The position numbers and the translations under genes were made by a program. DNA of 64,000 bases, taken from the NCBI GenBank assembly GCA_963723075.1, contig CAVRPD010000001.1, positions 53,726 through 117,725 of the forward strand, given 5' to 3'. Position 1 is the stretch's first letter. Every line of letters starts with the position of its first letter. Positions 1-64,000 of the stretch are shown one piece after another. The notes beneath the pieces were generated by a model. That model saw nothing but the letters and a program-made list of their open reading frames with translations, had not been told where the DNA came from and made no database searches. The stretch is from an uncultured Solirubrobacterales bacterium (GTDB lineage: Bacteria; Actinomycetota; Thermoleophilia; Solirubrobacterales; Solirubrobacteraceae).

Positions 1-473
1 TCGACGTTGTGGTGCACGCGCTGGATCCCCGCGTCTTTCAGCGCCTGCGCCCGTGCCGCGGACATGTGTCCGATCGAGGCGCAGCGCTTCAGGTTGGTGT
101 GCTCTGAGACGAGCTTCACCCCTTCGAGGTACTTCTCGAAGTCGCGCTTGCTCAGCCCCTGGCCCTGCGTGACCATGCAAAAGCGGTGTGCGCCCGCCGC
201 CTCGGCCGCGCGCGCGTGCTCGAGCACCTGCTCAGGATCCATCAGCGCGTGCATCGGCGTCTCCGCCTCGGCAAACCGCGACTGGGCGCAGAAGCCGCAG
301 TCCTCGGCGCAGCCGCCCGACTTGGCGTTGACCAGCGAGCACATGTCGGTCGAGTCCGCGAACCGCTCCACGCGCGCTTCCCACGCGCGCTCGATCAGCG
401 CTTCGATCTGCGCGTGATCCTCGAGCTCGCCCAGCGACAGGGCCTCCTCACGGGTTATGAGCGACGCTGACAT
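1..473 (-). CDS. bioB: Biotin synthase (radical SAM), N-terminal ~157 codons; gene runs off the left edge
   Basis: Own reverse-strand translation from ATG (complement of 471-473): MSASLITREEALSLGELEDH...SGGCAEDCGFCAQSRFAEAETPMH...RFCMVTQG. It has the CxxxCxxC radical-SAM box. The frame is open to nt 1, so it is absent from the ORF track. Confidence 0.85.
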   Translation of the reverse strand, partial: MSASLITREEALSLGELEDHAQIEALIERAWEARVERFADSTDMCSLVNAKSGGCAEDCGFCAQSRFAEAETPMHALMDPEQVLEHARAAEAAGAHRFCMVTQGQGLSKRDFEKYLEGVKLVSEHTNLKRCASIGHMSAARAQALKDAGIQRVHHNV

Positions 474-572
474 CTGCCGCACCTTATATGGCGCGCCGCG
501 GACGGCACTTCACGGTGTCCGCCCGCGCGCGACGGAGACTTCGAGGCGCGGCGGGTTTCGTCGCGCGCCTCG

Positions 573-1400
573 CTACTCCCCGCGCCAGCTCGGGGCCCGT
601 TTCTCGGCGAACGCACGGATCCCCTCGCGCATGTCCTGCGACGCGAACGACGCGGCGCGCAGCGCGATCAGCTCTCTTTCCACCTCGTCTGACAGCTCCC
701 CCTCGGCGTTCAGCAGCGCCGCGATCACGCGCTTGTTACCCGTCTGCGACAGCGGCGCGTTGCCCGCCAGCTCGCCCGCCAGCTCGAGCGCCGTGTCCTC
801 GAGCTCCGCCGCCGCCACGACACGATTGACGAGCCCCCAGCCGAGCGCCGTGGGCGCGTCGATGTAGCGGCCGAGCAGGAACAGCTCGCGTGTGCGCGCG
901 GCGCCGACCGTGTCGATGAAGCGCCGCATGCCCGTATGCGAGTAGACCAGCCCGAGCTTGGCCGGCGGCATGCCAAGCTTGATGTCGTCCTTGGCGACGC
1001 GCAAATCGCACGCCAGCGCCAGCTCCAGGCCGCCGCCGATCGTGTGGCCCGACAGCGCCGCCAGCGTGGGGTAGGGGCAGGCTTCGAGCGCTTCGATCGC
1101 TTCGGTGAACGGGTGCGCCACCAGGCGCTCGGCGCGCTGCTCGAACTCCTCGCCGGGGATCTCGCCGATGTCGTAGCCGGCGGAGAACATGCCGTGCGCG
1201 CCGGTGATCGTCACGCATCCCGCGCCCTCGCCGGTGTCCGTCAGCTCTGTCAGGGTGGCGGTGATCGCGTCCAGGATCGGATGGTCGAGCGCATTGCGCT
1301 TCTCCGGGTTTGAGATCGTCAGACGGACGACGCCGGCGCATGGCTCGTCGACGAGCAGCTTGCCGCCGGCCAGCTCACGTGGGGGAGCGCTGGGAGACAC
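573..1400 (-). CDS. Enoyl-CoA hydratase/isomerase (crotonase) family protein
   Basis: This is the C-terminal ~275 aa of ORF 573..2276, with 'NPEKRNAL', 'GGGLELALACDLRV' and 'FAEKRAPSWRG'. The upstream part of that ORF is an Arg/Gln-rich shadow of the MMPL gene. GTG at 1400 is taken as the start (uncertain). Confidence 0.8.
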   Translation of the reverse strand: MSPSAPPRELAGGKLLVDEPCAGVVRLTISNPEKRNALDHPILDAITATLTELTDTGEGAGCVTITGAHGMFSAGYDIGEIPGEEFEQRAERLVAHPFTEAIEALEACPYPTLAALSGHTIGGGLELALACDLRVAKDDIKLGMPPAKLGLVYSHTGMRRFIDTVGAARTRELFLLGRYIDAPTALGWGLVNRVVAAAELEDTALELAGELAGNAPLSQTGNKRVIAALLNAEGELSDEVERELIALRAASFASQDMREGIRAFAEKRAPSWRGE

Positions 1401-1517
1401 GGGAGCGCAAGGGTAGCGGTTGCTTGGCGCCCGACCCGCCTCGGCTCGGCGGATATCTTGACGCGAGCCCTCGCCGATGCTCCCCCGTGCCGGCCGACAA
1501 GTTAGGATTGGGATGAG

Positions 1518-3863
1518 TTGGCCTCCTCGACAGACCAACGCTCCTCGGGTGGGGATCGAGCACGCGAGCCGCGCGCGGCGCAGTCGTCGCTGCTCTATCG
1601 CTGGGGTGCGACGATCGCTCGCCACAGACGGTTCGTGCTCGTGCTCGGCGTGGTCGTGCTCGTCTGCTCCGTGCTGCTCTACCCGCGGCTCGAAAGCGCG
1701 TTGAACGCGCCCGAATACGGCGTGAAGGGGACCGACTCCTCGCGCGTCGAAGCGCTGCTCGAAAAGCGCTTCCCCGGCGTCGGCAGCGAGGACGACGGGC
1801 TCGTGTTCTACTCCCCCCACCGGCTCGCGAGCGCAAGCGCCTTCCACCAGGTGGTCGCCGCGGTGCTCGCGGTGGCCAGCCGCCAGCCCGGCGTGCGCAA
1901 CGTGCTGAGCCCGTACGATCCGAACTCGGTCGGGCAGATCTCCTCCGACGAACACGCGGCGGTCGCGGCGCTCACGCTCGGCGGCTCCACCCACCAGCGC
2001 TTCGTCCGCGCCCGCACGATGCAGGCCGCCGTCGGGCAGGAGGCGCGCGACGGCGTCCACGTGTGGCTGACCGGCTTCTCGCCGATCGCGCGGGATCTCA
2101 GCGACGTCGAGCGGACCGACACCGAGCGGGCCGAGGCGATCGGCGTGCCGGTGGCCCTCGCGATCCTGCTGTTCGCGCTGGGCACGGCGGTCGCGGCGCT
2201 GGCGCCGCTGCTGATGGCCGGCGCCGGGCTGCTGCTCACCTACGGCGCGCTGGCGCTGCTCACCTCGCTGTTTCACTTCGACAACCTGCTGCTCGCGATC
2301 GTGACGATGATCGGCGTCGGCATCGGCATCGACTACGGGCTGTTCATCGTCAGCCGCTTCCGCGAGGAGCTCGCGCGCTCCGAGCGGGCGCTCGGCTTAC
2401 AGGCACATGGCGGCAACGCGACATCGGGCGACGCGGAGGACGCCGGCGGGGGGCGGGCCCTCGGCGGCGGACAGACGCGCGGGGAGGAGCGCGACCGGGT
2501 GACCGACGCCGTCGCCACCGCGCTTGCGACATCCGGCCGCACGATCCTCTTCTCGGGGGCGATCGTCGCGCTGGCGCTGGCGTCTTTGCTCGTCGTCGAC
2601 TCGCCGATCTTCCGCGAGGTCGCCGTCGGCTCGGTGACGGTCGTTGCGTGCATGCTGATCGTCGCGACGACGTTGTTGCCCGCACTGCTTGCCCAGCTCG
2701 GCGCCGGCATCAATCGCGGGGCGCTCCCCGCGCGCTTCCATCCGGCGGACGCGCGGGCGCAAGGGGGCGGCGCGCGCGGGGGGTGGGCGCGGTGGGCGCT
2801 GTTGATCATGCGCCGCCCGGTCTCGGCGGCGATCCTCGCGGCCGGCGTCCTGATCCTGGTTGCGATCCCCGTGACCGGCTTGCGCTACGGGATCAACCTG
2901 GGCGTTCTCTCGGTGTCGAGCACCGCCTCCGGCAAAGGCGAGAGCGTGCTCGCGCGCTCGTTCAGCCCGGGCGCCGTGGCCCCGATCCAGGTCGTCCTCA
3001 CGAGCGCCGACGGCTCGCGCGACAGTGCGGTCACGGCGGGCGCCGCGAAGCTGACCCAGGAGCTGGAAGGCGATCACCACGTCACGGGCGTGGCCGAACG
3101 CAGCAGCTCTTACGGCGTGCTGTTGACCGTCGTCTCCGCCGCCCGCATCGACTCGCCTGCGACCGTCGCGCTCGTGCGACACATCCGCCGCGACCTCGCG
3201 CCCCCGATTCACGCCCACGGCGGCCCGACGGTGCTCGTCGGCGGCGCCACGGCGATCACGGTCGACTTCTCCGCGGAGATGCGCTCGAACCTGCCGCTGG
3301 TGGTGGGGCTGATCCTCGGCCTCTCGCTGCTCTGCCTGTTGGGCGCCTTCCGCTCGATCGTGCTCCCGCTCAAGGCCGTCCTCATGAACCTGCTCGTCAC
3401 CGGCGCGGCGCTGGGGCTCGTCGTGTGGATCTTCCAACAGGGCCACGGCGAGCATCTATTGCACTTCACCAACCCGGGCTTCATCCAAGCCTACGTGCCG
3501 CTCGGCATGTTCGCGCTGCTGTTCGGCCTGTCGATGGACTACGAGATCTTCCTGATCCGGCGCGTGCGCGAGGAGTGGCGCCGGACGCACGACAACCGGC
3601 TCGCGGTAGCGACCGGGATCGAGCACACGGCGCGCCCGATCTCGGCGGCGGCGGCGATCATGGTTGCCGTCTTCGGCAGCTTCCTCAGCGCGAACCTCCT
3701 GGAACTCAAACAGATCGGCTTCGCCCTGGCCGTTGCGATCGCGCTCGACGCGAGCCTCGTCAGGCTGATCCTCGTGCCCGCGACCATGCGTCTGCTGGGC
3801 AGGTGGAATTGGTGGTTGCCCGGTCCGCTGGAGCGGGCGCTGCCCGACGTCGAGGCCGACTGA
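1518..3863 (+). CDS. MMPL/RND-superfamily membrane transporter
   Basis: 781 aa with two hydrophobic multi-helix bundles separated by soluble loops. The N-terminus 'YRWGATIARHRRFVLVLGVVVLV' and the segment 'MDYEIFLIRRVREEW' are typical of MMPL proteins. The TTG start is uncertain. Confidence 0.85.
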   Translation: MASSTDQRSSGGDRAREPRAAQSSLLYRWGATIARHRRFVLVLGVVVLVCSVLLYPRLESALNAPEYGVKGTDSSRVEALLEKRFPGVGSEDDGLVFYSPHRLASASAFHQVVAAVLAVASRQPGVRNVLSPYDPNSVGQISSDEHAAVAALTLGGSTHQRFVRARTMQAAVGQEARDGVHVWLTGFSPIARDLSDVERTDTERAEAIGVPVALAILLFALGTAVAALAPLLMAGAGLLLTYGALALLTSLFHFDNLLLAIVTMIGVGIGIDYGLFIVSRFREELARSERALGLQAHGGNATSGDAEDAGGGRALGGGQTRGEERDRVTDAVATALATSGRTILFSGAIVALALASLLVVDSPIFREVAVGSVTVVACMLIVATTLLPALLAQLGAGINRGALPARFHPADARAQGGGARGGWARWALLIMRRPVSAAILAAGVLILVAIPVTGLRYGINLGVLSVSSTASGKGESVLARSFSPGAVAPIQVVLTSADGSRDSAVTAGAAKLTQELEGDHHVTGVAERSSSYGVLLTVVSAARIDSPATVALVRHIRRDLAPPIHAHGGPTVLVGGATAITVDFSAEMRSNLPLVVGLILGLSLLCLLGAFRSIVLPLKAVLMNLLVTGAALGLVVWIFQQGHGEHLLHFTNPGFIQAYVPLGMFALLFGLSMDYEIFLIRRVREEWRRTHDNRLAVATGIEHTARPISAAAAIMVAVFGSFLSANLLELKQIGFALAVAIALDASLVRLILVPATMRLLGRWNWWLPGPLERALPDVEAD

Positions 3864-3937
3864 GGACTGCCGAGCTCGAGTGAAGCTGCCCGTTATCGAG
3901 GCGGGCTGAGATTTCGAGGCGGCGAAGCTCTGCTGAG

Positions 3938-4153
3938 CTACTCGAGCACGACGAGCGCGTCACCCTCGTTGACGGCCTGACCCTCCGCACAGAGGATCTC
4001 GCTGACGACGCCGGAGTCCTCCGCCTCGACCGGCATCTCCATCTTCATCGACTCGAGGATCGCGACCGTGTCGCCCTCCTCGATCCGATCGCCGACCGCG
4101 CACTCGATCTTCCACACGGTTCCTGTGATGTGAGCCTCTACCCGGGTCGCCAT
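3938..4153 (-). CDS. Stand-alone biotinyl/lipoyl carrier domain protein (BCCP-like, 71 aa)
   Basis: MATRVEAHITGTVWKIECAVGDRIEEGDTVAILESMKMEMPVEAE..., with an (E/A)xMKM biotinylation motif. The internal ATG at 4153 is preferred over the ORF-track start. Confidence 0.8.
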   Translation of the reverse strand: MATRVEAHITGTVWKIECAVGDRIEEGDTVAILESMKMEMPVEAEDSGVVSEILCAEGQAVNEGDALVVLE

Positions 4154-4201
4154 GACGAGCGAGAAGATACCCGAGCCACCGGCGGCTCGCACACATACCG
4201 G

Positions 4202-5053
4202 CTACCGGCGGCTCGTCCGCGACGACGGGCACGGCACGGTGCGCCTGCTCGCGACCGTGTCGCCGTCCTGGAAGCGCAGCACCGCGCGGAACGGGAAGCC
4301 CCCGCGGGGGCACTTCGCGGGAATCGCCACGCCCTGCGGGTGATAGCCCACGGTGCGTTCGTGCACGACCTTCTCATAGCGCAGGCCCGGGGGATCGATG
4401 TTCAGCTTCATCGCCGTCATCGCGGCGTCGTCCGCGCCGGGCAGCGTGGCGGTCACCGGCACGGTGCTCGCCAGCCGCTCGCCGAACACGCCGGAGTCGG
4501 GCAGCAACTCGCCCGGCAGGATCAGCTGCGCGAGGATCGGCGTCTTGGCTTCGGCGTACAGGAGCGTCACCACCTGTTCGTGCACGGGCGGCCCCATCAC
4601 GGCGACGATGTTGGCATGCTCCCGCACGAGTTCAGGGCCGAACGGCACCGTCACGATCGCGCTCCCTGATCCGATCTGCGCGTTGGCGGGGCAGTCTTCC
4701 GGGCCGCCGGCGGCGAGGACGGCCGCGCTGCAAATTGCCAGCCCCAGCGAGCTCGAGCCGATTTCGGCGCCGGCCGGGAGATACAGCTCGAAGCTCGTCA
4801 CCGGCGAGGGCGTCGTGCCGGCGGCGGCGTCTGCGATCTGCAGTTCGGTTGCGATCGAGGCGTATGCGCCGAGCCGGTCGGGCACGAACGACACGCTCAG
4901 CCGCACATGCTCGCTCGCGCCGCTTGCCGACACGCCCGCCGGCCACCCGAGGACCGCCGTCAGCAGAACTGCCGTCAGCAGGACCGCCGCCAGCAGCGCC
5001 CGAGTAGGCCGGTTGCTACAGGCGCACGTTGCCGTGCAGCTGCGCCTTGACAC
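4202..5053 (-). CDS. Secreted hypothetical protein
   Basis: 283-aa ORF with a hydrophobic N-terminal signal-like segment (LLAAVLLTAVLLTAVLGWPAGVSASGA) and non-shadow composition. The GTG start overlaps the upstream gene by 38 nt, so the start is uncertain. Confidence 0.6.
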   Translation of the reverse strand: MSRRSCTATCACSNRPTRALLAAVLLTAVLLTAVLGWPAGVSASGASEHVRLSVSFVPDRLGAYASIATELQIADAAAGTTPSPVTSFELYLPAGAEIGSSSLGLAICSAAVLAAGGPEDCPANAQIGSGSAIVTVPFGPELVREHANIVAVMGPPVHEQVVTLLYAEAKTPILAQLILPGELLPDSGVFGERLASTVPVTATLPGADDAAMTAMKLNIDPPGLRYEKVVHERTVGYHPQGVAIPAKCPRGGFPFRAVLRFQDGDTVASRRTVPCPSSRTSRR

Positions 5054-5513
5054 GGAAGTTCTGCCGATCCAGCGTGCCGCTGAAGTGCAAGCCCGAGCCG
5101 GAGGCGTGCGCGTAGCTGCCGCTGCCGCCGGTGATCGTCATGCTGCCTTCGAAGTACGCCGTCGGGCCCACCACGTGCCCGCGCGTCGGCGCACGGCCAC
5201 TGAGCGTGCCTTTGCTCAGATACAGTGTGATCGTGGCTTGCCCGTTGTTGGAGGCGATCGTTTCGACATGGGCCGTCATCGTGCCGGACAGCGTCCCCGT
5301 CACCTGGCCCTTCTCGACGAACGAGTGCCCGGGAGGGCCGAAGCGCGTCCCGTTCAGCGACTCGTTCAGCGACGTCTCACTCGACGCCGCCGTGGTGCGT
5401 GGGGGCGGCTGCTGGGCCGCCGCGGCGCTCGCCCCTCCGGCGACGCTCAAAGCCAGCACGGACGCGAGCATCACCCGTGTGGATTTCCGCCTTCTCGACA
5501 AGTCGATACCCAT
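5016..5513 (-). CDS. Secreted hypothetical protein (165 aa)
   Basis: This is the C-terminal part of ORF 5016..6005, starting at MGIDLSRRRKSTRVMLASVLALSVAGGASAAAA (signal peptide). It has a Gly/Thr/Ser-rich beta-like body. The upstream part of the ORF is Arg-rich shadow. Confidence 0.6.
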   Translation of the reverse strand: MGIDLSRRRKSTRVMLASVLALSVAGGASAAAAQQPPPRTTAASSETSLNESLNGTRFGPPGHSFVEKGQVTGTLSGTMTAHVETIASNNGQATITLYLSKGTLSGRAPTRGHVVGPTAYFEGSMTITGGSGSYAHASGSGLHFSGTLDRQNFRVKAQLHGNVRL

Positions 5514-5593
5514 TTGACCCCTCCTCCTCAGACGCCGTCGTCGATCGCCGCGTGCCGTGATTTGCGTCGTGTTTGCACCGTAGCAGCAACCGT

Positions 5594-6379
5594 ATGAGCA
5601 GTGACGAGGTCGCTCGCGCGGACGATGTCGCGGTGATCGTCGCCGCCTGCGAGGAGGCGGAGCGCATCTCCTCCACGCTGATCGCGCTCGCGCGTGCGTT
5701 TCCCGGCGCCGAGGTGTGGGTGGCCGACGACGGCTCCACCGACGCCACGCCCGCGCTCGCGCGCGCCGCGGGCGCGCGCGTGGTGCGCAGCGAGCTGACG
5801 ATCGGCAAGGGCGAGATGGTGACACGGGCCGCTCGCGATGCTCTCCGTGAGGCTTCCTCACGTGCGCGCGCGCCCGCGCGCGCGGGCAGCGTCTCTGACA
5901 CATACACAGATCGAGCGTCCGCCCTGAGCGTCGAGCGGGCCGATGGCGGGCCGATCTTCGTCCTCTGCGACGGCGACCTCGGCGAGTCGGCCGCGAGCCT
6001 CGCACCGCTCGTCGACGCCGTGCGACGCGAGGCGGGGGATCTGGCGGTGGCGAGGTTCGCCCGCCGCGTCGGCGGCGGCGTCGGGCTCGCCGTCGGCTTC
6101 GCGCGCTTTGCGATTCGCCGGCGGTGCGGGCTGCACGCGCAGGCGCCGATCTCCGGACAGCGGGCGTTGCGTGCCCACACGTTGGAGCAGACGCTGCCGT
6201 TCGCGCACGGCTTCGGGATGGAGATCGGCATGACGATCGACGCGGTACGCGCCGGCCTGCGCGTCGTCGAGGTCGAGCTCGACCTCACCCATCGCGCCAC
6301 CGGGCGCACGCTCGGCGGGTTCCTCCACCGCGGCCGCCAGCTGCTCGACTTCGTGCGTGTCTACCTCGCGCGGCGCTGA
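5594..6379 (+). CDS. Family 2 glycosyltransferase-like protein
   Basis: 'VAVIVAACEEAERISSTL...VWVADDGSTD' (GT-A fold DxD-type region) and 'VLCDGDL'. ATG at 5594 lies inside ORF 5573..6379. Confidence 0.65.
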   Translation: MSSDEVARADDVAVIVAACEEAERISSTLIALARAFPGAEVWVADDGSTDATPALARAAGARVVRSELTIGKGEMVTRAARDALREASSRARAPARAGSVSDTYTDRASALSVERADGGPIFVLCDGDLGESAASLAPLVDAVRREAGDLAVARFARRVGGGVGLAVGFARFAIRRRCGLHAQAPISGQRALRAHTLEQTLPFAHGFGMEIGMTIDAVRAGLRVVEVELDLTHRATGRTLGGFLHRGRQLLDFVRVYLARR

Positions 6380-6396
6380 GACCCTACGCTCAGCGC

Positions 6397-7911
6397 ATGA
6401 TCCTCGCCATCGATCAGGGCACCACGGGGACGACCTGCATCGTGTTCGACGAGCGCGCCGAGCCGATCGGCCGCGCCCATCGCGAGATCACTGCCCACTT
6501 CCCGCGCCCCGGCTGGGTCGAGCACGACGCGGGCGAGATCTGGGCGGTCACCCAGGCGGTCGCCGGTGAGGCGCTCGCGGACGCGTGCGTGCGCGCGGGC
6601 GAGCTCGCCGCCGTCGGGATCTCAAACCAGCGCGAGACCGTCTGCGTGTGGGACCCGGCGAGCGGGGAGCCGCTGCACCGCGCGATCGTCTGGCAGGACC
6701 GGCGCACCACCGCGCGCTGCGAAGAGCTGCGCGCCGGCGGGCACGAGGGGCTCGTGCGCGCGCGCACCGGTCTCGTGCTCGACCCGTACTTCTCCGCCAC
6801 CAAGATCGAGTGGCTGCTCGACAACGTCGACGGGCTGCGCGAGCGCGCGCGCGCCGGCACGGCGGTGTTCGGCACGGTCGACTCCTGGCTGATCTTCAAG
6901 CTCACCGGCGAGCACCTCACCGACGTCTCCAACGCGTCCAGAACGATGCTCTTCGACATCGCCGCCTGCCGCTGGGACCCGGCGCTGCTCGACCTGTTCT
7001 CCGTACCCGAGCGGGCGCTCCCTCGCGTGCGGGCGACCGCGGGCGTTCTCGGCCCGACGCGACCCGCGGCGCTGCATGGCCACGCGGCCCCCGTCGCGGG
7101 CGTCGCGGGCGATCAGCAGGCGGCGCTGTTCGGCCACGCGTGCGTCGATCCGGGCATGGGCAAGAGCACCTACGGCACGGGCTCGTTCGTGCTGCTCAAC
7201 ACCGGCTTCGCCCCGCCCGCGGAGCCACCGCCAGGGCTGCTCGCGACCGTCGCCTGGGGGATCGGCCCTGCCCCTCCCGCCGGCTCGATCGCCTACGCGC
7301 TCGAGGCGTCGATCTTCGTCACCGGCGCCGCCGTGCAATGGCTGCGCGACGGGCTCGGCGTGATCGCGCGCGCCGAGGAGACCGAGGCGCTCGCGGCCTC
7401 GCTGGACGGCAACGACGGCGTCTACTTCGTGCCGGCCCTCACCGGCCTGGGCTCGCCGCACTGGGACCCGCACGCGCGCGGCACGATCGTGGGACTGACG
7501 CGGGGCGCCGGTCGCGCGCACCTTGCGCGCGCGACGCTCGAGGCGATCGCCTACCAGACCGTCGATGCCGTGCGCGCGATGGAGGGGGCCGCGGGACAGC
7601 CGCTCGGCGAGCTGCGCGCCGACGGCGGGGCGAGCGCGAACGGCTGGCTGATGCAGTTCCAGGCCGACGTGCTCGGCGTTCCCGTCGCTGTCGCGCACGG
7701 CGCCGAGACGACCGCGCTCGGCGCCGCCTATCTGGCCGGCGTGGGTGTGGGCGCGTGGACGGTCAGCGACCTCCTCGCGCGCGCGCGCGAGGAGGAGCCC
7801 GGGCGACGCTATGAGCCGCGGATGGGCGCCGAGCAGCGCGCGACCCTGCTCGCGGGCTGGAGCGACGCGCTGGCCCGCGCGCGCGGCGGTCGGTCGGTCG
7901 GGGGCGAGTGA
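6397..7911 (+). CDS. glpK: Glycerol kinase
   Basis: MILAIDQGTTGTTCIVFD..., 'GISNQRETVCVWD', 'IVWQDRRT', 'YFSATKIEWLL' and 'STYGTGSFVLLNTG' are classical FGGY/GlpK motifs. ATG at 6397 lies within ORF 6124..7911. Confidence 0.93.
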   Translation: MILAIDQGTTGTTCIVFDERAEPIGRAHREITAHFPRPGWVEHDAGEIWAVTQAVAGEALADACVRAGELAAVGISNQRETVCVWDPASGEPLHRAIVWQDRRTTARCEELRAGGHEGLVRARTGLVLDPYFSATKIEWLLDNVDGLRERARAGTAVFGTVDSWLIFKLTGEHLTDVSNASRTMLFDIAACRWDPALLDLFSVPERALPRVRATAGVLGPTRPAALHGHAAPVAGVAGDQQAALFGHACVDPGMGKSTYGTGSFVLLNTGFAPPAEPPPGLLATVAWGIGPAPPAGSIAYALEASIFVTGAAVQWLRDGLGVIARAEETEALAASLDGNDGVYFVPALTGLGSPHWDPHARGTIVGLTRGAGRAHLARATLEAIAYQTVDAVRAMEGAAGQPLGELRADGGASANGWLMQFQADVLGVPVAVAHGAETTALGAAYLAGVGVGAWTVSDLLARAREEEPGRRYEPRMGAEQRATLLAGWSDALARARGGRSVGGE

Positions 7912-7995
7912 CCGCGAGAGCGCGACCGGGTGCGAATGAGAACGAGAGCTCGACCGGGGCGTAACCTTGGCGCGCCGGTGAGGTAAACACGCCAG

Positions 7996-8784
7996 ATGAG
8001 CGATCTCGCCCCGATGCGCGAGCAGGTCTACGCCGACCCCCGGCCGAAGGAGCACTTCGACCGCTTTCACGAGCGCTCGCGCACGCGCGAGCCCGACTGG
8101 GCGTATGAGCTCACGCGCACGATCACCTCGCTGTACGCGTACGCGTTCCTGCGCACGCGCGCGATCTCCACGGAGAAGGTGCCGGGCGCGGGCGCGGTGA
8201 TCCTCGCGCCGAACCATTTCTCGTTCATGGACCACTTCCTGATGGGCTGCTACATCCGGCGCAAGGTCCGCTTCATGGCCAAGTCGCAGTTGTTCAAACC
8301 GGGACCGATGCAATACATCTACACCCATGGCGGCGTCTTCCCGGTGCGCCGCGGCGCGCGCGACGAGGAGACGTTCATCACCGCCGAGACGATCCTCGCG
8401 CGCGGCGGCGCGATCACGATGTACTGCGAGGGCGGGCGCTCGCGCACCGGCAACGTCGCCGAGCAGGCCAAGCGCGGGATCGGGCGCCTCGCCCTGGAGA
8501 CCGGCGCGCCGGTCGTGCCGATCGCGATCCACGGCTCCTCGCGCATTCGCAACTGGAAGCGGTTGCAGTTCCCCAAGGTCACCGTCCAGTACGGGGACGC
8601 GCTGCGCTGGGAGCGCACCGAGCATCCCACCCGCGAGCAGCAGCAGGAGGTGGCGGATGAGATCCTCACGCAGATCCGCGCGCTCTACGCCGGCCTCGAG
8701 GAGCACGGCCGCAAGGGCGTCCTCGAGCGCGTGCGCGAGCAGCGTCGGTCCCGTCGCGTATCGTTCGGGCCCACGCCGGAATAA
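7996..8784 (+). CDS. plsC: 1-acyl-sn-glycerol-3-phosphate acyltransferase family protein
   Basis: HX4D motif 'NHFSFMD', plus 'FPVRRG' and 'YCEGGRSRTG' blocks of the PlsC/LPLAT family. Confidence 0.85.
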   Translation: MSDLAPMREQVYADPRPKEHFDRFHERSRTREPDWAYELTRTITSLYAYAFLRTRAISTEKVPGAGAVILAPNHFSFMDHFLMGCYIRRKVRFMAKSQLFKPGPMQYIYTHGGVFPVRRGARDEETFITAETILARGGAITMYCEGGRSRTGNVAEQAKRGIGRLALETGAPVVPIAIHGSSRIRNWKRLQFPKVTVQYGDALRWERTEHPTREQQQEVADEILTQIRALYAGLEEHGRKGVLERVREQRRSRRVSFGPTPE

Positions 8785-8838
8785 TGGCTTGAACCCTTAG
8801 CTCGCCGTCACCAGCAAGCGACTCCCGGGAGGAGCGTC

Positions 8839-9543
8839 ATGAGCCGTTCGATCGATGTCGGTTCGGTCATCAGCCGCACGTTCAGCATCTACGCCGACCA
8901 GGCCTCGGTGCTGCTGCCGGCCGCGGCCGCCGTGTTCATCGTGATCGGGGTGATCACCGCCCTGCTCGTCGTGATCGCGCCGGTCCTCGCGATCCTCGCG
9001 TTCGTCGTGATCCTCGTCGGCACGACGCTGTACACGGGCATGGTGGTCGAGCTCGTGGCCGACGTCCAGGATGGACGCCGCGATGCAACCGTCGGCCAGT
9101 TGCTCAATGCGGCGACGCCGGTGATCGGCCAGCTGATCCTGGTCGGGATCGTCACCGGCATCGGGATCGCGATCGGCTTCGTCCTGATCATCGTTCCCGG
9201 GCTGATCCTGATCACGATCTGGTCGGTGGTCGCGCCGATAGTCGTGCTCGAGCGCCCGGGTGGCCTTGCGCCGCTGGGGCGCAGCCGCGAGCTCGTGCGG
9301 GGCAACGGCTGGCAGGTGTTCGGGGTGATCGCCGTGCTCGTGATCGGCGTCGGCATCGTCTCCGCGATCATCGAGGCGGCCGCCGGCTCGGGCGGCACGG
9401 GCGTCGGCATCGTCGTACGGGTGATCGTCGAGATCTTGACGGCGCCGCTGTCGGCGCTCGCCGCCGCGGTGCTCTACTTCGAGCTGCGCGGCCCCACCGC
9501 CGAGGCCACGCCCGGAGAGCGGGCGGTCGAGGGGACTCTCTGA
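8839..9543 (+). CDS. Integral membrane protein of unknown function
   Basis: 234 aa with about 5-6 strongly hydrophobic helices. The composition is not shadow-like. Confidence 0.7.
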   Translation: MSRSIDVGSVISRTFSIYADQASVLLPAAAAVFIVIGVITALLVVIAPVLAILAFVVILVGTTLYTGMVVELVADVQDGRRDATVGQLLNAATPVIGQLILVGIVTGIGIAIGFVLIIVPGLILITIWSVVAPIVVLERPGGLAPLGRSRELVRGNGWQVFGVIAVLVIGVGIVSAIIEAAAGSGGTGVGIVVRVIVEILTAPLSALAAAVLYFELRGPTAEATPGERAVEGTL

Positions 9544-9544
9544 T

Positions 9545-10243
9545 GTGGCGCCTCGCTCGAATCGCCTGACCGCCGTGAGTGAGACGACCGGGTTGCTGCG
9601 TCCCGGGCTGCTGGCGGGGGTCTCCGTCCTGGTGGCGGGCGCTCCCGAGCCGACAGGGACGCTTGGGGGCGCCGTGAGCGTCGCCTGCGCGGAGTTGGGT
9701 GCGCGCGTGGGCGGGTGCGCTGTGGATGCTTTCGCTGACGAGACCGCTGTGGAAGGGACGTTGGGCGCGGCGCTCGCCGAGGTCGGCGGTCCCGATCTGC
9801 TGGTGGTGGACGGCGGCGGTCTATTCGCCCAGGGGTCGGCGCGCGAGACTGAGGCGGGTGAGGAGGATGCGGAGGGGGATGGCGGCACCGGCGGGGAGGA
9901 TGCTCGGGTCGCGCTGAGCGCGTGCCTGGACGCAACCTGGAACGTGACGCGCGCCGTGACGAACCGCGCGTTTCTCGTGGATGAGCCGGGTTTGACCGGT
10001 GGGCGCGTCGTCTTCCTCGCGCCTGCACCCGGCGCGGGTCCGCATGCCGAGGCGGCCCGCGCGGGCCTCGAGAACCTCGCGCGCACCCTGTCGATCGAGT
10101 GGGCGCGCCATGGGGTCACGCTCGTGACGATTGCGCCGGGCGAGATGACCCCGGCGGGCGAGGTGGCGGCGCTGTGCGCCTACCTCGCCTCGCCCGCCGG
10201 AGCCTACTTCTCAGGGTGTCTGCTCGACCTCAGAGGACCCTGA
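9545..10243 (+). CDS. SDR-fold protein with degenerate cofactor and catalytic motifs
   Basis: C-terminal half resembles SDRs ('RVVFLAPAPG...AARAGLENLARTLSIEWARHGVTLVTIAPG...YLASPAGAYFSG'). The Gly-rich TGxxxGxG box and the YxxxK motif are not intact. Start uncertain. Confidence 0.6.
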   Translation: MAPRSNRLTAVSETTGLLRPGLLAGVSVLVAGAPEPTGTLGGAVSVACAELGARVGGCAVDAFADETAVEGTLGAALAEVGGPDLLVVDGGGLFAQGSARETEAGEEDAEGDGGTGGEDARVALSACLDATWNVTRAVTNRAFLVDEPGLTGGRVVFLAPAPGAGPHAEAARAGLENLARTLSIEWARHGVTLVTIAPGEMTPAGEVAALCAYLASPAGAYFSGCLLDLRGP

Positions 10244-10286
10244 GCGCCCCGTCGCCGTCCCGGTCTCGGTCCGTGGGCTCTCAGCC

Positions 10287-11114
10287 TCAGCCCGACATTC
10301 CGCCGAACAGGCCGCCCGTGATGTGCAGGGTCTGCCCGTGCACGTAGTTAGACCAGGGGGTGCACAGGAAGAAGATCCCCCCTGCCGCCTCCTCCGGCGT
10401 CGCAGGGCGGCCGAGCGGGATCAGCATCGCGGCCATCTGGCGCATCTGCTCGGGGATGCCGAGCTGGATCTTCTCGCCGTCCTTCTCCATCGTGTTCTCG
10501 TCGTCCTTCGCCTGCGTCAGGCGCGTGTCGATGAAGCCGAACGCGACCGCGTTGACGTTGACCTTGAACTGGCCCCACTCCTTGGCGATCGTTTTCGTCA
10601 GGCCGACCACGCCCGCCTTGCCGGCGGAGTAGTTGGCCTGGCCGGCGTTTCCGAACGTGCCCGAGGTGGAGGAGACGTTGACGATCTTGCGGAACACCTC
10701 CTTGCCTTCCTCGCGCTCCTTCTTCGCCGGCTCGCGCAGGTGCGGCGCCGCCGCGCGGATCACGCGGAACGGAACGACGGTGTGGATGTCGAGCATCGCC
10801 TGGAAGTGCTCGTCGGTCATCTTGTGCACAGGCGCGTCGATCGTGTAGCCGGCGTTGTTGACGATGATGTCGATCTTGCCGAACGCGTCGATCGCCTTGC
10901 GCACGAGCTGCTCCGGTGCGTCGCCCTTGGTCAGGTCGCCGGCGAAGACGGCCGTCTCGCCCGCGATCTCGCCGGCCGCCTGCTCGGCGACGTCGCCGTC
11001 GAGGTCGTTGATCAGGACCTGCGCGCCCTGCGCGACGAGCAGCTCAGCGGTTGCGCGCCCGATCCCGCGCGCCGAACCGGTGACGATCGCCGACTTGCCG
11101 TCTAGTACTCCCAT
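10287..11114 (-). CDS. Short-chain dehydrogenase/reductase (FabG-like)
   Basis: 'AIVTGSARGIGRA' (TGxxxGxG), 'NNAG' and 'YSAGKAG' (YxxxK). 275 aa. Confidence 0.88.
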   Translation of the reverse strand: MGVLDGKSAIVTGSARGIGRATAELLVAQGAQVLINDLDGDVAEQAAGEIAGETAVFAGDLTKGDAPEQLVRKAIDAFGKIDIIVNNAGYTIDAPVHKMTDEHFQAMLDIHTVVPFRVIRAAAPHLREPAKKEREEGKEVFRKIVNVSSTSGTFGNAGQANYSAGKAGVVGLTKTIAKEWGQFKVNVNAVAFGFIDTRLTQAKDDENTMEKDGEKIQLGIPEQMRQMAAMLIPLGRPATPEEAAGGIFFLCTPWSNYVHGQTLHITGGLFGGMSG

Positions 11115-11275
11115 GTCTGTCCGTCTCCTTGTCGCCTTGTCGATGTGGTGCGGAGACTATCCAAGCGCCTGCCCGGCGCGGCCCGGGGCCGGGAAGGCAC
11201 GCCTACGGCCGTGACGGGCCCCAGGTTGCATCTTCAAGCGCAGGCTCGTTCGACCGAGAGCCCGGACGGGGATCC

Positions 11276-12136
11276 TCACCCGGAGATGATCACGCCGAAG
11301 TCCTGCGTGTAGATCGCCCCGGCCTGACCGTGCGCGAGCGCGGCGGGCGCGTGCGGGGAGACGCCGATCGCGGTGTCGCGGAAGTGCGCGTCGAGGATGT
11401 TCGCGCGATGGCCGGGCGAGGCCATCCAGGCGGCGACGATCGCGTCGGGGGTGGCCAGCCACAGCGTGCCCCAGCCGATGTTCTCGCCGACTTCATAGCC
11501 GACCTGCGAGCTGTAGATGTAGTCCGCGGCGATCATGCGGCTGAGCGGTGTGTCGCCGCTCGGGCTCACGTGTTCGAAGTAATCCCCGTTCACCATGCTC
11601 TCGGTGTGGCCCTGGGCGGCCTGTTGGAGCTGCGCGTTGGGCTGCAGAGCGCCCTCGCCGTTCTCGGTCCGTTCGCGGTTGACGAGACACAGCGTGGCGG
11701 CGCGGATCGTTTCGAGGTTTTCCTCGTCGGGCGTGAGGCTCGCCCCAGGACAGCTGTCGCTTTTGGCTGCGGCCGGGTTGGGCCGAGCGTGGCTGTGGCG
11801 GTTCGTCGCGCGGCGCTTGACGGGCCGGTGTTTATGGGGATGCCGCGTTGCGGGGCGCGGCTGCGCGCAGCGCGCTCCGCCGTGTCGCCGGCGGCGGGCG
11901 TGGCGCTTGCTCGCGTGAAAGCTGCTGCGTTTGGCGCAGGCGGGGCCGCGGTGGGCATGCTTGCGTCCCGTGCTCGCCCTTGCGCCCGCGATTGGGGCGA
12001 AAAGGGCGCACAGGCAACAGGCCAACAGCGCGATCGTAAACGTGCAGCGGAATCGAGCCACGTCCAGGCATCGGCCGGTGAGCGGGCGAACATGAGCCCC
12101 GGCAGCGGTGTTGGACCGCTTCCCGGTCCTCCGCAC
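11276..12136 (-). CDS. Secreted CAP/SCP (YkwD-like) domain protein with a basic His/Arg-rich linker
   Basis: C-terminal 'LVNRERTENG...HTESMVNGDYFEHVSPSG...GENIGWG...AWMASPGHRANIL' is CAP-domain-like. The N-terminus has a signal-like 'FTIALLACCLCALFAPIAGARA'. Start uncertain. Confidence 0.7.
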   Translation of the reverse strand: MRRTGKRSNTAAGAHVRPLTGRCLDVARFRCTFTIALLACCLCALFAPIAGARASTGRKHAHRGPACAKRSSFHASKRHARRRRHGGARCAQPRPATRHPHKHRPVKRRATNRHSHARPNPAAAKSDSCPGASLTPDEENLETIRAATLCLVNRERTENGEGALQPNAQLQQAAQGHTESMVNGDYFEHVSPSGDTPLSRMIAADYIYSSQVGYEVGENIGWGTLWLATPDAIVAAWMASPGHRANILDAHFRDTAIGVSPHAPAALAHGQAGAIYTQDFGVIISG

Positions 12137-12171
12137 AGACCTGCTTGAGCGAAGCTAGACTCGCAGCGTTT

Positions 12172-12363
12172 ATGACCCGCAAGCGGGACATCGAGCAGTT
12201 TCGGCAGGCCTGCAAGGAGGCTGGATTGACCGTCCGTGAGCGCTACGAGGCTAGCCAGGCACTGCATGCCGAGAAGGAGGCCGGCGGTGGGCAGGATGAC
12301 ATGAGCTATGGAGAACTGCTGGCATGGCTGCGACAATGGAAGGACTCATGGCGACCGTCGTAG
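12172..12363 (+). CDS. Small hypothetical protein (63 aa)
   Basis: MTRKRDIEQFRQACKEAGLTVRERYEASQALHAEKEAGGGQDDMSYGELLAWLRQWKDSWRPS. Helical, charged and not shadow-like, in a locally lower-GC stretch. Its 3' end overlaps the next ORF start. Confidence 0.45.
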   Translation: MTRKRDIEQFRQACKEAGLTVRERYEASQALHAEKEAGGGQDDMSYGELLAWLRQWKDSWRPS

Positions 12364-12755
12364 CCCTGGATACCTCACCGACAACTGTTCTGCGCTCGAT
12401 GCGTGGCGCGATCGTCGATGCGGGTATCGCCTATCCAGATGTTCTCCACGTTGAAGTTCGCGACTCGAGCGGAGAGATCTGGCGTCTCGCTACCCAAGAT
12501 GCCGAGTTCTCGCCGTCTGACCCGGCTCAGCTGGTCGGGCGCTCGATCGACGACGCTGACATCGACGAGGAGTCCGGTGAGCTGCGTTGCGGACTGTCCG
12601 ACGGTTCAGTGCTCGACATCAAGCCCGCCGCCTCCGAGACAGATGAAGACCCGCCCTATTGGGAGCTGATCAGCCCCGCTGGAGTCGTCCTCGAGTTCGG
12701 CCCAGGAGTTCGCTGGCAGATCAGCGGCGCTGACGCGCCGGTCTCGCGTCGCTGA
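12348..12755 (+). CDS. Acidic hypothetical protein (135 aa)
   Basis: MATVVALDTSPTTVLRSMRG... The ATG at 12348 is preceded by GGAAGGA and overlaps the upstream stop by 16 nt. Asp/Glu-rich with no recognised domain. Confidence 0.5.
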   Translation: MATVVALDTSPTTVLRSMRGAIVDAGIAYPDVLHVEVRDSSGEIWRLATQDAEFSPSDPAQLVGRSIDDADIDEESGELRCGLSDGSVLDIKPAASETDEDPPYWELISPAGVVLEFGPGVRWQISGADAPVSRR

Positions 12756-12796
12756 AGAGCCTCGCGTCGCTGAAGAGCCGGCCTCGCGTCGCTGAG
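12743..12796. repeat. 18-bp tandem repeat (2 full copies plus 1 partial), each copy carrying TGA
   Basis: ctcgcgtcgctgaagagc occurs at 12743-12760 and 12761-12778. A partial copy ctcgcgtcgctgag lies at 12783-12796. The first copy contains the stop codon of CDS 12348..12755. Confidence 0.8.
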
Positions 12797-12798
12797 CT

Positions 12799-13941
12799 CT
12801 ACAGGCTGAGGACGCGACCGAGGATCTCGCGCATGATCTCGTCGCTGCCCCCGCCGATCGGGCCGAGGCGGGAGTCGCGCGCCGCGCGCTCGACCCAGTA
12901 CTCCTTCATGTAGCCGGCGCCGCCGTGGATCTGCAGGCACTCATCCATCAGCTCGAAAGAGGCGCGCTGGGTCAGGAGCTTGGCCATCGTGACCTCCTTC
13001 AGCGGTTCCTCTCCGGCGACGAAGCGGCGCAGCGCGTCGTATGTGACGCAGCGCGCGGTGTGAGCGCTGGTGGCGAGGTCGGCGAGCTTGTGTCTGATCG
13101 CCTGATGCTTTGACAGGGGGCGGCCGAAGGCTGTGCGCTCACGCGCGAACTCGGCCGTGCGCTCCCACGCGAGCGCCATCGCGCCGACCGCGCCGAGCGC
13201 CATCGCCAGACGCTCCCACTGGAAGTTGGCCATGATCTGCTTGAAGCCCTCGTGCTCCTCTCCGAGCAGGTTCTCCGCAGGGACGAACACGTCCTCGAAG
13301 GCGATCGTCGCCGTGTCGGAGGCATGCCAGCCGAGCTTCTCGAGCTTTGCCGACGTGACGCCCTCGCCGCGATCGACGATCAGGAACGAGATCCCATGGT
13401 GGCCGCCCTCGGCGGTCGTCTTCACGGCGGTGACGATGAAGTCCGCGCGGACGCCGTTGGTGATGTAGGTCTTCTCGCCGTTCACCACCCAGCCGCCGTC
13501 GACCCGCTCGGCACGCGTGGAGAGCGCCGCGACGTCCGAGCCCGCGCCCGGCTCGGTGATCCCGAGCGCGCCGATCTTCTCACCCCTGATCGCGGGCACG
13601 AGATAGCGCCGGTGGTGATCCTCGGTGCCGAACTTCCAGATCGGCGGCGTGGCGATGTTGATGTGCGCGCCGATCCCCGCGGCCGTCCCGCCCGAGCCGA
13701 TCCGCGCGAGCTCCTCCACCAGCACCGCCTCGTGCAGGTAGTCGCCGCCCTGCCCGCCGAGCTCCTCTGGGTACTTCAACCCGAGCAATCCCTGCCCGGC
13801 GAGCTTTTCAAAGACCTCATTCGGGAACCAGCGCGCGTCCTCCCACGCCTGCGCGTGCGGGGCAAGCTCACGGTCGAGGAAGCCGCGGATGGAGGTGCGC
13901 AGCTCCTCGTGCTCGTCGGTGAAGGGGGGCGTCGGCGGCAA
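12799..13941 (-). CDS. Acyl-CoA dehydrogenase
   Basis: 380 aa with 'GITEPGAGSD', 'KTYITNG' and 'QIHGGAGYMKEY', a typical ACAD layout. Confidence 0.92.
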   Translation of the reverse strand: MPPTPPFTDEHEELRTSIRGFLDRELAPHAQAWEDARWFPNEVFEKLAGQGLLGLKYPEELGGQGGDYLHEAVLVEELARIGSGGTAAGIGAHINIATPPIWKFGTEDHHRRYLVPAIRGEKIGALGITEPGAGSDVAALSTRAERVDGGWVVNGEKTYITNGVRADFIVTAVKTTAEGGHHGISFLIVDRGEGVTSAKLEKLGWHASDTATIAFEDVFVPAENLLGEEHEGFKQIMANFQWERLAMALGAVGAMALAWERTAEFARERTAFGRPLSKHQAIRHKLADLATSAHTARCVTYDALRRFVAGEEPLKEVTMAKLLTQRASFELMDECLQIHGGAGYMKEYWVERAARDSRLGPIGGGSDEIMREILGRVLSL

Positions 13942-13945
13942 AGAA

Positions 13946-15136
13946 TCAGAGGCCGTAGGAGCGCCCGATCACGTCGAGCATGATCTCGTCGGTGCCCGCG
14001 CCGATGCGGTTCAGCCGTGCGTCGCGCCAGACGCGCTCGACGCCGTACTCGCGCATGTAGCCCGCGCCGCCGTGGATCTGGATGCATTCGTCGGCCACTT
14101 CGCAGAGCACGCGCGAAGCGTGCAGCTTCGCCATCGAGATCTCGCGCACGGGGTACTCGCCGTTGTTGAAGCGCCACGCCGTGATGTAGGTCATCTGCCG
14201 CGCCGACTCGATTTTGGTGGCCATCTCGGCGAACTTGTGGCGGATCACCTGGAACTTGCCGATTTCGCGGCCGAACGCCTTGCGCTCGTGCGCATACTGC
14301 AGCGTGCGCTCGAAGCACTTCTGCGCGCCCGCCACCATCCCGGCCGCGCCGATCAGCCGCTCGCCCTGGAGCTCCCACATGATGTGGTAGAAGCCCTTGC
14401 CCACCTGGCCGAGCACGGCGGAGGCCGGCACGCGCACGTCCTGGAAGGCCAAGAGCGCCGTGTCGGAGGCGTGCATGCCGAGCTTCTCCAACCGCTTCTC
14501 GCGGATCACGCCGGGCGCGTCCATCGGCACGAGGAACAGCGTGAAGCCGTCATAGCCGGCGTCCGTATCGGTCTTCGTCACGAGCACGATCACGTCGGCG
14601 CGGTGGCCGTTCGTGATGTACGTCTTCGAGCCGTTGATCACGTAGTCCTCGCCGTCCTTGACAGCGCGCGTCTTGATCCCTTTCACGTCCGAGCCGGCGT
14701 CGGGCTCGGTGATGCCGAGACAGAGGATCTTCTCGCCCTTGATCGCCGGCACCACCCACTCCTGCTTCTGCTCCTCCGAGCCGAACGCGAGGATCGGCGG
14801 CATCGCCATGTCGGTGTGGACCGCGATGCCCATCGCCAGGCCGCCGGAGTTGCCGTTGGTGATCTCCTCCGCCAGCACCAGCGCGCTGTAGTAGTCGCCG
14901 CCCTGCCCGCCGTACTGCTCGGGCTTGTCGAGGCCGAGGAAGCCGAGCTCGCCCATGCGCGCGAACACCGAGTCGGGGAACGTCGTCTCCTCCCACTCCT
15001 CCGCGTGCGGGGCGAGCTCTTTGATCGCGAAGTTGCGGATCGACTCGCGCAGCTGTTCGTGCTCGTCGGTGAAGATGAAGTGCTTGCGCTGGCTCTGATG
15101 GTCGGGCTTGCGCACGCTCTCGGCGGTGGCGGCCAT
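13946..15136 (-). CDS. Acyl-CoA dehydrogenase
   Basis: Starts at MAATAESVRKPDHQ (ATG is the complement of 15134-15136) within ORF 13946..15694. It has 'GITEPDAGSD', 'KTYITNG' and 'QIHGGAGYMREY'. Confidence 0.92.
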   Translation of the reverse strand: MAATAESVRKPDHQSQRKHFIFTDEHEQLRESIRNFAIKELAPHAEEWEETTFPDSVFARMGELGFLGLDKPEQYGGQGGDYYSALVLAEEITNGNSGGLAMGIAVHTDMAMPPILAFGSEEQKQEWVVPAIKGEKILCLGITEPDAGSDVKGIKTRAVKDGEDYVINGSKTYITNGHRADVIVLVTKTDTDAGYDGFTLFLVPMDAPGVIREKRLEKLGMHASDTALLAFQDVRVPASAVLGQVGKGFYHIMWELQGERLIGAAGMVAGAQKCFERTLQYAHERKAFGREIGKFQVIRHKFAEMATKIESARQMTYITAWRFNNGEYPVREISMAKLHASRVLCEVADECIQIHGGAGYMREYGVERVWRDARLNRIGAGTDEIMLDVIGRSYGL

Positions 15137-15201
15137 TGGGGGATCTCTCCTCGGGTTCTGTGAAGTTGGCGGGGCGGGAAGGTAAGACGGAGCTGCTCGA
15201 C

Positions 15202-15250
15202 GGGACTGCGCCGGGACTGCGCGCCGGGGACTGCGCGACGGGACTTGTGC
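15202..15250. repeat. Four direct repeats of GGGACTGCGC (the last degenerate) in a divergent promoter region
   Basis: gggactgcgc occurs at 15202, 15213 and 15227, and gggacttgtgc at 15240. The period is 11-14 bp. Confidence 0.75.
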
Positions 15251-15302
15251 ACGCGAGCGCGCGACGCGACGCCAGGGGGAGGCTAACGGAGTCCTCAGAG
15301 AA

Positions 15303-15325
15303 AGTAAACAGTAGAGCTGCTTACT
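15303..15325. promoter_or_regulatory. Imperfect palindrome (putative operator) upstream of the crotonase/carboxyltransferase operon
   Basis: AGTAAACAG-tagag-CTGCTTACT has 8/9 complementary arms. It is AT-rich and ends 27 nt before the ATG at 15353. Confidence 0.4.
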
Positions 15326-15352
15326 TCCCACGAGCGGCGAGATCCGGTTAGG

Positions 15353-16153
15353 ATGGCGTTCGTGGGCGACACCTCCGACGAACCGGTCCTCTATGGCCTC
15401 GCCGACGGCGTGGCGACGATCACGCTGAACGAGCCCGACACGCGCAACGCGCTGTCGGCCGAGCTGCTCGCCGGGCTGCTCGCCGCCTTCGAGCGCGCCG
15501 AGCACGATTCCGGCGCGCGCTGTGTCGTGCTCTGCTCCGCGCACGAGCGCACCTTCTCCTCCGGCGCCAACCTCGGCGGGTTCGCCGGCGACGCGGCGCT
15601 CGTGCACAAGCACTTCGCGTCCGAGCGCTTCGTCGCCCTGTTTCGCCGGATCGGCTCGCTGACGAAGCCGACCTTGTGCGCGGTGCGCGGCCACGTGCTC
15701 GCGGGCGCGCTCGGGATCGCGCTCGCGTGCGATTTGATCGTCGCCTCCGAGGACGCCACGTTCGGCACGCCCGAGATCAACATCGGCACGTTCCCGTTCA
15801 TGATCATGGCGCTGATCTATCGCAACGTTCCCCGCAAGAAGGCCAACGAGCTGCTCCTGCTCGGCGAGCGCTGCTCAGCGCAGGAGGCGCTCGCGGCCGG
15901 GATCGTCAACAAGGTGGTGCCGGCGGAGGCGTTTGACGCGGCGGTTGCCGAGTGGGCGGCCAAGCTCGCGTCGAAGTCGCCCGCGATCATGCGTCTCGGC
16001 AAGGAAGCGATGCGCCGCCAGCTCGACATGCCCTTGGACGACGCGCTCGACTACCTGCGCGCACAGCTCTCGCTCGCGCTCTCGACCGAGGACATCGTCG
16101 AGGGCGTGACCGCGTTCTTCGAGAAGCGCGAGCCCGTTTGGAAAGGACGATGA
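15353..16153 (+). CDS. Enoyl-CoA hydratase/isomerase family protein
   Basis: 'TLNEPDTRNAL', 'GHVLAGALGIALACDL' and 'FFEKREPVWKG'. Its stop overlaps the next ATG (ATGA). Confidence 0.9.
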   Translation: MAFVGDTSDEPVLYGLADGVATITLNEPDTRNALSAELLAGLLAAFERAEHDSGARCVVLCSAHERTFSSGANLGGFAGDAALVHKHFASERFVALFRRIGSLTKPTLCAVRGHVLAGALGIALACDLIVASEDATFGTPEINIGTFPFMIMALIYRNVPRKKANELLLLGERCSAQEALAAGIVNKVVPAEAFDAAVAEWAAKLASKSPAIMRLGKEAMRRQLDMPLDDALDYLRAQLSLALSTEDIVEGVTAFFEKREPVWKGR

Positions 16154-17709
16154 GCACCTCCTTGCTGCGCCCGCTGGTCGAAGATCTCGAGGCGCGCCGC
16201 GCGCAGATCTCACTCGGCGGGGGGGAGGAGAAGATCGCAAAGCAGCACGCGCGCGAGAAGCTCACCGCGCGCGAGCGGATCGCGCTGCTCGTGGACGATG
16301 GGACGTTCGTCGAGCTCGGCATCCATGCCCGGCCGCACTTCTCCCAGCGCTCGATGGACGGCGTGGACGCGCCCGCGGACGGCGTGATCACCGGCTACGG
16401 CAAGGTCGCCGGCCGGCTGACGGCGGTGTGCGCGTATGACTTCACCGTGATGGCCGGCTCGATGGGGATGACCGGCGAGATCAAGGTCACGCGCCTGCGC
16501 GAGCTGGCGCTGACGAAGCGCCTTCCCTTCGTCTGGCTGCTCGACTCCGCCGGCGCGCGCGTGCAGGAGGCGGCCGGGTCGCTGTTCGCGGGCTCCGGGC
16601 ACCTGTTCCGCGAGGAGGTGATCATGAGCGGCGTGATCCCGCAGGTCGCGGCGCTGATGGGACCGTGTGCGGCCGGCACCGCCTACATCCCGGGCCTCGC
16701 GGACTTCGTGCCGATGGTCAAGGGTCGCGGCTCGATGGCGCTCGCCGGCCCGCACCTCGTGCGTGCCGCCGTCGGCGAGGACGTGACCCAGGAGGAGCTC
16801 GGCGGCTCGCGCGTGCACTGCCGCAAGTCGGGCGTCGGCGACATGGAAGTGGACGACGATGAGCACTGCATCGAGCAGATCAAGCGCTACCTGTCGTTCA
16901 TGCCGCAGAGCTGTGAAGAGACGCCGCCGATCCTGCCGCTCAGCGACCCGATCGACCGGCGCGAGGAGGACCTGCTCGACGTGCTGCCCGAGTCGAACCG
17001 CAAGCCGTATGACATGTACGAGGTGATCCGCCGAATCGTCGACGACGGCGACTACTTCGACATCAAGGGTCAGTGGGCCAAGACGATCATCACGTGCTTC
17101 GCCCGCTTCGGCGGCCGTCCCGTGGGGATCGTCGCCAATCAGCCCAAGCAGCTCGGCGGCATCCTCGACAACGACTCGGCCGACAAGGCCGCGCGCTTCG
17201 TGAACCTGTGCAACGCCTTCGCGATCCCGCTCGTCTTCCTGCAGGACGTGCCGGGCTTCATGGTCGGCACGAAGGTCGAGGCGGCCGGCATCATCCGTCA
17301 CGGCGCGAAGATGCTCTACGCGGTCGCCAACGCGACCGTGCCGAAGATCACCGTGATCACGCGCAAGGCCTACGGCGCCGGCTACTACGTGATGAACGGC
17401 CGCGCCTACGAACCGGACCTGATCGTCGCCTGGCCGTCCGCCGAGATCAGCGTGATGGGCGCCGAGGGGGTTGTGGAGATCGCCTTCCGCAAACAGGTCG
17501 ACGAGGCCGAGGATCCCGAGGCGAAGAAGGCGGAGCTGATCGAGGGCTTTCGCAAGATCTTCGATGTGTACATCGCCGCCGGCAACGATCTGATCGACGA
17601 CGTGATCGATCCGCGCGAGACCCGCGAGACGATCTGCCGCGCGCTCGAGATGTCGGCCGGGAAGAAGGTCGAGCGGCCATGGAAGCGCCACGGAGTGGTA
17701 CCCGTATGA
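16150..17709 (+). CDS. Acyl-CoA carboxylase carboxyltransferase (beta) subunit (PccB/MccB/AccD-like)
   Basis: MSTSLLRPLVEDLEARR..., 'DFTVMAGSMG', 'GPCAAGTAYIPG', 'ANQPKQLGGILD' and 'RKAYGAGYYVM'. ATG at 16150 lies inside ORF 15952..17709. Confidence 0.9.
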   Translation: MSTSLLRPLVEDLEARRAQISLGGGEEKIAKQHAREKLTARERIALLVDDGTFVELGIHARPHFSQRSMDGVDAPADGVITGYGKVAGRLTAVCAYDFTVMAGSMGMTGEIKVTRLRELALTKRLPFVWLLDSAGARVQEAAGSLFAGSGHLFREEVIMSGVIPQVAALMGPCAAGTAYIPGLADFVPMVKGRGSMALAGPHLVRAAVGEDVTQEELGGSRVHCRKSGVGDMEVDDDEHCIEQIKRYLSFMPQSCEETPPILPLSDPIDRREEDLLDVLPESNRKPYDMYEVIRRIVDDGDYFDIKGQWAKTIITCFARFGGRPVGIVANQPKQLGGILDNDSADKAARFVNLCNAFAIPLVFLQDVPGFMVGTKVEAAGIIRHGAKMLYAVANATVPKITVITRKAYGAGYYVMNGRAYEPDLIVAWPSAEISVMGAEGVVEIAFRKQVDEAEDPEAKKAELIEGFRKIFDVYIAAGNDLIDDVIDPRETRETICRALEMSAGKKVERPWKRHGVVPV

Positions 17710-17826
17710 GGCCCGTATGCCTGCGCGCTACGGCGTCCTCAGTCGCTCGTGTGCGGAGCACACTTCGCGAATTGCCTGTGCCCGTCAGGGTGCGTCCTTG
17801 TATCGCTTGGCCTACGGGCCTCATAC
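17704..17826 (+). repeat. Long-range 14-bp perfect inverted repeat enclosing an internal hairpin (intercistronic)
   Basis: GTATGAGGCCCGTA (17704-17717) is complementary to TACGGGCCTCATAC (17813-17826). An internal hairpin gtgtgc-gga-gcacac lies between them. The left arm spans the carboxyltransferase stop codon. Confidence 0.7.
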
Positions 17827-17853
17827 CGCGTAATGATTCAGCCGAGGTGAGTC

Positions 17854-18735
17854 ATGAGTCTTGACCATCCGGTAGTCATCACCTGCTCGATCTCCGGCGC
17901 GATCGCCAACCGTGCGCAGTGCCCGGCGATCCCGTATACGCCGGCCGAGTACGCGGCGGAGGCGCGGCGGATCGTGGACGAGGGTGGCGTGATGATCCAC
18001 ATCCACGCGCGCAAACCGGACGGTACGCCGTCGTATGAGATCGAGGATTTCGCCGCGATCAGCGAGGCGATCCGCGCGGAGGTGGGCGACGCGGCGATCG
18101 TGAACTTCTCGACGGGCACGATCGGCGTCCCGGTGGAGAAGCGGGTCGAGTACCTGCGCGCCTGCCGGCCGGAGGTGGCGGCGCTGAACATGGGCTCGAT
18201 GAACTACGCGAAGTATTCGCGCACGCGCAAAGAGTTCGTTTTCAAGATGGTGTTCGCCAACCCGTTCGACGAGATCATCGAGCTGCTGGAAGCGATGAAC
18301 GAGCTGGGAATCAAACCTGAGCACGAGTGCTTCGACATCGGCCACGTCGGCTCGCTCGCGCCGCTGATCGACATGGGCGTGCTGAAGACGCCGCTGCACG
18401 TCGACTGCGTGATGGGCGTCGTCGGCGGCATCCCGCCGAGCGCGCGCAACCTCGCGGCGATGGTCGAGAACCTGCCGGCGGGCTCGCACTGGGGCGTGAT
18501 CGGGATCTCGCGCGAGCAGTGGATGCTCGTGTCGGCGGCGCTGACGCTCGGCGGATCGATCCGCGTGGGCCTGGAGGACAACCTGTATCTGCCGAACGGC
18601 GAGATGGCGAAGTCGAACGGCGAGCTGATCGCCAAGGCGCGGCAGATGACCGAAGATGTCGGCCGCCGCCCTGCGACCGTGGCGGAGGCCCGCGCGATGC
18701 TGCACGTGACCCAGCGTGCGGGGAGCACGGCGTGA
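17854..18735 (+). CDS. Beta-keto acid cleavage enzyme family (BKACE/DUF849, 3-keto-5-aminohexanoate cleavage-like)
   Basis: 293 aa with 'VVITCSISGA', 'MIHIHARKPDGTPS', 'NMGSMNY' and 'IRVGLEDNLYLPNGE', typical of the BKACE TIM-barrel family. Confidence 0.85.
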   Translation: MSLDHPVVITCSISGAIANRAQCPAIPYTPAEYAAEARRIVDEGGVMIHIHARKPDGTPSYEIEDFAAISEAIRAEVGDAAIVNFSTGTIGVPVEKRVEYLRACRPEVAALNMGSMNYAKYSRTRKEFVFKMVFANPFDEIIELLEAMNELGIKPEHECFDIGHVGSLAPLIDMGVLKTPLHVDCVMGVVGGIPPSARNLAAMVENLPAGSHWGVIGISREQWMLVSAALTLGGSIRVGLEDNLYLPNGEMAKSNGELIAKARQMTEDVGRRPATVAEARAMLHVTQRAGSTA

Positions 18736-18793
18736 GGACCGCGCTTAGAAGGCGGCCCACCGGCCGCTGCGGGCGTGCGCGTGGGGGACCGCG

Positions 18794-20059
<1,266 letters not shown>

Positions 20060-20123
20060 GCCGGTCCGTCGGGGCTCGGGGCGCACAGCGCAGGCGGGTA
20101 TAGCGAGGACGAGCATAAAGAGC

Positions 20124-20891
20124 ATGGCGACAACGAGCATGAAGACAAAGGTACCCACCGCTTGGGACGGCAATCGAGATCGTGAGCAGCCGCCGCTGCT
20201 GAAGATGAGCGAGCTCGCGGAGCGCTCGGGCGTGAGCGCCGGGACGATCAGACACTACTTGCGCGAGGGTCTGCTCGGCGACGGCGCAGACATCGTCAGA
20301 ACCAGCCGCAATATGGCCTATTACCCGCCCGCGTACGTGCAGCGGATCGAGCTGATCAAGCAGCTGCAGGAGGAGCGGTTCATGCCACTGCGCGTGATCA
20401 AGGGCGCGCTCGCGGAGGACCCGGAGCGCGTGCGCGCGTTGATCGAGCTCGAGGATCGCATCCTCGAGAGCGCGCGAGCGGGAGCCGAGGAGCGTAGGCG
20501 CGTGCCCGCAAAGGAGCTGCGCGAACGCTACGAGATCCCGCGCAACGTGCTGCAGCGGCTGGCTGAGATCGGCGTGCTGACGCCAAATCGCAACGGCTAT
20601 GACCAGGACGACGTGAAGATCGTCGAGGCGATCGCGAGCTTCCGCGCGGGCGGCTACGACGAGGCGTTGGGGTTCACGGTGTACGACACGCTGCGCTATC
20701 GCGAGGCGCTTCAACCGCTCGTGCAGGCGGAGGTGCGCGCGCTGCTGGAGCGGCTGGCGGGCGAGGTCGAGGTCGAGCGCGCGATGGAGATCGTCGCGGC
20801 CGGCGTCGAGCCGCTCAGGGAGCTGATCGGCGCGATGCACTCGAAGCTGCTGCTGGCGGAGCTGCGCGAGCACCGCGCGCGCGGGCGTTGA
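20124..20891 (+). CDS. MerR-family transcriptional regulator
   Basis: HTH 'LKMSELAERSGVSAGTIRHYLREGLL' followed by a long helical C-terminal domain. The start may be an internal Met. Confidence 0.85.
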   Translation: MATTSMKTKVPTAWDGNRDREQPPLLKMSELAERSGVSAGTIRHYLREGLLGDGADIVRTSRNMAYYPPAYVQRIELIKQLQEERFMPLRVIKGALAEDPERVRALIELEDRILESARAGAEERRRVPAKELRERYEIPRNVLQRLAEIGVLTPNRNGYDQDDVKIVEAIASFRAGGYDEALGFTVYDTLRYREALQPLVQAEVRALLERLAGEVEVERAMEIVAAGVEPLRELIGAMHSKLLLAELREHRARGR

Positions 20892-20897
20892 GGCGGG

Positions 20898-21677
20898 CTA
20901 CCAGCGTGCGCGGTGGTGCTCGGTGACGCCGAGACCGTGAGCGAGGACGATATCGCCGGGGAGCGTGCCCGAGAAGGCGCCGAACGGCGCGCGGTAGTCG
21001 CTGCTCACGACCAGCAGGTTCTCGTGCCGGCGGCGCTCGGCCTCGGCGACGAAGCGCAGCTCGGAGCCGTCCTCTGCGCAGCGGACACAAGAGAGGTCCG
21101 GCGCGAAGCTGACGGGGGATACCTCGTGCGCGACACCGTCTACCCACACCGCGCGCTCCGAGCCCGTCGGCGGGTCGTTGACGCCCGCCACCAGATTCCA
21201 CGCGAGGGCCGCTCCGTCAGGGCTCTTGCCGACGCCGGCGCTCCACCACCACTCGGTGTGGCGGGCGTGATAGCCGGCGGTGTCGTCGATCGCCGCCAGG
21301 GCCTCGATCTTGCGCGGCGACTCGCCGTCGAGCGCGATCAGCCCCCGGGCGGGGACGCCGGCCTGCTTGCGCGTCCACACCTGTCCGCGCCCGTGCGTAC
21401 AGCGCGCTTGGATGCCTGCGCTCTCCACGAGCGAGAGATCGAGCAGGACGCCACCGTCGCGCACGCGCAACCGTCCGGGGCCCAGCTCGACCGCCCCGGG
21501 GCGTGGCAGCAGGCGGGTGCGCTCGCGCAGGCGCCCGTCAGCGCGGGAGAAGACCGCCCAGAAGGACTGTCGCGCCGGCCCGACTTGGATCAGCGCCGCG
21601 CAAGCCATCAGCTCCTCGCAGAACACGCCGACGTAGCGCCAGCGCTTCAGCGGTCGTCCGGCGCGCATGAGACGCAT
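20898..21677 (-). CDS. Hypothetical protein (DUF2804-like by recollection)
   Basis: Starts at MRLMRAGRPLKRWRYVGVF within ORF 20898..22232. It has a Trp-rich beta-type sequence ('HTEWWWSAGVG'). The upstream part of the ORF is shadow. Confidence 0.6.
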   Translation of the reverse strand: MRLMRAGRPLKRWRYVGVFCEELMACAALIQVGPARQSFWAVFSRADGRLRERTRLLPRPGAVELGPGRLRVRDGGVLLDLSLVESAGIQARCTHGRGQVWTRKQAGVPARGLIALDGESPRKIEALAAIDDTAGYHARHTEWWWSAGVGKSPDGAALAWNLVAGVNDPPTGSERAVWVDGVAHEVSPVSFAPDLSCVRCAEDGSELRFVAEAERRRHENLLVVSSDYRAPFGAFSGTLPGDIVLAHGLGVTEHHRARW

Positions 21678-21745
21678 CCGGGCGCCGTGCCGTGGTGACG
21701 CGTCCACAGCCGCCGCGCCGGCCACGGACGTTATGCTTGGAGTTG

Positions 21746-21761
21746 TTGACTGACCAGTCAA
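21746..21761. promoter_or_regulatory. Near-perfect 16-bp palindrome (putative TetR-type operator)
   Basis: TTGACTGA/CCAGTCAA has 7/8 complementary arms. It lies about 75 nt upstream of the nitrilase-TetR operon. Confidence 0.45.
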
Positions 21762-21834
21762 TCTATTCTGCGGATGGAGCTTCGGCGGGGCCTGAGGGAT
21801 CTGCGGTGAGATGTCTTTGGGAGGAGGGGCGTTT

Positions 21835-22698
21835 GTGAAGGTCGCGGCAGTACAGCTCAACTCCACCGCCGATCGCGCCGCGAACCTGGCCGGCGCCGAT
21901 CGCATCGCGCGCGCCGCGGCGGCCGCTGGCGCGAAGCTGATCGTACTCCCCGAGAAGTGGTCGGTCATCGGCTCCGCGGAGGATCTGCGCGCCGGCGCCG
22001 AGGAACTGGGCGCGGGGGAGGGCGATCGCGGTGGGTCGGCCGATGGGCCGGCGATCGCGTGGGCGCGTGACCTTGCGCGCGAGCTGCAAGTCGACCTGGT
22101 CGCGGGCTCGATCGCCGAGCGCGTGCCCGGCCGGAAGAAGCTCGCCAACACCTCCGTGCACGTCGATCCGCGTGGAGAGATCAAGGCGGTGTACCGCAAG
22201 GTGCACATGTTCGACGTCGAAATCGACGGCAAGGCCTATCGCGAGTCCGACGTAGAGGAGCCGGGCGGGGAGATCGTCGTCTCGCGGACCGTCGACGGCG
22301 TCGAGCTGGGAATGTCGATCTGCTACGACCTGCGCTTCCCCGAGCTGTTCCGGATCCTGGCCGTGCGCGGCGCGCGCGTGATCGCGCTGCCTGCGGCGTT
22401 CACGCTGCCGACCACGCGCGCGCACTGGGAGACGCTCGTGAAGGCGCGCGCGATCGAGAACCAGGCGTTCGTGATCGCGGCAAACCAGATCGGCCCCCAT
22501 CCAGGCGGGATGCGCTCGGGCGGGCGCTCGATGATCGTCGACCCGTGGGGCATCGTGCTGGCGCAGGCGCCCGACGGCGAGGGTCACATCGTCGCCGAGC
22601 TCGATCTCGCGCGCCAGCTTCAGATCCGCACAGAGCTGCCGTCGCTCGCCAACCGTCGCCCGGCGGCCTACCGCTGGCCTGAGGGGGTGCAGGCGTGA
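21835..22698 (+). CDS. Carbon-nitrogen hydrolase (nitrilase superfamily)
   Basis: 'VKVAAVQLNS', 'LIVLPEKW' and 'ICYDLRFPELFR' (catalytic Cys block). The GTG at 21835 is preceded by GGGAGGAGGGG. Confidence 0.85.
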   Translation: MKVAAVQLNSTADRAANLAGADRIARAAAAAGAKLIVLPEKWSVIGSAEDLRAGAEELGAGEGDRGGSADGPAIAWARDLARELQVDLVAGSIAERVPGRKKLANTSVHVDPRGEIKAVYRKVHMFDVEIDGKAYRESDVEEPGGEIVVSRTVDGVELGMSICYDLRFPELFRILAVRGARVIALPAAFTLPTTRAHWETLVKARAIENQAFVIAANQIGPHPGGMRSGGRSMIVDPWGIVLAQAPDGEGHIVAELDLARQLQIRTELPSLANRRPAAYRWPEGVQA

Positions 22699-23327
22699 GC
22701 GCCGCACGCGCAAAGGCCACGCGGGACAAGCGGCGCCTGATCCTCGACGCGGCCGTGCGCGTATTCGCGCGTCAGGGCTTTCACGCCTGCCGGGTCGCGG
22801 ACATCGCCGACGAGGCAGGCGTCGCCTACGGCCTCGTGTATCACTATTTCGCCTCCAAGGACGAGATCCTCGACACGCTTTTCCTCGAGCGCTGGAACGT
22901 GATGCTCGAGACGATCCGGGAGGTCGATTCGAAGGCGATCCCGGTGCGCGAGAAGCTCGAGGCGATCGCCTCGTTCATCGTCGACAGCTATCGCCACGAC
23001 CCCGACCTGATGAAGGTCATCATCGTCGAGGTCACGCGCGCGGCGAACTCGTTCGGTCAGACCCATCTTGGCCAGATCCGCGAGGCGTACGAGCTGATCG
23101 GCGAGATCGTCGTCAAGGCCCAGGCGGAAGGCGTGTTTCGCCCGGAGATCGACGCGCAGTTCGCGGCGATGGCTTTCTACGGCGCGATCGAGCAGATGCT
23201 CACCGGCTGGATCTTCGGCCTGCTGCCGCAGGGGGAGGAGCAGTTCGAGCGCGCGAAGTGGCTGGTGCTCGAAACCGTCTGCGGAGGCCTCGAGCGTGAT
23301 GCGGTGGGTGAGGCGCCCGCCGGATGA
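22695..23327 (+). CDS. TetR-family transcriptional regulator
   Basis: 'ILDAAVRVFARQGFHACRVADIADEAGVAYGLVYHYFASKDEIL'. The GTG overlaps the upstream stop (GTGA). Confidence 0.9.
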   Translation: MSAARAKATRDKRRLILDAAVRVFARQGFHACRVADIADEAGVAYGLVYHYFASKDEILDTLFLERWNVMLETIREVDSKAIPVREKLEAIASFIVDSYRHDPDLMKVIIVEVTRAANSFGQTHLGQIREAYELIGEIVVKAQAEGVFRPEIDAQFAAMAFYGAIEQMLTGWIFGLLPQGEEQFERAKWLVLETVCGGLERDAVGEAPAG

Positions 23328-23412
23328 CCCCCGTGGCCCGGCCGCGGGCGGGGGAGGAGGATTGGATGCGACCTCCGCGGGGAATAGACTGACGCAGATG
23401 AAGGAGAACGAG

Positions 23413-23535
23413 ATGGCCAAGCGCCTCATGTGGTCGGCCCTGCTCGCGGGGATCGGTGCACTGACGAGCATCCTCGCCAACCGCGCCGCGGGCCTGATCT
23501 GGCAGCGCGTCTTCAACGAGGAACCGCCCGAGTGA
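23413..23535 (+). CDS. Small membrane protein (DUF4235-like N-terminal helix, 40 aa)
   Basis: MAKRLMWSALLAGIGALTSILANRAAGLIWQRVFNEEPPE. The ATG is preceded by GAAGGAG. The longer ORF-track N-terminus is Gly/Pro/Arg-rich. Confidence 0.5.
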   Translation: MAKRLMWSALLAGIGALTSILANRAAGLIWQRVFNEEPPE

Positions 23536-24059
23536 GCGCCCACTCCTCGCCGCCCCCGGGGCGTCCCCCGGTCGATCCGAGCCCGCCGCACAACATCGCG
23601 ACGGCCATCACCGAGGTCTCCGAGCGGGCGACGCTGCTGGTCCGCGAAGAGATCGAGCTGGCCAAGGCCGAGGTCGCCGAGAAGGCGGCGAAACTCGTCA
23701 AGGGCGCGATCGTCGGCGCGGCCGCCGGGATCTTCTTCGTGATGGCCCTGATCTTCGCGCTCGTCGGCTGCGCGTGGCTGCTCTACTACTTCCTGCCCGG
23801 CAACGACTGGACGTTCTTCTGGGGCTTCTTCGCGATGGCCGTGATTCTGCTCGTGCTGGGCGTCCTCGCCGGCCTGATCGCCGCCAGGGCGGTCAAAAAA
23901 GGCTCGCCGCCGGTGCCGAGCATGGCGATCGAGGAGGCTCGCAAGATCCGCGAGTCCGTCAGCGCCGCCGGGCCGGCCTCCGCTGTCGCCGACACACCGA
24001 TGGCGCAGGCCTCACCCGTGGCCTCCACGCCCGCGTCGACTGCGCAGGGAAAGAGCTGA
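23532..24059 (+). CDS. Actinobacterial 'holin-X'/phage-holin-family-like membrane protein
   Basis: It begins with an amphipathic 'LVREEIELAKAEVAEKAAKLVKGA', followed by two TM helices. The GTG overlaps the upstream stop. Confidence 0.65.
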   Translation: MSAHSSPPPGRPPVDPSPPHNIATAITEVSERATLLVREEIELAKAEVAEKAAKLVKGAIVGAAAGIFFVMALIFALVGCAWLLYYFLPGNDWTFFWGFFAMAVILLVLGVLAGLIAARAVKKGSPPVPSMAIEEARKIRESVSAAGPASAVADTPMAQASPVASTPASTAQGKS

Positions 24060-24271
24060 TGGCGCAGCGCTCGCCGGCGGAGATCCGCAGCTCGATCGAG
24101 AGCAACCGCATGGAGCTGGCGGTCTCGGTCGAGCGCCTGCGCGGAGAGGTCACCCACCTGACCGACTGGCGCGGGCACGTGCAGCGCCACCAGCGCGAGC
24201 TGACGATCGGCGCGGCCGTTTTGGGCCTCGCCATCGGTGTGCGCTTCATGCGTCGCCGACGCCGGTCCTGA
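24059..24271 (+). CDS. DUF3618-like small protein with a C-terminal TM helix
   Basis: MAQRSPAEIRSSIESNRMELAVSVERLRGEV...LTIGAAVLGLAIGVRFMRRRRRS. The ATG overlaps the upstream TGA. Confidence 0.65.
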   Translation: MAQRSPAEIRSSIESNRMELAVSVERLRGEVTHLTDWRGHVQRHQRELTIGAAVLGLAIGVRFMRRRRRS

Positions 24272-24362
24272 GAGCCGCCTGGCGCCGACAGCTGTGGTGA
24301 CCGGCGCCGGCAGCGCTGGACGAAGGCGCGCGCGCACGTGTCTCCCGTAAAAACCCCTCCGG

Positions 24363-25229
24363 CTATGCCAGAAGGGTTCGCGGCACCGCTCCGACGCCGA
24401 TCAGCCCGGGGCCCGTGTAGGTCCCGATCACCGGGCCGACCTCGGAGGTGAAGACGGGCTCGGAGTCGAAGATCTCACGGCAGCGGTCGATCAGGCGCTG
24501 CGCCTGCTCGGGCGCCTGGATGTGCTGCACCACCCACCCGTCGGACCCGTTCGCGTGCAGCTCCTGCGCGTATCGGACCATGCGCTCGAACGCGCGTCCG
24601 GCCGTACGTACGCGCTCGACCGGCACGATCTCGTACTCGAGCGACAGGATCGGCTTGATCTTCAGCGTCCCGCCGATCCAAGCCTGGGCCTTGCCGACGC
24701 GCCCGCCGCGCCGCAGGTACTCGAGCGTGTCCAGGCAGAACCAGATTTTCAGTGCCCTGCGCGTCTCGCGCACGCGCGCGACCACGGCGTCTTTGTCCCC
24801 CTCCGCGCGGGCCGCCGCGCATGCGGCGAGCGCCAGCAGGCCGGTCCCGCCGCATGCGGTCTCGCCGTCGATCACCTCCACCCGCTCGCCCAGCCCGCGC
24901 TCGGCCAGCAGCCCGTGCGCCTGGCGCGCGGCCTCGCATGTGCCAGAGATGCCGCCCGCCAGATGGATCGACACGACGTCCTTTCCCGCCTCGATCAGCG
25001 GCTCCCACACGGTCAGGAAGTCGCCGATCGAAGGCTGCGAGGTGGTCGGCAGCTCCGTGTCCGAGCGCAACCGCTCGTAGAACCCGTCGAACTCGCCCGC
25101 CAGCTCGAGCTCGCGCTCGGAGGCCTCCTGCCAGCCGACGTACAGGCTGACCTGATGGATGCCTTCCCTGTCCGCGAGCGCACGCGGCAGGTAATGCGTG
25201 CTGTCGGTCGCGACCGCTACAGAGGGCAT
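24363..25229 (-). CDS. DegV-family fatty-acid-binding protein
   Basis: Starts at MPSVAVATDSTHYLP. It has 'TTSQPSIGDF' and 'VSIHLAGGISGT', in 288 aa within ORF 24363..25475. Confidence 0.88.
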   Translation of the reverse strand: MPSVAVATDSTHYLPRALADREGIHQVSLYVGWQEASERELELAGEFDGFYERLRSDTELPTTSQPSIGDFLTVWEPLIEAGKDVVSIHLAGGISGTCEAARQAHGLLAERGLGERVEVIDGETACGGTGLLALAACAAARAEGDKDAVVARVRETRRALKIWFCLDTLEYLRRGGRVGKAQAWIGGTLKIKPILSLEYEIVPVERVRTAGRAFERMVRYAQELHANGSDGWVVQHIQAPEQAQRLIDRCREIFDSEPVFTSEVGPVIGTYTGPGLIGVGAVPRTLLA

Positions 25230-25255
25230 TCGGCGCGGGACGCTACACCAACGCC

Positions 25256-25651
25256 TTACGCCAACGCCTGAGCGAGCTCTCCCGACTCGTACATCTCGGT
25301 GACGATGTCGCACCCGCCGATCAGCTCGCCCTTCGCGAACAGCTGGGGGATCGTAGGCCAGTTGGAGATCGCCGAGAGTTCCTGGCGGATGCGCGGGTCG
25401 GGCAGGACGTCGACGGCGGCGAACGGCACGTCCAACTCCTGCAGCGCGGCGACCGTGCGCGCGGAGAAGCCACATGCCGGCGCCTCGGGTGTGCCCTTCA
25501 TGAACAGGATCACCTTGTGCTCTGCGATCGCCTCTGAGATCGCGTCGCGGATCGGGTTCTGCTCGCCGGCCGGCGGCGACTCGGCGACGGGGCTGGACTG
25601 GTTGCTCGACATCGGAAGGTCTCGCATGGTGCTGGGCTCGCTGTTTGGCAT
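25256..25651 (-). CDS. Monothiol glutaredoxin (Grx4 family)
   Basis: 'VILFMKGTPEAPACGFS' contains the CGFS active site, followed by 'WPTIPQLF' and 'GGCDI'. The N-terminal extension and start are uncertain. Confidence 0.88.
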   Translation of the reverse strand: MPNSEPSTMRDLPMSSNQSSPVAESPPAGEQNPIRDAISEAIAEHKVILFMKGTPEAPACGFSARTVAALQELDVPFAAVDVLPDPRIRQELSAISNWPTIPQLFAKGELIGGCDIVTEMYESGELAQALA

Positions 25652-25662
25652 GAGAAGGCTCC

Positions 25663-25714
25663 TGGCTTTGCTGTGGGGGGGTCTGCTCTCTTGGCTTTGC
25701 TGTGGGGGTCTGCT
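25663..25714. repeat. Tandem duplication (~23-25 nt) in the bolA-grx spacer
   Basis: tggctttgctgtgggggggtctgct (25663-25687) and tggctttgctgtgggggtctgct (25692-25714). Confidence 0.8.
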
Positions 25715-25746
25715 GAAGCGCTGGTCGTGGAGGTGAGGCTGGGTCG

Positions 25747-25992
25747 TCAGTGCGTCGGGGCCCGGGCGGGGGCCTGCGTCTTCAGCGACAGCGCGTGGAT
25801 CGCGCCGCCGATCTCCGCGCCGAAGACGTCGTAGACGAGGCGGTGCTGCGCGATGCGGCTCAGCCCCGCGAACGCCGCCGCGGTGACGGTCGCACGAAAG
25901 TGGTCGCCGCCGCCGGTGTAGTCCTCGACTTCGGCTTGCGCCCCGGGAATCGCGGCCTCGATGCGCTGCTTGATCTGCTCTGGATCCGGCAT
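25747..25992 (-). CDS. BolA-family protein
   Basis: 81 aa with 'GGGDHFRATVTAAAFAGLSRIAQHRLVY...IHALSLKT', the BolA/IbaG signature layout. Confidence 0.85.
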   Translation of the reverse strand: MPDPEQIKQRIEAAIPGAQAEVEDYTGGGDHFRATVTAAAFAGLSRIAQHRLVYDVFGAEIGGAIHALSLKTQAPARAPTH

Positions 25993-26054
25993 TTCACCTT
26001 CAGCTTAGCCGCTATACTTTGGAAAGTCTTGAAGCCGTCCACAGGAGCGAAGCG

Positions 26055-26408
26055 ATGATCGAGATCAGCGACAAGGGTGCCGAGAAGGTCCACGAGTTCC
26101 TCACCTCGCAAGCGGCGGACGTGAGCGTGGCGGGCCTGCGCGTGGGCGTCCGCGGCGGCGGCTGCTCCGGCTTTCAGTACCAGCTGGCCTTCGACGAGCA
26201 GCGCTCCGACGACGTCGTCTTCCAGAGCCACGGGCTGAAGCTGCTCGTGGACAAAGAGAGCCTGCCGTTCGTCAGCGGCTCGACGATCGACTACGAGGAA
26301 AGCCTCCAGGGCGCAGGCTTCAAGGTGTCGAATCCCAACGTCGTCGCCGCCTGCGGCTGCGGCTCGTCGTTCAGGGTGGCCGAGGAGGAGCAGGTCTCAG
26401 CCGTCTGA
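26055..26408 (+). CDS. HesB/IscA/ErpA-type iron-sulfur cluster insertion protein
   Basis: MIEISDKGAEKV..., 'GGGCSGFQY' and C-terminal 'CGCGSSF'. The ATG is preceded by AGGAG. Confidence 0.9.
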   Translation: MIEISDKGAEKVHEFLTSQAADVSVAGLRVGVRGGGCSGFQYQLAFDEQRSDDVVFQSHGLKLLVDKESLPFVSGSTIDYEESLQGAGFKVSNPNVVAACGCGSSFRVAEEEQVSAV

Positions 26409-26423
26409 CGGCCGTCAGACGGT

Positions 26424-27116
26424 GTGAGTAGGGTGCGGCTCGCCGTGTCCTATGCATTGCCCGGCTCTTTCCGCCGCCTGATCCCCGATCGCCTGCGCGA
26501 CGACGTGCGGCTGCGTGCGCTCGCCGTCGGGCTCGGCCTGATCCCACCGCGCACGATGCACTCGGCCGAGGATGCCCGCGTGCTACTGGACGCCGCGCGT
26601 GGCGCGCGGCGCGTGGTCGAGATCGGCGTCTACGAGGGCTCCTCCGCGCTTGCGCTCTGCGACGCGCTGGAGGCGGACGCGGAGCTGCACCTCGTCGACC
26701 CCTTCGGCCGTCATCCCGATGCGCTTCCCTCGGGATGGGGCGCGACCGAGTGGGCCACGCGACGCGTCGTCGCGCGCGCGGCGCGGCGGCGCGGGAGACG
26801 GGCGCCGAGCGTCCATTGGCACGTCATGCTCTCCGCAGAGCTCGCCTCGCGCTGGTCGGGCGAGGCCGACCTGGTGTTCGTCGACGGGGACCACTCCGAG
26901 TCCGGCTGCGAGCTCGACTGGGACCGCTGGAGCCCCTTCGTCCCCGTCGGCGGCCACGTCGTCTTTCACGACGCACGTGCCGACCAGCCCGGCGGCCGGG
27001 GGCTGCCAGGCCCCACTGCGGTCCTCACGCGCCGCTTCCGCGCGGGCTCGCCCCCGCCGGGCTGGGAGATCGCCGCCGAGGCCGATCGCACGGTCGCAGT
27101 GCGGCGGATGTCCTGA
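26424..27116 (+). CDS. Class I SAM-dependent methyltransferase (O-methyltransferase-like)
   Basis: 'VVEIGVYEGSSALAL' (motif I) and 'LVFVDGDH'. GTG start. Confidence 0.7.
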   Translation: MSRVRLAVSYALPGSFRRLIPDRLRDDVRLRALAVGLGLIPPRTMHSAEDARVLLDAARGARRVVEIGVYEGSSALALCDALEADAELHLVDPFGRHPDALPSGWGATEWATRRVVARAARRRGRRAPSVHWHVMLSAELASRWSGEADLVFVDGDHSESGCELDWDRWSPFVPVGGHVVFHDARADQPGGRGLPGPTAVLTRRFRAGSPPPGWEIAAEADRTVAVRRMS

Positions 27117-27120
27117 AAAT

Positions 27121-27179
27121 GATTATGTCTACAAGGATAATCTCTTCTGGCATGTGATTTATTATGTTGACAGACATAA
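27121..27179. promoter_or_regulatory. Nested inverted repeats in an AT-rich island (putative operator sites)
   Basis: ATTATGTC (27121-27128) is complementary to GACATAAT (27172-27179). TTATGT-tgacag-ACATAA (27161-27178) overlaps the -35 element. ATAAT(C/G) motifs are repeated. Confidence 0.5.
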
Positions 27180-27195
27180 TGTAATGTGGCATAAT
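27166..27195 (+). promoter_or_regulatory. Near-consensus sigma70-type promoter; predicted leaderless transcript
   Basis: TTGACA (27166-27171), an 18-nt spacer, then CATAAT (27190-27195). The GTG start at 27204 is 9 nt downstream with no Shine-Dalgarno sequence. Confidence 0.55.
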
Positions 27196-27203
27196 CACCC
27201 ACG

Positions 27204-28361
27204 GTGCCTGCCGACCGCGACTCGATCAACCCCTTCAGCTTCGGCGCGCTGGCGCTCGACGAGGCGTTCACCGATCGTGAAAGCGAGATCGGCGAGCTGA
27301 CCGCGGACATGCGCAATGGTCAGGACGTCGTCCTGTTCGCGCCTCGCCGCTACGGCAAGTCCTCGCTGCTCTGGCGCGTAGCCCAGCAGCTCGTGACCGA
27401 GGACGTGCTGGTGGCCCAGGTCGACCTGATGCGCACGCCGACCAAGGAGAAGCTCGCGGAGAAGCTCGCCAAGACGATCCACGAGGAGATCGCCTCGCGC
27501 CTGATTCGCGCGCGCGAGCGCGTGCGCGTGTTCGCGGGGCTGCGGATCAAACCGACGGTGACCGTCGATCCTGACGACGGTTCGCTCTCGTTCAGCTTCG
27601 ACGCGCGCGCGAGCAAGCAGGACATCGACGCCACGCTCGAAGGGCTGCTCGCCCTGCCTGGCCGTCTCGCGGCGGAGCGCGACCGGCGGGTCGCGCTTGT
27701 GCTCGACGAGTTCCAGGAGGTCGTCGAGATCGACCCCGGCCTGCCAAAGCTGATGCGCTCCGTCTTCCAAGAGCAGCCGGAGGTCGCCCACGTCTATCTC
27801 GGCAGCAAGCGCCACATGATGGAGCGGATCTTCAACGACGAGAACGAGCCGTTCTGGCGCAGCGCCAAGCAGATCGAGCTGGGCGTGATCCCGCCGGACC
27901 TGTTCGCGCGCTACGCGAGCGAGCAGTTCGCGCGCACCGGCAAGGCGCTCGACCCGCAGGCGTGCTCGCATCTGCTCGAGCTGACCGGCGGTCACCCCTA
28001 TGCCACGCAGGAGGCGCTGTACTTCCTGTGGGAGGAGACGCCGACCGGACAGGCCGCGAACGAGGCGCGCCTCGAGCAGGCGCTCACGGCGCTGCTGCGC
28101 TCCGAGCACGCCCACTTCAGCCTGCTCTGGTCGCGCGCCGCCGCCGCTCAGCGGATGGTGCTGTCCGCGCTGGCCTCAGAGCAGCCCGGTCGCCCGCTCA
28201 GCAGCGACTACCAGCAGCGACACGCCCTGCCTGTCACCGCTACCGTGCAGACCGCGCTCGGGGCGCTGACCGAGGGGGAGCTGGTCAGCAGGATCGGCCG
28301 CGGAGAGTACCGCATCGCCGAGCCGTTCCTGGCCGAGTGGATCGTGCGCAACGAGAGCTGA
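27204..28361 (+). CDS. AAA/P-loop NTPase (Arch_ATPase/ORC-like family) with a C-terminal winged-helix-like tail
   Basis: 'INPFSFG...FTDRESEIGEL', Walker A 'APRRYGKSS' and Walker B 'LVLDEFQEV'. 385 aa. Confidence 0.8.
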   Translation: MPADRDSINPFSFGALALDEAFTDRESEIGELTADMRNGQDVVLFAPRRYGKSSLLWRVAQQLVTEDVLVAQVDLMRTPTKEKLAEKLAKTIHEEIASRLIRARERVRVFAGLRIKPTVTVDPDDGSLSFSFDARASKQDIDATLEGLLALPGRLAAERDRRVALVLDEFQEVVEIDPGLPKLMRSVFQEQPEVAHVYLGSKRHMMERIFNDENEPFWRSAKQIELGVIPPDLFARYASEQFARTGKALDPQACSHLLELTGGHPYATQEALYFLWEETPTGQAANEARLEQALTALLRSEHAHFSLLWSRAAAAQRMVLSALASEQPGRPLSSDYQQRHALPVTATVQTALGALTEGELVSRIGRGEYRIAEPFLAEWIVRNES

Positions 28362-28415
28362 TCTCGACCCGCCGCACCGAGCACCACGCATAATCTTCTA
28401 CGCGTCCGTCGTCGC

Positions 28416-29741
28416 TTGCATGACTCCTCTCGCATGAACGTCTCTCGCCCGTCGTCGAAGCCCACTCTCTGGGCGCCGGTCGCGGCGCTCGCGCTCGTCT
28501 GGGCGTGCGGCTGTGGGGCCGCGAGCTCCAGACATCCCGCGCCGGCGAGCCTCTCTCCCGGACAGGGATCGCTGCTCACTGCGGACGGTCCCGCTTTCGG
28601 ATTGACCGAGGACAACGCCGACCTGCTGTGGGATCCAGGCGTCCGCTCCGGACCGGCGCGGTTCCTGACGGCCCGCCGTGAGCTGACGGCGCTACACCCC
28701 ACGTACCTGCGACTACTCGTCGACTGGGCGGTGCTGCAGCCCGATCCCGATCGTCCGCCGACGCTCGGAGCACGCGTGAGCGGCTGTGCGCGCGACGTCG
28801 GCCCGTGCGGCGCCTACGCCGGGATCAGTGCCGAGCTGGACGCGATCGTCACGCAGCAGCGGGCGGGCGGCGGTGGTCTCGGCGGCGATTTCAACGTTGT
28901 GATCGACATCTTCGGTGTCCCCGCCTGGGCGGCTGCTTCGCCCTCGGGCTGTGAGCTCGCCGGGACCACCTCCTTCTCACGGCCGCTGCGCCCAGCGGCG
29001 ATCGCCGGCTATCGCGCGCTGATCCGCTCGCTGCTCGCGCTCGCCGCGCGCGTGGGCGTGAGCCTCGAATGGTGGAGCCCGTGGAACGAGCCGAACAACC
29101 CGCTCTTCATCAGCCCCCAACGGTCCGCCTGCGCCGCCAATTCGCCGACCGCCTCGCCCGCCGTCTACGCCCAGCTCGCCCGGGCGATGGCCGCCGAGCT
29201 GAACGAGGACGCGGGCGTACACCACCTGCTGCTCGGCGAGCTCGACGACTACCCCACCGATACGCCGCACCGCACGAGCATCGCGAGCTTCCTCGCGGCG
29301 CTGCCCGCCGACGTTCTCTGCCTCGCCGGTGCGTGGTCCGTCCACGACTACGCCGCCCGAGGCGCACTTGCCTCCGCCGTCGATCCGGTGGAAGCGCTCG
29401 AGTCGGCGCTCGACTCGCGCGGCGCGTGTGCGCGCGAAGCCCCGATCTGGGTGACCGAGACCGGCGCCGGCGCTCCCCGCCCCGGCTTTCCGCGCCCCGC
29501 GGGCGCCGTCGACGAACGCGCGGGCTGCGAAGCCCTGGCCGCTCAGTTGATCCGCTGGTACGGCGACCCGCGCGTGCAGGCCGTGTTTCAATACACCTTC
29601 CGCGAGGATCCCGCCTTCCCTGTGGGCCTGCTCAGCGCGGACCTCTCACATATCTATCCCACCTACGACCTGTGGCTCGACTGGTCGCGCCTGCGCGCCG
29701 CCGGTGAGCCGCCGCCGACGCCGGCGGTCGGGTGTGACTGA
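28416..29741 (+). CDS. Secreted/lipoprotein clan GH-A glycoside hydrolase-like protein
   Basis: Signal/lipobox-like 'LALVWACGCGA'. 'WSPWNEPNNP' matches the acid/base NEP motif and 'IWVTETG' a nucleophile-type motif. Confidence 0.7.
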   Translation: MHDSSRMNVSRPSSKPTLWAPVAALALVWACGCGAASSRHPAPASLSPGQGSLLTADGPAFGLTEDNADLLWDPGVRSGPARFLTARRELTALHPTYLRLLVDWAVLQPDPDRPPTLGARVSGCARDVGPCGAYAGISAELDAIVTQQRAGGGGLGGDFNVVIDIFGVPAWAAASPSGCELAGTTSFSRPLRPAAIAGYRALIRSLLALAARVGVSLEWWSPWNEPNNPLFISPQRSACAANSPTASPAVYAQLARAMAAELNEDAGVHHLLLGELDDYPTDTPHRTSIASFLAALPADVLCLAGAWSVHDYAARGALASAVDPVEALESALDSRGACAREAPIWVTETGAGAPRPGFPRPAGAVDERAGCEALAAQLIRWYGDPRVQAVFQYTFREDPAFPVGLLSADLSHIYPTYDLWLDWSRLRAAGEPPPTPAVGCD

Positions 29742-29745
29742 GTCC

Positions 29746-30231
29746 TCAGGCGTCGGCGAGCCGCCTGAGATCCTCTTGGTCCTGTGGCCTGTCCGCGGCT
29801 CGCTTCATCGCTCGCAGGTGCTCGAGGCTGCAGACCTGGATCTGTGCGTCCCTGAATTGGACGGACAGAGCCTGAGGCGCGAGCTCCGAGTATGCGAGGT
29901 CGGCCTCGACGCCGGCTACCCATTGCAGTATGTCCAGCCCCCCATGGCTGGTATCCAGACGGAAGTTGGCGCCTTCGGCAAGCTGAGCGGGATCCGTTGG
30001 ATCGTAGGGGAACTCCTCGGGCGAGAAGTCACCGACGCCCACCTGTTGAGCCTCTATCTCGACCAGGACGCGGGCCAGTCGGGCCAAGTTCTCCGGGGCC
30101 GGGTCGGGGACGATGTCGAGATCCTTGGTTGCCCGCACGAAGCCGTGCACGCCAACGGCCAGTCCGCCGATGACGACGAAGTCGATCTGCGCGTTCGTCA
30201 GCGCCAGCAGCAGGTCATCGGGCTCGAACAT
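29746..30231 (-). CDS. Nucleotidyltransferase-fold protein (possible TA toxin component)
   Basis: 'FVVIGGLAVGVHGFVRATKDLDIV' fits the G[GS]x9-13DxD NTase signature. The C-terminus 'LRAMKRAADRPQDQEDLRRL' is also typical. Confidence 0.7.
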   Translation of the reverse strand: MFEPDDLLLALTNAQIDFVVIGGLAVGVHGFVRATKDLDIVPDPAPENLARLARVLVEIEAQQVGVGDFSPEEFPYDPTDPAQLAEGANFRLDTSHGGLDILQWVAGVEADLAYSELAPQALSVQFRDAQIQVCSLEHLRAMKRAADRPQDQEDLRRLADA

Positions 30232-30412
30232 CGCCGGAGACGCCCTGTCTCAACTCGCTGATGAAACGACTGAGACGCAGTGTCTCCTCCAGGCGCTCCT
30301 CCGGAGCTTTCCTTTGATCGCTCACTGCCCGCGCCCGGTTGGCCCGCTCGTTGCGTGCGATCTCCGCGGGTGTCCACGGCCCGCGTGGCTTGGATCTGGG
30401 GGTCTTCGCCAT
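30215..30412 (-). CDS. Small basic protein upstream of and overlapping the NTase gene (possible antitoxin/regulator)
   Basis: 65 aa, MAKTPRSKPRGPWTPAEIARNERANRARA...EERLEETLRLSRFISELRQG. It overlaps the NTase start by 17 nt. Confidence 0.5.
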   Translation of the reverse strand: MAKTPRSKPRGPWTPAEIARNERANRARAVSDQRKAPEERLEETLRLSRFISELRQGVSGDVRAR

Positions 30413-30437
30413 GAGGGTATTGTAGGTTGGCCGGCGG

Positions 30438-31019
30438 CTACCCCGGCTCGTTCGCCAGCGAGCGCCACAGATATCGGCAGGCGAGCGTGCGGTGCGGTCG
30501 CCACGGCACGGCGATCTCCTCCATCGCGGCAGGGTCGGGCAGCCCCTCGAGGCCGTAGGCGCGTTCGATCGCGCGGCGAATGCCGAGGTCGCCGGTTGGC
30601 AGCACGTCGGGCCGTTCGAGCTGGAACATCAAGAACATCTGCGCGGTCCACAGGCCGAGGCCCTTGACCGCTACCAGCTCGGCGATCACCCGCTCGTCCT
30701 CCAGCTCGTCCAGTCGCTCGAGCTCGATCTGGCCGGAGAGCACGTGCTCGGCGAGCGAGCGCAGATAGCTCACCTTCGCGCGCGACAGCCCCGCGGCGGC
30801 GCGCAGCTCTTCCGGGTCGTCCGCAAGGATCTCCCGCGGCGTGGGCGCGCGATCCCCGAAGCGCGCGGTCAGCCGTCCGTAGATCGACCGCGCGGCGAGC
30901 ACCGACAGCTGCTGGCCGGTGATCGAGCGCACGAGCGCGCCGTAGTGGTCATGACGCTCAGGGCGGCCCTCACGGTGGTTCGGCAGCGCGCCGACCGCGT
31001 CGATCACGCCCGCGAGCAC
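30438..31019 (-). CDS. HhH-GPD DNA glycosylase (short AlkA/3-methyladenine glycosylase II-like)
   Basis: 'ITGQQLSVLAARSIYGRL', 'VKGLGLWTAQMFLMF' (HhH) and 'LPTGDLGIRRA'. Confidence 0.85.
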   Translation of the reverse strand: MLAGVIDAVGALPNHREGRPERHDHYGALVRSITGQQLSVLAARSIYGRLTARFGDRAPTPREILADDPEELRAAAGLSRAKVSYLRSLAEHVLSGQIELERLDELEDERVIAELVAVKGLGLWTAQMFLMFQLERPDVLPTGDLGIRRAIERAYGLEGLPDPAAMEEIAVPWRPHRTLACRYLWRSLANEPG

Positions 31020-31050
31020 CGGGTCCGCCCGGCGGAGGTAGGCGCGACCC

Positions 31051-31860
31051 TTAGGCAGTTGGGAGCGCTGCCTCAGAGGAGATTGCGGACTCTGCCGCGG
31101 CCGGGGTTGGCGACCCCGGCTCGGAGGCGACCGGTTGCTCGGCCTCGGCCGCGGCGCGCGTGCCCGCCTCGGACGGCCGCTCGAGCCTGACCGGCTCGCC
31201 GTCGAGCGCGTTCAGCGCGCGCTCGAGCGACATCGCCAGGCAGGTGAAGCTCGGCGTGTCGCGCACCGTGTACTTCGACGCCTCGGTCGTGCGCAGCCGC
31301 TGCACGAGGTCGAGAAAAGTGCCGACGTCGTCGGTGTCGAAGGCGACCACGAACTCCTGGTCGTCGAGCCCGAACGAGTACGTCGTGTGGTTGTCCACCC
31401 CCGGATATTCGCGCCCGACCTCGATGTGCCCCTGCATGATCCGCCAGCGCTCCTGCGCCGGCAGCGCGTACCACTCGCGCGACTTGACGAACGGGTACAC
31501 GAACACATACTTGCCGCGAAAGCCGCGCGGGGCGACGCGCTCGTCTTCGGAGTACTCCGAGCTCTTCCTCATCCCCAGAAACGAGTGCGGGATATGCGCC
31601 CATTGCATCAGCCCGCTCTGTGACAGCACCACGTGCAGCTCGTGGATGCGGTCGAGATTCTCGGCCTCTGAGATCAGCAACAGCTCCGCGTCGCCGCGCG
31701 TGCCCACGAGCGAGAACGCCTGCAGCATGTGCCCGTCGGCGAAGTCCTCGCACCCCGCCATGAACTCGCGCTTGTCCTGCTCGCGCAGACCGTCCTCGCG
31801 CCGCCGCCACGCCGGGTCCAGCTGCAGGAACGTGTACTTGACGAAGTGGCGCTTGCTCAC
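31051..31860 (-). CDS. Chlorite dismutase-family protein (HemQ/coproheme decarboxylase-like)
   Basis: 'VKYTFLQLDPAWR', 'YVFVYPFVKSREWY', 'RWRIMQGHIEVG' and 'TTYSFGLDDQEFVVAF'. It has an Ala/Glu/Pro-rich C-terminal tail. GTG start uncertain. Confidence 0.8.
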   Translation of the reverse strand: MSKRHFVKYTFLQLDPAWRRREDGLREQDKREFMAGCEDFADGHMLQAFSLVGTRGDAELLLISEAENLDRIHELHVVLSQSGLMQWAHIPHSFLGMRKSSEYSEDERVAPRGFRGKYVFVYPFVKSREWYALPAQERWRIMQGHIEVGREYPGVDNHTTYSFGLDDQEFVVAFDTDDVGTFLDLVQRLRTTEASKYTVRDTPSFTCLAMSLERALNALDGEPVRLERPSEAGTRAAAEAEQPVASEPGSPTPAAAESAISSEAALPTA

Positions 31861-31935
31861 GCCGAGGATTATCGCACCGGCAGGGGTCTTCCGCCCCGAA
31901 GAGGTTATGAGCGTGCGTTCCGATAACCTCCGCGC

Positions 31936-32520
31936 GTGACCCGCCGTCCACAGTTCCTTTGGGTTATGTGCGCGTGCGTTGTCGCCTATTCGGTGCTCCT
32001 CGCGGGACTGAGGGCCGAAGTCGGCGCCGCAGAAGCAAACGGCGGCCCATGGTGTGTTCCTTACGAAGGGAACGGGATACCGCCCGGCAGCGGCATCCCA
32101 CCGTGGGGATTTCACGCTACGGAGTCGTTCAGGCACGGGGTCAACGGCTCCTCGCACGGTTGGGGGGACATCAACCTGAACACCAACTGGATCTCCGGCA
32201 AAATTTGTCAAACACTCGACGGCGGCGGTCAGCCTGGCCGCATGATCTCGGTGAGGCTCGGGCCGCGCATTCTTTATCACTCACACGTTGCCGTCATGTG
32301 GGGGTATCCGGGCAACGTCATCAAGGCTCCTATAAAGGTCATCTCAAGCACGGACTCCAAATGCAAGGTCGGGACGCCGGGTCACGTGACGATGTACACG
32401 AGCTACAACAACGTCAAATCCGACAGCATCCAGTTCTTCTTCGGCAGCGGGTGCCTGGATGGTAGCCGTCTGTACCACGGTGGGGCTCAAACAGTGAACG
32501 CGCAGGTCCCACCGCTGTAG
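31936..32520 (+). CDS. Secreted Cys-containing hypothetical protein in a lower-GC patch
   Basis: Signal-like 'FLWVMCACVVAYSVLLAGLRAEVGAAEA'. The Asn/Ser/Gly/Ile/Lys-rich body is unlike the window's shadow ORFs. It competes with the junk N-terminal extension of ORF 31051..32280. Confidence 0.55.
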   Translation: MTRRPQFLWVMCACVVAYSVLLAGLRAEVGAAEANGGPWCVPYEGNGIPPGSGIPPWGFHATESFRHGVNGSSHGWGDINLNTNWISGKICQTLDGGGQPGRMISVRLGPRILYHSHVAVMWGYPGNVIKAPIKVISSTDSKCKVGTPGHVTMYTSYNNVKSDSIQFFFGSGCLDGSRLYHGGAQTVNAQVPPL

Positions 32521-32692
32521 GGCGTCCGTGCCCCCCGCGAGTGGACGTCACTCCGCGCACGTGTCTTAAACGCGGCAGCCCCCTTAAGCAGATCAACGCC
32601 TGGACGCTCACGACCAAGGGCCACCAGGTCGAGCAGGCAGCCAGGACGGGGACCAGCCCGTAGAGCGAGGGCGACAGCGGTACAGTTGACCC

Positions 32693-35131
32693 GTGCGGAT
32701 CGCGCTGCTGTCGCCGTACTCATGGACCTATCCGGGTGGCGTCACACGCCACATCGAGGCGCTCGCGCACGAGCTGAACTCAAGCGGCGAGCACGAAGCG
32801 CGCATCCTCGCGCCGTTCGACCCCGACGACGCGCTCTCGCGCCGGCTGCACCGCGGCGCGCGCCCGCAGCCGCGCGAGCCCCCCGCCGGCTTCGTCTCGC
32901 TCGGTCGCACCGTCGGGCTGCCAGCCAACGGCGCGGTCTCGAACATGGCGATCTTCCCCGGCGCCGTGTTCGCGCTGCGCGACGAGCTGCGCCACGGCGG
33001 CTACGACGTCGCGCACATCCACGAGCCGGTCGTGCCGTACGTCGGCTGGGACGCGCTCTGCTCCGCCGGCGAGCTGCCGCTCGTCGGCACCTTCCACACC
33101 TACTCCGAGAACGTCCTCTCAAACGGCTTCGCCGCCGGCCCGCTCGGCGCGCGGCGGCGAATGAATCGCCTGCACGCGCGCATCGCCGTCTCCGAAGCGG
33201 CCGCCTGGACCGCCCGGCGCTTCTACGGCGGGCGCTACCGCGTGATCCCCAACGGCGTCCACCTCCCCGAGGACGCACGCGCGCTCGCGTACGCGCAACA
33301 GCGCCCTCAATCGAGCGGCGCAGACAACCCTCCCCTCCCCAACCTCTCCCCATCGAGGATCGACGCGGCCGACCCGCCCGACTCCCGCGCCCCGTTGCGC
33401 ATCCTGTTCGTGGGGCAGGCCGTCGAACGCAAGGGGCTGCCGGTGCTGCTGCGCGCGTTCGAAGCGCTGCGCGACCACGTCCCCGCGACGCTTACGCTCG
33501 TCGGCGCCTCGCTCGAGGAGGTCGCTCCGATGATGCTCGACGACCGCGGCGTGCAGGCGCTCGGCAAGGTCTCCGAGCCGCGCAAGCTCGCAGAGCTCGC
33601 GCGCGCCGAGGTGCTGTGCGCGCCCTCGCTGCACGGCGAGAGCTTCGGCATGGTCCTGACCGAGGCGTTCGCCGCCTCCACACCCGTCGTCGCCTCGGAC
33701 ATCCCCGGCTACCGTGACGTCGTCCATGACGGCGTCGAGGGTCTGCTCGTCGTCCCCGGCGACGCGCTCGCACTGGCCGAGTCGCTGCGCCGGCTCGCGC
33801 TCGACGAAGACCTGCGCCGGCGGATGGCGCTCGCCGCCCGCGCCCGCGCCGAGCGCTTCGCCTGGCCCGCCGTCGCCGCCGAGGTGCTCGACTGCTATGA
33901 GCGGGCTCGTGCCGTCGGGCGGCCGGTCACCCCGCTGGGACGCGCCGCCGTGCGCCACGGCCTGATGCCCGCCGACCTGCTCCCGCGCATTCCCGCGCAG
34001 CGCCTTGCCACGCTCGAGCCCGCGCCGCGCCCGGGATCGCATCCGGCGGCCACCGCGACCGGCCGTGGCGCGCGCGCGCTGCGCCGTCTCGCCCTGCTGC
34101 TCGCCTGCGCCGGCGGTCTTGCCCTCGCGTTGCTCGCGCTCGCGCGCATCGGCGTCGACCGTGTCGCCGCCTCCCTGCTCGCCTCGAGCCCCGGCCTGCT
34201 CGCCGCCGGGCTCGGGCTGATGTGCGCCGCGATGTTCGCCCGCGCGATCGCCTGGCACGCGATCCTCGCCGCCGCGCCGACCTGGCGCAAGGCCAAACGC
34301 CGCGACGCGATGCAGGGCACGTTCATCGGCGTGCTCATGTCCGCCACCCTGCCCGCGCGTCTCGGGGAGCCCTCGCGTGCGCTGATCGTCGCCCGCCGGC
34401 TCGGCCGCGCGCGCGAGACGCTGCCGGTCGTGCTCGGCACGATGGTCTCCCAGACGCTGCTCAACCTGCTCGCGCTCTCCCTGCTCGGCATCGCGATGTT
34501 CTCGTCCGTCGACCTGCTCAACGGCCACCACGGCCTGTTGATCGCCGCCGCGCTGGCCCCGCTCGGCGCGCTGCTCGTGGTGTTGCTCGCGCCGGTGCTC
34601 GTCCCCCGTGCCGCTGTCTCGCGCTCGCGCCGCCTGGCGACCCTGATGTCCGCGCTGCGCGCCTCGCTCATGCGCGTGCGCGACGGGCTACGCGTCTTTC
34701 GCCATCCCCGCCAGGCCTTGGTCGCGACAGTCCTTCAGCTCTCCGCCTGGGCCCTTCAATGGATGTCCTGCTGGCTTCTGCTGATGGCGCTCGGCCTCGA
34801 CACCGTCGGCGTCGCCGACGCCGCTGCGGTGCTGTTCGCCGTCAACGTCACCGCCGTCGTGCCCGCCACGCCCGCGAACGTCGGCGTGTTCCAGGCAGCC
34901 TGTGTTGCGGTGCTCGCCGGCGCTTACCACGTCTCCACGCCCGACGCGCTCGCCTACGGGATCGTGCTGCAGGTCGTCGAGGTCGCGACCGCGCTGATCA
35001 TGGGTCTGCCCGCGCTCGTCAACGAGGGGCTCTCCTGGAAGGACGTGCGTCTGCGCACGATGCACGCTGCCCCTGTCGAGCTCGGGCCGCTGCCCGACGG
35101 TGGCGGGGTGCGATCGTCAGGTACGGCATGA
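32693..35131 (+). CDS. Fusion protein: GT4 (PimA-like) glycosyltransferase plus LPG-synthase-TM/flippase-like (UPF0104) membrane domain
   Basis: N-terminus 'RIALLSPYSWTYPGGVTRHI' and 'ESFGMVLTEAFA' (GT-B E-x7-E region). The C-terminal ~330 aa form a polytopic membrane domain with about 8 helices. Confidence 0.8.
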   Translation: MRIALLSPYSWTYPGGVTRHIEALAHELNSSGEHEARILAPFDPDDALSRRLHRGARPQPREPPAGFVSLGRTVGLPANGAVSNMAIFPGAVFALRDELRHGGYDVAHIHEPVVPYVGWDALCSAGELPLVGTFHTYSENVLSNGFAAGPLGARRRMNRLHARIAVSEAAAWTARRFYGGRYRVIPNGVHLPEDARALAYAQQRPQSSGADNPPLPNLSPSRIDAADPPDSRAPLRILFVGQAVERKGLPVLLRAFEALRDHVPATLTLVGASLEEVAPMMLDDRGVQALGKVSEPRKLAELARAEVLCAPSLHGESFGMVLTEAFAASTPVVASDIPGYRDVVHDGVEGLLVVPGDALALAESLRRLALDEDLRRRMALAARARAERFAWPAVAAEVLDCYERARAVGRPVTPLGRAAVRHGLMPADLLPRIPAQRLATLEPAPRPGSHPAATATGRGARALRRLALLLACAGGLALALLALARIGVDRVAASLLASSPGLLAAGLGLMCAAMFARAIAWHAILAAAPTWRKAKRRDAMQGTFIGVLMSATLPARLGEPSRALIVARRLGRARETLPVVLGTMVSQTLLNLLALSLLGIAMFSSVDLLNGHHGLLIAAALAPLGALLVVLLAPVLVPRAAVSRSRRLATLMSALRASLMRVRDGLRVFRHPRQALVATVLQLSAWALQWMSCWLLLMALGLDTVGVADAAAVLFAVNVTAVVPATPANVGVFQAACVAVLAGAYHVSTPDALAYGIVLQVVEVATALIMGLPALVNEGLSWKDVRLRTMHAAPVELGPLPDGGGVRSSGTA

Positions 35132-35140
35132 TGGGGGTAC

Positions 35141-35782
35141 ATGTCCTCGCGCCCTACAGCCCGTAGCGTCAAGATCGACAAGGACGAGCGGACCGGCTGG
35201 TCCTCCGACGGCCCCCGCCGCGACGGGACGCCACCGCGTCCCCCGGACCTGACCGTCCACTGTCGCGTGCTGCGCCCGGCCGACCGTCTGCGCTACTCGC
35301 CCGGCAGCCTGCTGATCGTCGTCTCCGCCTCTACCGCCGATCGTGACGGCTTCGTCGAGCGTCTGATCGAGGATCGCGCTTCGCTGCTGTCGCTCGGCAA
35401 GGTCCGCTCCCTGCTGGCCGGGCGCGTCGCCGAGGAGGAGGTCGAGTCGCGCGCGTCTGAGCTGCTCACGGCGGCCGTCACGAAGCGCCTGGAGAGCAAA
35501 GAGACGGTCGTGATCGCCGCAGAGACGCTCGCCGCTTCAGAGCGCGAGCCGTTCCTGCGCATGGCCGCCGCGCTCAAACGGCCGCGCCACCTGATTTTGC
35601 TCGAGACCGCGCGCGACCAAGTCTCCGAGGAGGATCTCACCACGCTCAACGACCTGCGCCGGGCGCTGGACGCGGGCGAGCTCGGCGCGGAGGGCTTTCA
35701 GACGGTGCTGCGCCTCGGCGGCGGGTCGGCCGCGGAGGTCAAGCGGATCTTCTTCCGCCCGCCCCCTCGCGAAGACGACTAG
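35141..35782 (+). CDS. AAA_33/polynucleotide-kinase-like protein lacking a P-loop
   Basis: The C-terminal layout 'TVVIAAETLAASEREPFLRMAAALKRPRHLILLE...GAEGFQTVLRL' resembles small kinases. The Walker A position reads 'VVSASTADRDGF'. Confidence 0.55.
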   Translation: MSSRPTARSVKIDKDERTGWSSDGPRRDGTPPRPPDLTVHCRVLRPADRLRYSPGSLLIVVSASTADRDGFVERLIEDRASLLSLGKVRSLLAGRVAEEEVESRASELLTAAVTKRLESKETVVIAAETLAASEREPFLRMAAALKRPRHLILLETARDQVSEEDLTTLNDLRRALDAGELGAEGFQTVLRLGGGSAAEVKRIFFRPPPREDD

Positions 35783-35812
35783 GGTCGTGGACGCGGCGCG
35801 GGTCGGCGTGTC

Positions 35813-38800
35813 TTAGGAGGTGAGGACCGGCTCATCCTCGGCTTCCACGGCTCCGTCCGGCGGATCCTCGTCGTCGAGGTCGGCGAACAGGGACGGGTCG
35901 CGAGCGGAGCCGCGGATCAGGTCGTCGGGCGAGCCGTCGGGGAGGAGGCGGCCCTGGCGCGTGCCGAAGTAGATCGCCTGCGGGTGGTGGGCGATCAGCG
36001 CGAGCGTCGACTGCTCGGGAATCGGCGCGTAGCCGTCGGTGATCTTCATCCCGATCTGCTCGAGTGAGAGCAGCTGCTCGACCTTCAGGTGCTCGGCCTG
36101 CTCGGGCACCGCCGGGTAGCCCCACGAATAGCGCCGCCCCTGGGTGTCGGGGATCTCGAGCATGTTGCGGACCTTCCAGTGCAGCCACTCGGCAAGCCCC
36201 TCGGCGGTCTGCACGCCGAGGCCGTGCACGAACAGCTGCTCGGCGAACTCGCCGTCTGACTCGAGCTTGGCCATCAGCTCGGTCACCTCCGAGCCGACCG
36301 TCACCGCCTGCACGGCGATCGTGTCGAGCTCCGCGGGCGGCTCGGCGATCCAGCCGTCTGGGCCGCGTTTGCCGCCGGGGCGGTAGAAGTCGGCGAGGCA
36401 GATGCGGTCGCCCTTGGGCTGGCGCGGGCAGACGAAGCGCGTGAGCTCGCTTGCGGGGTCGCTCGGGTCGAGCGTCGCGTCTGGTCCAGCCACCCGCGGG
36501 TCGAGCACGACGATCTCGTTGCCGAGCGCGTAGCAGGGGAAGAAGCCGAGCAGCGCGCGGGGATGCAGGTAGGTCTGCTCTTGCCACATGCGCTCCAACC
36601 GCGGGCGGAAGTCGTCGCGCAGCAGCTTCTGCCAGGCCTCGCCTTTGACGCCGCGACCGCCCCAGTGCAGCTTGAACAGGACGTGCGTGTCGAGATGGCG
36701 ATAGACCTCGTCGAGATCGACCCCGATCTCTTTGACACCCCAGAACGGCGGAGTGGGAACGGGTGCGTCGGTGCGCGCGGGCGAGCGCACGGAGTCGTCC
36801 GCGAAGTTGAGATCCTCGACCGGCTCTTCGCCCTTTTCGCGGAACGCGGTTGCGCCCGCGCGGAGCTTCTCCACCAGCGCCGTGTGCGCGTCTGTGTCGA
36901 TCAGCTGGTCCATTACGGACAACCCCTCGAACGCGTCCTTGCAGTAGAACACGCCGGGCTCGTACTGCTCCTCGGAGTCTTTCCCGCCTGGATAGAGCGC
37001 GCGGTAGGAGAACGCGCGGTTGATCGCCGCGCCGCCGATCAGCACGGGGTAGGAGAGCTTCTTCGAGTGCAGCTCCTGGATGCAGGCGGGCATCTGCTTG
37101 GACGTCGACACGAGCAACGCTGACAGCCCGATCGCCGTCGCGTCGTGCTCCTGCGCGGCGTCGAGGATCGTCTGGATCGGCACCTGCTTGCCGAGGTCGA
37201 CGACGGTGTAGCCGTTGTTCGTGAGGATCGTGTTCACCAGCGACTTGCCGATGTCGTGCACGTCGCCGAACACGGTCGCGAGCACCACGGTTCCCTTCGT
37301 GTAGCCCTCGATCTTGTCCAGATATTTCTCGAGCTGGGCGACCGCCTTCTTCATCACCTCGGCCGACTGCAGCACGAACGGCAGGATCAGCTCGCCCGCG
37401 CCGAACTTGTCGCCGACCTCTTTCATCGCCGGCAGCAGCACCTCGTTGAGGGTGGGAACCGCGCCGATCTTCTCGACGCTTGCGTCGATCTGCGCCTCCA
37501 CGCCGTCCTTGCGCCGGCGCAGGATGTGGAAGTGCAGCGCCTCCTCGGGCTCCATCCCCTCCGTAGGGTCGGCCGCGCCCTGGCCGGCGGTTTCGTCCTC
37601 GCCTTTGGACTCGAAATGCGCGATGAACCGCTCGAGCGCGTCCTCGCGGCGGTTGTACACGAGGTCGTCGGCCAGCTCGCGCTCCGTGTCGGAGATCTCC
37701 GAGTAGGGGGTGATGTGGTTGGGGTTGACCATCGCCAGGTCGAGCCCCGCCTGGACGCAGTGGTGCAGGAACGTCGAGTTGAGCACCGCGCGCGCGCCTG
37801 GGGAGACGCCGAAGGAGACGTTCGACACCCCGAGCGAGGTCTTCACGTGAGGAATCTGCTCCTTGATCGCTTTGATCCCCGCGATCGTCTCTACGGCTGA
37901 AGGGCGCCACTCCTCGTCGCCGGTCGTGAGCGTGAACGTGAGGCAGTCGAAGATCAGCAGCTCGGGGTCGAGGCCGTGCTCCTCGCAGCACAGGTCGCGA
38001 ATCCGCTTTGCGATCTCGACCTTCCTATCGGCCGTCTTCGCCATCCCGACCTCGTCGATCGTCAGCGCGATCAGCGCCGCGCCGTGCGCGAGCGCGAGCG
38101 GCACGACCCGGTCGAGCTTGTCGCGCCCGGCCTCGAGGTTGACCGAGTTGACGATCGCCCGGCCCGGGATCTGGTCGAGCGCGGTCGCGATCACCTCGGG
38201 CTCGGTCGAGTCGATCTGGATCGGCGCGGGCTGCGTCAGCGAGACCTTCTTCGCGACCAGCCGCATCTGCTCGTCCTCGTCGGAGCGCTCGGTCAGGGCC
38301 ACGCACAGGTCGAGCACGTGCGCGCCGCCTGTGACCTGGTCCTCGGCGATCTGCACGAGCCCGTCGTAGTCGTCGGCCAGCAGCAGCTCCTTGGCCTTGC
38401 GCGAGCCCTGCGAGTTGACGCGCTCGCCGACCATGCTCGGGCGCGGCTCCTGCACGAGCGGGGTGGCGGCGATCATCGAGGAGAGATGGGGCGGCCGTGG
38501 AGCCGGCCGGGCGGCGACCGGATAGCCGTCGGGGCGCTCGGCGGTGCGTCCGACACGCTCGACGATCGCGCGGATGTGCTCGGGCGTCGTGCCGCAACAA
38601 CCGCCGACGACACCGACGCCGTAGCGCTCGACGAACTCCTGCAGCGCTTGGGCCAGCGGCTCCGGCTTCTCCGGGAAGATCGTCTCGCCGTCGGGGCCCT
38701 GCAGCGGCAGGCCGGCGTTGGGGATGCACGCGACCGGCACGGGGCAGAACTCGCCGAGGAAGCGGATCGCGTCGCGCATGTCCTCCGGCCCGGTCGAGCA

Positions 38801-39469
38801 GTTCAACCCGATCACGTCGACCTTCAGCGCCTCCAGCGTGGCGAGCACGGCGGAGATGTCGGTGCCGAGCAACATCTTGCCGCCGTTCGGCAGCAGCGAC
38901 ACGGAGGTGTGGATCGGCAGCGTGCGCCCGGTCGCGGCGAACGCCTCGCGCGCGCCGAACACCGCGGCCTTGACCTCGAGGATGTCCTGCGCGGTCTCGA
39001 CGATGATCAGGTCCGCGCCGCCGTCGATCAGCCCGGCGGCCTGCTCGGCGAACACCTCGACCAGCTCGCGGAAGCGGATCTGCCCTAGCGAGGGATCCTC
39101 CGAGGCGGGCAGATACCCGGTCGGACCGATCGAGCCGGCGACGAAGCGGCTCTCACCGGCCGCTTTACGCGCGATTTCGGCGGCTTTGGTGTTGATCTCG
39201 ACCGTGTACTCGGCCAGACCCCACTCCTCGAGCTTGATCCGCGACGCCTGAAACGTGTCGGTCTCGAGCACTTCCGCGCCGGCTTCGAGCATCGATGAGT
39301 GCACACCCTCGATCACATCCGGCCGGTTGAGCACGAGCGCCTCGTGGCACTTGCCCTGCAGCCCGCCGTAGTCCTCCTGCGTGAGGTCGAACTGCTCGAG
39401 CGTCGCGCCCATGCCGCCGTCGTAGACGACGACGTGCTCGGAGATGGCTTTCAGGTAGTCGCACGGCAT
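35813..39469 (-). CDS. metH: Cobalamin-dependent methionine synthase
   Basis: 1218 aa with Hcy-binding, pterin-binding, B12-binding ('GDVHDIGKSLV', DxHxxG) and AdoMet activation domains in canonical order. Confidence 0.95.
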   Translation of the reverse strand: MPCDYLKAISEHVVVYDGGMGATLEQFDLTQEDYGGLQGKCHEALVLNRPDVIEGVHSSMLEAGAEVLETDTFQASRIKLEEWGLAEYTVEINTKAAEIARKAAGESRFVAGSIGPTGYLPASEDPSLGQIRFRELVEVFAEQAAGLIDGGADLIIVETAQDILEVKAAVFGAREAFAATGRTLPIHTSVSLLPNGGKMLLGTDISAVLATLEALKVDVIGLNCSTGPEDMRDAIRFLGEFCPVPVACIPNAGLPLQGPDGETIFPEKPEPLAQALQEFVERYGVGVVGGCCGTTPEHIRAIVERVGRTAERPDGYPVAARPAPRPPHLSSMIAATPLVQEPRPSMVGERVNSQGSRKAKELLLADDYDGLVQIAEDQVTGGAHVLDLCVALTERSDEDEQMRLVAKKVSLTQPAPIQIDSTEPEVIATALDQIPGRAIVNSVNLEAGRDKLDRVVPLALAHGAALIALTIDEVGMAKTADRKVEIAKRIRDLCCEEHGLDPELLIFDCLTFTLTTGDEEWRPSAVETIAGIKAIKEQIPHVKTSLGVSNVSFGVSPGARAVLNSTFLHHCVQAGLDLAMVNPNHITPYSEISDTERELADDLVYNRREDALERFIAHFESKGEDETAGQGAADPTEGMEPEEALHFHILRRRKDGVEAQIDASVEKIGAVPTLNEVLLPAMKEVGDKFGAGELILPFVLQSAEVMKKAVAQLEKYLDKIEGYTKGTVVLATVFGDVHDIGKSLVNTILTNNGYTVVDLGKQVPIQTILDAAQEHDATAIGLSALLVSTSKQMPACIQELHSKKLSYPVLIGGAAINRAFSYRALYPGGKDSEEQYEPGVFYCKDAFEGLSVMDQLIDTDAHTALVEKLRAGATAFREKGEEPVEDLNFADDSVRSPARTDAPVPTPPFWGVKEIGVDLDEVYRHLDTHVLFKLHWGGRGVKGEAWQKLLRDDFRPRLERMWQEQTYLHPRALLGFFPCYALGNEIVVLDPRVAGPDATLDPSDPASELTRFVCPRQPKGDRICLADFYRPGGKRGPDGWIAEPPAELDTIAVQAVTVGSEVTELMAKLESDGEFAEQLFVHGLGVQTAEGLAEWLHWKVRNMLEIPDTQGRRYSWGYPAVPEQAEHLKVEQLLSLEQIGMKITDGYAPIPEQSTLALIAHHPQAIYFGTRQGRLLPDGSPDDLIRGSARDPSLFADLDDEDPPDGAVEAEDEPVLTS

Positions 39470-39490
39470 TCAAGCCATGCTATCGACGGA

Positions 39491-41647
39491 CTACTTGATA
39501 AAGAGCATCTCCGAGTACTTCGGCAAAGGCCACAGGTCGTCCGCAACCAGCTTCTCCAGCCGGTCGGCCACATCCCGCACGTCGTCCATCGCGGGGATGA
39601 CCGTGTCGCGGATGTAGACAGCCCACTTGGCGGGCGTGGAGTCGGGCTGGTTCTCGGCGAGGTTCGCGTCCTCGAGCTTGAGCTGGGCGAAGTGGAGCTC
39701 TTTGATCAGCGGCTCGACCTCGCCGATGAGGTCCTCGAGGCCACTGGCGCGGAGCTCGTTCAGATAGCGCACGGCCGCCGGCAGGATCATCGTGCGGGAG
39801 ATGCCCGAGGCGGTCTCGGACTCGATGTTGATGTTGACCGCGTACTGCTCCATGAAGACCTCGAAACGTGACTCGAGCTCGCGCTTGGAGAGGACCTTGT
39901 ATTTCTTGAATGCCGCGATCGTCTGCTTGTCGACGAGCCACGGCAGCGCGTCGGGGGTCGTGCGCAGGTTGAAGAGACCTCGCCTCTCGGCCTCTGTGTG
40001 CCACGCCTCGGAGTAGCCGTCGCCGTCGAAGACGACCTGCTTGTTGGCGGTCCACGCATCCTTGACGACCTTCGTGACCGCCTTCTCGAGCGTCGCGCCG
40101 GCGCCTTTGAGCGCGGCTTTGAGCTGATCCGCGAGCTCGTCCACCGATTCGGCGACGATCGTGTTCAGCACCGTGTTCGGCCATGCCGGCGAGGCGCTCG
40201 AGCCGAGCGCGCGGAACTCGAACTTGTTGCCGGTGAACGCGAACGGGCTCGTGCGGTTGCGGTCGCCGCCGTGCAGCGGCAGCGGCGGCAGCACCGGCGT
40301 GCCGAGTCCCAGGAAGGAGCCGGGCTTGGAGGCCTGCACCTTGCCGGCCTCGATCGCGGAGAAGACCTTCTCGAGCTCGGCGCCGAGGAAGATCGAGATG
40401 ATCGCCGGTGGCGCCTCGTTGGCGCCGAGGCGGTGGTCCTGGCCGGCCGAGGCGATCGACGCGCGCAGCAGCGCCTGGTGCTTGTTGACGGCCTGGATGA
40501 CGGCCGCGCAGAAGAACAGGAACTGCAGGTTCTCCGAGGGCGTGTCGCCCGGGTCGAGCAGGTTCAGGCCGGTGTCGGTGCCCATCGACCAGTTGTTGTG
40601 CTTGCCGGAGCCGTTGACGCCCGCGAACGGCTTCTCGTGCAGCAGGCAGACGAGGCCGTAGCGGCGGGCGGTGTTCTGCATGATCTGCATCGTCACCATC
40701 TGGTGGTCGGAGCCGACGTTCGAGTTCTCGAAGATCGGCGCGACCTCGAACTGGTTGGGCGCGACCTCGTTGTGGCGCGTCTTGATCGGGATGCCGAGCT
40801 TGGCCAGCTCGAGCTCGACCTCGAGCATGTACGCGAGCACGCGCTCGGGGATCGAGCCGAAGTAGTGGTCGTCGAGCTCGTGGCCCTTCGGCGGTTTGGC
40901 GCCGAACAGCGTGCGCCCGGTGGTGACGAGGTCGGGGCGTTCGAAGAAGTACTGCTCGTCGATCAGGAAGTACTCCTGCTCGCAGCCCGTCGTCGTGAAC
41001 ACGCGCTGGGCGTCCTCTGTGCCGAGCAGCTCCAGGGCACGGACGGCCGCGCCGGAGAGCGCGTCCATCGAGCGCAGCAGCGGGATCTTGTGGTCGAGGG
41101 CCTCGCCCGTCCACGATGTGAACGCCGTGGGGATGCACAGCAGCGCGCCGTTCGGGTTCTCGAGCACGAAAGCGGGCGAGGTCGGGTCCCAGGCGGTGTA
41201 GCCGCGGGCCTCGAACGTCGCGCGGATGCCGCCGGTGGGGAAGGAGGAGGCATCGGGCTCGCCCTGGATCAGCTCCTTGCCGGAGAAGTCGGCGATCGCG
41301 GTGCCGTCGTCGGCGGGGCCGTAGAAGGAGTCGTGCTTCTCGGCGGTCGACCCGGTCAGCGGCTGGAACCAGTGGGTGTAGTGGGTGGCGCCCTTCTCCA
41401 TCGCCCACTCCTTCATCGCCTGCGCGACCGCGTCGGCGAGCGAGGTGTCGAGCGCCTCGCCGCGCGCGAGCGTCTTCTGCAGCGCCTTGTAGACGTGCTT
41501 GGGCAGTCGCTGGCGCTGGACGGCCGGTGAGAACACGTTCGAGGCGAACACCTGGTTGCCGGGAAGGGTCAGGTCGGGCGAGCCGAGCCCGCTCCCGTTG
41601 GCGCTCCACTGGGCGGCGGTGACGTTCTGCTGGCGGGTCCGGGGCAT
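39491..41647 (-). CDS. glnN: Glutamine synthetase type III
   Basis: Starts at MPRTRQQNV (ATG is the complement of 41645-41647, with AGGAGGA upstream). '[14 protein letters not shown]' and '[10 protein letters not shown]' are present. About 718 aa, typical of GSIII. Confidence 0.9.
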
Positions 41648-41822
41648 GAGCGGGGTCGATTCCTCCTGGAAGAAAAAAGGGTGGGATGAGCCCTCTGTAG
41701 GGCAGCGAAAGGCCGCACGCAATCGTAGTGGCAAAACCGCGCGAGCGGGCATCACCGTTTGGCGAAATCAGGGGCGGGATCTTTCGACACCAGGCCAACG
41801 CGATCCGGTGGGGAGACGATGG

Positions 41823-41842
41823 GAGACACGTTCGCGTGTCTC
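41823..41842 (-). terminator. 8-bp GC-rich hairpin downstream of the lipoprotein gene (putative intrinsic terminator, no U-tract)
   Basis: gagacacg-ttcg-cgtgtctc lies about 55 nt past the stop at 41897 and upstream of glnN. Confidence 0.3.
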
Positions 41843-41896
41843 TCCACAACGCAGCCGGCGCCGGTCACCGCAGCTGTCGGCGACGCGGAGGTGCTT

Positions 41897-42535
41897 CTAC
41901 TGCCCGGACGGGTAGGTCCCGGCCACGATCCGGCCGGTGACCGGGTCGATGTGCTTGCTCGGTGGAGCGGGGGCGATGTCGGCGGTGAAGCTCCCGCGCA
42001 CGGGGCCGCCGGAGGCGAGCCGGGCTTTGGCCTTGCCGGCGAGGCCGGCGGCGATGGTGAAGTGGACCGTGTGCATGCCGGCCGTCACGGGCGTCACCTG
42101 CCAGCGGAAGATCGCGGTGTGCTTCGCCGCGAGCGGGCCGAGCGCCCAGGTGTCGACGTAGGCCGTCTGGGCGCCGCCGGCCGGGCTGACGGCTTCGCTC
42201 GGCACGGGCGGGTTGGCGCGCTTGCCGGGCCCTTGTTCGACGATCCACACGGGACGCTGGTCGGAAGCGAGGTGGGGGTAGTCGGATGTGTAGGCGAAGG
42301 AGTCGACGGAGACCGCCACGTTCGGCGCCGCGTGGGCGCCCGTGTTGCGGATCTCGAGCGCGAAGGTCGCCGGGCGGACCATCGACTGCTTGGCGGGGAA
42401 GCTCGCGTGGAGGACCTTCAACGTGAACGTGGCGGCGTGTTCGTGCGCGTCCTGGCGCGCGAGGCCGCCGCAGCCGGCCGCGCCGAGCACGGCGCAAGCA
42501 CCGAGAAGCACTGCTGGAAAGACCCGCCCCCTCAC
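41897..42535 (-). CDS. Lipoprotein of unknown function (Ig-like beta-rich)
   Basis: GTG start. 'VFPAVLLGACAVLGAAGCGG' contains a lipobox (LGAAGC). It is the C-terminal part of ORF 41897..42871. Confidence 0.6.
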   Translation of the reverse strand: MRGRVFPAVLLGACAVLGAAGCGGLARQDAHEHAATFTLKVLHASFPAKQSMVRPATFALEIRNTGAHAAPNVAVSVDSFAYTSDYPHLASDQRPVWIVEQGPGKRANPPVPSEAVSPAGGAQTAYVDTWALGPLAAKHTAIFRWQVTPVTAGMHTVHFTIAAGLAGKAKARLASGGPVRGSFTADIAPAPPSKHIDPVTGRIVAGTYPSGQ

Positions 42536-42668
42536 GATGACGCCACGATACAACAGAGAGTGGCGTGCAGGGGGCCCATGGGACACCACCGAGGGTGGCG
42601 CGCACGGGGCGCATGGCGTAGAGTTCGCCGAAGCACCGATCGCGAACGGGAGGGAGGGGTCGAGGACG

Positions 42669-43475
42669 ATGGTTCGCAGCACAGCCGAGCGGGCGTTCCT
42701 TCCGGCGAGGCATCTGCTCGAGGAATTCGGGGACATGATGATCCTCACGGGCAGGACCGTCTGGTCCGCCCTGCGCCCTCCGTATCCATACGGCGGCGAG
42801 CTCGTCTCCCAGTTCCTGTTCGCGCTGCGGCTGGTGTGGCTGCCGCTGATGATCTCGACGATCGCGATCAACTACGGGGCACCAGGGCTGCAGGCTGCCA
42901 ACTTCCTGACGATCCTCGGCGCCGTGGACCGCCTCGGCGGCTTCTTCGTGCTCGCCGCGATCCGCGAAATCGGCCCGCTGATCACCGCGATCGTGCTTGC
43001 CGGGGTGGCGGGCACTGCGATCACGGCCGATCTGGGCGCGCGCAAGGTCAGGGAGGAGCTCGACGCGCTGCAGGTGCTCGGTGTCGACCCGGTCAAGAAC
43101 CTGGTCGTGCCGCGGTTTCTCGCGTTGATGGTGGTGACGGGCCTGTTCGACATCTACGCGCTGCTGTTCGGCATCTTCGGAGGACTGCTCGCGGCGATCA
43201 TCAACCATCAGCCGCTGGGACCGTTCTGGGTCACGCTGTTCGCGAACGCGTCGGTGACGGACCTGTGGGGCTCGGTGCTGAAGACGACGATCTTCGGGGC
43301 GATCATCGCGATCGTGTGCTGCTACAAGGGCATGACCGCCTCCGGGGGCGCCGAGGGCGTCGGCCGCGCGGTCAACCAGGCCGTCGTGACCTCGTTCCTG
43401 GGGATCGGCGCGTTCAACTACGTCTTCACGCAGACCTTGCTGGCAACCCATCCACAGATATTGGTGATCAAGTGA
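42669..43475 (+). CDS. MlaE/YrbE-family ABC permease
   Basis: Starts at MVRSTAERAF within ORF 42342..43475. It has 'REIGPLITAIVLAGVAGTAITADLGARKVREELDALQVLGVDP'. Confidence 0.88.
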   Translation: MVRSTAERAFLPARHLLEEFGDMMILTGRTVWSALRPPYPYGGELVSQFLFALRLVWLPLMISTIAINYGAPGLQAANFLTILGAVDRLGGFFVLAAIREIGPLITAIVLAGVAGTAITADLGARKVREELDALQVLGVDPVKNLVVPRFLALMVVTGLFDIYALLFGIFGGLLAAIINHQPLGPFWVTLFANASVTDLWGSVLKTTIFGAIIAIVCCYKGMTASGGAEGVGRAVNQAVVTSFLGIGAFNYVFTQTLLATHPQILVIK

Positions 43476-43599
43476 TGGCCGGTCTGCGGCGCTATCCGCC
43501 ACCCGCGATGCTCGCCGTGCAACCAGCACGGCTGCGCTCGCGTGCGACGCCTAGCATCCACAGGCCGACCATCACTGTGTTTGTGCTCGGAGGGGACCG

Positions 43600-44400
43600 A
43601 TGAACGAAATGTTTGCGATGCCGCGCGAATGGCTCGCCTCGACCGGCGAAATCGGCGGCTTTGCGCGCCACATGATCCGTGACGTGTGGGGCCTGCGGGT
43701 GTTTCGCTTCTTCGGCGAGGCGCTGCGCCAGTCGGGGATCCTGATCGTCGGCTCGACCGCGGTGATCTGGGCGCTGGTGTTCATCACCGGCCTTGGCACG
43801 TGCGGGATCGAGGGCGCGTACTTCACGCAGGCTCAGGGAGCGCCCGCGTATGCGGGCGTGTTCACGGCGTGGTGCAACCTGCGCGAGGCGGTGCCGTACG
43901 CATTCGGGTACATGATGGCCGCGAAGGTCGGCACGGGCATCGTGGCCGAGCTCGGCGCGATGCGGATCAGCGAGGAGATCGACGCGCTCGAGGTGATGGG
44001 GATCGACTCGATGACGTTCCTGTGCGCGACGCGCCTGCTGGCCACCTGGATCGTGCTGCCGTTCATGTACATCTCGGCGATCGGGGTCGCCTATCTGGCG
44101 TCCTATCTCGCGGTGGTGGATCAGATCGGGTACACCTCCGCGGGAGGGTATCTGCTGATCTTCTGGCAGTTCCAGAACCCGCTGGACTTCCTGTACAGCG
44201 TGATCAAGGGCATGAGCATGGCCACGGCGATCGTGCTCGTGGCGTGCTACTACGGCTACAACGCCAGTGGTGGGCCCGTGGGCGTGGGTACGGCGACGGC
44301 GAAGTCGATGGTGCTCAACCTTGTGCTCGTGAACCTGATCGGAATGCTCGGCACGCAGGTGTTCTGGGGCGCCAATCCGCGAGCTCCGATCGGAGGCTGA
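43600..44400 (+). CDS. MlaE/YrbE-family ABC permease (second paralog)
   Basis: 'GTGIVAELGAMRISEEIDALEVMGIDS'. 266 aa. Confidence 0.88.
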   Translation: MNEMFAMPREWLASTGEIGGFARHMIRDVWGLRVFRFFGEALRQSGILIVGSTAVIWALVFITGLGTCGIEGAYFTQAQGAPAYAGVFTAWCNLREAVPYAFGYMMAAKVGTGIVAELGAMRISEEIDALEVMGIDSMTFLCATRLLATWIVLPFMYISAIGVAYLASYLAVVDQIGYTSAGGYLLIFWQFQNPLDFLYSVIKGMSMATAIVLVACYYGYNASGGPVGVGTATAKSMVLNLVLVNLIGMLGTQVFWGANPRAPIGG

Positions 44401-44405
44401 GAGCC

Positions 44406-45395
44406 GTGACGGACTCGCGGGAACGCCCAGACGAGGAGCAGCGCGACCTCCAGCCTCAAAGCGCTGGAGATGTGCCGGGCGGAGCGGGTGGGGATCCTTC
44501 GTCACCGATCGCCGCGGAGGCGGGCGGAGGGGATGGAGCCGGGGAGGTGGCCAACGCCGGGGTGGTGCTCAATCCGCCCTCGCGCGAGGGCGAGGAGGAG
44601 GAGTTCCGCTACCACACGGGCACGATCCGGCCGTCGAAGGAGCCCGACGCGATCGAGTTCATCGACGTGCACAAGTCATTCGGGCGCAACCACGTGCTGC
44701 GCGGCCTGAGCATGGGTCTGCCGGAGAACAAGATCTCGATGATCATCGGGCCTTCAGGCACGGGCAAGTCGGTGTGCATCAAGCACATCGTCGGCCTGCT
44801 GTATCCCGACGAGGGCGACGTGCTCGTGCACGGCCGGTCGATCCCGGCTCTGCCTGACTCTGAGCTGTTCGAGATCCGCAAGAAGTTCGGCGTGCTGTTT
44901 CAGGACGGCGCGCTGTTCGGGTCGCTGAACCTGTACGACAACATCGCGTTTCCGTTGCGCCAGCACACCGAGAAGGGCGAGGAGGAGATCGCGGAGATCG
45001 TCAATCGCCGCATGCGCGAGGTCGGCCTGGGAGGGGAGGGCACGAAGATGCCCAACCAGCTCTCCGGCGGCATGCGCAAGCGCGCCGGGTTCGCGCGCGC
45101 GCTCGTGCTCGACCCCGAGATCGTGCTGTTCGACGAGCCCGACTCAGGGCTCGACCCCGTACGCACGGCGTTGCTGTGCGAGCTGATCAAGGAAGTCCAC
45201 GCCGAGAACGGCGGTTGCTATGTGGTGATCACGCACGACATCATGAGCGCGCGGCGCGTCGCCGAGCACATCTCGGTCCTGTGGAAGGGCCGGATCGTCG
45301 AATCGGGGCCGGCGGAAGAGCTTTTCGCGTCAGAGAACCCGTTCGTTCGCCAGTTCTTGTCTGGTGAATCGGCTGGGCCCCTCGGAATGGAGTGA
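44406..45395 (+). CDS. MlaF/Mkl-type ABC ATPase with a low-complexity N-terminal extension
   Basis: Walker A 'GPSGTGKS', signature 'LSGGMRKR', Walker B 'VLFDEPDSGLD' and 'NPFVRQF'. The GTG at 44406 is uncertain. Confidence 0.88.
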   Translation: MTDSRERPDEEQRDLQPQSAGDVPGGAGGDPSSPIAAEAGGGDGAGEVANAGVVLNPPSREGEEEEFRYHTGTIRPSKEPDAIEFIDVHKSFGRNHVLRGLSMGLPENKISMIIGPSGTGKSVCIKHIVGLLYPDEGDVLVHGRSIPALPDSELFEIRKKFGVLFQDGALFGSLNLYDNIAFPLRQHTEKGEEEIAEIVNRRMREVGLGGEGTKMPNQLSGGMRKRAGFARALVLDPEIVLFDEPDSGLDPVRTALLCELIKEVHAENGGCYVVITHDIMSARRVAEHISVLWKGRIVESGPAEELFASENPFVRQFLSGESAGPLGME

Positions 45396-48091
45396 ACCCG
45401 GCTCGAATTCTCGCGGCCCTGGTCGCAGGGGCGATTCGCCGGCCGCGGCTGACGGTCGCGCTTGCGATCGTGCTGGGGCTCGGGGGGGCGGCGTTCGCGT
45501 CGCGGTTGCACCCGAGCGCGGCGACGAGCACGTTCGTGTCGAGCTCGAGCTCGCAGTACAAGGAAACCCAGCGCTACTACAAGAACTTCGGCGAAGAGCC
45601 GATCGTGGTGCTGGTGAAAGGGAGCCTGCAGCAGCTCGTGCTCAGCTCGGACATCGACCGGCTGGTCGGGTTGGAGGGCTGCCTGTCGGGCAATGTCCCC
45701 GCCGCCGCGCTGCCTCACGAGGGTGGGCGGAGCGGACCCTGCGGGCAGCTCGCTCGAGCGCGGACGGTGAAGGTCGTGTTCGGGCCGGGCACGTTCATCA
45801 ACGAGGCCGCGACCCAAATCGACGAACAGCTCGCCGCGCAGTCCAGGCAGGCGGAAGCCCAGGCCAAGCAGGCGCAGCGGGTCGTGACCCAGGCCGCGCT
45901 TCAGCGCGGGCTGACGGCGGCCGAAGCGCAGGCGCTCGGCAAGCAGGCGAGCAAGATCACGACGGCGCGCTTTCAGGAGAACCTCGCGACGCTTGCGCTG
46001 CAGTACGGCCTCACCTCCCAGCCGAGCCTGAACGATCCCAACTTCGTCTCGACGCTCGTGTTCGACTCGAGCAAGCCGGCCGGCACGCCGAAGCAGCGCT
46101 TCGCGTACCTGTTCCCCAGCAGCGACTCGGCGGTCGTCTCCGTGCGGATGAAGGCGGGTCTGTCCGAACGCGCGCGGACGCGCACGATCGCGCTGATCCG
46201 CGAAGCGGTGCGGATGAAGCAGTGGCGGCTGCAGCATGGCGAGGCGTACCTGGTGACGGGCGAGCCGGTGATCGTCGCCGACCTCAACAACGCGATCGGG
46301 CACGCGATCGAGCTGCTGCTGGTGGCGGTGCTGCTGGTGATGGCGGGCGCGCTCGGCCTGGTCTTCTCCGGGCGCCCGCGGCTGCTGCCGCTTGCGGTGG
46401 CGCTGCTCGCCGCGGCCCTCACGTTCGGCGCGCTGTCGATCGTCGGCGCGTCGCTGACGATGGCGTCGATTGCCGTCTTGCCCGTGCTCGTGGGGCTTGC
46501 GGTGGACTACGCGATCCAGTTCCAGTCGCGCGTGCACGAGGCCGGTGAGGAAGGCGGCGGGGACGACATGCGGACGGTCGTTCGGCGTGCGGCGGTCCTC
46601 GGCGGCCCGGCGATCGCCACGGCCGGCGCCGCCAGCGCGGGCGCGATGGTCGTGCTGGCATTGTCGCCGGTGCCGATGGTCCGCGGCTTTGGGCTGCTGC
46701 TGGTGGTGGGGGTGGCGATCGCGTTCCTGTGCGTGCTGACAGCGGGCGCGGCGATGCTCGTGCTGGCAGGCGATGGGCGAGGGCATGACCGCCGCCGGTC
46801 CCTGGCGTACGCGTCGGAGGGATGGCTGGGATCCGCGTGGCGCGGAGCGCGCGAGCTCTTGCTCGACAATTTCGCGACCCGCTTCGTCTCACGGGCTGCG
46901 CTGGTCGGAGCCGTGCGCCGCCCAGGGAGGATGCTCGGCGTCGGTCTCGCGCTGGCGGTGCTCGGCTGGGGCCTCGATACGCAGACTCAGGTGCAGACCG
47001 ACATCACCAGGTTGGTCCCTCAGAGCTCGAGCTCGTTGCGGAGCCTGAACACGCTCGAGCGGATTACCGGCGTGGGGGGCGAAATCGACCTGATGGTGTC
47101 CGCCAAGGATCTGGCCAAGCCGGCGACGGTCGAATGGATGAGCTCATACGAGAGCGCGATGCTGAAACGTTTCGGCTACAGCGACGCGGGCGGTTGCCGT
47201 AAGGCACGGCTGTGCCCGGCGTTCTCTCTGCCGGATCTGTTCCACGTCCAGGCCGGCGCCACGTCCAAGGCGCCGAAGCTCAAGCAGGCGGAAATAAGCG
47301 GTCTGCTCAGTGCGATCCCGCCGTACTTCTCCCAGGATGTGATCGCTCCCGGCAGGCGCGTGGCCGCGCTTGCGTTCGGCATCCGTCTGATGGGGCTCGG
47401 CCGCCAGCAGCAGCTGATCGAGGAGATGCGCTCGAGCCTGCACCCGCCGGCAGGGGTGAGAGCTCGGCTCGTGGGTCTGGGAGTGCTGGCGGCCCAGTCG
47501 GGCGCGGAGGTGGCCTCTCCCTGGCGCCGGATCGAGTCGCTGATCGCCGGCCTGGCCGCGGTGGCGCTGGTGCTGCTGATCGCCTTCCGCGGAGACCGCC
47601 GCCGGGCGCTCGTGCCGCTTGTGCCGATCGTGCTGGCAACGGGATGGTCGTCGCTGATCCTGTTCGCGGTGCGTGTGCCGCTGAACCCGATGTCGATCAC
47701 GCTGGGATCACTGGTGATCGCGATCTCGACCGAGTTCAGCGTGCTGCTGTCCGAGCGCCACCGTCAGGAGCGGTTGGCCGGCTACGGCACGGTCGAGGCG
47801 CTGCGCCGCAGCTACCGCCGCACGGGGGCCGCGGTGGCGGCCTCGGGGGTGACGGCGATAGCGGGCTTCGGGGTGCTGGCGCTGTCGGATATCGCGATGC
47901 TGCGCGACTTCGGGCTGGTCACGCTGATCGACCTGAGTGCGTCCTTGGTGGGGGTCCTCGTGGCGCTGCCGGCGGCTTTGACGATCGCCGAAGGCGACGA
48001 GGAGCCGGCAAGGATACGGCGAGCGCTCGTGCACGCGCTCGCCGGCGTACGGTCCCGCGGCCGGGGTCGCACACGCCATGAGCCCGTCTAG
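45392..48091 (+). CDS. MMPL/RND-superfamily transporter (HpnN-like architecture)
   Basis: 899 aa with two 6-TM bundles, each preceded by a large soluble loop. The GTG overlaps the stop of the ATPase gene (GTGA). Confidence 0.85.
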   Translation: MNPARILAALVAGAIRRPRLTVALAIVLGLGGAAFASRLHPSAATSTFVSSSSSQYKETQRYYKNFGEEPIVVLVKGSLQQLVLSSDIDRLVGLEGCLSGNVPAAALPHEGGRSGPCGQLARARTVKVVFGPGTFINEAATQIDEQLAAQSRQAEAQAKQAQRVVTQAALQRGLTAAEAQALGKQASKITTARFQENLATLALQYGLTSQPSLNDPNFVSTLVFDSSKPAGTPKQRFAYLFPSSDSAVVSVRMKAGLSERARTRTIALIREAVRMKQWRLQHGEAYLVTGEPVIVADLNNAIGHAIELLLVAVLLVMAGALGLVFSGRPRLLPLAVALLAAALTFGALSIVGASLTMASIAVLPVLVGLAVDYAIQFQSRVHEAGEEGGGDDMRTVVRRAAVLGGPAIATAGAASAGAMVVLALSPVPMVRGFGLLLVVGVAIAFLCVLTAGAAMLVLAGDGRGHDRRRSLAYASEGWLGSAWRGARELLLDNFATRFVSRAALVGAVRRPGRMLGVGLALAVLGWGLDTQTQVQTDITRLVPQSSSSLRSLNTLERITGVGGEIDLMVSAKDLAKPATVEWMSSYESAMLKRFGYSDAGGCRKARLCPAFSLPDLFHVQAGATSKAPKLKQAEISGLLSAIPPYFSQDVIAPGRRVAALAFGIRLMGLGRQQQLIEEMRSSLHPPAGVRARLVGLGVLAAQSGAEVASPWRRIESLIAGLAAVALVLLIAFRGDRRRALVPLVPIVLATGWSSLILFAVRVPLNPMSITLGSLVIAISTEFSVLLSERHRQERLAGYGTVEALRRSYRRTGAAVAASGVTAIAGFGVLALSDIAMLRDFGLVTLIDLSASLVGVLVALPAALTIAEGDEEPARIRRALVHALAGVRSRGRGRTRHEPV

Positions 48092-48752
48092 CAGGGAGCG
48101 GCCGATGGGGGCCCAGCGCTATGGCCCATACCTGGCGGTGCTGGGACTCGTGATCCTCGTGCTGGTCGCGATCAACACGGCGCTGACCAAGCCCACCGGC
48201 GTGGCCGGCGTGCAGCCGGGCAGCGGGCTGCCGCCGTTCGCGGTGCCGCTTGCGACGGGGATCATGAAGGGGGACGCGAACATCGCCACACGGGCCGACG
48301 AGGGGGAAGCGGGCACGCACCCGGCCTGCTCGGTGAGGGGGGCCGGGATACTCAACGTGTGTCAGCTCTACGAACAGGGCCCGGTGGTGCTCGCGCTGTT
48401 CGTCGACCTCGGCTCCTGCCCGGCGGTCTTGACCGATATGGAGGCGCTCGCGCCCTCCTTCCCCGGCGTGCGGTTCGCGGCGGTTGCGATCAAAGGTGAC
48501 CGTGGCCCTCTGCGCAAGCTGATTCGCACTCGCGGTCTCGTGCATGTCGCGGTCGGGATCGACGAGGACGGAGCGCTGGCAACGCTCTACAAGGTTGCGA
48601 GCTGTCCACAGGTGACGTTTGCCTATCCGGGAGGCGTCGTGCAGAGCAGAGCGCTGCTGGCCACGCCGTCGTCCGCCACGCTGCGGGCGCGCGTGCAGGC
48701 GCTGGTGGCCGACGCGCGTGCAAGAGGCTGGAAGGAGCCAAGCCGGGGATGA
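48078..48752 (+). CDS. Membrane-anchored thioredoxin-fold (TlpA/redoxin-like) protein lacking CXXC
   Basis: N-terminal TM 'YLAVLGLVILVLVAINTAL'. 'VVLALFVDLGSCPAVL' sits where WCxxC normally lies and has a single Cys. It overlaps the MMPL stop by 14 nt. Confidence 0.6.
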   Translation: MSPSSRERPMGAQRYGPYLAVLGLVILVLVAINTALTKPTGVAGVQPGSGLPPFAVPLATGIMKGDANIATRADEGEAGTHPACSVRGAGILNVCQLYEQGPVVLALFVDLGSCPAVLTDMEALAPSFPGVRFAAVAIKGDRGPLRKLIRTRGLVHVAVGIDEDGALATLYKVASCPQVTFAYPGGVVQSRALLATPSSATLRARVQALVADARARGWKEPSRG

Positions 48753-49414
48753 GCAGCGATGCTCAGCCGGCCCCGGGGTGGCGTGCTCGCGAGATCGAGG
48801 AGGAGTTGCCAGAGCTTGAGATCCTCGTGATCGAGGCTCGGTTTACGGGGGATGGAGCGCTGACCGGCGACTCTCCGCGGGAGGTCCAAGATCGCCTGCG
48901 CGATCTGTCCAACCGCTTCCGCGGCGCCCAGGCCGTCGCCATGCGCCGCGAGCCGGTCCCGGCCGCCTACCGTGTCTTCTTCCGTCACATCGGGCTCGAT
49001 CCCGATGTCGTGCGCACGCCGATCGAGGCTGCGGTGCTCGAGCGGATGGTGCATGGAGGCTTTCGCACGGGTGGCCTGCTGGAGGACGTGTTGAGGATCG
49101 CCCTGCTCGACACCGGCGTGCCGGTGTGGGCGCTCGACGCGAGCACCGTGGAGGGCCCGCTCGGAATCCGTCCCAGCAGCGAGGGCGAGCCGCTCGGACG
49201 CGGCGCGGGGGCGCCGTTGCTGCCGGCCGGTCGCCTGGTCGTCGCCGACGCCTCGGCGGCTCTCGCCGTCCTGTTCGGCGGGCTCGCCCCCAAGCACGAG
49301 CCCGTGGCCGGCACCCGCCGGTTGGAGCTGTTCGCCGTGCGTGTGGCCGGGGTCCCGGCGCTGTACGCCGAGGAGGCGCTGTGGAGTTGTCAGGCAGCGC
49401 TCGAGCGGATGTGA
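48749..49414 (+). CDS. B3/B4 (PheRS-beta-like tRNA-binding) domain protein
   Basis: 'PAAYRVFFRHIGLDPD' and 'ALLDTGVPVWALD'. ATGA overlap with the upstream gene. Confidence 0.6.
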   Translation: MSSDAQPAPGWRAREIEEELPELEILVIEARFTGDGALTGDSPREVQDRLRDLSNRFRGAQAVAMRREPVPAAYRVFFRHIGLDPDVVRTPIEAAVLERMVHGGFRTGGLLEDVLRIALLDTGVPVWALDASTVEGPLGIRPSSEGEPLGRGAGAPLLPAGRLVVADASAALAVLFGGLAPKHEPVAGTRRLELFAVRVAGVPALYAEEALWSCQAALERM

Positions 49415-49508
49415 GTGGTGCTCGGGCGGCTGCCACGGCGTGCTCGAGCGATTTTCGGAGGAACGTTTCGGAACATCTTTGGAGGGCCATGAGCGACGGC
49501 ATCGGCGC

Positions 49509-49517
49509 TGGTAGAAT
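49509..49517 (+). promoter_or_regulatory. Extended -10 promoter element (TGgTAGAAT)
   Basis: tggtagaat lies 32 nt upstream of the GTG at 49550, which is preceded by GGGAGGAG. No good -35 element was seen. Confidence 0.4.
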
Positions 49518-49549
49518 CTCTGGCTCTGACGTTATGGGAGGAGTCGGGT

Positions 49550-50350
49550 GTGATAGCCCAGTCCGAGCAGCCAGTAGTCATCGCAGGCGAAGCATCGAAC
49601 GCGGAGCAGCAGGCTCGTCGTGCTCTGCGCGGACAGATCGCGAGAATGGAGCGAGAGCTGTCGGGGATCGTCGCCGGCGCCTTCCCGCACATCTCGCCGA
49701 TCTCAGACCCCGCCGGAGAGGTTTTCACGGCGGGTGAGGCTCGCTGCGCGGATCACATGCGCTCCGGTCCGTGCCTGCTCACGCTGGCGGAGCTCGAGCG
49801 GATGCGCGACAGTCTCGCCGGCCGGGTACAGGACCTACGCAGGCTGGCGGTCGAGCGGGACGAGCACGAGCGGCGCTCGCATGAGCTGTTGAAGCGCATG
49901 AAGCTCGAACCCGGGCGCTACAAGTTCGCGCGCCTGCCCGTGAAAGACCTCGGCGAAGGGGGCTGTGGGGTTTGGGAGGTGCGCCCGCGGCTCGGTCTGA
50001 TCGGCATGCTCGCGGGCTGGTGGCACGTCAAGCTCTCCTCGGGCTGCCCGTTACCCAGGGGCCACGCTGCGGCGTGGCCCTCTCCATGGCACTCTCCCAT
50101 GGTCCCACTCCGGCGTGGCCCTCTCCATGGCCGTGGTCCTCTCACTCTTCTGCGAAACCTAACATCACCGCAAGCGTGTGACGCTGACGATCGGTCATCG
50201 ATCCGATCGTCTTCTTCTCCGGCATCGGTATCTGCGCCAGGACCTTGCGGCAGCGGGCCTGCCCCCAGCGACGCTGACTCATCAGCAGGTCGACGATCGC
50301 CATGCTGCGCGCTTCCCACGGACACTCGAGGATCACCGTGGCGACATTGA
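49550..50350 (+). CDS. Hypothetical protein; 3' end doubtful (tail overlaps the convergent gene)
   Basis: The first ~170 aa look protein-like (coiled 'RALRGQIARMERELS', 'GCGVWEVRPRLGLIGMLAGWWHVKLSSGCP'). After ~50060 the frame runs through repeats and antisense to the mIHF-like gene until the stop at 50350. Confidence 0.5.
   Translation: MIAQSEQPVVIAGEASNAEQQARRALRGQIARMERELSGIVAGAFPHISPISDPAGEVFTAGEARCADHMRSGPCLLTLAELERMRDSLAGRVQDLRRLAVERDEHERRSHELLKRMKLEPGRYKFARLPVKDLGEGGCGVWEVRPRLGLIGMLAGWWHVKLSSGCPLPRGHAAAWPSPWHSPMVPLRRGPLHGRGPLTLLRNLTSPQACDADDRSSIRSSSSPASVSAPGPCGSGPAPSDADSSAGRRSPCCALPTDTRGSPWRH
50070..50131. repeat. 21-bp perfect direct repeat plus a 9-bp-stem hairpin
   Basis: cggcgtggccctctccatggc occurs at 50070-50090 and 50111-50131. 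The hairpin gggccacgc-tgcg-gcgtggccc is at 50059-50080. Confidence 0.8.
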
Positions 50351-50468
50351 TCTCGCCCGTCGCCACCCGGCGCTTGAGCTCGGCTCGGGCGAGACGGACC
50401 TCGTTGGCTCGTTCCAGGGCACGCATGTACTGCGGACCGGCAGGGGCGATCGTCGCTGTCGCGTTCAT
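50142..50468 (-). CDS. mihF: Actinobacterial integration host factor (mIHF)-like small DNA-binding protein
   Basis: 108 aa. 'RALERANEVRLARAELKRRVATGE...VDLLMSQRRWGQARCRKVLAQI...GSMTDRQRHTLAVML' has the same layout as mIHF proteins. Recognised from memory, not searched. Confidence 0.6.
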   Translation of the reverse strand: MNATATIAPAGPQYMRALERANEVRLARAELKRRVATGEINVATVILECPWEARSMAIVDLLMSQRRWGQARCRKVLAQIPMPEKKTIGSMTDRQRHTLAVMLGFAEE

Positions 50469-50789
50469 GTGGGCACTCTCCCCGTTGCCGTCGCGAGCTC
50501 TCTCGCTACCGGCAACATGCTTGCTCGATTTTTGACGGGTGGGCGTTCGTCACGACCGTCCGAGCCCCATTCGCGACGGGTTGCGGCCTGTCTCGAAACT
50601 TAATCGCCCCGATCCCGGCGGTGGGTGGGGCGAGCTCGAACGGTCATGCAAAGCGCCTCCCCAAGCTATGTCAGCGTGGGGCTCGCGGTCAACACCGCGC
50701 TCGAAGTTCGTGCGCTAGAAGCGGCCTTTTTTATTGTCGTGAGGACTTGTGAAGAAATGGACAAGGCTCCGGCGGCGGGGTGCTCGGCC

Positions 50790-52184
50790 TCAGCCCACCG
50801 AGCTGTGGGAGGGCCCCGGCAACGGCCCGTGCTCGGCCTCGAACTCGAGTTTGACGCGTGCGAACACTTCCAGCGCCCGGTCGAGCGTGGGAGTGTCGTG
50901 CGTGGCCATCACGCTGGTGCGCAACAGCGCGCCGCCGGGCGGGACCGCCGGGTGCAGGGCACAGTTCGTGAACACGCCGCCGTCATACAGCGCGCGCCAG
51001 AGCAGCGCGGCCTTCCAGTCGTCGCCGACGAGCAAGGGGACGATTGGCGTGACGATCGTCCCCGTGGGAGCGTCCTCGCCCGGACCGAGTCGCACGGGCT
51101 CGCCGCTCAACACCTGAAAGCCGAGCGCGCGCAGCCCGTCGGCCAGGTAGCGCGCCTGCTCGAGTACCGCCGCAAGCAGCGCGGGCCCCTCCGGGGAGCG
51201 GATGATGCGCAGGGCGGCCAGGGCCGCCCCCAGGGCCGCTGGGACGGCGGAGGCGGTGAACAGGAACGCGCGCGAGGAGATCCGCAGGTAGTCGATCACA
51301 TCGGCCGGCCCGGCGAGGAAACCGCCACAGGAGGCGAAGGACTTCGAGAAGGTGCCCATGCGCAGGTCGACGCGGGCCTCGACCCCCAGCAGCTCGGCTG
51401 CTCCCGCGCCACGCGCGCCGAGCACACCTGCGCCGTGGGCTTCGTCCACCATCAGACGGGCGCCGTAGCGGGCGCACAGCTCGGTGATGTCCACGAGCGG
51501 CGCGACATCGCCCTCCATCGAGAAGACGCCGTCGACGACCACCATGACGCCGCCCCCGTCCTGCTGTGCTCGCGACAGGGCTCGCTCCAGCTTGTCGAGG
51601 CGGCCGTGGCGAAAGGGCCGCATCTTGGCCTTCGACAGCAGCACGCCGTCGAGGATCGAGGCGTGGTCGGCAGAGTCGACGATCACCGTGTCGGCGGGAC
51701 CGAGCAGCGTGCCGAGCGTGCCCACGTTCGCCTGATGGCCGGTGGTGAAGACGATCGCGTCGTCGGTGTCCATCCATTCGGCGAGCTCGCGCTCGAGCTC
51801 GAGGTGCAGGGGGGTGGTGCCGTTGAGCAGGCGCGAGCCGGTGAGGCCGGTGCCATAGCGGTGCAGCGCGTCCTCGGCGCCCTTCATCACGCGCTCGTCG
51901 GCGGTCAGCCCGAGGTAGTTGTTCGACGCGAGCATGATCCGCGGCGCGCCCTCCATCTCGACGACCGGCATCGCGGGCGACTCGACCGTGCGGAAGTAGG
52001 GCAGCAGCCCCTCCTCGCGCGCCGCCCGCAGCAGCTGCTCGCGCTCATGGCCGCGGACCTTGGCGAAGACGTCGGGCGGCTGTGCGCCGGGCAGGGCTTC
52101 GACGGGCCTTGCGTAGTCGTCCGTCGGAGGCTCGCCGGGCAAGTCCTCGGCCGGTCTCGCGGAGTCGTCTGTCGAAGTGGGCAT
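50790..52184 (-). CDS. Alpha-oxoamine synthase, serine palmitoyltransferase-like (PLP-dependent)
   Basis: 'LASNNYLGL', 'GSRLLNGT', 'DSADHASILDG', 'FRHGRLDKLERAL', 'VDEAHGAG', PLP-Lys 'GTFSKS' and 'LLRTSVMATHT'. By recollection this block order closely parallels bacterial SPT rather than BioF or Kbl. Confidence 0.8.
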   Translation of the reverse strand: MPTSTDDSARPAEDLPGEPPTDDYARPVEALPGAQPPDVFAKVRGHEREQLLRAAREEGLLPYFRTVESPAMPVVEMEGAPRIMLASNNYLGLTADERVMKGAEDALHRYGTGLTGSRLLNGTTPLHLELERELAEWMDTDDAIVFTTGHQANVGTLGTLLGPADTVIVDSADHASILDGVLLSKAKMRPFRHGRLDKLERALSRAQQDGGGVMVVVDGVFSMEGDVAPLVDITELCARYGARLMVDEAHGAGVLGARGAGAAELLGVEARVDLRMGTFSKSFASCGGFLAGPADVIDYLRISSRAFLFTASAVPAALGAALAALRIIRSPEGPALLAAVLEQARYLADGLRALGFQVLSGEPVRLGPGEDAPTGTIVTPIVPLLVGDDWKAALLWRALYDGGVFTNCALHPAVPPGGALLRTSVMATHDTPTLDRALEVFARVKLEFEAEHGPLPGPSHSSVG

Positions 52185-52198
52185 ATAAGGTTGGATCA

Positions 52199-53356
52199 GT
52201 GAGCGTGTCTGAGCGAACGGGCGTCCAGGTCACACCGGTATCCGGCAGGGCGGACCTGAAAGCCTTCATCCACCTGCCGTTCCGGCTGCATGCTAACCAT
52301 CCGCTGTGGGTTCCCCTGCCGAAGCTCGAGCGCTGGGTGTTCTTGAACCGCCGGCTGAACGCTTTCTTCAGCCATGGCGAAGCCGAGTACTTCCTCGCTC
52401 GGCGCGACGGGCGGGTCGTGGGGCGGATCACAGCCCAGGTCAACCATGCGTTCAACGACTACCAGAAGAAGCGCTGGGGCTGGTACGGGTTCCTGGAGCT
52501 CGAGGACGACCAGGAGGTCCTCGACGCGTTGCTCGCGGCCGCCGAGGCGTGGTTGCGCGCGCGGGGCATGGAGCGCATGGTGGGCCCGGCCGACTTTTCG
52601 ATGAACGAAGAGAGTGGCATCCTGATCGAGGGCTTCGAGCTGCGGCCGATGATCAAGCAGCCCTGGCACCCGCCCTACTATCAGCAGCGCATGGAGCAGG
52701 CGGGGATGAGCAAGGCGATGGACCTGCTGATGTGGAAACTCGAGGTGTCCGACCGCAAGAAGGTGCTGCCCGTGATTTGGGAGCTCGCGGAGAAGGTGCA
52801 GTCCGAGCACGGGATCAGGGTGCGCCCGATGCGCCGCTCCCAGCTGCGCAAAGACATGGACGCCTTCGCCGAGGTCTACAACGCCGCGTGGTCTCAGAAC
52901 TGGGACTTCGTGCCGTACTCGAAGAAGGACCTCGACGCCTACGCCCAGGAGATCCAGCTGGTGTTCGACAAGCACTGGTGCTTCATCGCCGAGCGCGAAG
53001 ACACCGGCGAGGTGGTCGGCATGGCGATGACCTTCCCCGACATCAATCAGGTGCTCGAAAAAATGAACGGCCGCTTCTTCCCGCTCGGCTGGTGGCATTT
53101 TCTGCGCAAGGGCAAGGTCACCGACCGCGTGCGCGTCGGCTTTCTGGGCGTCAAGCCCGAGTACCAGCACACGGGCGTGGCGGCGAGGCTCTACCAACTG
53201 CATTTCGACGCGGCCGAGCATCGCCCGCAGAAGGGCGGGGAGATGGGCTGGATCCTCGAGACCAACACCCCGATGAACCGCGGCATGGAAGCGATGGGGG
53301 CAGAGGTGGTCAAGCGCTACCGGGTTTACGAGCGGCTGCTCGAGGCAGGGGCCTAG
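52199..53356 (+). CDS. ~385-aa GNAT-like N-acyltransferase family protein
   Basis: GTG at 52199. 'LKAFIHLPFRLHANHPLWVPLP', 'WGWYGFLE', 'GPADFSMNEESGILIEGF', 'LGVKPEYQHTGVAARLY' and 'GWILETNTPMNRGME'. Confidence 0.7.
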   Translation: MSVSERTGVQVTPVSGRADLKAFIHLPFRLHANHPLWVPLPKLERWVFLNRRLNAFFSHGEAEYFLARRDGRVVGRITAQVNHAFNDYQKKRWGWYGFLELEDDQEVLDALLAAAEAWLRARGMERMVGPADFSMNEESGILIEGFELRPMIKQPWHPPYYQQRMEQAGMSKAMDLLMWKLEVSDRKKVLPVIWELAEKVQSEHGIRVRPMRRSQLRKDMDAFAEVYNAAWSQNWDFVPYSKKDLDAYAQEIQLVFDKHWCFIAEREDTGEVVGMAMTFPDINQVLEKMNGRFFPLGWWHFLRKGKVTDRVRVGFLGVKPEYQHTGVAARLYQLHFDAAEHRPQKGGEMGWILETNTPMNRGMEAMGAEVVKRYRVYERLLEAGA

Positions 53357-53473
53357 CACCCGGCCCGATGGCGCCGCTTCGATCAGGGCCAAGCAGCCAG
53401 CCTATCCTCGCCGCTCCGATCAGCCGCTCGCCGGCGGCCCAACGCCGCCGCCCCTATCTCTAGACTCGTCAGG

Positions 53474-53818
53474 GTGAGCGAGCCCGCAGAGCCAGAGGCG
53501 GTTACCGGGGACACCGAGGAAGTCGACGCGCTCGTGGTGCTCCCCGAGGCTCAGGTGCTCGTGGCGCAGACGCCCTCACGGGCGATGGTCCCTGTCGCCC
53601 AGGCCGCGGCGGTGGCGGCCGGAGGGTTCGTAGCGGGCGCCGCCGTGGTCGGTCTCGTGGGCCGTCACCGGGCCAGGAGATCGCGCGGGCTGGCCGCACG
53701 TCGGCGAGGCGGGGGGAAGGAGCGCATGCGTGGTGCGGAGCTGCTGCAGATCGTAGGCAGCCGCTCGCTGCTGGTAGACGTGCACCTGCTCGGTGGACGC
53801 GGCGGTGTTGGACAGTAG
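53474..53818 (+). CDS. Small hypothetical protein with one TM helix
   Basis: GTG start. It has an acidic N-terminus, a TM helix 'AAAVAAGGFVAGAAVVGLVG' and a basic stretch. Its stop lies inside a tandem duplication. Confidence 0.4.
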   Translation: MSEPAEPEAVTGDTEEVDALVVLPEAQVLVAQTPSRAMVPVAQAAAVAAGGFVAGAAVVGLVGRHRARRSRGLAARRRGGGKERMRGAELLQIVGSRSLLVDVHLLGGRGGVGQ

Positions 53819-53863
53819 GACGCACACGTGCTCGGTGGACGCGGCGGCTCCGGACAGCAGGAC
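53777..53863. repeat. ~42-bp tandem duplication (2 copies, a few mismatches)
   Basis: The core tgctcggtggacgcggcgg occurs at 53787-53805 and 53829-53847. The flanks are cac(c/g)...ggacag(t/c)aggac. Confidence 0.8.
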
Positions 53864-53921
53864 TGCTGCTACTCGGGACGGCAAGGACAGGTCTGCGGGT
53901 CTGCGGGAGGTGCGCCGTGAG

Positions 53922-54782
53922 GTGAGGCCGGCAAGCGTGTTTCGGCTACCACAGCGTCTCGGTATGGACGGCGTGACACGCAGACGGGGAGGCGTGATCG
54001 AGCGGTTGCTGCACGACGAGCACGGCGAGCCCGTTGTCGTGCGAGTAGCGCAGACTGCGCCCGACGCGGTGCTGTTCGGCGCGTGCGCAGCGAGCCGACG
54101 GAGCGCCGAGCACGGGATCGCGCGCATGCGCTTCGCACTGGGCGTCGACGACGATCTGCGCGCGTTCTGCAAGCGTCATGCGGGAGATCCGCTGATCGGC
54201 GCCTCGCTGCGGCGCCGGCCGTGGCTGCGGGTGGGCCGCAGGCCCGAGCCGTTCGAGGCGCTTGTGTGGGCCGTGTGTGAGCAGCTGATTGAGTACGAGC
54301 GAGCGGCCGCGATCCAGAGCCGGCTGGTGAGGCGCTGCGGGCGGCGCTGGAGCAGCGCGGACGCCGCGAGCTGGGCAGCGGGGCTGCGCGACCTGCCGAC
54401 GGCGGTGACGCTCGCTGGGATGGCGCCGGCGCTGCTCGAGTCGTGCGACCTTGCGGGCGCGCGCGCTCTCGCGCTGAGAAAGGCGGCGGGTGAGGTCGCC
54501 TGCGGACGGATCGACCTGCACGGGGTGGAGCACGAGCGTGGATGGAAGCGGCTGCGCGCGATTCCCGGGATCGGAGCGTGGACGGTCGAGATACTGGCGC
54601 TGCGCGGGCAGGGCCGCTACGACCAACTGCCGGCCGGAGACATCGGGCTGCTGAAGCTCGCCGGGCGCGTTCTCAGTGGCGGCGATCCCCGCGCGCGCGC
54701 AAGCAAAGACGAAGTGCGAGAGCTGTTCGCGCCCTACGGCGAGTGGGCGGGACTGGCCGCGGTGCACGCCGCCGGCCTGTAG
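53922..54782 (+). CDS. AlkA-like DNA-3-methyladenine glycosylase II (HhH-GPD with N-terminal domain)
   Basis: 'EALVWAVCEQLIEYERAAAIQSRL', 'IPGIGAWTVEILALRG' (HhH) and 'LPAGDIGLLK'. The GTG at 53922 was chosen for its GGGAGG spacing. Start uncertain. Confidence 0.8.
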   Translation: MRPASVFRLPQRLGMDGVTRRRGGVIERLLHDEHGEPVVVRVAQTAPDAVLFGACAASRRSAEHGIARMRFALGVDDDLRAFCKRHAGDPLIGASLRRRPWLRVGRRPEPFEALVWAVCEQLIEYERAAAIQSRLVRRCGRRWSSADAASWAAGLRDLPTAVTLAGMAPALLESCDLAGARALALRKAAGEVACGRIDLHGVEHERGWKRLRAIPGIGAWTVEILALRGQGRYDQLPAGDIGLLKLAGRVLSGGDPRARASKDEVRELFAPYGEWAGLAAVHAAGL

Positions 54783-54847
54783 TGCTTCACCACTCGACAA
54801 GCCTGCGGTGACAACTGAAGCTTTGGCTCGGGCGAGTTGGCCTGCCT

Positions 54848-55021
54848 CTATGGCCCCATGGTCTCGTCGAAGTGGCGAATGAACGCTGCGAGGCAGCCCG
54901 CGAACACGATGATCGCTGCCGTCCACAAGGGTGCGCCGAGGACGAGTGCGCCTGCAATCACGGCATCGAGCAGCAGCCACATGACGAGGTCGTAGCGGTC
55001 AAAGATGTCGAAGCCGGTCAC
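54848..55021 (-). CDS. Small two-helix membrane protein (57 aa)
   Basis: Own translation: VTGFDIFDRYDLVMWLLLDAVIAGALVLGAPLWTAAIIVFAGCLAAFIRHFDETMGP. The GTG overlaps the upstream stop (GTGA). It is below the ORF-track length cutoff. Confidence 0.4.
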   Translation of the reverse strand: MTGFDIFDRYDLVMWLLLDAVIAGALVLGAPLWTAAIIVFAGCLAAFIRHFDETMGP

Positions 55022-55365
55022 GTGATAACCCTATCAATGAAGACAAAGAGCGTCGGTGGGCCGAGAAGCATCCCGACCAGTAGGCCCTGTCCAAGTCCAC
55101 GGTTGATCCGTCGCACCAGCGAGTCGGACCGGCTCGGGATGAACAGCGCCACGGTCGCCGGCAGTCCCGAGAAGAGCACGGTGGCACCCCCCAAGACGCC
55201 TGTCCAAGCGAGCAGGCCGTTGACGGCGGCTGTCCCCAGAGAAGGGTTGGTCTCGCAGAGGATGCGAATTGTGGCGCTTGCGTTCACGGCCGACAAAACT
55301 ACGCATCGCTTGAGACGGGAGGGGTGACTTGGCCTCCCTGCGACCGCGAAACGCCTGCAAATCAC
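55018..55365 (-). CDS. Small membrane protein of unknown function
   Basis: 115-aa ORF with 2-3 hydrophobic helices ('AAVNGLLAWTGVLGGATVLFSGLPATVALFI', 'LLVGMLLGPPTLFVFI'). It starts 27 nt after the ferredoxin stop on the same strand. Start uncertain. Confidence 0.45.
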   Translation of the reverse strand: MICRRFAVAGRPSHPSRLKRCVVLSAVNASATIRILCETNPSLGTAAVNGLLAWTGVLGGATVLFSGLPATVALFIPSRSDSLVRRINRGLGQGLLVGMLLGPPTLFVFIDRVIT

Positions 55366-55392
55366 CCACCGAACTGGCAGGCCCGGAAGCGG

Positions 55393-55614
55393 TCAGGGAA
55401 AGCGAATAGGGGTCCGGTCGCGTTCGAGCAGCAGCGCGAACGTGGGGCAGGCCAGGGCCGCACGCCGGGCGTGGTCGACCAGGGCGTCCGGCACGGGGCG
55501 GCCGTCGATTACGGGATAGCCCCACTCGTCGAGTGAGATGTGCTCCGGCAGCAGCTCGGCGCACATGCCGTGCGCCTCGCAGGCGATCGGGTTCACGCGC
55601 AGGCGGTGGCTCAT
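55393..55614 (-). CDS. Small single-cluster ferredoxin (CxxHxxC...CP type)
   Basis: MSHRLRVNPIACEAHGMCAELLPEHISLDEWGYPVI...ALACPTFAL. The ATG overlaps the stop of the NuoF-like gene (ATGA). Confidence 0.8.
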   Translation of the reverse strand: MSHRLRVNPIACEAHGMCAELLPEHISLDEWGYPVIDGRPVPDALVDHARRAALACPTFALLLERDRTPIRFP

Positions 55615-57032
55615 GGGAGGCGCCGTCCTGTTCGTGGGACTCCGGCCGGACGACCGACGCCGGTGGCGCGAGGGGATTCGGCTCCGGCCCGCAGAGGCAG
55701 CGGCAGCTCGCTGGGCCGCTCGCAGGCCTCGCAGTGTCCGTGCCGGGCGTGATCGGCGAGCTCCGCGGCGAACGTCTCGACCGCGCTGAGCACGAACTTG
55801 ACGGCGCCGTCGGGATGGCGGCAGGCGCCGCGACCCCGCGCGAGCGAGGCAAGTTGGGCGATGCGCTCCGTGGCCCCGGCCTGGGCGACGCCGCCCGCGA
55901 GCTCCTGAACGGTGGCGGCGATCGTGTCGAGGCCGTGCACGCACGGGCCGCACTGCCCGGCGCTCTCCTCCGCGAGCCAGCGCGCCGCGCGGGCGGTCTC
56001 GGCGACCGGGCAGGCGTGCTCGGACAGCAGCAGCACCACACCGGCGCCCAGCGAGGCGCCGTATGGAGCCAGATGTTCGTTCGACAGTGAAAGATCCTCC
56101 AAGTGCTCTCGGCCGATCCATGTGCCGCCGTAGCCACCGAGCAGCGCGGCGCGCACACGCGCGGTCGTATCTCCGCCGGCTTCGATCAGCGAGGCGAGCG
56201 AGGCGCCGTGCTCGATCTCATACACCCCCGGGTAGGCCACCGTGCCCGTGAGGGTCACGAGCGCGGAGCCGGGCTGGGAGGGCGTGCCGAGCCGGCGAAA
56301 CCAGTCGGCGCCGTGACGCGCGATCAAAGCGATGTGCGCGAGCGTCTCGACGTTGTCGACGAGCGTCGGCCTGCGCCCGACCCCGGCTTCGAACGGCAGC
56401 GGCGGGGTGAACGTCGGTTTGGCGGCGCCGCCGTTCAGCCGGCTGACGAGCGCCGACTCCTGACCTGCGACATAGCCCGCGGGAACGGTGCTCAGATGCA
56501 CGCGCGGCGAACGATCGGAGGACGTTGGCGCTGCGGACCGTTCCTCGATCGCGCACGCGAGGCTCTCATAGCTCGCGAACGCCGACTCGCACACGCACAG
56601 GATCAGCTCCTCTGCGCCGACGGCCTGCGCGGCGAGGACGCCACCATCGAGCACCAGATGAGGCGCTGTCTCCAGCAGCGTGCGGTCCTTGAGGCTCGCG
56701 GGCTCCCCCTCGGCCCCGTTGGCCACCACGACAGCTCGACGACCGCGTTCGGTGACCGCGCGCATCTTCCTGGCGGTCGGGAACGCCGCACCACCGCGAC
56801 CGAGCAGGCCGGCGCGCTCGACCTCCTCGATCAACGCGCTTGCGCCCTCGCGCCGGCGCCGCCGTCGGCGCTCGTGTGCGGAGGGGGGCGGTCCGTGCGC
56901 TTCGAGATGGGCGGCGAGCCCCAGCGGGCCGTCGTGCGCCTGGACGCCCAGCAGCAGGCGCGGCAGCGCGGGCACGGCGCGCTCCTGAGCGATCCTCGGG
57001 GGCTCGATCGTCCTCGACGGCGCCTCGCTCAT
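55611..57032 (-). CDS. NuoF-like (Complex I 51-kDa family) NAD(P)H dehydrogenase/Fe-S protein
   Basis: Starts at MSEAPSRTIEPP within ORF 55611..57614. It has 'GLLGRGGAAFPTARKM', 'VVANGAEGEPASLKDR', 'GYVAGQESAL' and 'SAGQCGPCVHG'. Confidence 0.85.
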   Translation of the reverse strand: MSEAPSRTIEPPRIAQERAVPALPRLLLGVQAHDGPLGLAAHLEAHGPPPSAHERRRRRRREGASALIEEVERAGLLGRGGAAFPTARKMRAVTERGRRAVVVANGAEGEPASLKDRTLLETAPHLVLDGGVLAAQAVGAEELILCVCESAFASYESLACAIEERSAAPTSSDRSPRVHLSTVPAGYVAGQESALVSRLNGGAAKPTFTPPLPFEAGVGRRPTLVDNVETLAHIALIARHGADWFRRLGTPSQPGSALVTLTGTVAYPGVYEIEHGASLASLIEAGGDTTARVRAALLGGYGGTWIGREHLEDLSLSNEHLAPYGASLGAGVVLLLSEHACPVAETARAARWLAEESAGQCGPCVHGLDTIAATVQELAGGVAQAGATERIAQLASLARGRGACRHPDGAVKFVLSAVETFAAELADHARHGHCEACERPSELPLPLRAGAESPRATGVGRPAGVPRTGRRLP

Positions 57033-57751
57033 CGCCGGCTCCCGCTCTTGACGGCTGTCTTTGAGCGGGCGAGCAGCGCGGTGGGCGTGCCCGAGCGACG
57101 CGCCCATTCCGACCCGAGCGGACCACTGGGGAGCCACAGCAGCAGGAACACGGCGAACAGCCCCGTGCCGCCGACGGCAGCACCGCGCAGCCGCGCGCGC
57201 TTGGGACCTGGTCCGGTCAGCACCCGCGCGAGCGTCGCGGCCGCCACGATCGCCACGCAGGCGAGGCTGAGCGCAAGCAACCACGCGCTTTGCACGTCGC
57301 TGCCCGTGCCCAGCCCGTGCAGCAGCGCGATCGGCCAGCTCGCGTACGTGAGCCAGTGGATCGCACGCCAGCTCGTGTAGCCGATGCGCTGGCGCAGCAG
57401 GCTCGTGATCGTCACCGCCAGCAGCAGATCGAACGCGAGCGCTCCCAGCCCGAGCCAGAAAGGACGGTAGGAGCCGACAAACGGCACGAACGCGTCGATC
57501 AGCGGGATCGACGCGAAGCTGTCGAGCACCGAGGTGAGGATGTGCAGGACAAGGAAGGCCATCGCCAGCAGCGAGACGTTGCGGTGCAGCGAGTCCACCA
57601 CGAAACGCGGCCATCGCGGGGTGCTCCAGCGTTTGACGTCCACCACGCCGAGGGCGATCGCGAGCGTCAGCAGCAACAGCGCCATCGCTCCGGTCGAGCG
57701 CGTCAGATACCAGTAGGCGCTCCCCCCGGCGGCTGTCGCCAAGGGCGTCAT
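57029..57751 (-). CDS. Ferric-reductase-type (FRD/NOX-like) bis-heme transmembrane protein with no fused FAD/NAD domain
   Basis: MTPLATAAGGSAYWYLTRSTGAM..., about 6 TM helices. It has His pairs H-x13-H ('HRNVSLLAMAFLVLH') and H-x12-H ('HWLTYASWPIALLH'). ATGA overlaps at both ends. Confidence 0.8.
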   Translation of the reverse strand: MTPLATAAGGSAYWYLTRSTGAMALLLLTLAIALGVVDVKRWSTPRWPRFVVDSLHRNVSLLAMAFLVLHILTSVLDSFASIPLIDAFVPFVGSYRPFWLGLGALAFDLLLAVTITSLLRQRIGYTSWRAIHWLTYASWPIALLHGLGTGSDVQSAWLLALSLACVAIVAAATLARVLTGPGPKRARLRGAAVGGTGLFAVFLLLWLPSGPLGSEWARRSGTPTALLARSKTAVKSGSRR

Positions 57752-58770
57752 TGCGCGGGCCAGCCTCCCACCGTGGTCACGTTTCCGCCACGGTCGAGCA
57801 GCCGCGCCGGCAGGCCCAGCTGCTCGAGCCACGGGGCCGCCCTGCGCGAGCGTACGAGCGCGGCGGTCGTCGCGATGTTCGCGTCCGCACAGCACGCCGC
57901 CGCGACGCTCACCGTGCGCCAGACGGTCCCCACGGGCGCCTGGCTCACGGGATCGATGATGTGGTGCATCGTCCGGCCGCCGTGGCTCCAGCGCCGCACC
58001 GCCGTGCTCGAGGTCGCCAGGCCGCCGGAGGCGATCGAGACGGTCTGCCCCGGCGCCGAAGGATCGCCGCGGCAGTCGTCGGTGACCCGTATCCGCCAGC
58101 CGCCGGCGGGCGCCTCACCGCAGGTGGCGATGTCGCCGCCGATCGAGACCAGCACTCCGCAGCCGCTCGCTCGCGCGGCGCGCTCGGCCGCACGATCGGC
58201 GGCCCAGGCTTTGGCGCTCGCCCCGAGGTCGAGCCGGATCGGGCTCGGCACGCGCACGGTCGATCGTACGTGGTCGAGAACCACCGAGCGCCAGCCGCTG
58301 ATCGCGCGCGCCGCGATCGCTGCACGGTGCCCAGGCTCGCCGCGCCGGGCGGGCTCGCCGTGCGACTCGAGGGTGCCATGGCGTTCGTACGTGGCGTACG
58401 GCGGGGGCTCACCGTGTGGCGGGGCCAGGAGCAGCCGATCGCGATCGTACCCGGCAAGCTCCAGCGCCCGGCCGAGCGTCGGATCGACGTCGCCGTCCGT
58501 GAGCTCGGCTCCGCGCAGGGCCACCGTGAGCGCCTCCACCAGCAGCGGGCTGATCCGGACCGGGCGGCCGCCTGCTCGGTTCACTCGCGAGAGCTCGGAG
58601 TCCGCGCGAAAGCGGCTGCACGCGCGGTCGATCGCGTCCAACTCGTGCTCGACCGTCGCGCGCGCGATCTCGAGCGCGTCAGGGTCGGCCAAACGCAGCA
58701 CGACGCTCGTGCCCAGCGCCTCCCACCTCGCGGTGTCAGGCTTCGCTGTGATTCCCGATGCTTCCCTCAT
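57748..58770 (-). CDS. apbE: FAD:protein FMN transferase (ApbE family), no signal peptide evident
   Basis: 340 aa with 'RFRADSELSRVN', 'DVDPTLG' and 'VLVSIGGDIATCG'. An in-frame stop lies immediately upstream of the ATG. Confidence 0.85.
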   Translation of the reverse strand: MREASGITAKPDTARWEALGTSVVLRLADPDALEIARATVEHELDAIDRACSRFRADSELSRVNRAGGRPVRISPLLVEALTVALRGAELTDGDVDPTLGRALELAGYDRDRLLLAPPHGEPPPYATYERHGTLESHGEPARRGEPGHRAAIAARAISGWRSVVLDHVRSTVRVPSPIRLDLGASAKAWAADRAAERAARASGCGVLVSIGGDIATCGEAPAGGWRIRVTDDCRGDPSAPGQTVSIASGGLATSSTAVRRWSHGGRTMHHIIDPVSQAPVGTVWRTVSVAAACCADANIATTAALVRSRRAAPWLEQLGLPARLLDRGGNVTTVGGWPAQ

Positions 58771-58777
58771 CTAACTC

Positions 58778-59437
58778 TCACGATCCACCGGAGACGACCG
58801 GGGCGGAGGCTTCCTGGGAGGGAGCCGTTTCGGATTCTTTGGCCTGTGAGGATTCCTGTGCGGCTGCCGCTTCTTTGGTTCGCGCGGCTTCCTGTGCGGC
58901 TGCCGCTTCTTTGGTTCGCGCGGCTTCCTGTGCGGCCGTGGCTTCTTTGGTTCGCGCGGCTTCCTGTGCGGCCGTGGCTTCTTTGGTTCGCGCGGCTTCC
59001 TGTGCGGCCGTGGCTTCTTTGGTTCGCGCGGCTTCCTGTGCGGCCGCGGCTTCTTTGGCCGCACTTGATTCCTGCGCCGATGTCGATTCCTTGGCCGTTG
59101 TCGATTCTTTGGCTGTGGTCGATTCCGAAGCGGTCCGCGGGGCCTCGGCAGGGGAGTGCAGCGCTTTGGTCGTGGACGAGTGGTCGGTCGAGGAGGAGGC
59201 GCCTGTGCGCCCACTCGCCTGCCCGCGCGCGCTTTTCGCCTTGGCCGCCGTTGCCGAACCGCTCTTCACAACGGTCTTACCGGGAAAAGCGTGCGCCGCG
59301 ACATCGGTCAGCACGCCGGTTGCGAGGACGCTCCCCGCAATCACTATTCGATTGACACGGCTGAGCCTGTGCAGGGCGGCGTCGCGAGCCCTGGTTGTGT
59401 GACTGCTGGCACTCGTCGGTTTACGCTTGCGTGTCAT
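58778..59437 (-). CDS. Membrane-anchored low-complexity protein with 12-aa tandem repeats (QEAARTKEA[T/A]AA)
   Basis: Basic N-terminus, one TM helix ('IVIAGSVLATGVLTDVAAHAF'), then a Ser/Thr/Ala/Lys/Glu-rich tail containing 5 near-identical repeats. First gene of the ApbE operon. Confidence 0.6.
   Translation of the reverse strand: MTRKRKPTSASSHTTRARDAALHRLSRVNRIVIAGSVLATGVLTDVAAHAFPGKTVVKSGSATAAKAKSARGQASGRTGASSSTDHSSTTKALHSPAEAPRTASESTTAKESTTAKESTSAQESSAAKEAAAAQEAARTKEATAAQEAARTKEATAAQEAARTKEATAAQEAARTKEAAAAQEAARTKEAAAAQESSQAKESETAPSQEASAPVVSGGS
58870..59049. repeat. 5 x 36-bp head-to-tail tandem repeat (coding, in frame)
   Basis: The unit cttctttggttcgcgcggcttcctgtgcggc(c/t)g(c/t)(c/g)g is repeated at 58870, 58906, 58942, 58978 and 59014. 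Degenerate copies flank it. Confidence 0.9.
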
Positions 59438-59538
59438 GCCAAGAGTTTGTGCAGTGTGGCTAAGGATCGGATAACCGCTTGGTGAGAAAGCTCATCGAAA
59501 ATCCGCGCCTAGAAGATCGTGCGCTTATCCTTTGGCCG

Positions 59539-60315
59539 ATGAGCTCGGCTTTGGACCCCGGCCGCGAACAGGGGGGACGAGGGCGGAGCGGATCGCCGCC
59601 GGTCGCCGTGCACAGGGACGCCGACCTGGCGGGCAAGTCCGCCCGCGTGCTCCTGATCGAGGACGAGCCCGGGATCGTCGACTTCGTCAAACGGGGCTTG
59701 GAAGCGGAGGGCTTCGCGGTCGAGGCGGCGCTTGACGGGGTCGAGGGTGAGCGGCTCGCGCTGCGGGAGGACTTCGACGGGATCGTGCTCGACCTGATGC
59801 TTCCGGGCCGCTCCGGCCTGCAGATCCTCGCCGCCGTGCGCCGCGCCAAGCCGAGCGTGCCCGTGATCGTGCTGACCGCGCGCGGCGAGATCGAGGATCG
59901 CGTCGCGGGACTGGACGCGGGCGCCGTCGACTATCTCGTCAAGCCCTTCTCCCTGGCCGAGCTGCTCGCGCGTGTGCGCGCACAGCTGCGCGTCCTCGCG
60001 GAGGCCTCCTCGAGCGTCCTCACCGCCGAGGGGATCGAAGCGAACCTGATCACACGCAAGGTGCGACGCGGTAAACGGATGATCCAGCTATCGACGACGG
60101 AGTTCGAGCTGCTGGTCTACCTGATGCGCCACGACGGGCAGGCGCTCTCACGCGAGCAGATCCTCGGCGCCGTATGGGGCTACGAGCACGATCCGGCGAC
60201 GAACGTGGTGGACGTCTACGTCGGCTACCTGCGTCGCAAGCTCGCCGGTCCCGAGGAGCCGGCGCCGATCCACACGGTGCGCGCCGTCGGCTATCGCCTC
60301 GGCGGCAAGGCCTAG
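59539..60315 (+). CDS. OmpR/PhoB-family response regulator
   Basis: 'RVLLIEDEPGIV', 'DGIVLDLMLPG', 'VIVLTARG', 'DYLVKPF' and wHTH 'LSTTEFELLVYLMRH...VDVYVGYLRRKL...IHTVRAVGYRL'. Start uncertain (ATG 59539 or GTG 59608). Confidence 0.88.
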   Translation: MSSALDPGREQGGRGRSGSPPVAVHRDADLAGKSARVLLIEDEPGIVDFVKRGLEAEGFAVEAALDGVEGERLALREDFDGIVLDLMLPGRSGLQILAAVRRAKPSVPVIVLTARGEIEDRVAGLDAGAVDYLVKPFSLAELLARVRAQLRVLAEASSSVLTAEGIEANLITRKVRRGKRMIQLSTTEFELLVYLMRHDGQALSREQILGAVWGYEHDPATNVVDVYVGYLRRKLAGPEEPAPIHTVRAVGYRLGGKA

Positions 60316-60364
60316 TGCCCCGAGCCCTACGGCGATTCATGCCCGTCGGTCGTCTGCCCGAGCG

Positions 60365-61888
60365 ATGAGGCGGCTCCGCGATCGCCCGAGGGCACTCGGG
60401 CTGCGCTGGCGCCTGGCGGGGTGGATAGCCGTCGTGACGTTGATCTGCATCGGGATCGTCTTCGTCGCGGTCTATCGCGGCACCGGCACTCAGCTGCGCG
60501 GGCAGATCGACCGGGAGATCGGCGGCGACGCGCGCGAGCTCGCCCACAACCTCCTCGACAGTCGCGCGCGCACCGCACGAGCGCTCTCCGAGACCGCCGC
60601 CCGGTATGTGCGCGACCAGCCGTTCAGCGCCAGCTCGACGCTGCTGTTCGCGATCGTGCCAGGCGCGCCCACCAGCACGAACCGTCCCGAGCTGCTCTCG
60701 CCCTCGGCCCCCGACAACGGCGAGACGGTCGCCGAGCAAGGCCAGGAGAACCGCCTTTCGGCGCGGATCCTCGCTGCGCCGGAGACCTACTCGACGCTGC
60801 CGCTGCCGGACGTCGGCAATCTGCGCCTGCTCAAGCGCATCGTGCGCGTGGGCGGTGGGCTCAGTGCGACGATCGGGGTGGGGGAGCCGCTCGCCGCCGT
60901 GGCGCACGCCCAGAGCGGGGTGGCCCGTACGTTCGTGCTCGCCGGCGCCCTCGCGCTCGCCGGCGCCCTGCTCGCAGCCTACGTGGTCGGCACCCGTGTG
61001 TCGGGCCCGCTGCGCCGTATGGCCGCCGTCGCCGCCCGCGTCGACGCGGGAGACCTGCACCCACGCATTCACGACGTCCGCGGTCAGGGCGAGGAGGTGA
61101 AGGTCATGGCCGACTCCTTCAACCACATGCTCGACCGCCTCACCGACGCGTTCGCCGGTCAGCGCGCCTTCGTCGCCGATGCCTCGCATGAGCTGCGCAC
61201 GCCGCTGACGGTGATCCGCGGCCAGCTCGAGCTGCTCCTCGCCCAGGAAAGTCCTGCCGATGAGGAGCTGCGCCGCGTCGAGCGTCTCGTGCAGGCCGAG
61301 ATCGCGCGGATGGGGAGGCTCCTCGACGACCTGTTGCTGCTGGCCAAGACCGAGCAGGCTCAATCGCTGCGATTGGAGCCGATCGATCTGCCCACCTACG
61401 TGGGCGAGCTGTGGGACGGCACGAGCCTGCTCGCCCGGCGCCGCTTCGAGCTGGGACCGATCCCGGCGGGCCGGCTGACCGCCGATCCCGATCGATTGGC
61501 GCAGGCGTTGCGCAACCTGATCGCCAACGCGATCGCCCACACCGACCCCGAGCACGGGCTGGTGCGCATGCGTGTCGAGCGGATCGAGCGCCCTGGGCGC
61601 GAGTACCCCTCCGCGGGCGGGGTCGTGGCGAAAACGGGCGTTCGCTTCCTGGTCGAAGACGACGGGCCCGGCATCCCGGTCGATCAGCGCGAGCGGGTCT
61701 TCGACCGTTTTCACCGCACCGACGCCGCCCGCGATCGCGCCTCTGGCGGGGCGGGCTTGGGGCTGGCGATCGTGCGGGCGATAGCTGAGGCTCATGGCGG
61801 TCGCGTGACGGCGGGAGCCTCGGCCGAGGAAGGTGCTCGCATCGCTCTCGAGCTGCCCCGCTTCGCGCCCGCACGCGCGAGCGTCTGA
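60365..61888 (+). CDS. Sensor histidine kinase (TM-sensor-TM-HAMP-HisKA-HATPase)
   Basis: H-box 'SHELRTPLTVIRGQLELL', N-box 'LRNLIANAIAHT', G1 'VEDDGPGI' and G2 'GGAGLGLAIV'. Confidence 0.9.
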   Translation: MRRLRDRPRALGLRWRLAGWIAVVTLICIGIVFVAVYRGTGTQLRGQIDREIGGDARELAHNLLDSRARTARALSETAARYVRDQPFSASSTLLFAIVPGAPTSTNRPELLSPSAPDNGETVAEQGQENRLSARILAAPETYSTLPLPDVGNLRLLKRIVRVGGGLSATIGVGEPLAAVAHAQSGVARTFVLAGALALAGALLAAYVVGTRVSGPLRRMAAVAARVDAGDLHPRIHDVRGQGEEVKVMADSFNHMLDRLTDAFAGQRAFVADASHELRTPLTVIRGQLELLLAQESPADEELRRVERLVQAEIARMGRLLDDLLLLAKTEQAQSLRLEPIDLPTYVGELWDGTSLLARRRFELGPIPAGRLTADPDRLAQALRNLIANAIAHTDPEHGLVRMRVERIERPGREYPSAGGVVAKTGVRFLVEDDGPGIPVDQRERVFDRFHRTDAARDRASGGAGLGLAIVRAIAEAHGGRVTAGASAEEGARIALELPRFAPARASV

Positions 61889-61923
61889 GTGGTTATCGAC
61901 CGAGCAAGCGCGTGAAGCCGGGC

Positions 61924-62769
61924 CTACTGCTCGTCGTCGCGACGGTAGCCGAGCCGGGCGGAGATGCGGTCGGCGGTGGCGATCAGATGGGGGCCGAGAT
62001 GCTCCACGAGCTCCTCGAGTGCGATCGTCGAGGAGTGAGCCGAGATGCTGACGGCGGCGATGACGTCACGGTCGACGCTGCGCACGGGGGCGGCGATCGC
62101 GTGAAGCTCGGGCGCAAGCTCCTGGTCGTTGATCGCGAGTCCCTCCTCCACGACGCTCGCCAGCTCCTCTTCGAGCGCCCGCTTGCCGACGATCGTGTTT
62201 GGGCCTCTCCTCGTCCGCGTCGTCTGTGCGATCAGCTCGTGCCGCTCGCGCGCGGGCAGGTGGGCGAGCAGGATCTTGCCCATCGCCGTGCAATAGGCCG
62301 GCACGCGGGAGCCTGCGCTCAAGCCGAGGTCGACCTTCAGCTGGGCGCGGCGCAGCCCCCGCACGCGGTCTACGTAGAGGATCTCCGTGCCTTCGAGCAC
62401 GGCCAAGCTCACGGTGTAGGCGCTCTGCCTGCTCAGCTCCTCCAGATACTGGTGGGCATGCTCACGCAGAGACGTGGAGCTGAGCGCCGCCATGCCCAGG
62501 TTCGTCACGCCAAGCCCCAGCCGGTACTTGCGCGAGGCGCCCTGCTGCAGATAGCCAAGCGCGACGAGCGTGATCACGTAGCGATGAGTGGTGCTGCGAC
62601 TCATGCCGAGCTCGTCGGCGATCGCGGCGATGCCGAGCACCGGGCGAGCGGGCGTGAAGCAGCTGAGGATCGCAAGGCCACGCTCAAGCGATTGCGAATA
62701 GCGGGGCTCGCGCAGGCTGGGGATCGACCAGGAGAGCTCCTCTGCGGTCATCGTCCGCGTTCTAGGCAT
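61924..62769 (-). CDS. IclR-family transcriptional regulator (full length)
   Basis: 'SLERGLAILSCF', 'IADELGMSRSTTHRYVITLVALGYL' and a C-terminal effector domain. Confidence 0.88.
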   Translation of the reverse strand: MPRTRTMTAEELSWSIPSLREPRYSQSLERGLAILSCFTPARPVLGIAAIADELGMSRSTTHRYVITLVALGYLQQGASRKYRLGLGVTNLGMAALSSTSLREHAHQYLEELSRQSAYTVSLAVLEGTEILYVDRVRGLRRAQLKVDLGLSAGSRVPAYCTAMGKILLAHLPARERHELIAQTTRTRRGPNTIVGKRALEEELASVVEEGLAINDQELAPELHAIAAPVRSVDRDVIAAVSISAHSSTIALEELVEHLGPHLIATADRISARLGYRRDDEQ

Positions 62770-62823
62770 GACGCGCTCGCCCCCCCTCGGAGCATTGGCC
62801 TTTGAACGTGGCGGCAGCCGGGC

Positions 62824-63183
62824 TCATCCCGCCACCGGCCGGCGATATCCGCGGGTGCGTGGGTCCTGCTCGAGCAGCCCGACAGCCAGAAGGGTCGTCA
62901 TGTAGCGGTGCGTGGTGCTCGGGCTCATGCCGATCTTGTGAGCGACGTCCGTCACGGCCAGCTCCGTCCCGTCGGAGGGGAAGCAGCTGAGCACCAATAG
63001 GCCCAGCAGGAGCGAGCGCGAATGGCGTGGGCTCTCCGACAGGGCGAGATATCTGGATGTGAACGTGCGCTGGTCGCTCAACCCGCGCAACAGGCCGGCC
63101 ACGCCGTTGTCTCCCGAGACCCCGCGGACCACATCGTTGATCTGGGCCTTGGAGAGCTCGATTGAGATTCCGCTCTTGGTCAT
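62824..63183 (-). CDS. IclR-type HTH-only protein (no effector domain)
   Basis: MTKSGISIELSK... 'SRSLLLGLLVLSCF' and 'VAHKIGMSPSTTHRYMTTLLAVGLL' match the IclR N-terminal wHTH. The protein ends about 20 aa later. Confidence 0.6.
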   Translation of the reverse strand: MTKSGISIELSKAQINDVVRGVSGDNGVAGLLRGLSDQRTFTSRYLALSESPRHSRSLLLGLLVLSCFPSDGTELAVTDVAHKIGMSPSTTHRYMTTLLAVGLLEQDPRTRGYRRPVAG

Positions 63184-63441
63184 GTCGATCCTGAGGTCAG
63201 ACGCATAAGGTGCGAGCCGAACGTCTGAGCAGACGCTCGGCTCGCCCATTGGCGAGACAAAGCGGGATTCAGGGACAGGCACATGTGTGCTCGATCCATC
63301 ATCACGCACGAGCGATTATGTCCAAGGCGCAGATGGTTCAACAAGTAGAAAGTTGAATGTTCTAATTTAGAGCAATCCATTCGAATGTCCTGTCTCGTCC
63401 TAGATGTAGCCCTTTGTCAGAGACTACTAAATGGCGCCTGC

Positions 63442-63455
63442 TTGCACGCGTGCAA
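63442..63455. promoter_or_regulatory. Perfect 14-bp palindrome TTGCACGCGTGCAA in an AT-rich intergenic region
   Basis: Read directly. It lies 14 nt past the stop of the DUF2600-like gene and about 260 nt upstream of the HTH-only gene. A second inverted repeat, TTCAAC-n9-GTTGAA, is at 63337-63357. Confidence 0.45.
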
Positions 63456-63468
63456 TGAGAGGGTGTAT

Positions 63469-64000
63469 CTAAGTGCCGGTGGCGCTCGCTTGACGTGTCA
63501 GGCGCCCAGCGGCGCGCCGGGCGCCCATCACCAGCATGGTCGGCGCCGCGAGATCGCCCATCGTCGCCAGCACCCGTTGCTTGGCCAGGCGCGCGTCTGG
63601 CATCGATGCCTGGGGGTCCGACAGATAGAGGCTGGCCATCGCCGCGAGAATCATCGCGTGATGGTTGGCGCGGGGAAGAGATCGCGCGTGGCGTACGGCC
63701 TGCGCGGCGATCATCTCCAGGCGCGCAGCAGTTTCAGCCGGTGAGAGATAGCAGTCGATCAGGCTGCGATGCCCGGCGGAGGTGGTGTCCTCGCGTCGAT
63801 CGATTAAGCTGTCCAACAGTGTGTGAAGCGCGCCGATCCACGGGTAGTAGGCATCTTCCAGAGCAGTGGTCTGCTCCCCCGTCAGCAAAGGGTCCGCGGC
63901 TGCGGTGATCAGCGCGAGCACGGCCAGCGAGGACCCGGCCGCCGCCCCCGTCTCCCACCATCTGAGCCCCGTCTTCGGCTGGGTTTCCTCGCTTGCCCAC
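63469..64000 (-). CDS. DUF2600/YtpB-like (tetraprenyl-beta-curcumene synthase family) protein, C-terminal part; gene runs off the right edge
   Basis: 'EDAYYPWIGALHTLLDSLIDRREDT' resembles the DUF2600 core (recollection). The frame is open from 63921 to nt 64000 (WASEETQPKTGLRWWETGAAAGSSLA...). Confidence 0.55.
   Translation of the reverse strand, partial: WASEETQPKTGLRWWETGAAAGSSLAVLALITAAADPLLTGEQTTALEDAYYPWIGALHTLLDSLIDRREDTTSAGHRSLIDCYLSPAETAARLEMIAAQAVRHARSLPRANHHAMILAAMASLYLSDPQASMPDARLAKQRVLATMGDLAAPTMLVMGARRAAGRLTRQASATGT

Follow-up and report, generated by a model that had tools for sequence, protein, structure and literature searches.

Introduction

Sphingolipids were long considered rare in bacteria. 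The Spt-bCerS-CerR pathway, comprising a serine palmitoyltransferase (SPT), a bacterial ceramide synthase (bCerS) and a reductase, was defined in 2021-2022, and only "several" Gram-positive Actinobacteria have been predicted to have it. The Solirubrobacteraceae are an abundant family of soil actinobacteria whose members are mostly uncultured.

In Caulobacter crescentus, the Spt-bCerS-CerR system (CCNA_01220, CCNA_01212 and CCNA_01222) includes an SPT-type alpha-oxoamine synthase (AOS) and a tandem-GNAT protein of the YghO/Aca kind, with genes in separate operons of one locus. This sphingolipid locus extends from ccna_01212 to ccna_01226 and contains lptG2 (CCNA_01213) and lptF2 (CCNA_01214) (preprint 10.64898/2026.04.12.717747). 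In the model for bCerS, 3-KDS is acylated prior to reduction (PMC11087976). Only alpha-, beta- and gamma-proteobacterial SPTs have a dedicated ACP and an acyl-ACP synthetase as accessories (PMC9386255). In Bacteroidota, the three pathway genes are scattered, yet ceramide is produced (PMC11334938). Operons are also found in the phylum of the present host, on plasmid 1 of Rubrobacter radiotolerans (L168) and in Streptomyces sp. NBC_01001 (L172); these are co-directional, with three overlapping genes that include one for an epimerase-type reductase, and they have neither ACP nor synthetase.

The gene pair described here, found in a 64-kb window (the whole stretch of DNA that was analysed), belongs to this known system and is neither a new pathway nor a new enzyme class. 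Like the Caulobacter system, it combines an SPT-type AOS with a YghO/Aca tandem-GNAT protein, both soluble types without predicted membrane domains, and the identity of the GNAT protein to proteobacterial bCerS homologues is about 33%. Unlike that system, it resides in a monoderm actinobacterium, its two genes are divergent and only 14 nt apart, and no CerR, dedicated ACP, acyl-ACP synthetase or LptF2/G2 is encoded nearby. The AOS and GNAT proteins are 43% and 36% identical, respectively, to those of Rubrobacter. The pair shares with the Rubrobacter and Streptomyces operons the lack of ACP and synthetase but differs from them in its head-to-head arrangement and unlinked reductase.

Results

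The two genes lie on opposite strands (Table 1), and their coordinates and start codons reproduce the open reading frames and the 14-bp divergent gap described in the first-pass annotation. The CAT at 52182-52184 and the GTG at 52199-52201 enclose the sequence ATAAGGTTGGATCA. Both starts are backed by conservation, that of the AOS by an MPTS(T/I)D N-terminus in relatives and that of the GNAT by a GTG or ATG that, in 43 of 75 relatives, follows a 14-16 nt spacer. Selection on both genes is purifying, with a median dN/dS against 80 relatives of 0.23 for the AOS and 0.16 for the GNAT. Both also seem to be transcribed in soil: contigs of relatives from soil metatranscriptomes, which carry no strand or 5'-end information, span the two genes. 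Mla-like ABC and MMPL systems neighbour the pair.

Table 1. Positions, within the window, of the two genes and of the features between and inside them.
Feature	Position	Strand	Remarks
Spt-like alpha-oxoamine synthase (AOS)	50790..52184	-	464-aa ORF, ATG start
Pro/Asp/Glu-rich lineage-specific insertion, ~31 aa, low complexity	52074..52166	-	after AOS residue 6
Divergent spacer, 14 nt	52185..52198		contains TAAGGT at 52186-52191
bCerS/YghO-family tandem-GNAT N-acyltransferase	52199..53356	+	385 aa from in-frame GTG at 52199

The AOS matches Pfam Aminotran_1_2 (3.9e-51), and its catalytic residues H174, D247, H250 and K281, the last within GTFSKS, align with H138, D210, H213 and K244 of the S. 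multivorum SPT (SmSPT; PDB 3a2b and 8guh). The residues that discriminate SPT from Kbl and BioF and contact L-serine are G80-S81-R82..N85 and S243 in SmSPT (roles from PMC10196870). The AOS carries the SPT-specific set, as G116, S117, R118, N121 and S280, whereas Kbl has S-V-R..C and G, and BioF G-S-G..S and G. All SmSPT contacts with the L-serine ligand (N52, G80, S81, H138, S243, T241 and K244; contacts from PMC10196870) are kept, and both enzymes have a PAVP-type C-terminal loop without the Arg378 of Sphingomonas SPT. Sequence blocks had been quoted for the AOS at the outset; GSRLLNGT (residues 116-123), DSADHASILDG, FRHGRLDKLERAL and GTFSKS are present as given, and the last block reads LLRTSVMATHD, not LLRTSVMATHT. 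The AOS departs from SmSPT at F83 and M271, both of which are replaced by Leu, and in two insertions, the N-terminal one listed in Table 1 and an internal one of about 16 aa around residues 358-373. Most AOS orthologues, at 427-429 aa, run from MPTS(T/I)D directly into VFAKV, and the metatranscriptome contig of one relative omits 52074-52196.

Among PDB entries, SmSPT is the best match to the AOS (42% identity), with SPTs scoring 303 and 253 bits, Kbl 237, cysteate acyltransferase 185 and BioF 178; HemA, CqsA and cysteate acyltransferase all score far below SPT. Identity to characterised SPTs ranges from 36% to 42%. Phylogenetic placement, set beforehand as a check, puts the AOS with the SPTs and outside BioF and Kbl: in a neighbour-joining tree of 375 columns, with few outgroups and with HemA, CqsA and cysteate acyltransferase left out, Kbl and BioF fall outside a clade of AOS and SmSPT in 193 of 200 bootstraps (96%), and a clade of AOS, SmSPT and SpSPT appears in 173 of 200. 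The AOS groups with the acyl-CoA-using Sphingobacterium-type SPT. Its best NCBIfam matches are SPT models as well, every one of them a lineage-specific equivalog model scored below its cutoff (NF047600 CFB, 375.6/640; NF047599 beta, 354.8/500; NF047603 alpha, 277.6/670), with a lead over the Kbl and BioF models of only about 45 bits. The AOS is also under the cutoffs for BioF (TIGR00858, 328.9/426) and Kbl (331.7/460), and the AOS fused to bCerS in another lineage (P0249) likewise falls short of the SPT cutoffs (470/640). Structure-match scores, signature residues and the tree together support the reading of the AOS as an SPT-like enzyme, nearer SPT than BioF or Kbl, as had been proposed.

The GNAT protein is recognised by Pfam only at residues 238-349 (Acetyltransf_1, 1.3e-9), and a PDB sequence search with it found nothing at E <= 10. 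By BLASTP, it aligns with E. coli YghO (32.9% over 377 of its 385 aa, E 2.5e-64), with an acyltransferase from a Sphingomonas (S. parapaucimobilis) sphingolipid locus (33.5% over 388 aa, E 6e-56) and with the Rubrobacter homologue (E 7e-75). The S. parapaucimobilis family member, annotated as an N-acetyltransferase, adjoins lptFG, and the same replicon has genes for an ACP, an NAD(P)H-binding protein and an SPT that shares 96% identity with the crystallised SpSPT. The E. coli yghO cluster is arranged as lptF-lptG-AOS-ACP-epimerase-FAAL / yghO. The link from the GNAT protein to the characterised Caulobacter CCNA_01212 runs via YghO and the literature, in which aca is CC_1154 and its homologue is yghO ECD_02850 (PMC9386255, Fig. 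9 legend). This full-length homology to YghO/Aca supports the identification of the protein as a putative bacterial ceramide synthase of the YghO/Aca/bCerS family, in line with the GNAT-type ceramide synthase first suggested.

A comparison by HMM and structure had also been proposed for this protein. An NCBIfam scan of it and six distant relatives gave no model for the family; the structural half was more productive, the AF2 model (pLDDT 94.3) having two GNAT folds in tandem. The acyl-CoA motif QHTGVA (Q-x-x-G-x-A) lies in the C-terminal domain, and its Gly occupies a nearly invariant column of the family. MshD (2c27), a clavulanate-pathway protein (2wpw) and MAB_4324 (7q3a) similarly have two GNAT folds per chain and a C-terminal acyl-CoA motif, but they share just 12-14% identity with the GNAT protein (TM about 0.6), and they act on other substrates.

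Co-occurrence of the two families across genomes was borne out. The GNAT gene adjoins an AOS gene in all 80 sampled species-representative Solirubrobacteraceae genomes, a count that is not independent evidence because the family shares its gene order throughout this neighbourhood; the genome-contig search returned relatives from the Solirubrobacteraceae only. Among diverse metagenomic loci found with a 16-sequence profile, an AOS gene is adjacent in 38 of 49 and a CerR-like gene is also present in 34 of 49. Certain members of the GNAT family have no AOS beside them (L083, L171 and 7 of the 49 metagenomic loci). L082, Rubrobacter and Streptomyces have Spt-bCerS-epimerase operons, and one lineage has a natural Spt::bCerS fusion (P0249), whose neighbours on either side are an epimerase and a PAP2 protein.

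The hexamer in the spacer is a -10-like element of the TAnnnT type and ends 7 nt before the GNAT GTG. Relatives carry TAGGGT, TAAGGT, TATGGT, TAGTGT or TAATGT, so that the middle positions differ and TAnnGT is invariant. A Shine-Dalgarno site was considered and rejected because TAATGT and TAGTGT break the run of G and keep TAnnnT. A scan of 51900-52500 for promoters and terminators of E. coli type gave no match, as expected with an actinobacterium of 69% GC as host. The conserved TAnnGT, 7-9 nt before the bCerS start, suggests a -10 box and a leaderless bCerS mRNA, and both genes would be transcribed divergently out of the 14-16 nt spacer.

We searched the 64-kb window and, in 80 relatives, the DNA up to 10 kb from the pair (loci of up to 21 kb) with an HMM made from 48 CerR-like sequences, and no CerR-like reductase turned up. 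The locus of a more distant relative (L174) has none either. A search with the Rubrobacter CerR-like SDR gave best 120 matches that are all 63-73% identical to it, and the few that are named belong to the Rubrobacteraceae. In the Pfam-annotated parts of the window (1518-28361 and 42342-54782), there is no dedicated ACP (AcpR), acyl-ACP synthetase (AasR) or lptF2/G2. The first-pass annotation had likewise seen no reductase, ACP or synthetase gene nearby, but this does not establish the pared-down pathway that it read from it. The ACP and synthetase are not expected here because they are proteobacterial accessories (PMC9386255), and a reductase gene could lie in another part of the genome, as in Bacteroidota (PMC11334938).

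Discussion

The two genes probably encode the first two enzymes of a bacterial ceramide pathway, with substrates assigned by homology. A soluble homodimer-type SPT, encoded on the minus strand, would join L-serine and a long-chain acyl-CoA to form 3-ketodihydrosphingosine. The bCerS encoded on the plus strand, its C-terminal domain binding acyl-CoA, would then N-acylate this product to 3-oxo-dihydroceramide, and a reductase elsewhere in the genome, of the CerR type or another SDR, would yield dihydroceramide. The identity and family of each gene, their linkage and the purifying selection on them are shown by the analysis; we infer the substrates, the reaction order, which is taken from the Caulobacter work, and the existence of the reductase. 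The acylation-before-reduction model (PMC11087976) suits a pair with no adjoining reductase. An N-acylated long-chain amino-alcohol lipid had been put forward as the product; the Spt/ceramide-synthase pair is consistent with the N-acylated lipid, but with no reductase the two enzymes would make an N-acyl amino-ketone, 3-oxo-dihydroceramide, and not an amino-alcohol.

Alternatively, the pathway may be truncated, with no CerR at all and either 3-oxo-dihydroceramide as the end product or the ketone reduced by an unrelated enzyme. The window, the 21-kb loci of the 80 relatives and the L174 locus all lack a CerR-like ORF, and CerR is kept beside the pair in 34 of 49 diverse loci, in Rubrobacter and in Streptomyces. 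We nevertheless consider this unlikely: Bacteroidota make ceramide from dispersed genes (PMC11334938), the inspected span is about 21 kb per genome, and the best 120 CerR matches, at 63-73% identity to the Rubrobacter query, are uninformative on Solirubrobacteraceae. A fuller version is also unlikely. In it, the Solirubrobacteraceae have a CerR-free two-enzyme pathway, expressed from the 14-16 nt spacer in both directions with a leaderless bCerS mRNA; 3-oxo-dihydroceramides would build up or be reduced by an enzyme unrelated to CerR, and the lipid might be exported through the Mla-like ABC and MMPL systems.

It is less probable still that the AOS takes glycine, alanine or cysteate, so that the pair would make an N-acylated amino-ketone lipid resembling a 1-deoxy-ceramide or a sulfonolipid. 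Scores under all SPT equivalog cutoffs, identity of just 36-42% to characterised SPTs and lineage-specific insertions would fit such a substrate, and SPTs themselves take Ala and Gly weakly (PMC10196870). Against this, every residue by which SmSPT contacts L-serine is kept in the AOS (PMC10196870), and cysteate acyltransferase is a far worse match (185 versus 303 bits). That the AOS is instead a housekeeping BioF or Kbl beside an unrelated acetyltransferase, their adjacency being inherited synteny, is hardly credible: JGI pipelines do label AOS homologues "8-amino-7-oxononanoate synthase", and family-wide synteny makes the 80 of 80 non-independent, but the tree and signature residues reject both identities, the adjacency recurs in independent lineages, one lineage has the two proteins fused, and known sphingolipid loci encode an acyltransferase homologous to the GNAT protein.

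For a ceramide pathway in this lineage, the novelty is lower than first assumed because Actinobacteria carrying these genes were already the subject of a 2022 prediction, cited in PMC12134224 and PMC11087976. A literature search returned no paper that mentions Solirubrobacter together with serine palmitoyltransferase. Across the Solirubrobacteraceae, the Spt-bCerS pair is a conserved core feature under purifying selection, present in each of the 80 species-representative genomes sampled. If the lipids were confirmed, sphingolipid producers would be extended to the class Thermoleophilia, with consequences for how ceramides and long-chain bases are used as environmental biomarkers. The family would also provide a monoderm setting for studying the reductase step and export without a periplasm.

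The divergent gene pair

The pair lies in a window with a GC content of 69% and comprises an alpha-oxoamine synthase (AOS) gene, spt, and a gene for a tandem-GNAT protein, which, as the first-pass annotation had stated, occupy opposite strands with 14 nt (ATAAGGTTGGATCA) between their start codons. Pfam places Aminotran_1_2 in the AOS and a single GNAT domain, residues 238-349 only, in its partner. Close homologues are 80-97% identical, and the named ones all belong to Solirubrobacteraceae or Solirubrobacterales MAGs, which places the organism in class Thermoleophilia of the phylum Actinomycetota. Both genes are under purifying selection (median dN/dS 0.23 for the AOS, 0.16 for the GNAT protein), and the GNAT protein is the best conserved of the neighbourhood (median identity 84%). 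Four soil metatranscriptomes contain contigs 85-99% identical to both genes, which suggests expression in relatives; DNA carry-over is another possible source of these contigs.

Coordinates of features in the window and in compared loci
Feature	Positions	Strand	Remarks
AOS (Spt-like) ORF	50790..52184	minus	464 aa; ORF search
AOS insertion	51065-51112	minus	~16 aa, ~residues 358-373
Spacer	52185-52198		14 nt
GNAT ORF	52199..53356	plus	385 aa; ORF end 53356; conserved GTG start at 52199
Two MlaE permeases, ABC ATPase, 899-aa MMPL (RND lipid transporter)	42342-48091	plus	2.7-9.8 kb from spt 3' end
Second MMPL	1518-3863	plus	
Repeat ORF	58778-59437	minus	219 aa
Acyl-CoA dehydrogenase cluster	12799-20059		
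Classical SDR	10287-11114		
AOS-GNAT fusion P0249, locus L081	9003-13258		780 aa; contig 819 kb
Lone family member, locus L083	8001-9119		
Lone family member, locus L171	8001-9185		
Rubrobacter radiotolerans plasmid 1 operon, locus L168	5674-11266		plasmid 191 kb
Streptomyces sp. NBC_01001 linear plasmid, locus L172	4763-9289		

A serine palmitoyltransferase-like enzyme

Among NCBIfam models, those for serine palmitoyltransferase (SPT) rank highest (375.6 and 354.8 bits), with Kbl (331.7) and BioF (328.9) behind them; the AOS scores under the curated cutoffs of all of these models. The order is clearer against solved structures, where the SPTs of Sphingobacterium multivorum (SmSPT; 303 bits) and Sphingomonas (253 bits) precede Kbl (237 bits), cysteate acyltransferase (185 bits) and BioF (178 bits). 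The AOS keeps the catalytic His, Asp, His and Lys, and its G116-S117-R118, N121 and S280 are in the SPT state at positions that contact L-serine in SmSPT crystal structures (PMC10196870); the corresponding residues are S-V-R..C and G in the Kbl of both E. coli and Coxiella, and G-S-G..S and G in E. coli BioF. In a neighbour-joining tree of 39 sequences (200 bootstraps), the window AOS and its Solirubrobacteraceae orthologues fall within a clade spanned by two characterised SPTs and AOS genes adjacent to genes like that for bacterial ceramide synthase (bCerS), split from Kbl and BioF in 193/200 bootstraps with SmSPT and 173/200 with both SPTs. Scores, residues and tree point to an SPT-like enzyme, as the first-pass annotation had proposed. 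Relative to both crystallised SPTs, the AOS carries an internal insertion, LSGEPVRLGPGEDAPT.

A putative bacterial ceramide synthase

A PDB sequence search with the GNAT protein found no relative, and an NCBIfam scan found no model for it. Its AlphaFold model (pLDDT 94.3, pTM 0.92) is a tandem pair of GNAT folds, and the closest solved folds are likewise tandem GNATs, namely MshD, 2wpw (clavulanate pathway) and MAB_4324, at TM ~0.6 and 12-14% identity. The family has 7084 representatives at E <= 0.001, mostly full-length at ~375 aa. Full-length alignments connect the protein with E. coli YghO (E 2.5e-64), a Sphingomonas locus protein (E 6e-56) and a Rubrobacter protein (E 7e-75). The gene yghO (ECD_02850) is listed as a homologue of CC_1154, an acyl-CoA N-acyltransferase needed for dihydroceramide synthesis (PMC9386255, Fig. 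9 legend), and one Caulobacter sphingolipid locus, ccna_01212-ccna_01226, holds ccna_01212 (bcerS), lptG2 (CCNA_01213) and lptF2 (CCNA_01214) (10.64898/2026.04.12.717747). By homology to YghO, the first-pass reading of the GNAT protein as a ceramide synthase is probably correct, its tie to CCNA_01212 itself running via the literature.

Three lines link this family to sphingolipid synthesis. One is P0249, in which an SPT-like AOS and a GNAT/bCerS domain are naturally fused; its gene is preceded by an NAD-dependent epimerase/3-beta-HSD gene resembling the ceramide reductase CerR and followed by a PAP2 gene. Another is gene adjacency: among 49 diverse metagenomic loci with sufficient flanking DNA, an AOS gene is directly adjacent in 38, an epimerase-type gene occurs in 34 and a PAP2 gene in 16. 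Co-directional AOS-GNAT-epimerase operons occur in L082, a further compared locus, and on the Rubrobacter radiotolerans and Streptomyces sp. NBC_01001 plasmids. The third line comprises two members of the family: E. coli YghO, which adjoins lptF-lptG-AOS-ACP-epimerase-fatty acyl-AMP ligase, a full sphingolipid-type cluster, and an N-acetyltransferase adjoining lptF/lptG in an S. parapaucimobilis replicon, where an NAD(P)H-binding protein, an ACP and an SPT sharing 96% identity with the crystallised enzyme are also encoded.

Several of these loci have further features. The PAP2 protein beside P0249 faintly matches phosphoinositol dihydroceramide synthase (E 0.0066). An LTA-synthase-family gene comes after the Rubrobacter Spt-bCerS-reductase operon, which adjoins a type I-D CRISPR-Cas locus. 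Directly after the Streptomyces trio lies a gene for a condensation-domain protein, hinting at further lipid modification. The E. coli cluster comes from a PN43 record labelled plasmid (L167, NZ_MG591698.1), and its flanking glc genes suggest chromosomal DNA. P0242, a 784-aa protein on a 27.6-kb Logan contig, is built of two tandem copies of the entire bCerS-like unit and would contain four GNAT folds. Some family members may serve other roles, such as those in L083 and L171, which stand alone with neither an AOS gene nor an epimerase or PAP2 gene in the vicinity; an Acidobacteriota MAG carries one of them, and the second, a relative at 44% identity, adjoins a ribosomal protein/rpoA cluster.

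Accessory genes and the reductase

Seeing no reductase, ACP or acyl-ACP synthetase gene nearby, the first-pass annotation had suggested a pared-down or different pathway. The missing ACP and acyl-ACP synthetase do not amount to a reduction: they accompany the SPTs of alpha-, beta- and gamma-proteobacteria as accessories (PMC9386255), and the window AOS clusters with the Sphingobacterium type, which uses acyl-CoA. An HMM built on 48 CerR-like sequences found no match in the 64-kb window, nor in loci of up to 21 kb from 80 Solirubrobacteraceae relatives with the pair, and CerR is also absent at the locus of a more distant relative that has the pair (L174). Locally, across the window and the relatives' loci, the lack of a reductase gene is real; in Bacteroidota the pathway genes can be dispersed (PMC11334938). 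Among the matches listed for the Rubrobacter reductase, all were 63-73% identical to the query, and the few named ones were from Rubrobacteraceae. In the Caulobacter model, bCerS acylates 3-ketodihydrosphingosine, the Spt product, before CerR reduces it (PMC11087976); in that order, AOS and GNAT protein alone would yield 3-oxo-dihydroceramide.

The spacer and possible promoters

The head-to-head arrangement occurs in 0/49 metagenomic loci and is specific to the lineage of the window; the spacer measures 14-16 nt in 43/75 relatives. The AOS start codon directly abuts a TAnnGT hexamer, with invariant T, A, G and T and variable middle positions, which ends 7-9 nt before the GNAT start. It fits an actinobacterial -10 box for a leaderless bCerS mRNA better than a ribosome-binding site. 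Upstream of the spt ATG there is neither a -10-like hexamer nor a Shine-Dalgarno sequence, whether in window positions 52185-52230 or in relatives, and the spt promoter would have to lie within the bCerS coding region, making the transcripts mutually antisense. One metatranscriptome contig from a relative spans both start codons.

Neighbouring genes and wider setting

The MlaE, ABC and MMPL genes near spt are syntenic in 63-73 of the 80 relatives, and in Myxococcus an MmpL gene lies just downstream of spt (2026 preprint); that these systems export the lipid is speculation. The repeat ORF has about eight tandem 12-aa units (AAQEAARTKEAx) and adjoins ORFs named by eye from their translations as ApbE-like, ferric-reductase-like and NuoF-like. 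The acyl-CoA dehydrogenase cluster (two such enzymes, a carboxyl transferase, a beta-keto acid cleavage enzyme and a family III CoA-transferase) and the SDR are not linked to the pair.

A literature search found no paper naming both Solirubrobacter and serine palmitoyltransferase. Actinobacteria with these genes were predicted earlier, in work cited in PMC12134224 and PMC11087976, and the pair is a new Solirubrobacteraceae member of the known Spt-bCerS system.

Follow-up and report, generated by a model that had tools for sequence, protein, structure and literature searches.

Which protein would receive the flavin in an ApbE operon that encodes no FMN_bind domain? The question is raised by a locus of an uncultured Solirubrobacterales bacterium, a soil actinobacterium, in which a stretch of 64,000 nucleotides (the window) carries on its minus strand the genes for a protein here called rep, for ApbE, for a ferric-reductase-type membrane protein (FRD), for a NuoF-like dehydrogenase and for a ferredoxin (Fdx), in this order, with a two-component system on the opposite strand (Table 1). 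An initial annotation, made from the sequence alone, described seven minus-strand ORFs as one operon for transmembrane electron transfer and flavinylation. It stands in part: all seven ORFs are present, and their overlaps, domains and heme-ligand histidines were confirmed, while the membership of two small membrane proteins (m1 and m2) and the suggestion of KSGSAT in rep as the flavinylation site were not. We propose that the operon may encode an NAD(P)H-fed transmembrane electron module in which rep would replace the FMN_bind protein and be flavinylated by ApbE on its terminal serine, an account that we hold with about even confidence.

Table 1. Features of the operon and its surroundings, numbered from the first letter of the window.
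Feature	Position	Strand	Description	Basis or remark
Strain-level insertion	54783..55414	-	~630 bp	carries m1 and m2; outside the conserved system
m2	54848-55021	-	small membrane ORF	in the insertion; no Pfam or PHROG family
m1	55018-55365	-	small membrane ORF	in the insertion; no Pfam or PHROG family
Fdx	55393..55614	-	single-cluster ferredoxin, 73 aa, CxxHxxC...CP	Fer4_15
NuoF-like protein	55611..57032	-	NAD(P)H dehydrogenase, 473 aa; FMN site, SLBB, Fe-S domain	PF01512, PF10589
FRD	57029..57751	-	ferric-reductase/MsrQ-like, 240 aa, putative bis-heme b transmembrane wire	PF01794
ApbE	57748..58770	-	ApbE-family protein, 340 aa, no signal peptide predicted	PF02424 at 1.8e-49
rep	58778..59437	-	candidate flavin carrier, 219 aa	ORF; family of 278 representative clusters
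rep C-terminal heptapeptide	58781..58801	-	PVVSGGS, then stop; proposed ApbE tag	conservation
rep tandem repeat	58853..59058	-	36 bp, 5.7 copies, 97% identity, encodes (AAQEAARTKEAT)n	TRF
rep N-terminal module	59273..59404	-	aa 12-55, HTxxRDAALxRLxRxNR-[hydrophobic helix]-AAxAFPGK	alignment A1
Divergent promoter/operator region	59438..59541	.		conserved element present
Response regulator	59542..60315	+	OmpR family	Response_reg + Trans_reg_C; ORF opens at 59479
Sensor histidine kinase	60365..61888	+		HAMP, HisKA, HATPase_c (Pfam)

The five core genes are a conserved, translationally coupled unit. Four junctions overlap as annotated, with ATGA at apbE/frd, frd/nuoF and nuoF/fdx and GTGA at m1/m2; the in-frame stop ahead of apbE is a TAG directly before the ATG, and the gap between rep and apbE, given as 8 nt, is 7 nt. 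Across loci the rep stop and the apbE start lie 0-7 nt apart or overlap. The gene-neighbourhood comparison that the annotation had called for found the five-gene order kept in relatives: ~80 species genomes of Solirubrobacterales have it, as do most of the metagenome contigs with sufficient downstream sequence. The apbE gene immediately follows rep in 78 genome loci and, among 54 metagenome loci with enough downstream DNA, in 49. Most relatives also encode memX, an extra membrane protein with four histidines that is absent from the window and was overlooked in the annotation.

The genes m1 and m2 sit in an insertion that is missing from 80 species-level relatives, even from those whose FRD is 88-89% identical. 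Homology to two of the relatives' loci (L002 and L003) stops at 55415 and restarts at 54782, the inserted sequence has no match in any of 81 loci, and tblastn found neither m1 nor m2 in the loci of relatives. The insertion is limited to very close strains, and one close relative (L168) has m2 at the equivalent site.

The annotation had found no FMN_bind partner, and Pfam searches agree, with no match to PF04205 in any ORF of the window operon (E<=0.1) or in memX or rep of a relative's locus, L001 (E<=1). The domain-split architecture, said to be unrecognised, has already been recorded. Méheust et al. (2021) described 'MsrQ-like' flavinylation clusters, mostly actinobacterial, 31 of which have a NuoF-like protein and not a fused NAD-binding domain, and none of which has been characterised experimentally (PMC8238504). 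Their definition was a PF01794 gene within five genes of a gene for ApbE, FMN_bind, DUF2271 or DUF3570, filtered for a signal peptide or lipidation site on the ApbE, FMN_bind or DUF protein (PMC8238504). In the window apbE is immediately followed by the FRD gene, and the N-terminus of ApbE is non-hydrophobic here and in 80 orthologues; this cluster was probably not counted, because its ApbE lacks the signal that the filter required. The operon resembles the NuoF subtype in its PF01794 two-heme protein beside apbE, its separate PF10589 NuoF-like protein, its mainly actinobacterial distribution and its proposed role, NAD(P)H-driven electron export (PMC8238504). Unlike the MsrQ-like clusters, which typically though not obligatorily include an FMN_bind protein (PMC8238504), it has neither FMN_bind nor an ApbE signal, a disordered rep with an SG(G/A)S tail would stand in for the flavoprotein, and the ferredoxin and the two-component system are constant neighbours.

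From the domain content, the soluble NuoF-like protein would accept electrons from NAD(P)H on its FMN and hand them on, by way of its Fe-S cluster, to the small ferredoxin. Pfam bears out the annotation of a separate NuoF-like protein, with PF01512 (Complex1_51K) at 3e-33, SLBB, and PF10589 (NADH_4Fe-4S) at 6e-16, and of a CxxHxxC..CP ferredoxin, with Fer4_15 at 1.9e-9 (38.5 bits, cutoff 22.4); C12, H15, C18 and C56 of Fdx are kept in 76-78 of 78 sequences. An identity as complex I NuoF was rejected, as the NuoF-like protein reaches only 231 bits with TIGR01959 (cutoff 558.65) and stays below the cutoffs of the other NuoF models too. Conserved cysteines of the NuoF-like protein are found at positions 341, 361, 364 and 404 (and at 434 and 437). 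The N3 motif, C-x2-C-x2-C...C, is replaced by (A/T/S)-x2-C361-x2-C364...C404, and the invariant Cys341 could substitute for the missing first cysteine.

Proteins of the NOX/FRE/STEAP group and MsrQ share a six-helix core in which H-x13-H and H-x12-H pairs hold two b-hemes that receive electrons from cytoplasmic NAD(P)H. FRD resembles both NOX/FRE/STEAP and MsrQ with Fre in this core: it has six predicted helices, and its pairs His56/His70 (H-x13-H) and His132/His145 (H-x12-H), already noted in the annotation, are invariant in 82 of 82 sequences and fall inside helices 47-78 and 125-147 of a low-confidence AF2 model (pLDDT 59). FRD is a putative binder of two b-type hemes, and Fdx would pass electrons to the inner and then the outer heme. 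The match to PF01794 (E 4e-9; 37 bits, cutoff 28) is accompanied by >6,900 homologues and by a weak top Foldseek match to STEAP2 (E=0.06). Unlike NOX/FRE/STEAP, the dehydrogenase is unfused, with the NuoF-like flavo-Fe-S protein and the ferredoxin instead; unlike MsrQ, FRD lacks the first helix and has an extra C-terminal one, judging by the Pfam register. Several sources label FRD homologues 'sulfoxide reductase heme-binding subunit YedZ', which speaks for an MsrPQ-type or quinone-linked system, with FRD acting like MsrQ as the electron donor of a periplasmic reductase, and with incidental neighbours in ApbE and rep. Such a system is highly improbable, given that no MsrP or other molybdoenzyme is encoded within +/-7 kb in 80 loci, that a dedicated NuoF-like/Fdx donor pair lies next door, and that the order with ApbE and rep is kept far beyond chance. 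The path proposed in the annotation, from NAD(P)H through the NuoF-like protein, ferredoxin and bis-heme protein to a possibly flavinylated acceptor, is still the most economical reading.

ApbE scores 169 bits with PF02424 (gathering cutoff 25.6), and its PDB relatives include 1vrm, 3pnd, 4xdt and 6nxi, the first three of which were aligned with it; Mg-dependent FMN transfer from FAD to Ser/Thr of a target is its putative activity. The family's Ser-His-Asp active site (S241, H257 and D285 in V. cholerae) is kept as Ser254 and His270, each in 80 of 80 orthologues, and T302 is found in 78/80. The conserved Asp (Asp285 in V. cholerae, Asp284 in T. pallidum), one of three conserved active-site residues, is replaced by Asn298, again in 80/80 and also in loci L083 and L086, a replacement that the annotation had overlooked. 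ApbE with Asn298 could have different or reduced activity; more speculatively, the change may be an adaptation to a target residue with a free alpha-carboxylate.

An Asn in place of the conserved Mg-binding/catalytic Asp also fits the same redox chain with an unmodified rep, where ApbE would be a flavin-trafficking enzyme, an FAD pyrophosphatase, or a transferase for a protein encoded elsewhere, and rep a scaffold or anchor with its tail as a docking or sorting peptide (e.g., for FRD or memX). The ApbE family includes an FAD pyrophosphatase, Ftp of T. pallidum (abstract of PMC4767422), and apbE is absent from some rep operons, four loci having rep and FRD with no apbE nearby. The intact Ser254 and His270 argue against an unmodified rep, as does the translational coupling of apbE to rep in ~95% of loci. 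We consider this arrangement unlikely, although a serious contender, and the tail of rep bears on it further.

The rep protein, which has no Pfam or PHROG family match, is built of a conserved basic N-terminal segment with a hydrophobic helix, a hypervariable spacer and an invariant C-terminal tail. This tail is the sole conserved [ST]G[AGS][ST] motif among the operon proteins. It ends in SGGS in 76/78 genome loci and in SG[GA]S in 68 of 70 complete metagenome rep ORFs; distant representatives end in VSGGS (95), ISGGS (6), TSGGS (3) or VSGAS (4), so that SGGS alternates with the canonical SGAS in distant lineages. Synonymous codons are interchanged in the SGGS terminus, where each of the four Gly codons and as many as four Ser codons appear, which indicates that selection acts on the amino acids. 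KSGSAT is not conserved, and PVVSGGS is the conserved candidate. The annotation saw no clean flavinylation motif and overlooked TGAS at rep aa 78-81, which is not conserved either.

A motif of seven residues is all that ApbE needs, and tags placed at a terminus suit it best (review, PMC12052999). As summarised in this review, the engineered Flavin-tag (Tong et al., 2021) shows that a terminal seven-residue peptide is enough for ApbE to put FMN on the last Ser/Thr, and rep likewise ends in a conserved seven-residue Ser-Gly-x-Ser peptide. Unlike the tag, D-x-x-[ST]-G-A-[ST], the putative site is P-V-V-S-G-(G/A)-S: the S, G and S positions agree, P stands where the tag has D, and the Ala position is G in most lineages and A in several. 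In the motif, D to A has a minor effect and A to V leaves about 50% flavinylation (PMC12052999). A tail without the canonical Asp and usually without Ala favours an unmodified rep, whereas its standing as the only conserved flavinylation-like motif of the operon and its switch to canonical SGAS in several lineages argue for modification. ApbE substrates with sites on unstructured C-terminal extensions exist, as in FMN_red proteins, whose genes also lie beside apbE; their extension folds onto the flavin-binding domain of the same protein (Huang et al., 2024, mSystems, PMC11334425), and rep has no such folded domain. Orphan ApbEs, whose substrates are unknown, have also been acknowledged (PMC8238504).

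Motif, gene coupling and conservation together suggest that rep, largely unstructured, would replace the usual FMN_bind domain, and that co-translated ApbE would esterify FMN to the terminal serine of PVVSG(G/A)S. The cluster would then contain a new element, an apbE-adjacent protein with a candidate tail, and this tail would be a naturally occurring equivalent of the engineered 'flavin-tag' of seven residues. We counted for this account the domain content with its invariant ligands, the conserved order, the rep-apbE coupling, the invariant tail with its SGGS/SGAS alternation, the absence from the operon of an FMN_bind domain and of another conserved [ST]G[AGS][ST], the published findings on ApbE and the outward reading of the FRD loops, and against it the two off-consensus positions of the tail, the Asn of ApbE, the loci without apbE or FRD, and the low-confidence FRD model.

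Location and output are the weakest steps. ApbE is predicted to be cytoplasmic: as annotated, it has no signal peptide, and its best 19-residue hydropathy window is internal. A cytoplasmic precedent is ApbE2 of Klebsiella pneumoniae, also signal-less, which serves a soluble fumarate reductase (cited in PMC12052999); it modifies a folded FMN_bind domain that bears the canonical motif, and it has no membrane cytochrome partner. In rep, R7, A23, A37 and A39 are invariant in alignment A1, and D8, L11, L14, N18, R19 and F40 are kept at >=90%. AF2 predicts a helix at 13-50, which is borderline hydrophobic (family mean of the best 19-residue Kyte-Doolittle window, 1.55) and basic on both flanks (+3.5 and +2.9). 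The N-terminal module may function as a docking helix or as a signal sequence, in the latter case either a signal anchor or a signal peptide with an AxA site. A rep N-terminus resembling a signal anchor or signal peptide conflicts in topology with a cytoplasmic ApbE, and this was also counted against our account: flavinylation would have to come before export, or else the rep tail would remain in the cytoplasm.

The latter outcome would correspond to a rep that is flavinylated yet cytoplasmic, its helix docked on a partner or on the inner membrane face and its FMN tail swinging between NuoF-like/Fdx and the inner heme as a substitute for the fused FAD domain of NOX enzymes. The predicted location of ApbE, the NuoF-like protein and Fdx is the cytoplasm; the rep helix is only marginally hydrophobic, with a conserved Asp/Glu inside and basic flanks on both sides; and rep, NuoF-like protein and Fdx form the invariant core, FRD being absent from three operons that have rep and ApbE. 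We nevertheless regard a cytoplasmic rep as doubtful. With 60-170 residues, a variable length and a Pro/Ser/Thr/Glu-rich composition, the spacer looks more like a stalk that spans the wall than like a short swinging arm; the invariant Ala residues at positions -3 and -1 ahead of FPGK are reminiscent of a signal-peptidase site; and the most conserved FRD loops appear to face outward. By the positive-inside rule and the Pfam register, these loops and the C-tail WLPxGPLGSEWARRSGTP would lie outside, and if this reading of the topology holds, a flavin partner would dock on the outward face. In our preferred account, the rep helix would sit in or through the membrane, and the spacer would allow the flavin to collect electrons at the outer heme and ferry them toward an acceptor outside the cytoplasm. 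The annotated tandem repeat, recovered by TRF, is a spacer form specific to the window, predicted by single-sequence AF2 as one long helix (109-203, pLDDT >90); in relatives the spacer, 62-168 aa long and P/E/S/Q-rich, is not repetitive.

The acceptor is possibly a metal ion, because the divergent two-component system resembles CopRS-type sensors. The best NCBIfam model for the response regulator is the heavy-metal subfamily TIGR01387 (216 bits, cutoff 279), and for the histidine kinase TIGR01386, cztS/silS/copS (205 bits, cutoff 292). The regulator is adjacent in nearly all loci and the kinase is syntenic in relatives. The pair had been placed about 100 bp away, and the intergenic region measures ~104 bp from the likely start of the regulator, ATG 59542. 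It contains a conserved element, ATGAGCTTTCTCA(T/C)..GCGGTTATCCGATCCTTAG, which reads GGTGAGAAAGCTCATC on the + strand at about 59481-59496; its 9-mers are present in 40-41 of 66 intergenic regions from orthologous loci, and the element is also seen in a distant locus, L087.

All seven minus-strand ORFs described in the initial annotation were found in the window, and four of their junctions are overlaps as reported there (ATGA at apbE/frd, frd/nuoF and nuoF/fdx, GTGA at m1/m2); the gap between rep and apbE, given as 8 nt, is 7 nt. A TAG stop does lie in frame just before the apbE ATG, and the reported absence of an FMN_bind partner held in a Pfam search of every operon ORF. Neither Pfam nor a further family search matched a family to rep, the repeat protein considered here as a candidate flavin carrier, or to the small membrane ORFs m1 and m2. 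Among NCBIfam models, the NuoF-like dehydrogenase scores 231 bits, far under the NuoF equivalog cutoff of 558, and the divergent response regulator and sensor histidine kinase (RR/HK) are nearest, at sub-cutoff scores, to heavy-metal CopRS/CusRS-type subfamilies. A sigma-70 promoter and terminator scan found no internal minus-strand terminator in the operon; its plus-strand hits were dismissed as tandem-repeat artefacts.

Features of the operon in the window, with domain assignments
Feature	Position	Strand	Description
rep	58778-59437	-	ORF, 219 aa; no Pfam family
ApbE	57748-58770	-	ORF; Pfam ApbE (1.8e-49)
FRD	57029-57751	-	ORF; Pfam Ferric_reduct, above cutoff
NuoF-like	55611-57032	-	ORF; Pfam Complex1_51K, SLBB and NADH_4Fe-4S
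Fdx	55393-55614	-	ORF; Pfam Fer4_15
m1 and m2	54848-55365	-	Small hydrophobic ORFs; no family match

The operon is real and strongly conserved. Databases contain over 6,900 homologues of FRD, the four-His ferric-reductase/MsrQ-like membrane protein, and the nearest (75-92% identity) come from metagenome-assembled genomes of Solirubrobacteraceae and Solirubrobacterales. A scan of one genome per species found 218 relatives, from which 80 loci, all Solirubrobacterales, were kept; with the window proteins mapped onto them, nearly all have the order HK, RR (divergent), [memX], rep, apbE, frd, nuoF-like, fdx, where memX is an additional gene. A second scan, of metagenome contigs and seeded from a more remote part of the rep family, gave that architecture in most of the contigs reaching far enough. 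Because the order recurs in both species genomes and metagenome contigs, the main refuting outcome named in the initial annotation, a gene order not kept in relatives, was not observed. With 218 FRD relatives among species genomes and 278 rep clusters, the system reaches across hundreds of Solirubrobacterales species from soil and metagenome lineages related to them. Exact-sequence look-ups of the window FRD and ApbE for genomic context returned no record.

The genes 5′ of apbE, taken from 78 genome loci, form one family, rep, with a fixed layout. The N-terminal module joins a basic segment to a helix of moderate hydrophobicity, HTxxRDAALxRLxRxNR-WLIAGSVxLTGVxx(D/E)xAAxAFPG(K/R), followed by a basic Ser/Thr-rich stretch and a short conserved PPAQAPQ. 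This motif (consensus L-x-PPAQAPQ; 'SPAEAPR' at aa ~94-100 in the window) separates the basic from the acidic part of the spacer and could be a processing or docking site. Past it, the spacer is hypervariable, acidic and rich in Pro, Glu, Ser and Gln. The window spacer carries a near-perfect 36-bp x 5.7 tandem repeat (58853-59058) encoding (AAQEAARTKEAT)n, predicted by single-sequence AF2 as one helix of ~95 residues. Relatives have unrelated Pro/Glu/Ser-rich sequence there, the presence of the spacer being conserved and its sequence not; the window repeat is recent.

The last residues of rep, immediately before the stop, read PVVSGGS. Of the 78 loci, 76 share the SGGS ending exactly, and the two exceptions resemble frame errors. 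The 278 clusters of the family came from searching 1.84 billion representative proteins by phmmer without an index; the C-termini of the 146 sequences read are VSGGS (95), ISGGS (6), TSGGS (3) and VSGAS (4), with fragments or low-complexity noise making up the remainder. Complete rep ORFs in the metagenome set end in SG[GA]S in 68 of 70 cases. A profile search of a word-indexed protein database with the 44-aa N-terminal alignment returned 12 truncated fragments only and was uninformative. The tail might be kept as the Shine-Dalgarno sequence of apbE, which starts 0-7 nt past the rep stop or overlaps it (TGAGATG or TGATG) at almost all loci. Every codon position of the tail varies synonymously, however, with four Gly, up to four TCN Ser and four Pro codons in use, while the Pro, both Val and both Ser residues are invariant. 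It is thus the peptide that is under selection, beyond the G-rich stretch that doubles as the apbE ribosome-binding site, and the Shine-Dalgarno explanation was rejected as the only cause.

SGAS is the canonical [S/T]GA[S/T] ApbE motif. The minimal motif comprises seven residues, D-x-x-[S/T]-G-A-[S/T], with FMN on the last; replacing its Asp by Ala has minor effects only, an Ala to Val change keeps about half of flavinylation, Ser can serve as the target, and engineered 'flavin-tags' perform best at a protein terminus (PMC12052999). Flavinylation sites on unstructured C-terminal extensions were validated for FMN_red proteins (PMC11334425), and orphan ApbEs imply substrates yet undiscovered (Méheust et al., PMC8238504). 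Given this literature on motif, tags and C-terminal extensions, flavinylation of the rep tail would be chemically reasonable. The acceptor site first proposed, KSGSAT, is unconserved in rep relatives, as is TGAS at rep aa 78-81, a candidate that the first reading overlooked. No conserved [ST]G[AGS][ST] occurs in other operon proteins.

Where a motif-bearing rep is followed by 400 bp or more of metagenome sequence (54 loci), apbE is the next gene in 49. The enzyme was said to lack a signal peptide, and since none of 80 orthologues has a hydrophobic N-terminus, it is predicted to be cytoplasmic. A review (PMC12052999) names just three conserved ApbE active-site residues. Ser254 and His270 of the window protein (V. 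cholerae Ser241 and His257) are present and invariant. At the site of V. cholerae Asp285 and T. pallidum Asp284, where the Asp is Mg-binding/catalytic, the window protein has Asn298 (codon 57877-57879), invariant in 80/80 orthologues and in the distant loci L083 and L086. This assignment draws on three independent PDB alignments and on exact spacings of 16 and 28 residues. An Asn-variant ApbE may do something different; one idea of our own is that Asn298 may accommodate a target Ser with a free alpha-carboxylate near the Mg/pyrophosphate site.

In FRD, His56/His70 and His132/His145 are invariant in 82/82 sequences and fall inside predicted helices (47-78 and 125-147), in keeping with the heme-ligand role first assigned to them; the AF2 model, from a shallow alignment, is of low confidence (pLDDT 59) and was for that reason used for helix boundaries alone. 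Its Foldseek matches are weakly STEAP-like, and the best, STEAP2, is non-significant (E=0.06). Topology was read, not computed, from the positive-inside rule and from how the Pfam match aligns in register with MsrQ; it would place the N-terminus and the strongly conserved loops 2 and 4 outside and the basic loops 1, 3 and 5 inside. An extra sixth helix would take the conserved C-tail WLPxGPLGSEWARRSGTP outside. The NuoF-like protein retains FMN/NADH signatures. In its Fe-S motif, the first Cys of the canonical C-x2-C-x2-C (N3 cluster) is Ala, Thr or Ser, Cys341, 361, 364 and 404 are invariant, and so is a further C-terminal pair, C434-x2-C437; the pattern suggests that metal ligation is altered or extended. 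Fdx, the small ferredoxin, retains C-x2-H-x2-C...C-P. The features of these three proteins jointly fit a path in which electrons would pass from NAD(P)H through NuoF-like and Fdx to the inner and then the outer heme of FRD; the path proposed in the initial annotation is reasonable. A dedicated NAD(P)H-to-membrane redox module is very probable; for the full chain, including flavinylation of the terminal Ser of rep, we judge the case evenly balanced.

The closest described kind of system is the MsrQ-like flavinylation-associated cluster, where the split NOX-like architecture is catalogued, never characterised. Méheust et al. (2021) list 1,797 such clusters, mostly in Actinobacteria and typically with apbE and an FMN_bind gene, and in 31 of them a NuoF-like protein takes the place of the fused NAD-binding domain (PMC8238504); the earlier claim of a novel architecture was thus overstated. 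The window operon differs from these clusters, however, in its signal-less ApbE and lack of FMN_bind. Their filter required a signal peptide or lipidation site on the ApbE, FMN_bind or DUF protein (PMC8238504), so rep-type clusters were probably excluded from the set. The supplementary tables, in the part searched, hold no Solirubrobacter or Thermoleophilia entries. Within an incomplete coverage of the literature, no papers on the rep family, its C-terminal tag or Asn-type ApbE were found.

Several features suggest that rep is exported or membrane-anchored. Its helix is borderline hydrophobic (the best 19-residue Kyte-Doolittle window averages 1.55), with a conserved Asp/Glu within and basic residues flanking it on either side; after it come invariant Ala residues at positions -3 and -1 relative to FPGK, resembling a signal-peptidase site, and the spacer of 62-168 residues is 15% Pro and 28% Ser/Thr. 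A repeat helix or Pro/Ser/Thr-rich spacer would be stalk-like or wall-spanning, which favours an extracytoplasmic tail. Against this, an ApbE located in the cytoplasm would need to do its work ahead of export. Alternatively, the tail remains cytoplasmic and works as a swinging arm, a reading that agrees with gene content: frd is absent from three loci (L086, L087 and L119; rep-apbE-nuoF-fdx) and apbE, within the fetched DNA, from four (L082, L099, L132 and L158; rep-frd-nuoF-fdx), leaving rep, NuoF-like and Fdx as the invariant core. The rep proteins of the latter four all terminate in APVVVSG[GA]S. With an exported tail, the Asn-variant ApbE would put FMN on the last residue of disordered rep in the cytoplasm before export, and the flavin, held at or released from the membrane, would take electrons from the FRD outer heme and ferry them across the Gram-positive wall to acceptors outside; this 'flavin on a leash' is a tentative and rather unlikely proposal.

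ApbE flavinylation is generally taken to need a folded flavin-binding domain, such as FMN_bind, DUF2271, DUF3570, Flavodoxin_4 or FMN_red. What is new here is the replacement of the FMN_bind domain by a disordered protein that bears a candidate natural flavin-tag and is paired with an Asn-variant ApbE lacking a signal. If true, rep would represent a new class among ApbE substrates, one without a folded flavin-binding domain, and the first natural minimal terminal flavin-tag on a disordered protein, and its enzyme the first ApbE clade with a changed active-site residue. An extracellular tail would imply a new electron-export route of abundant soil actinobacteria, e.g., for metal reduction, and would pose the problem of how a chain bearing flavin is moved across the membrane. 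Paired with its cognate ApbE, such a short natural tag could also find use in protein labelling.

The two small ORFs at the 3′ end, claimed as operon members, do not belong to the system. Since DNA homology with the two nearest relatives, L002 and L003, stops at 55415 and restarts at 54782, the overlapping m1 and m2 sit in an insertion of ~630 bp (54783-55414) 3′ of fdx. It recurs at the identical site in one near-identical strain (L168), with no other match among the fetched DNA, and is missing from 80 species-level relatives; mapping of the window proteins found no m1 or m2 counterparts in any of 81 loci. They were accordingly ruled out as components and regarded as a strain-level addition. 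Further downstream (50790-54782) lie AlkA-like (HhH-GPD), acetyltransferase-like and aminotransferase genes, often syntenic in relatives, with no evident functional link.

In 56 of 81 loci, memX (e.g., L001:7752-8456) sits between the regulator and rep and encodes ~230 aa with five helices and four invariant His (71, 149, 163 and 167). It has a weak, sub-threshold match to DUF4405, whose members have recently proved to be membrane cytochromes associated with flavinylation (PMC11334425), and may be a second membrane cytochrome. No tblastn match to it exists anywhere in the window, and it is lost in this strain and in L002 and L003. A rare memX-rep fused ORF (P0153) was discarded as topology evidence, being a single case with signs of a frameshift. 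Upstream of the first operon gene, the divergent promoter region (59438-59541) holds an element with its core at about 59481-59496, ATGAGCTTTCTCAT then GCGGTTATCCGATCCTTAG, the former an imperfect inverted repeat. Its 9-mers occur in 40-41 of 66 loci (intergenic regions of L001-L081); the element is also present in the distant locus L087 (617-830) and is likely an operator for the adjacent response regulator or another regulator.
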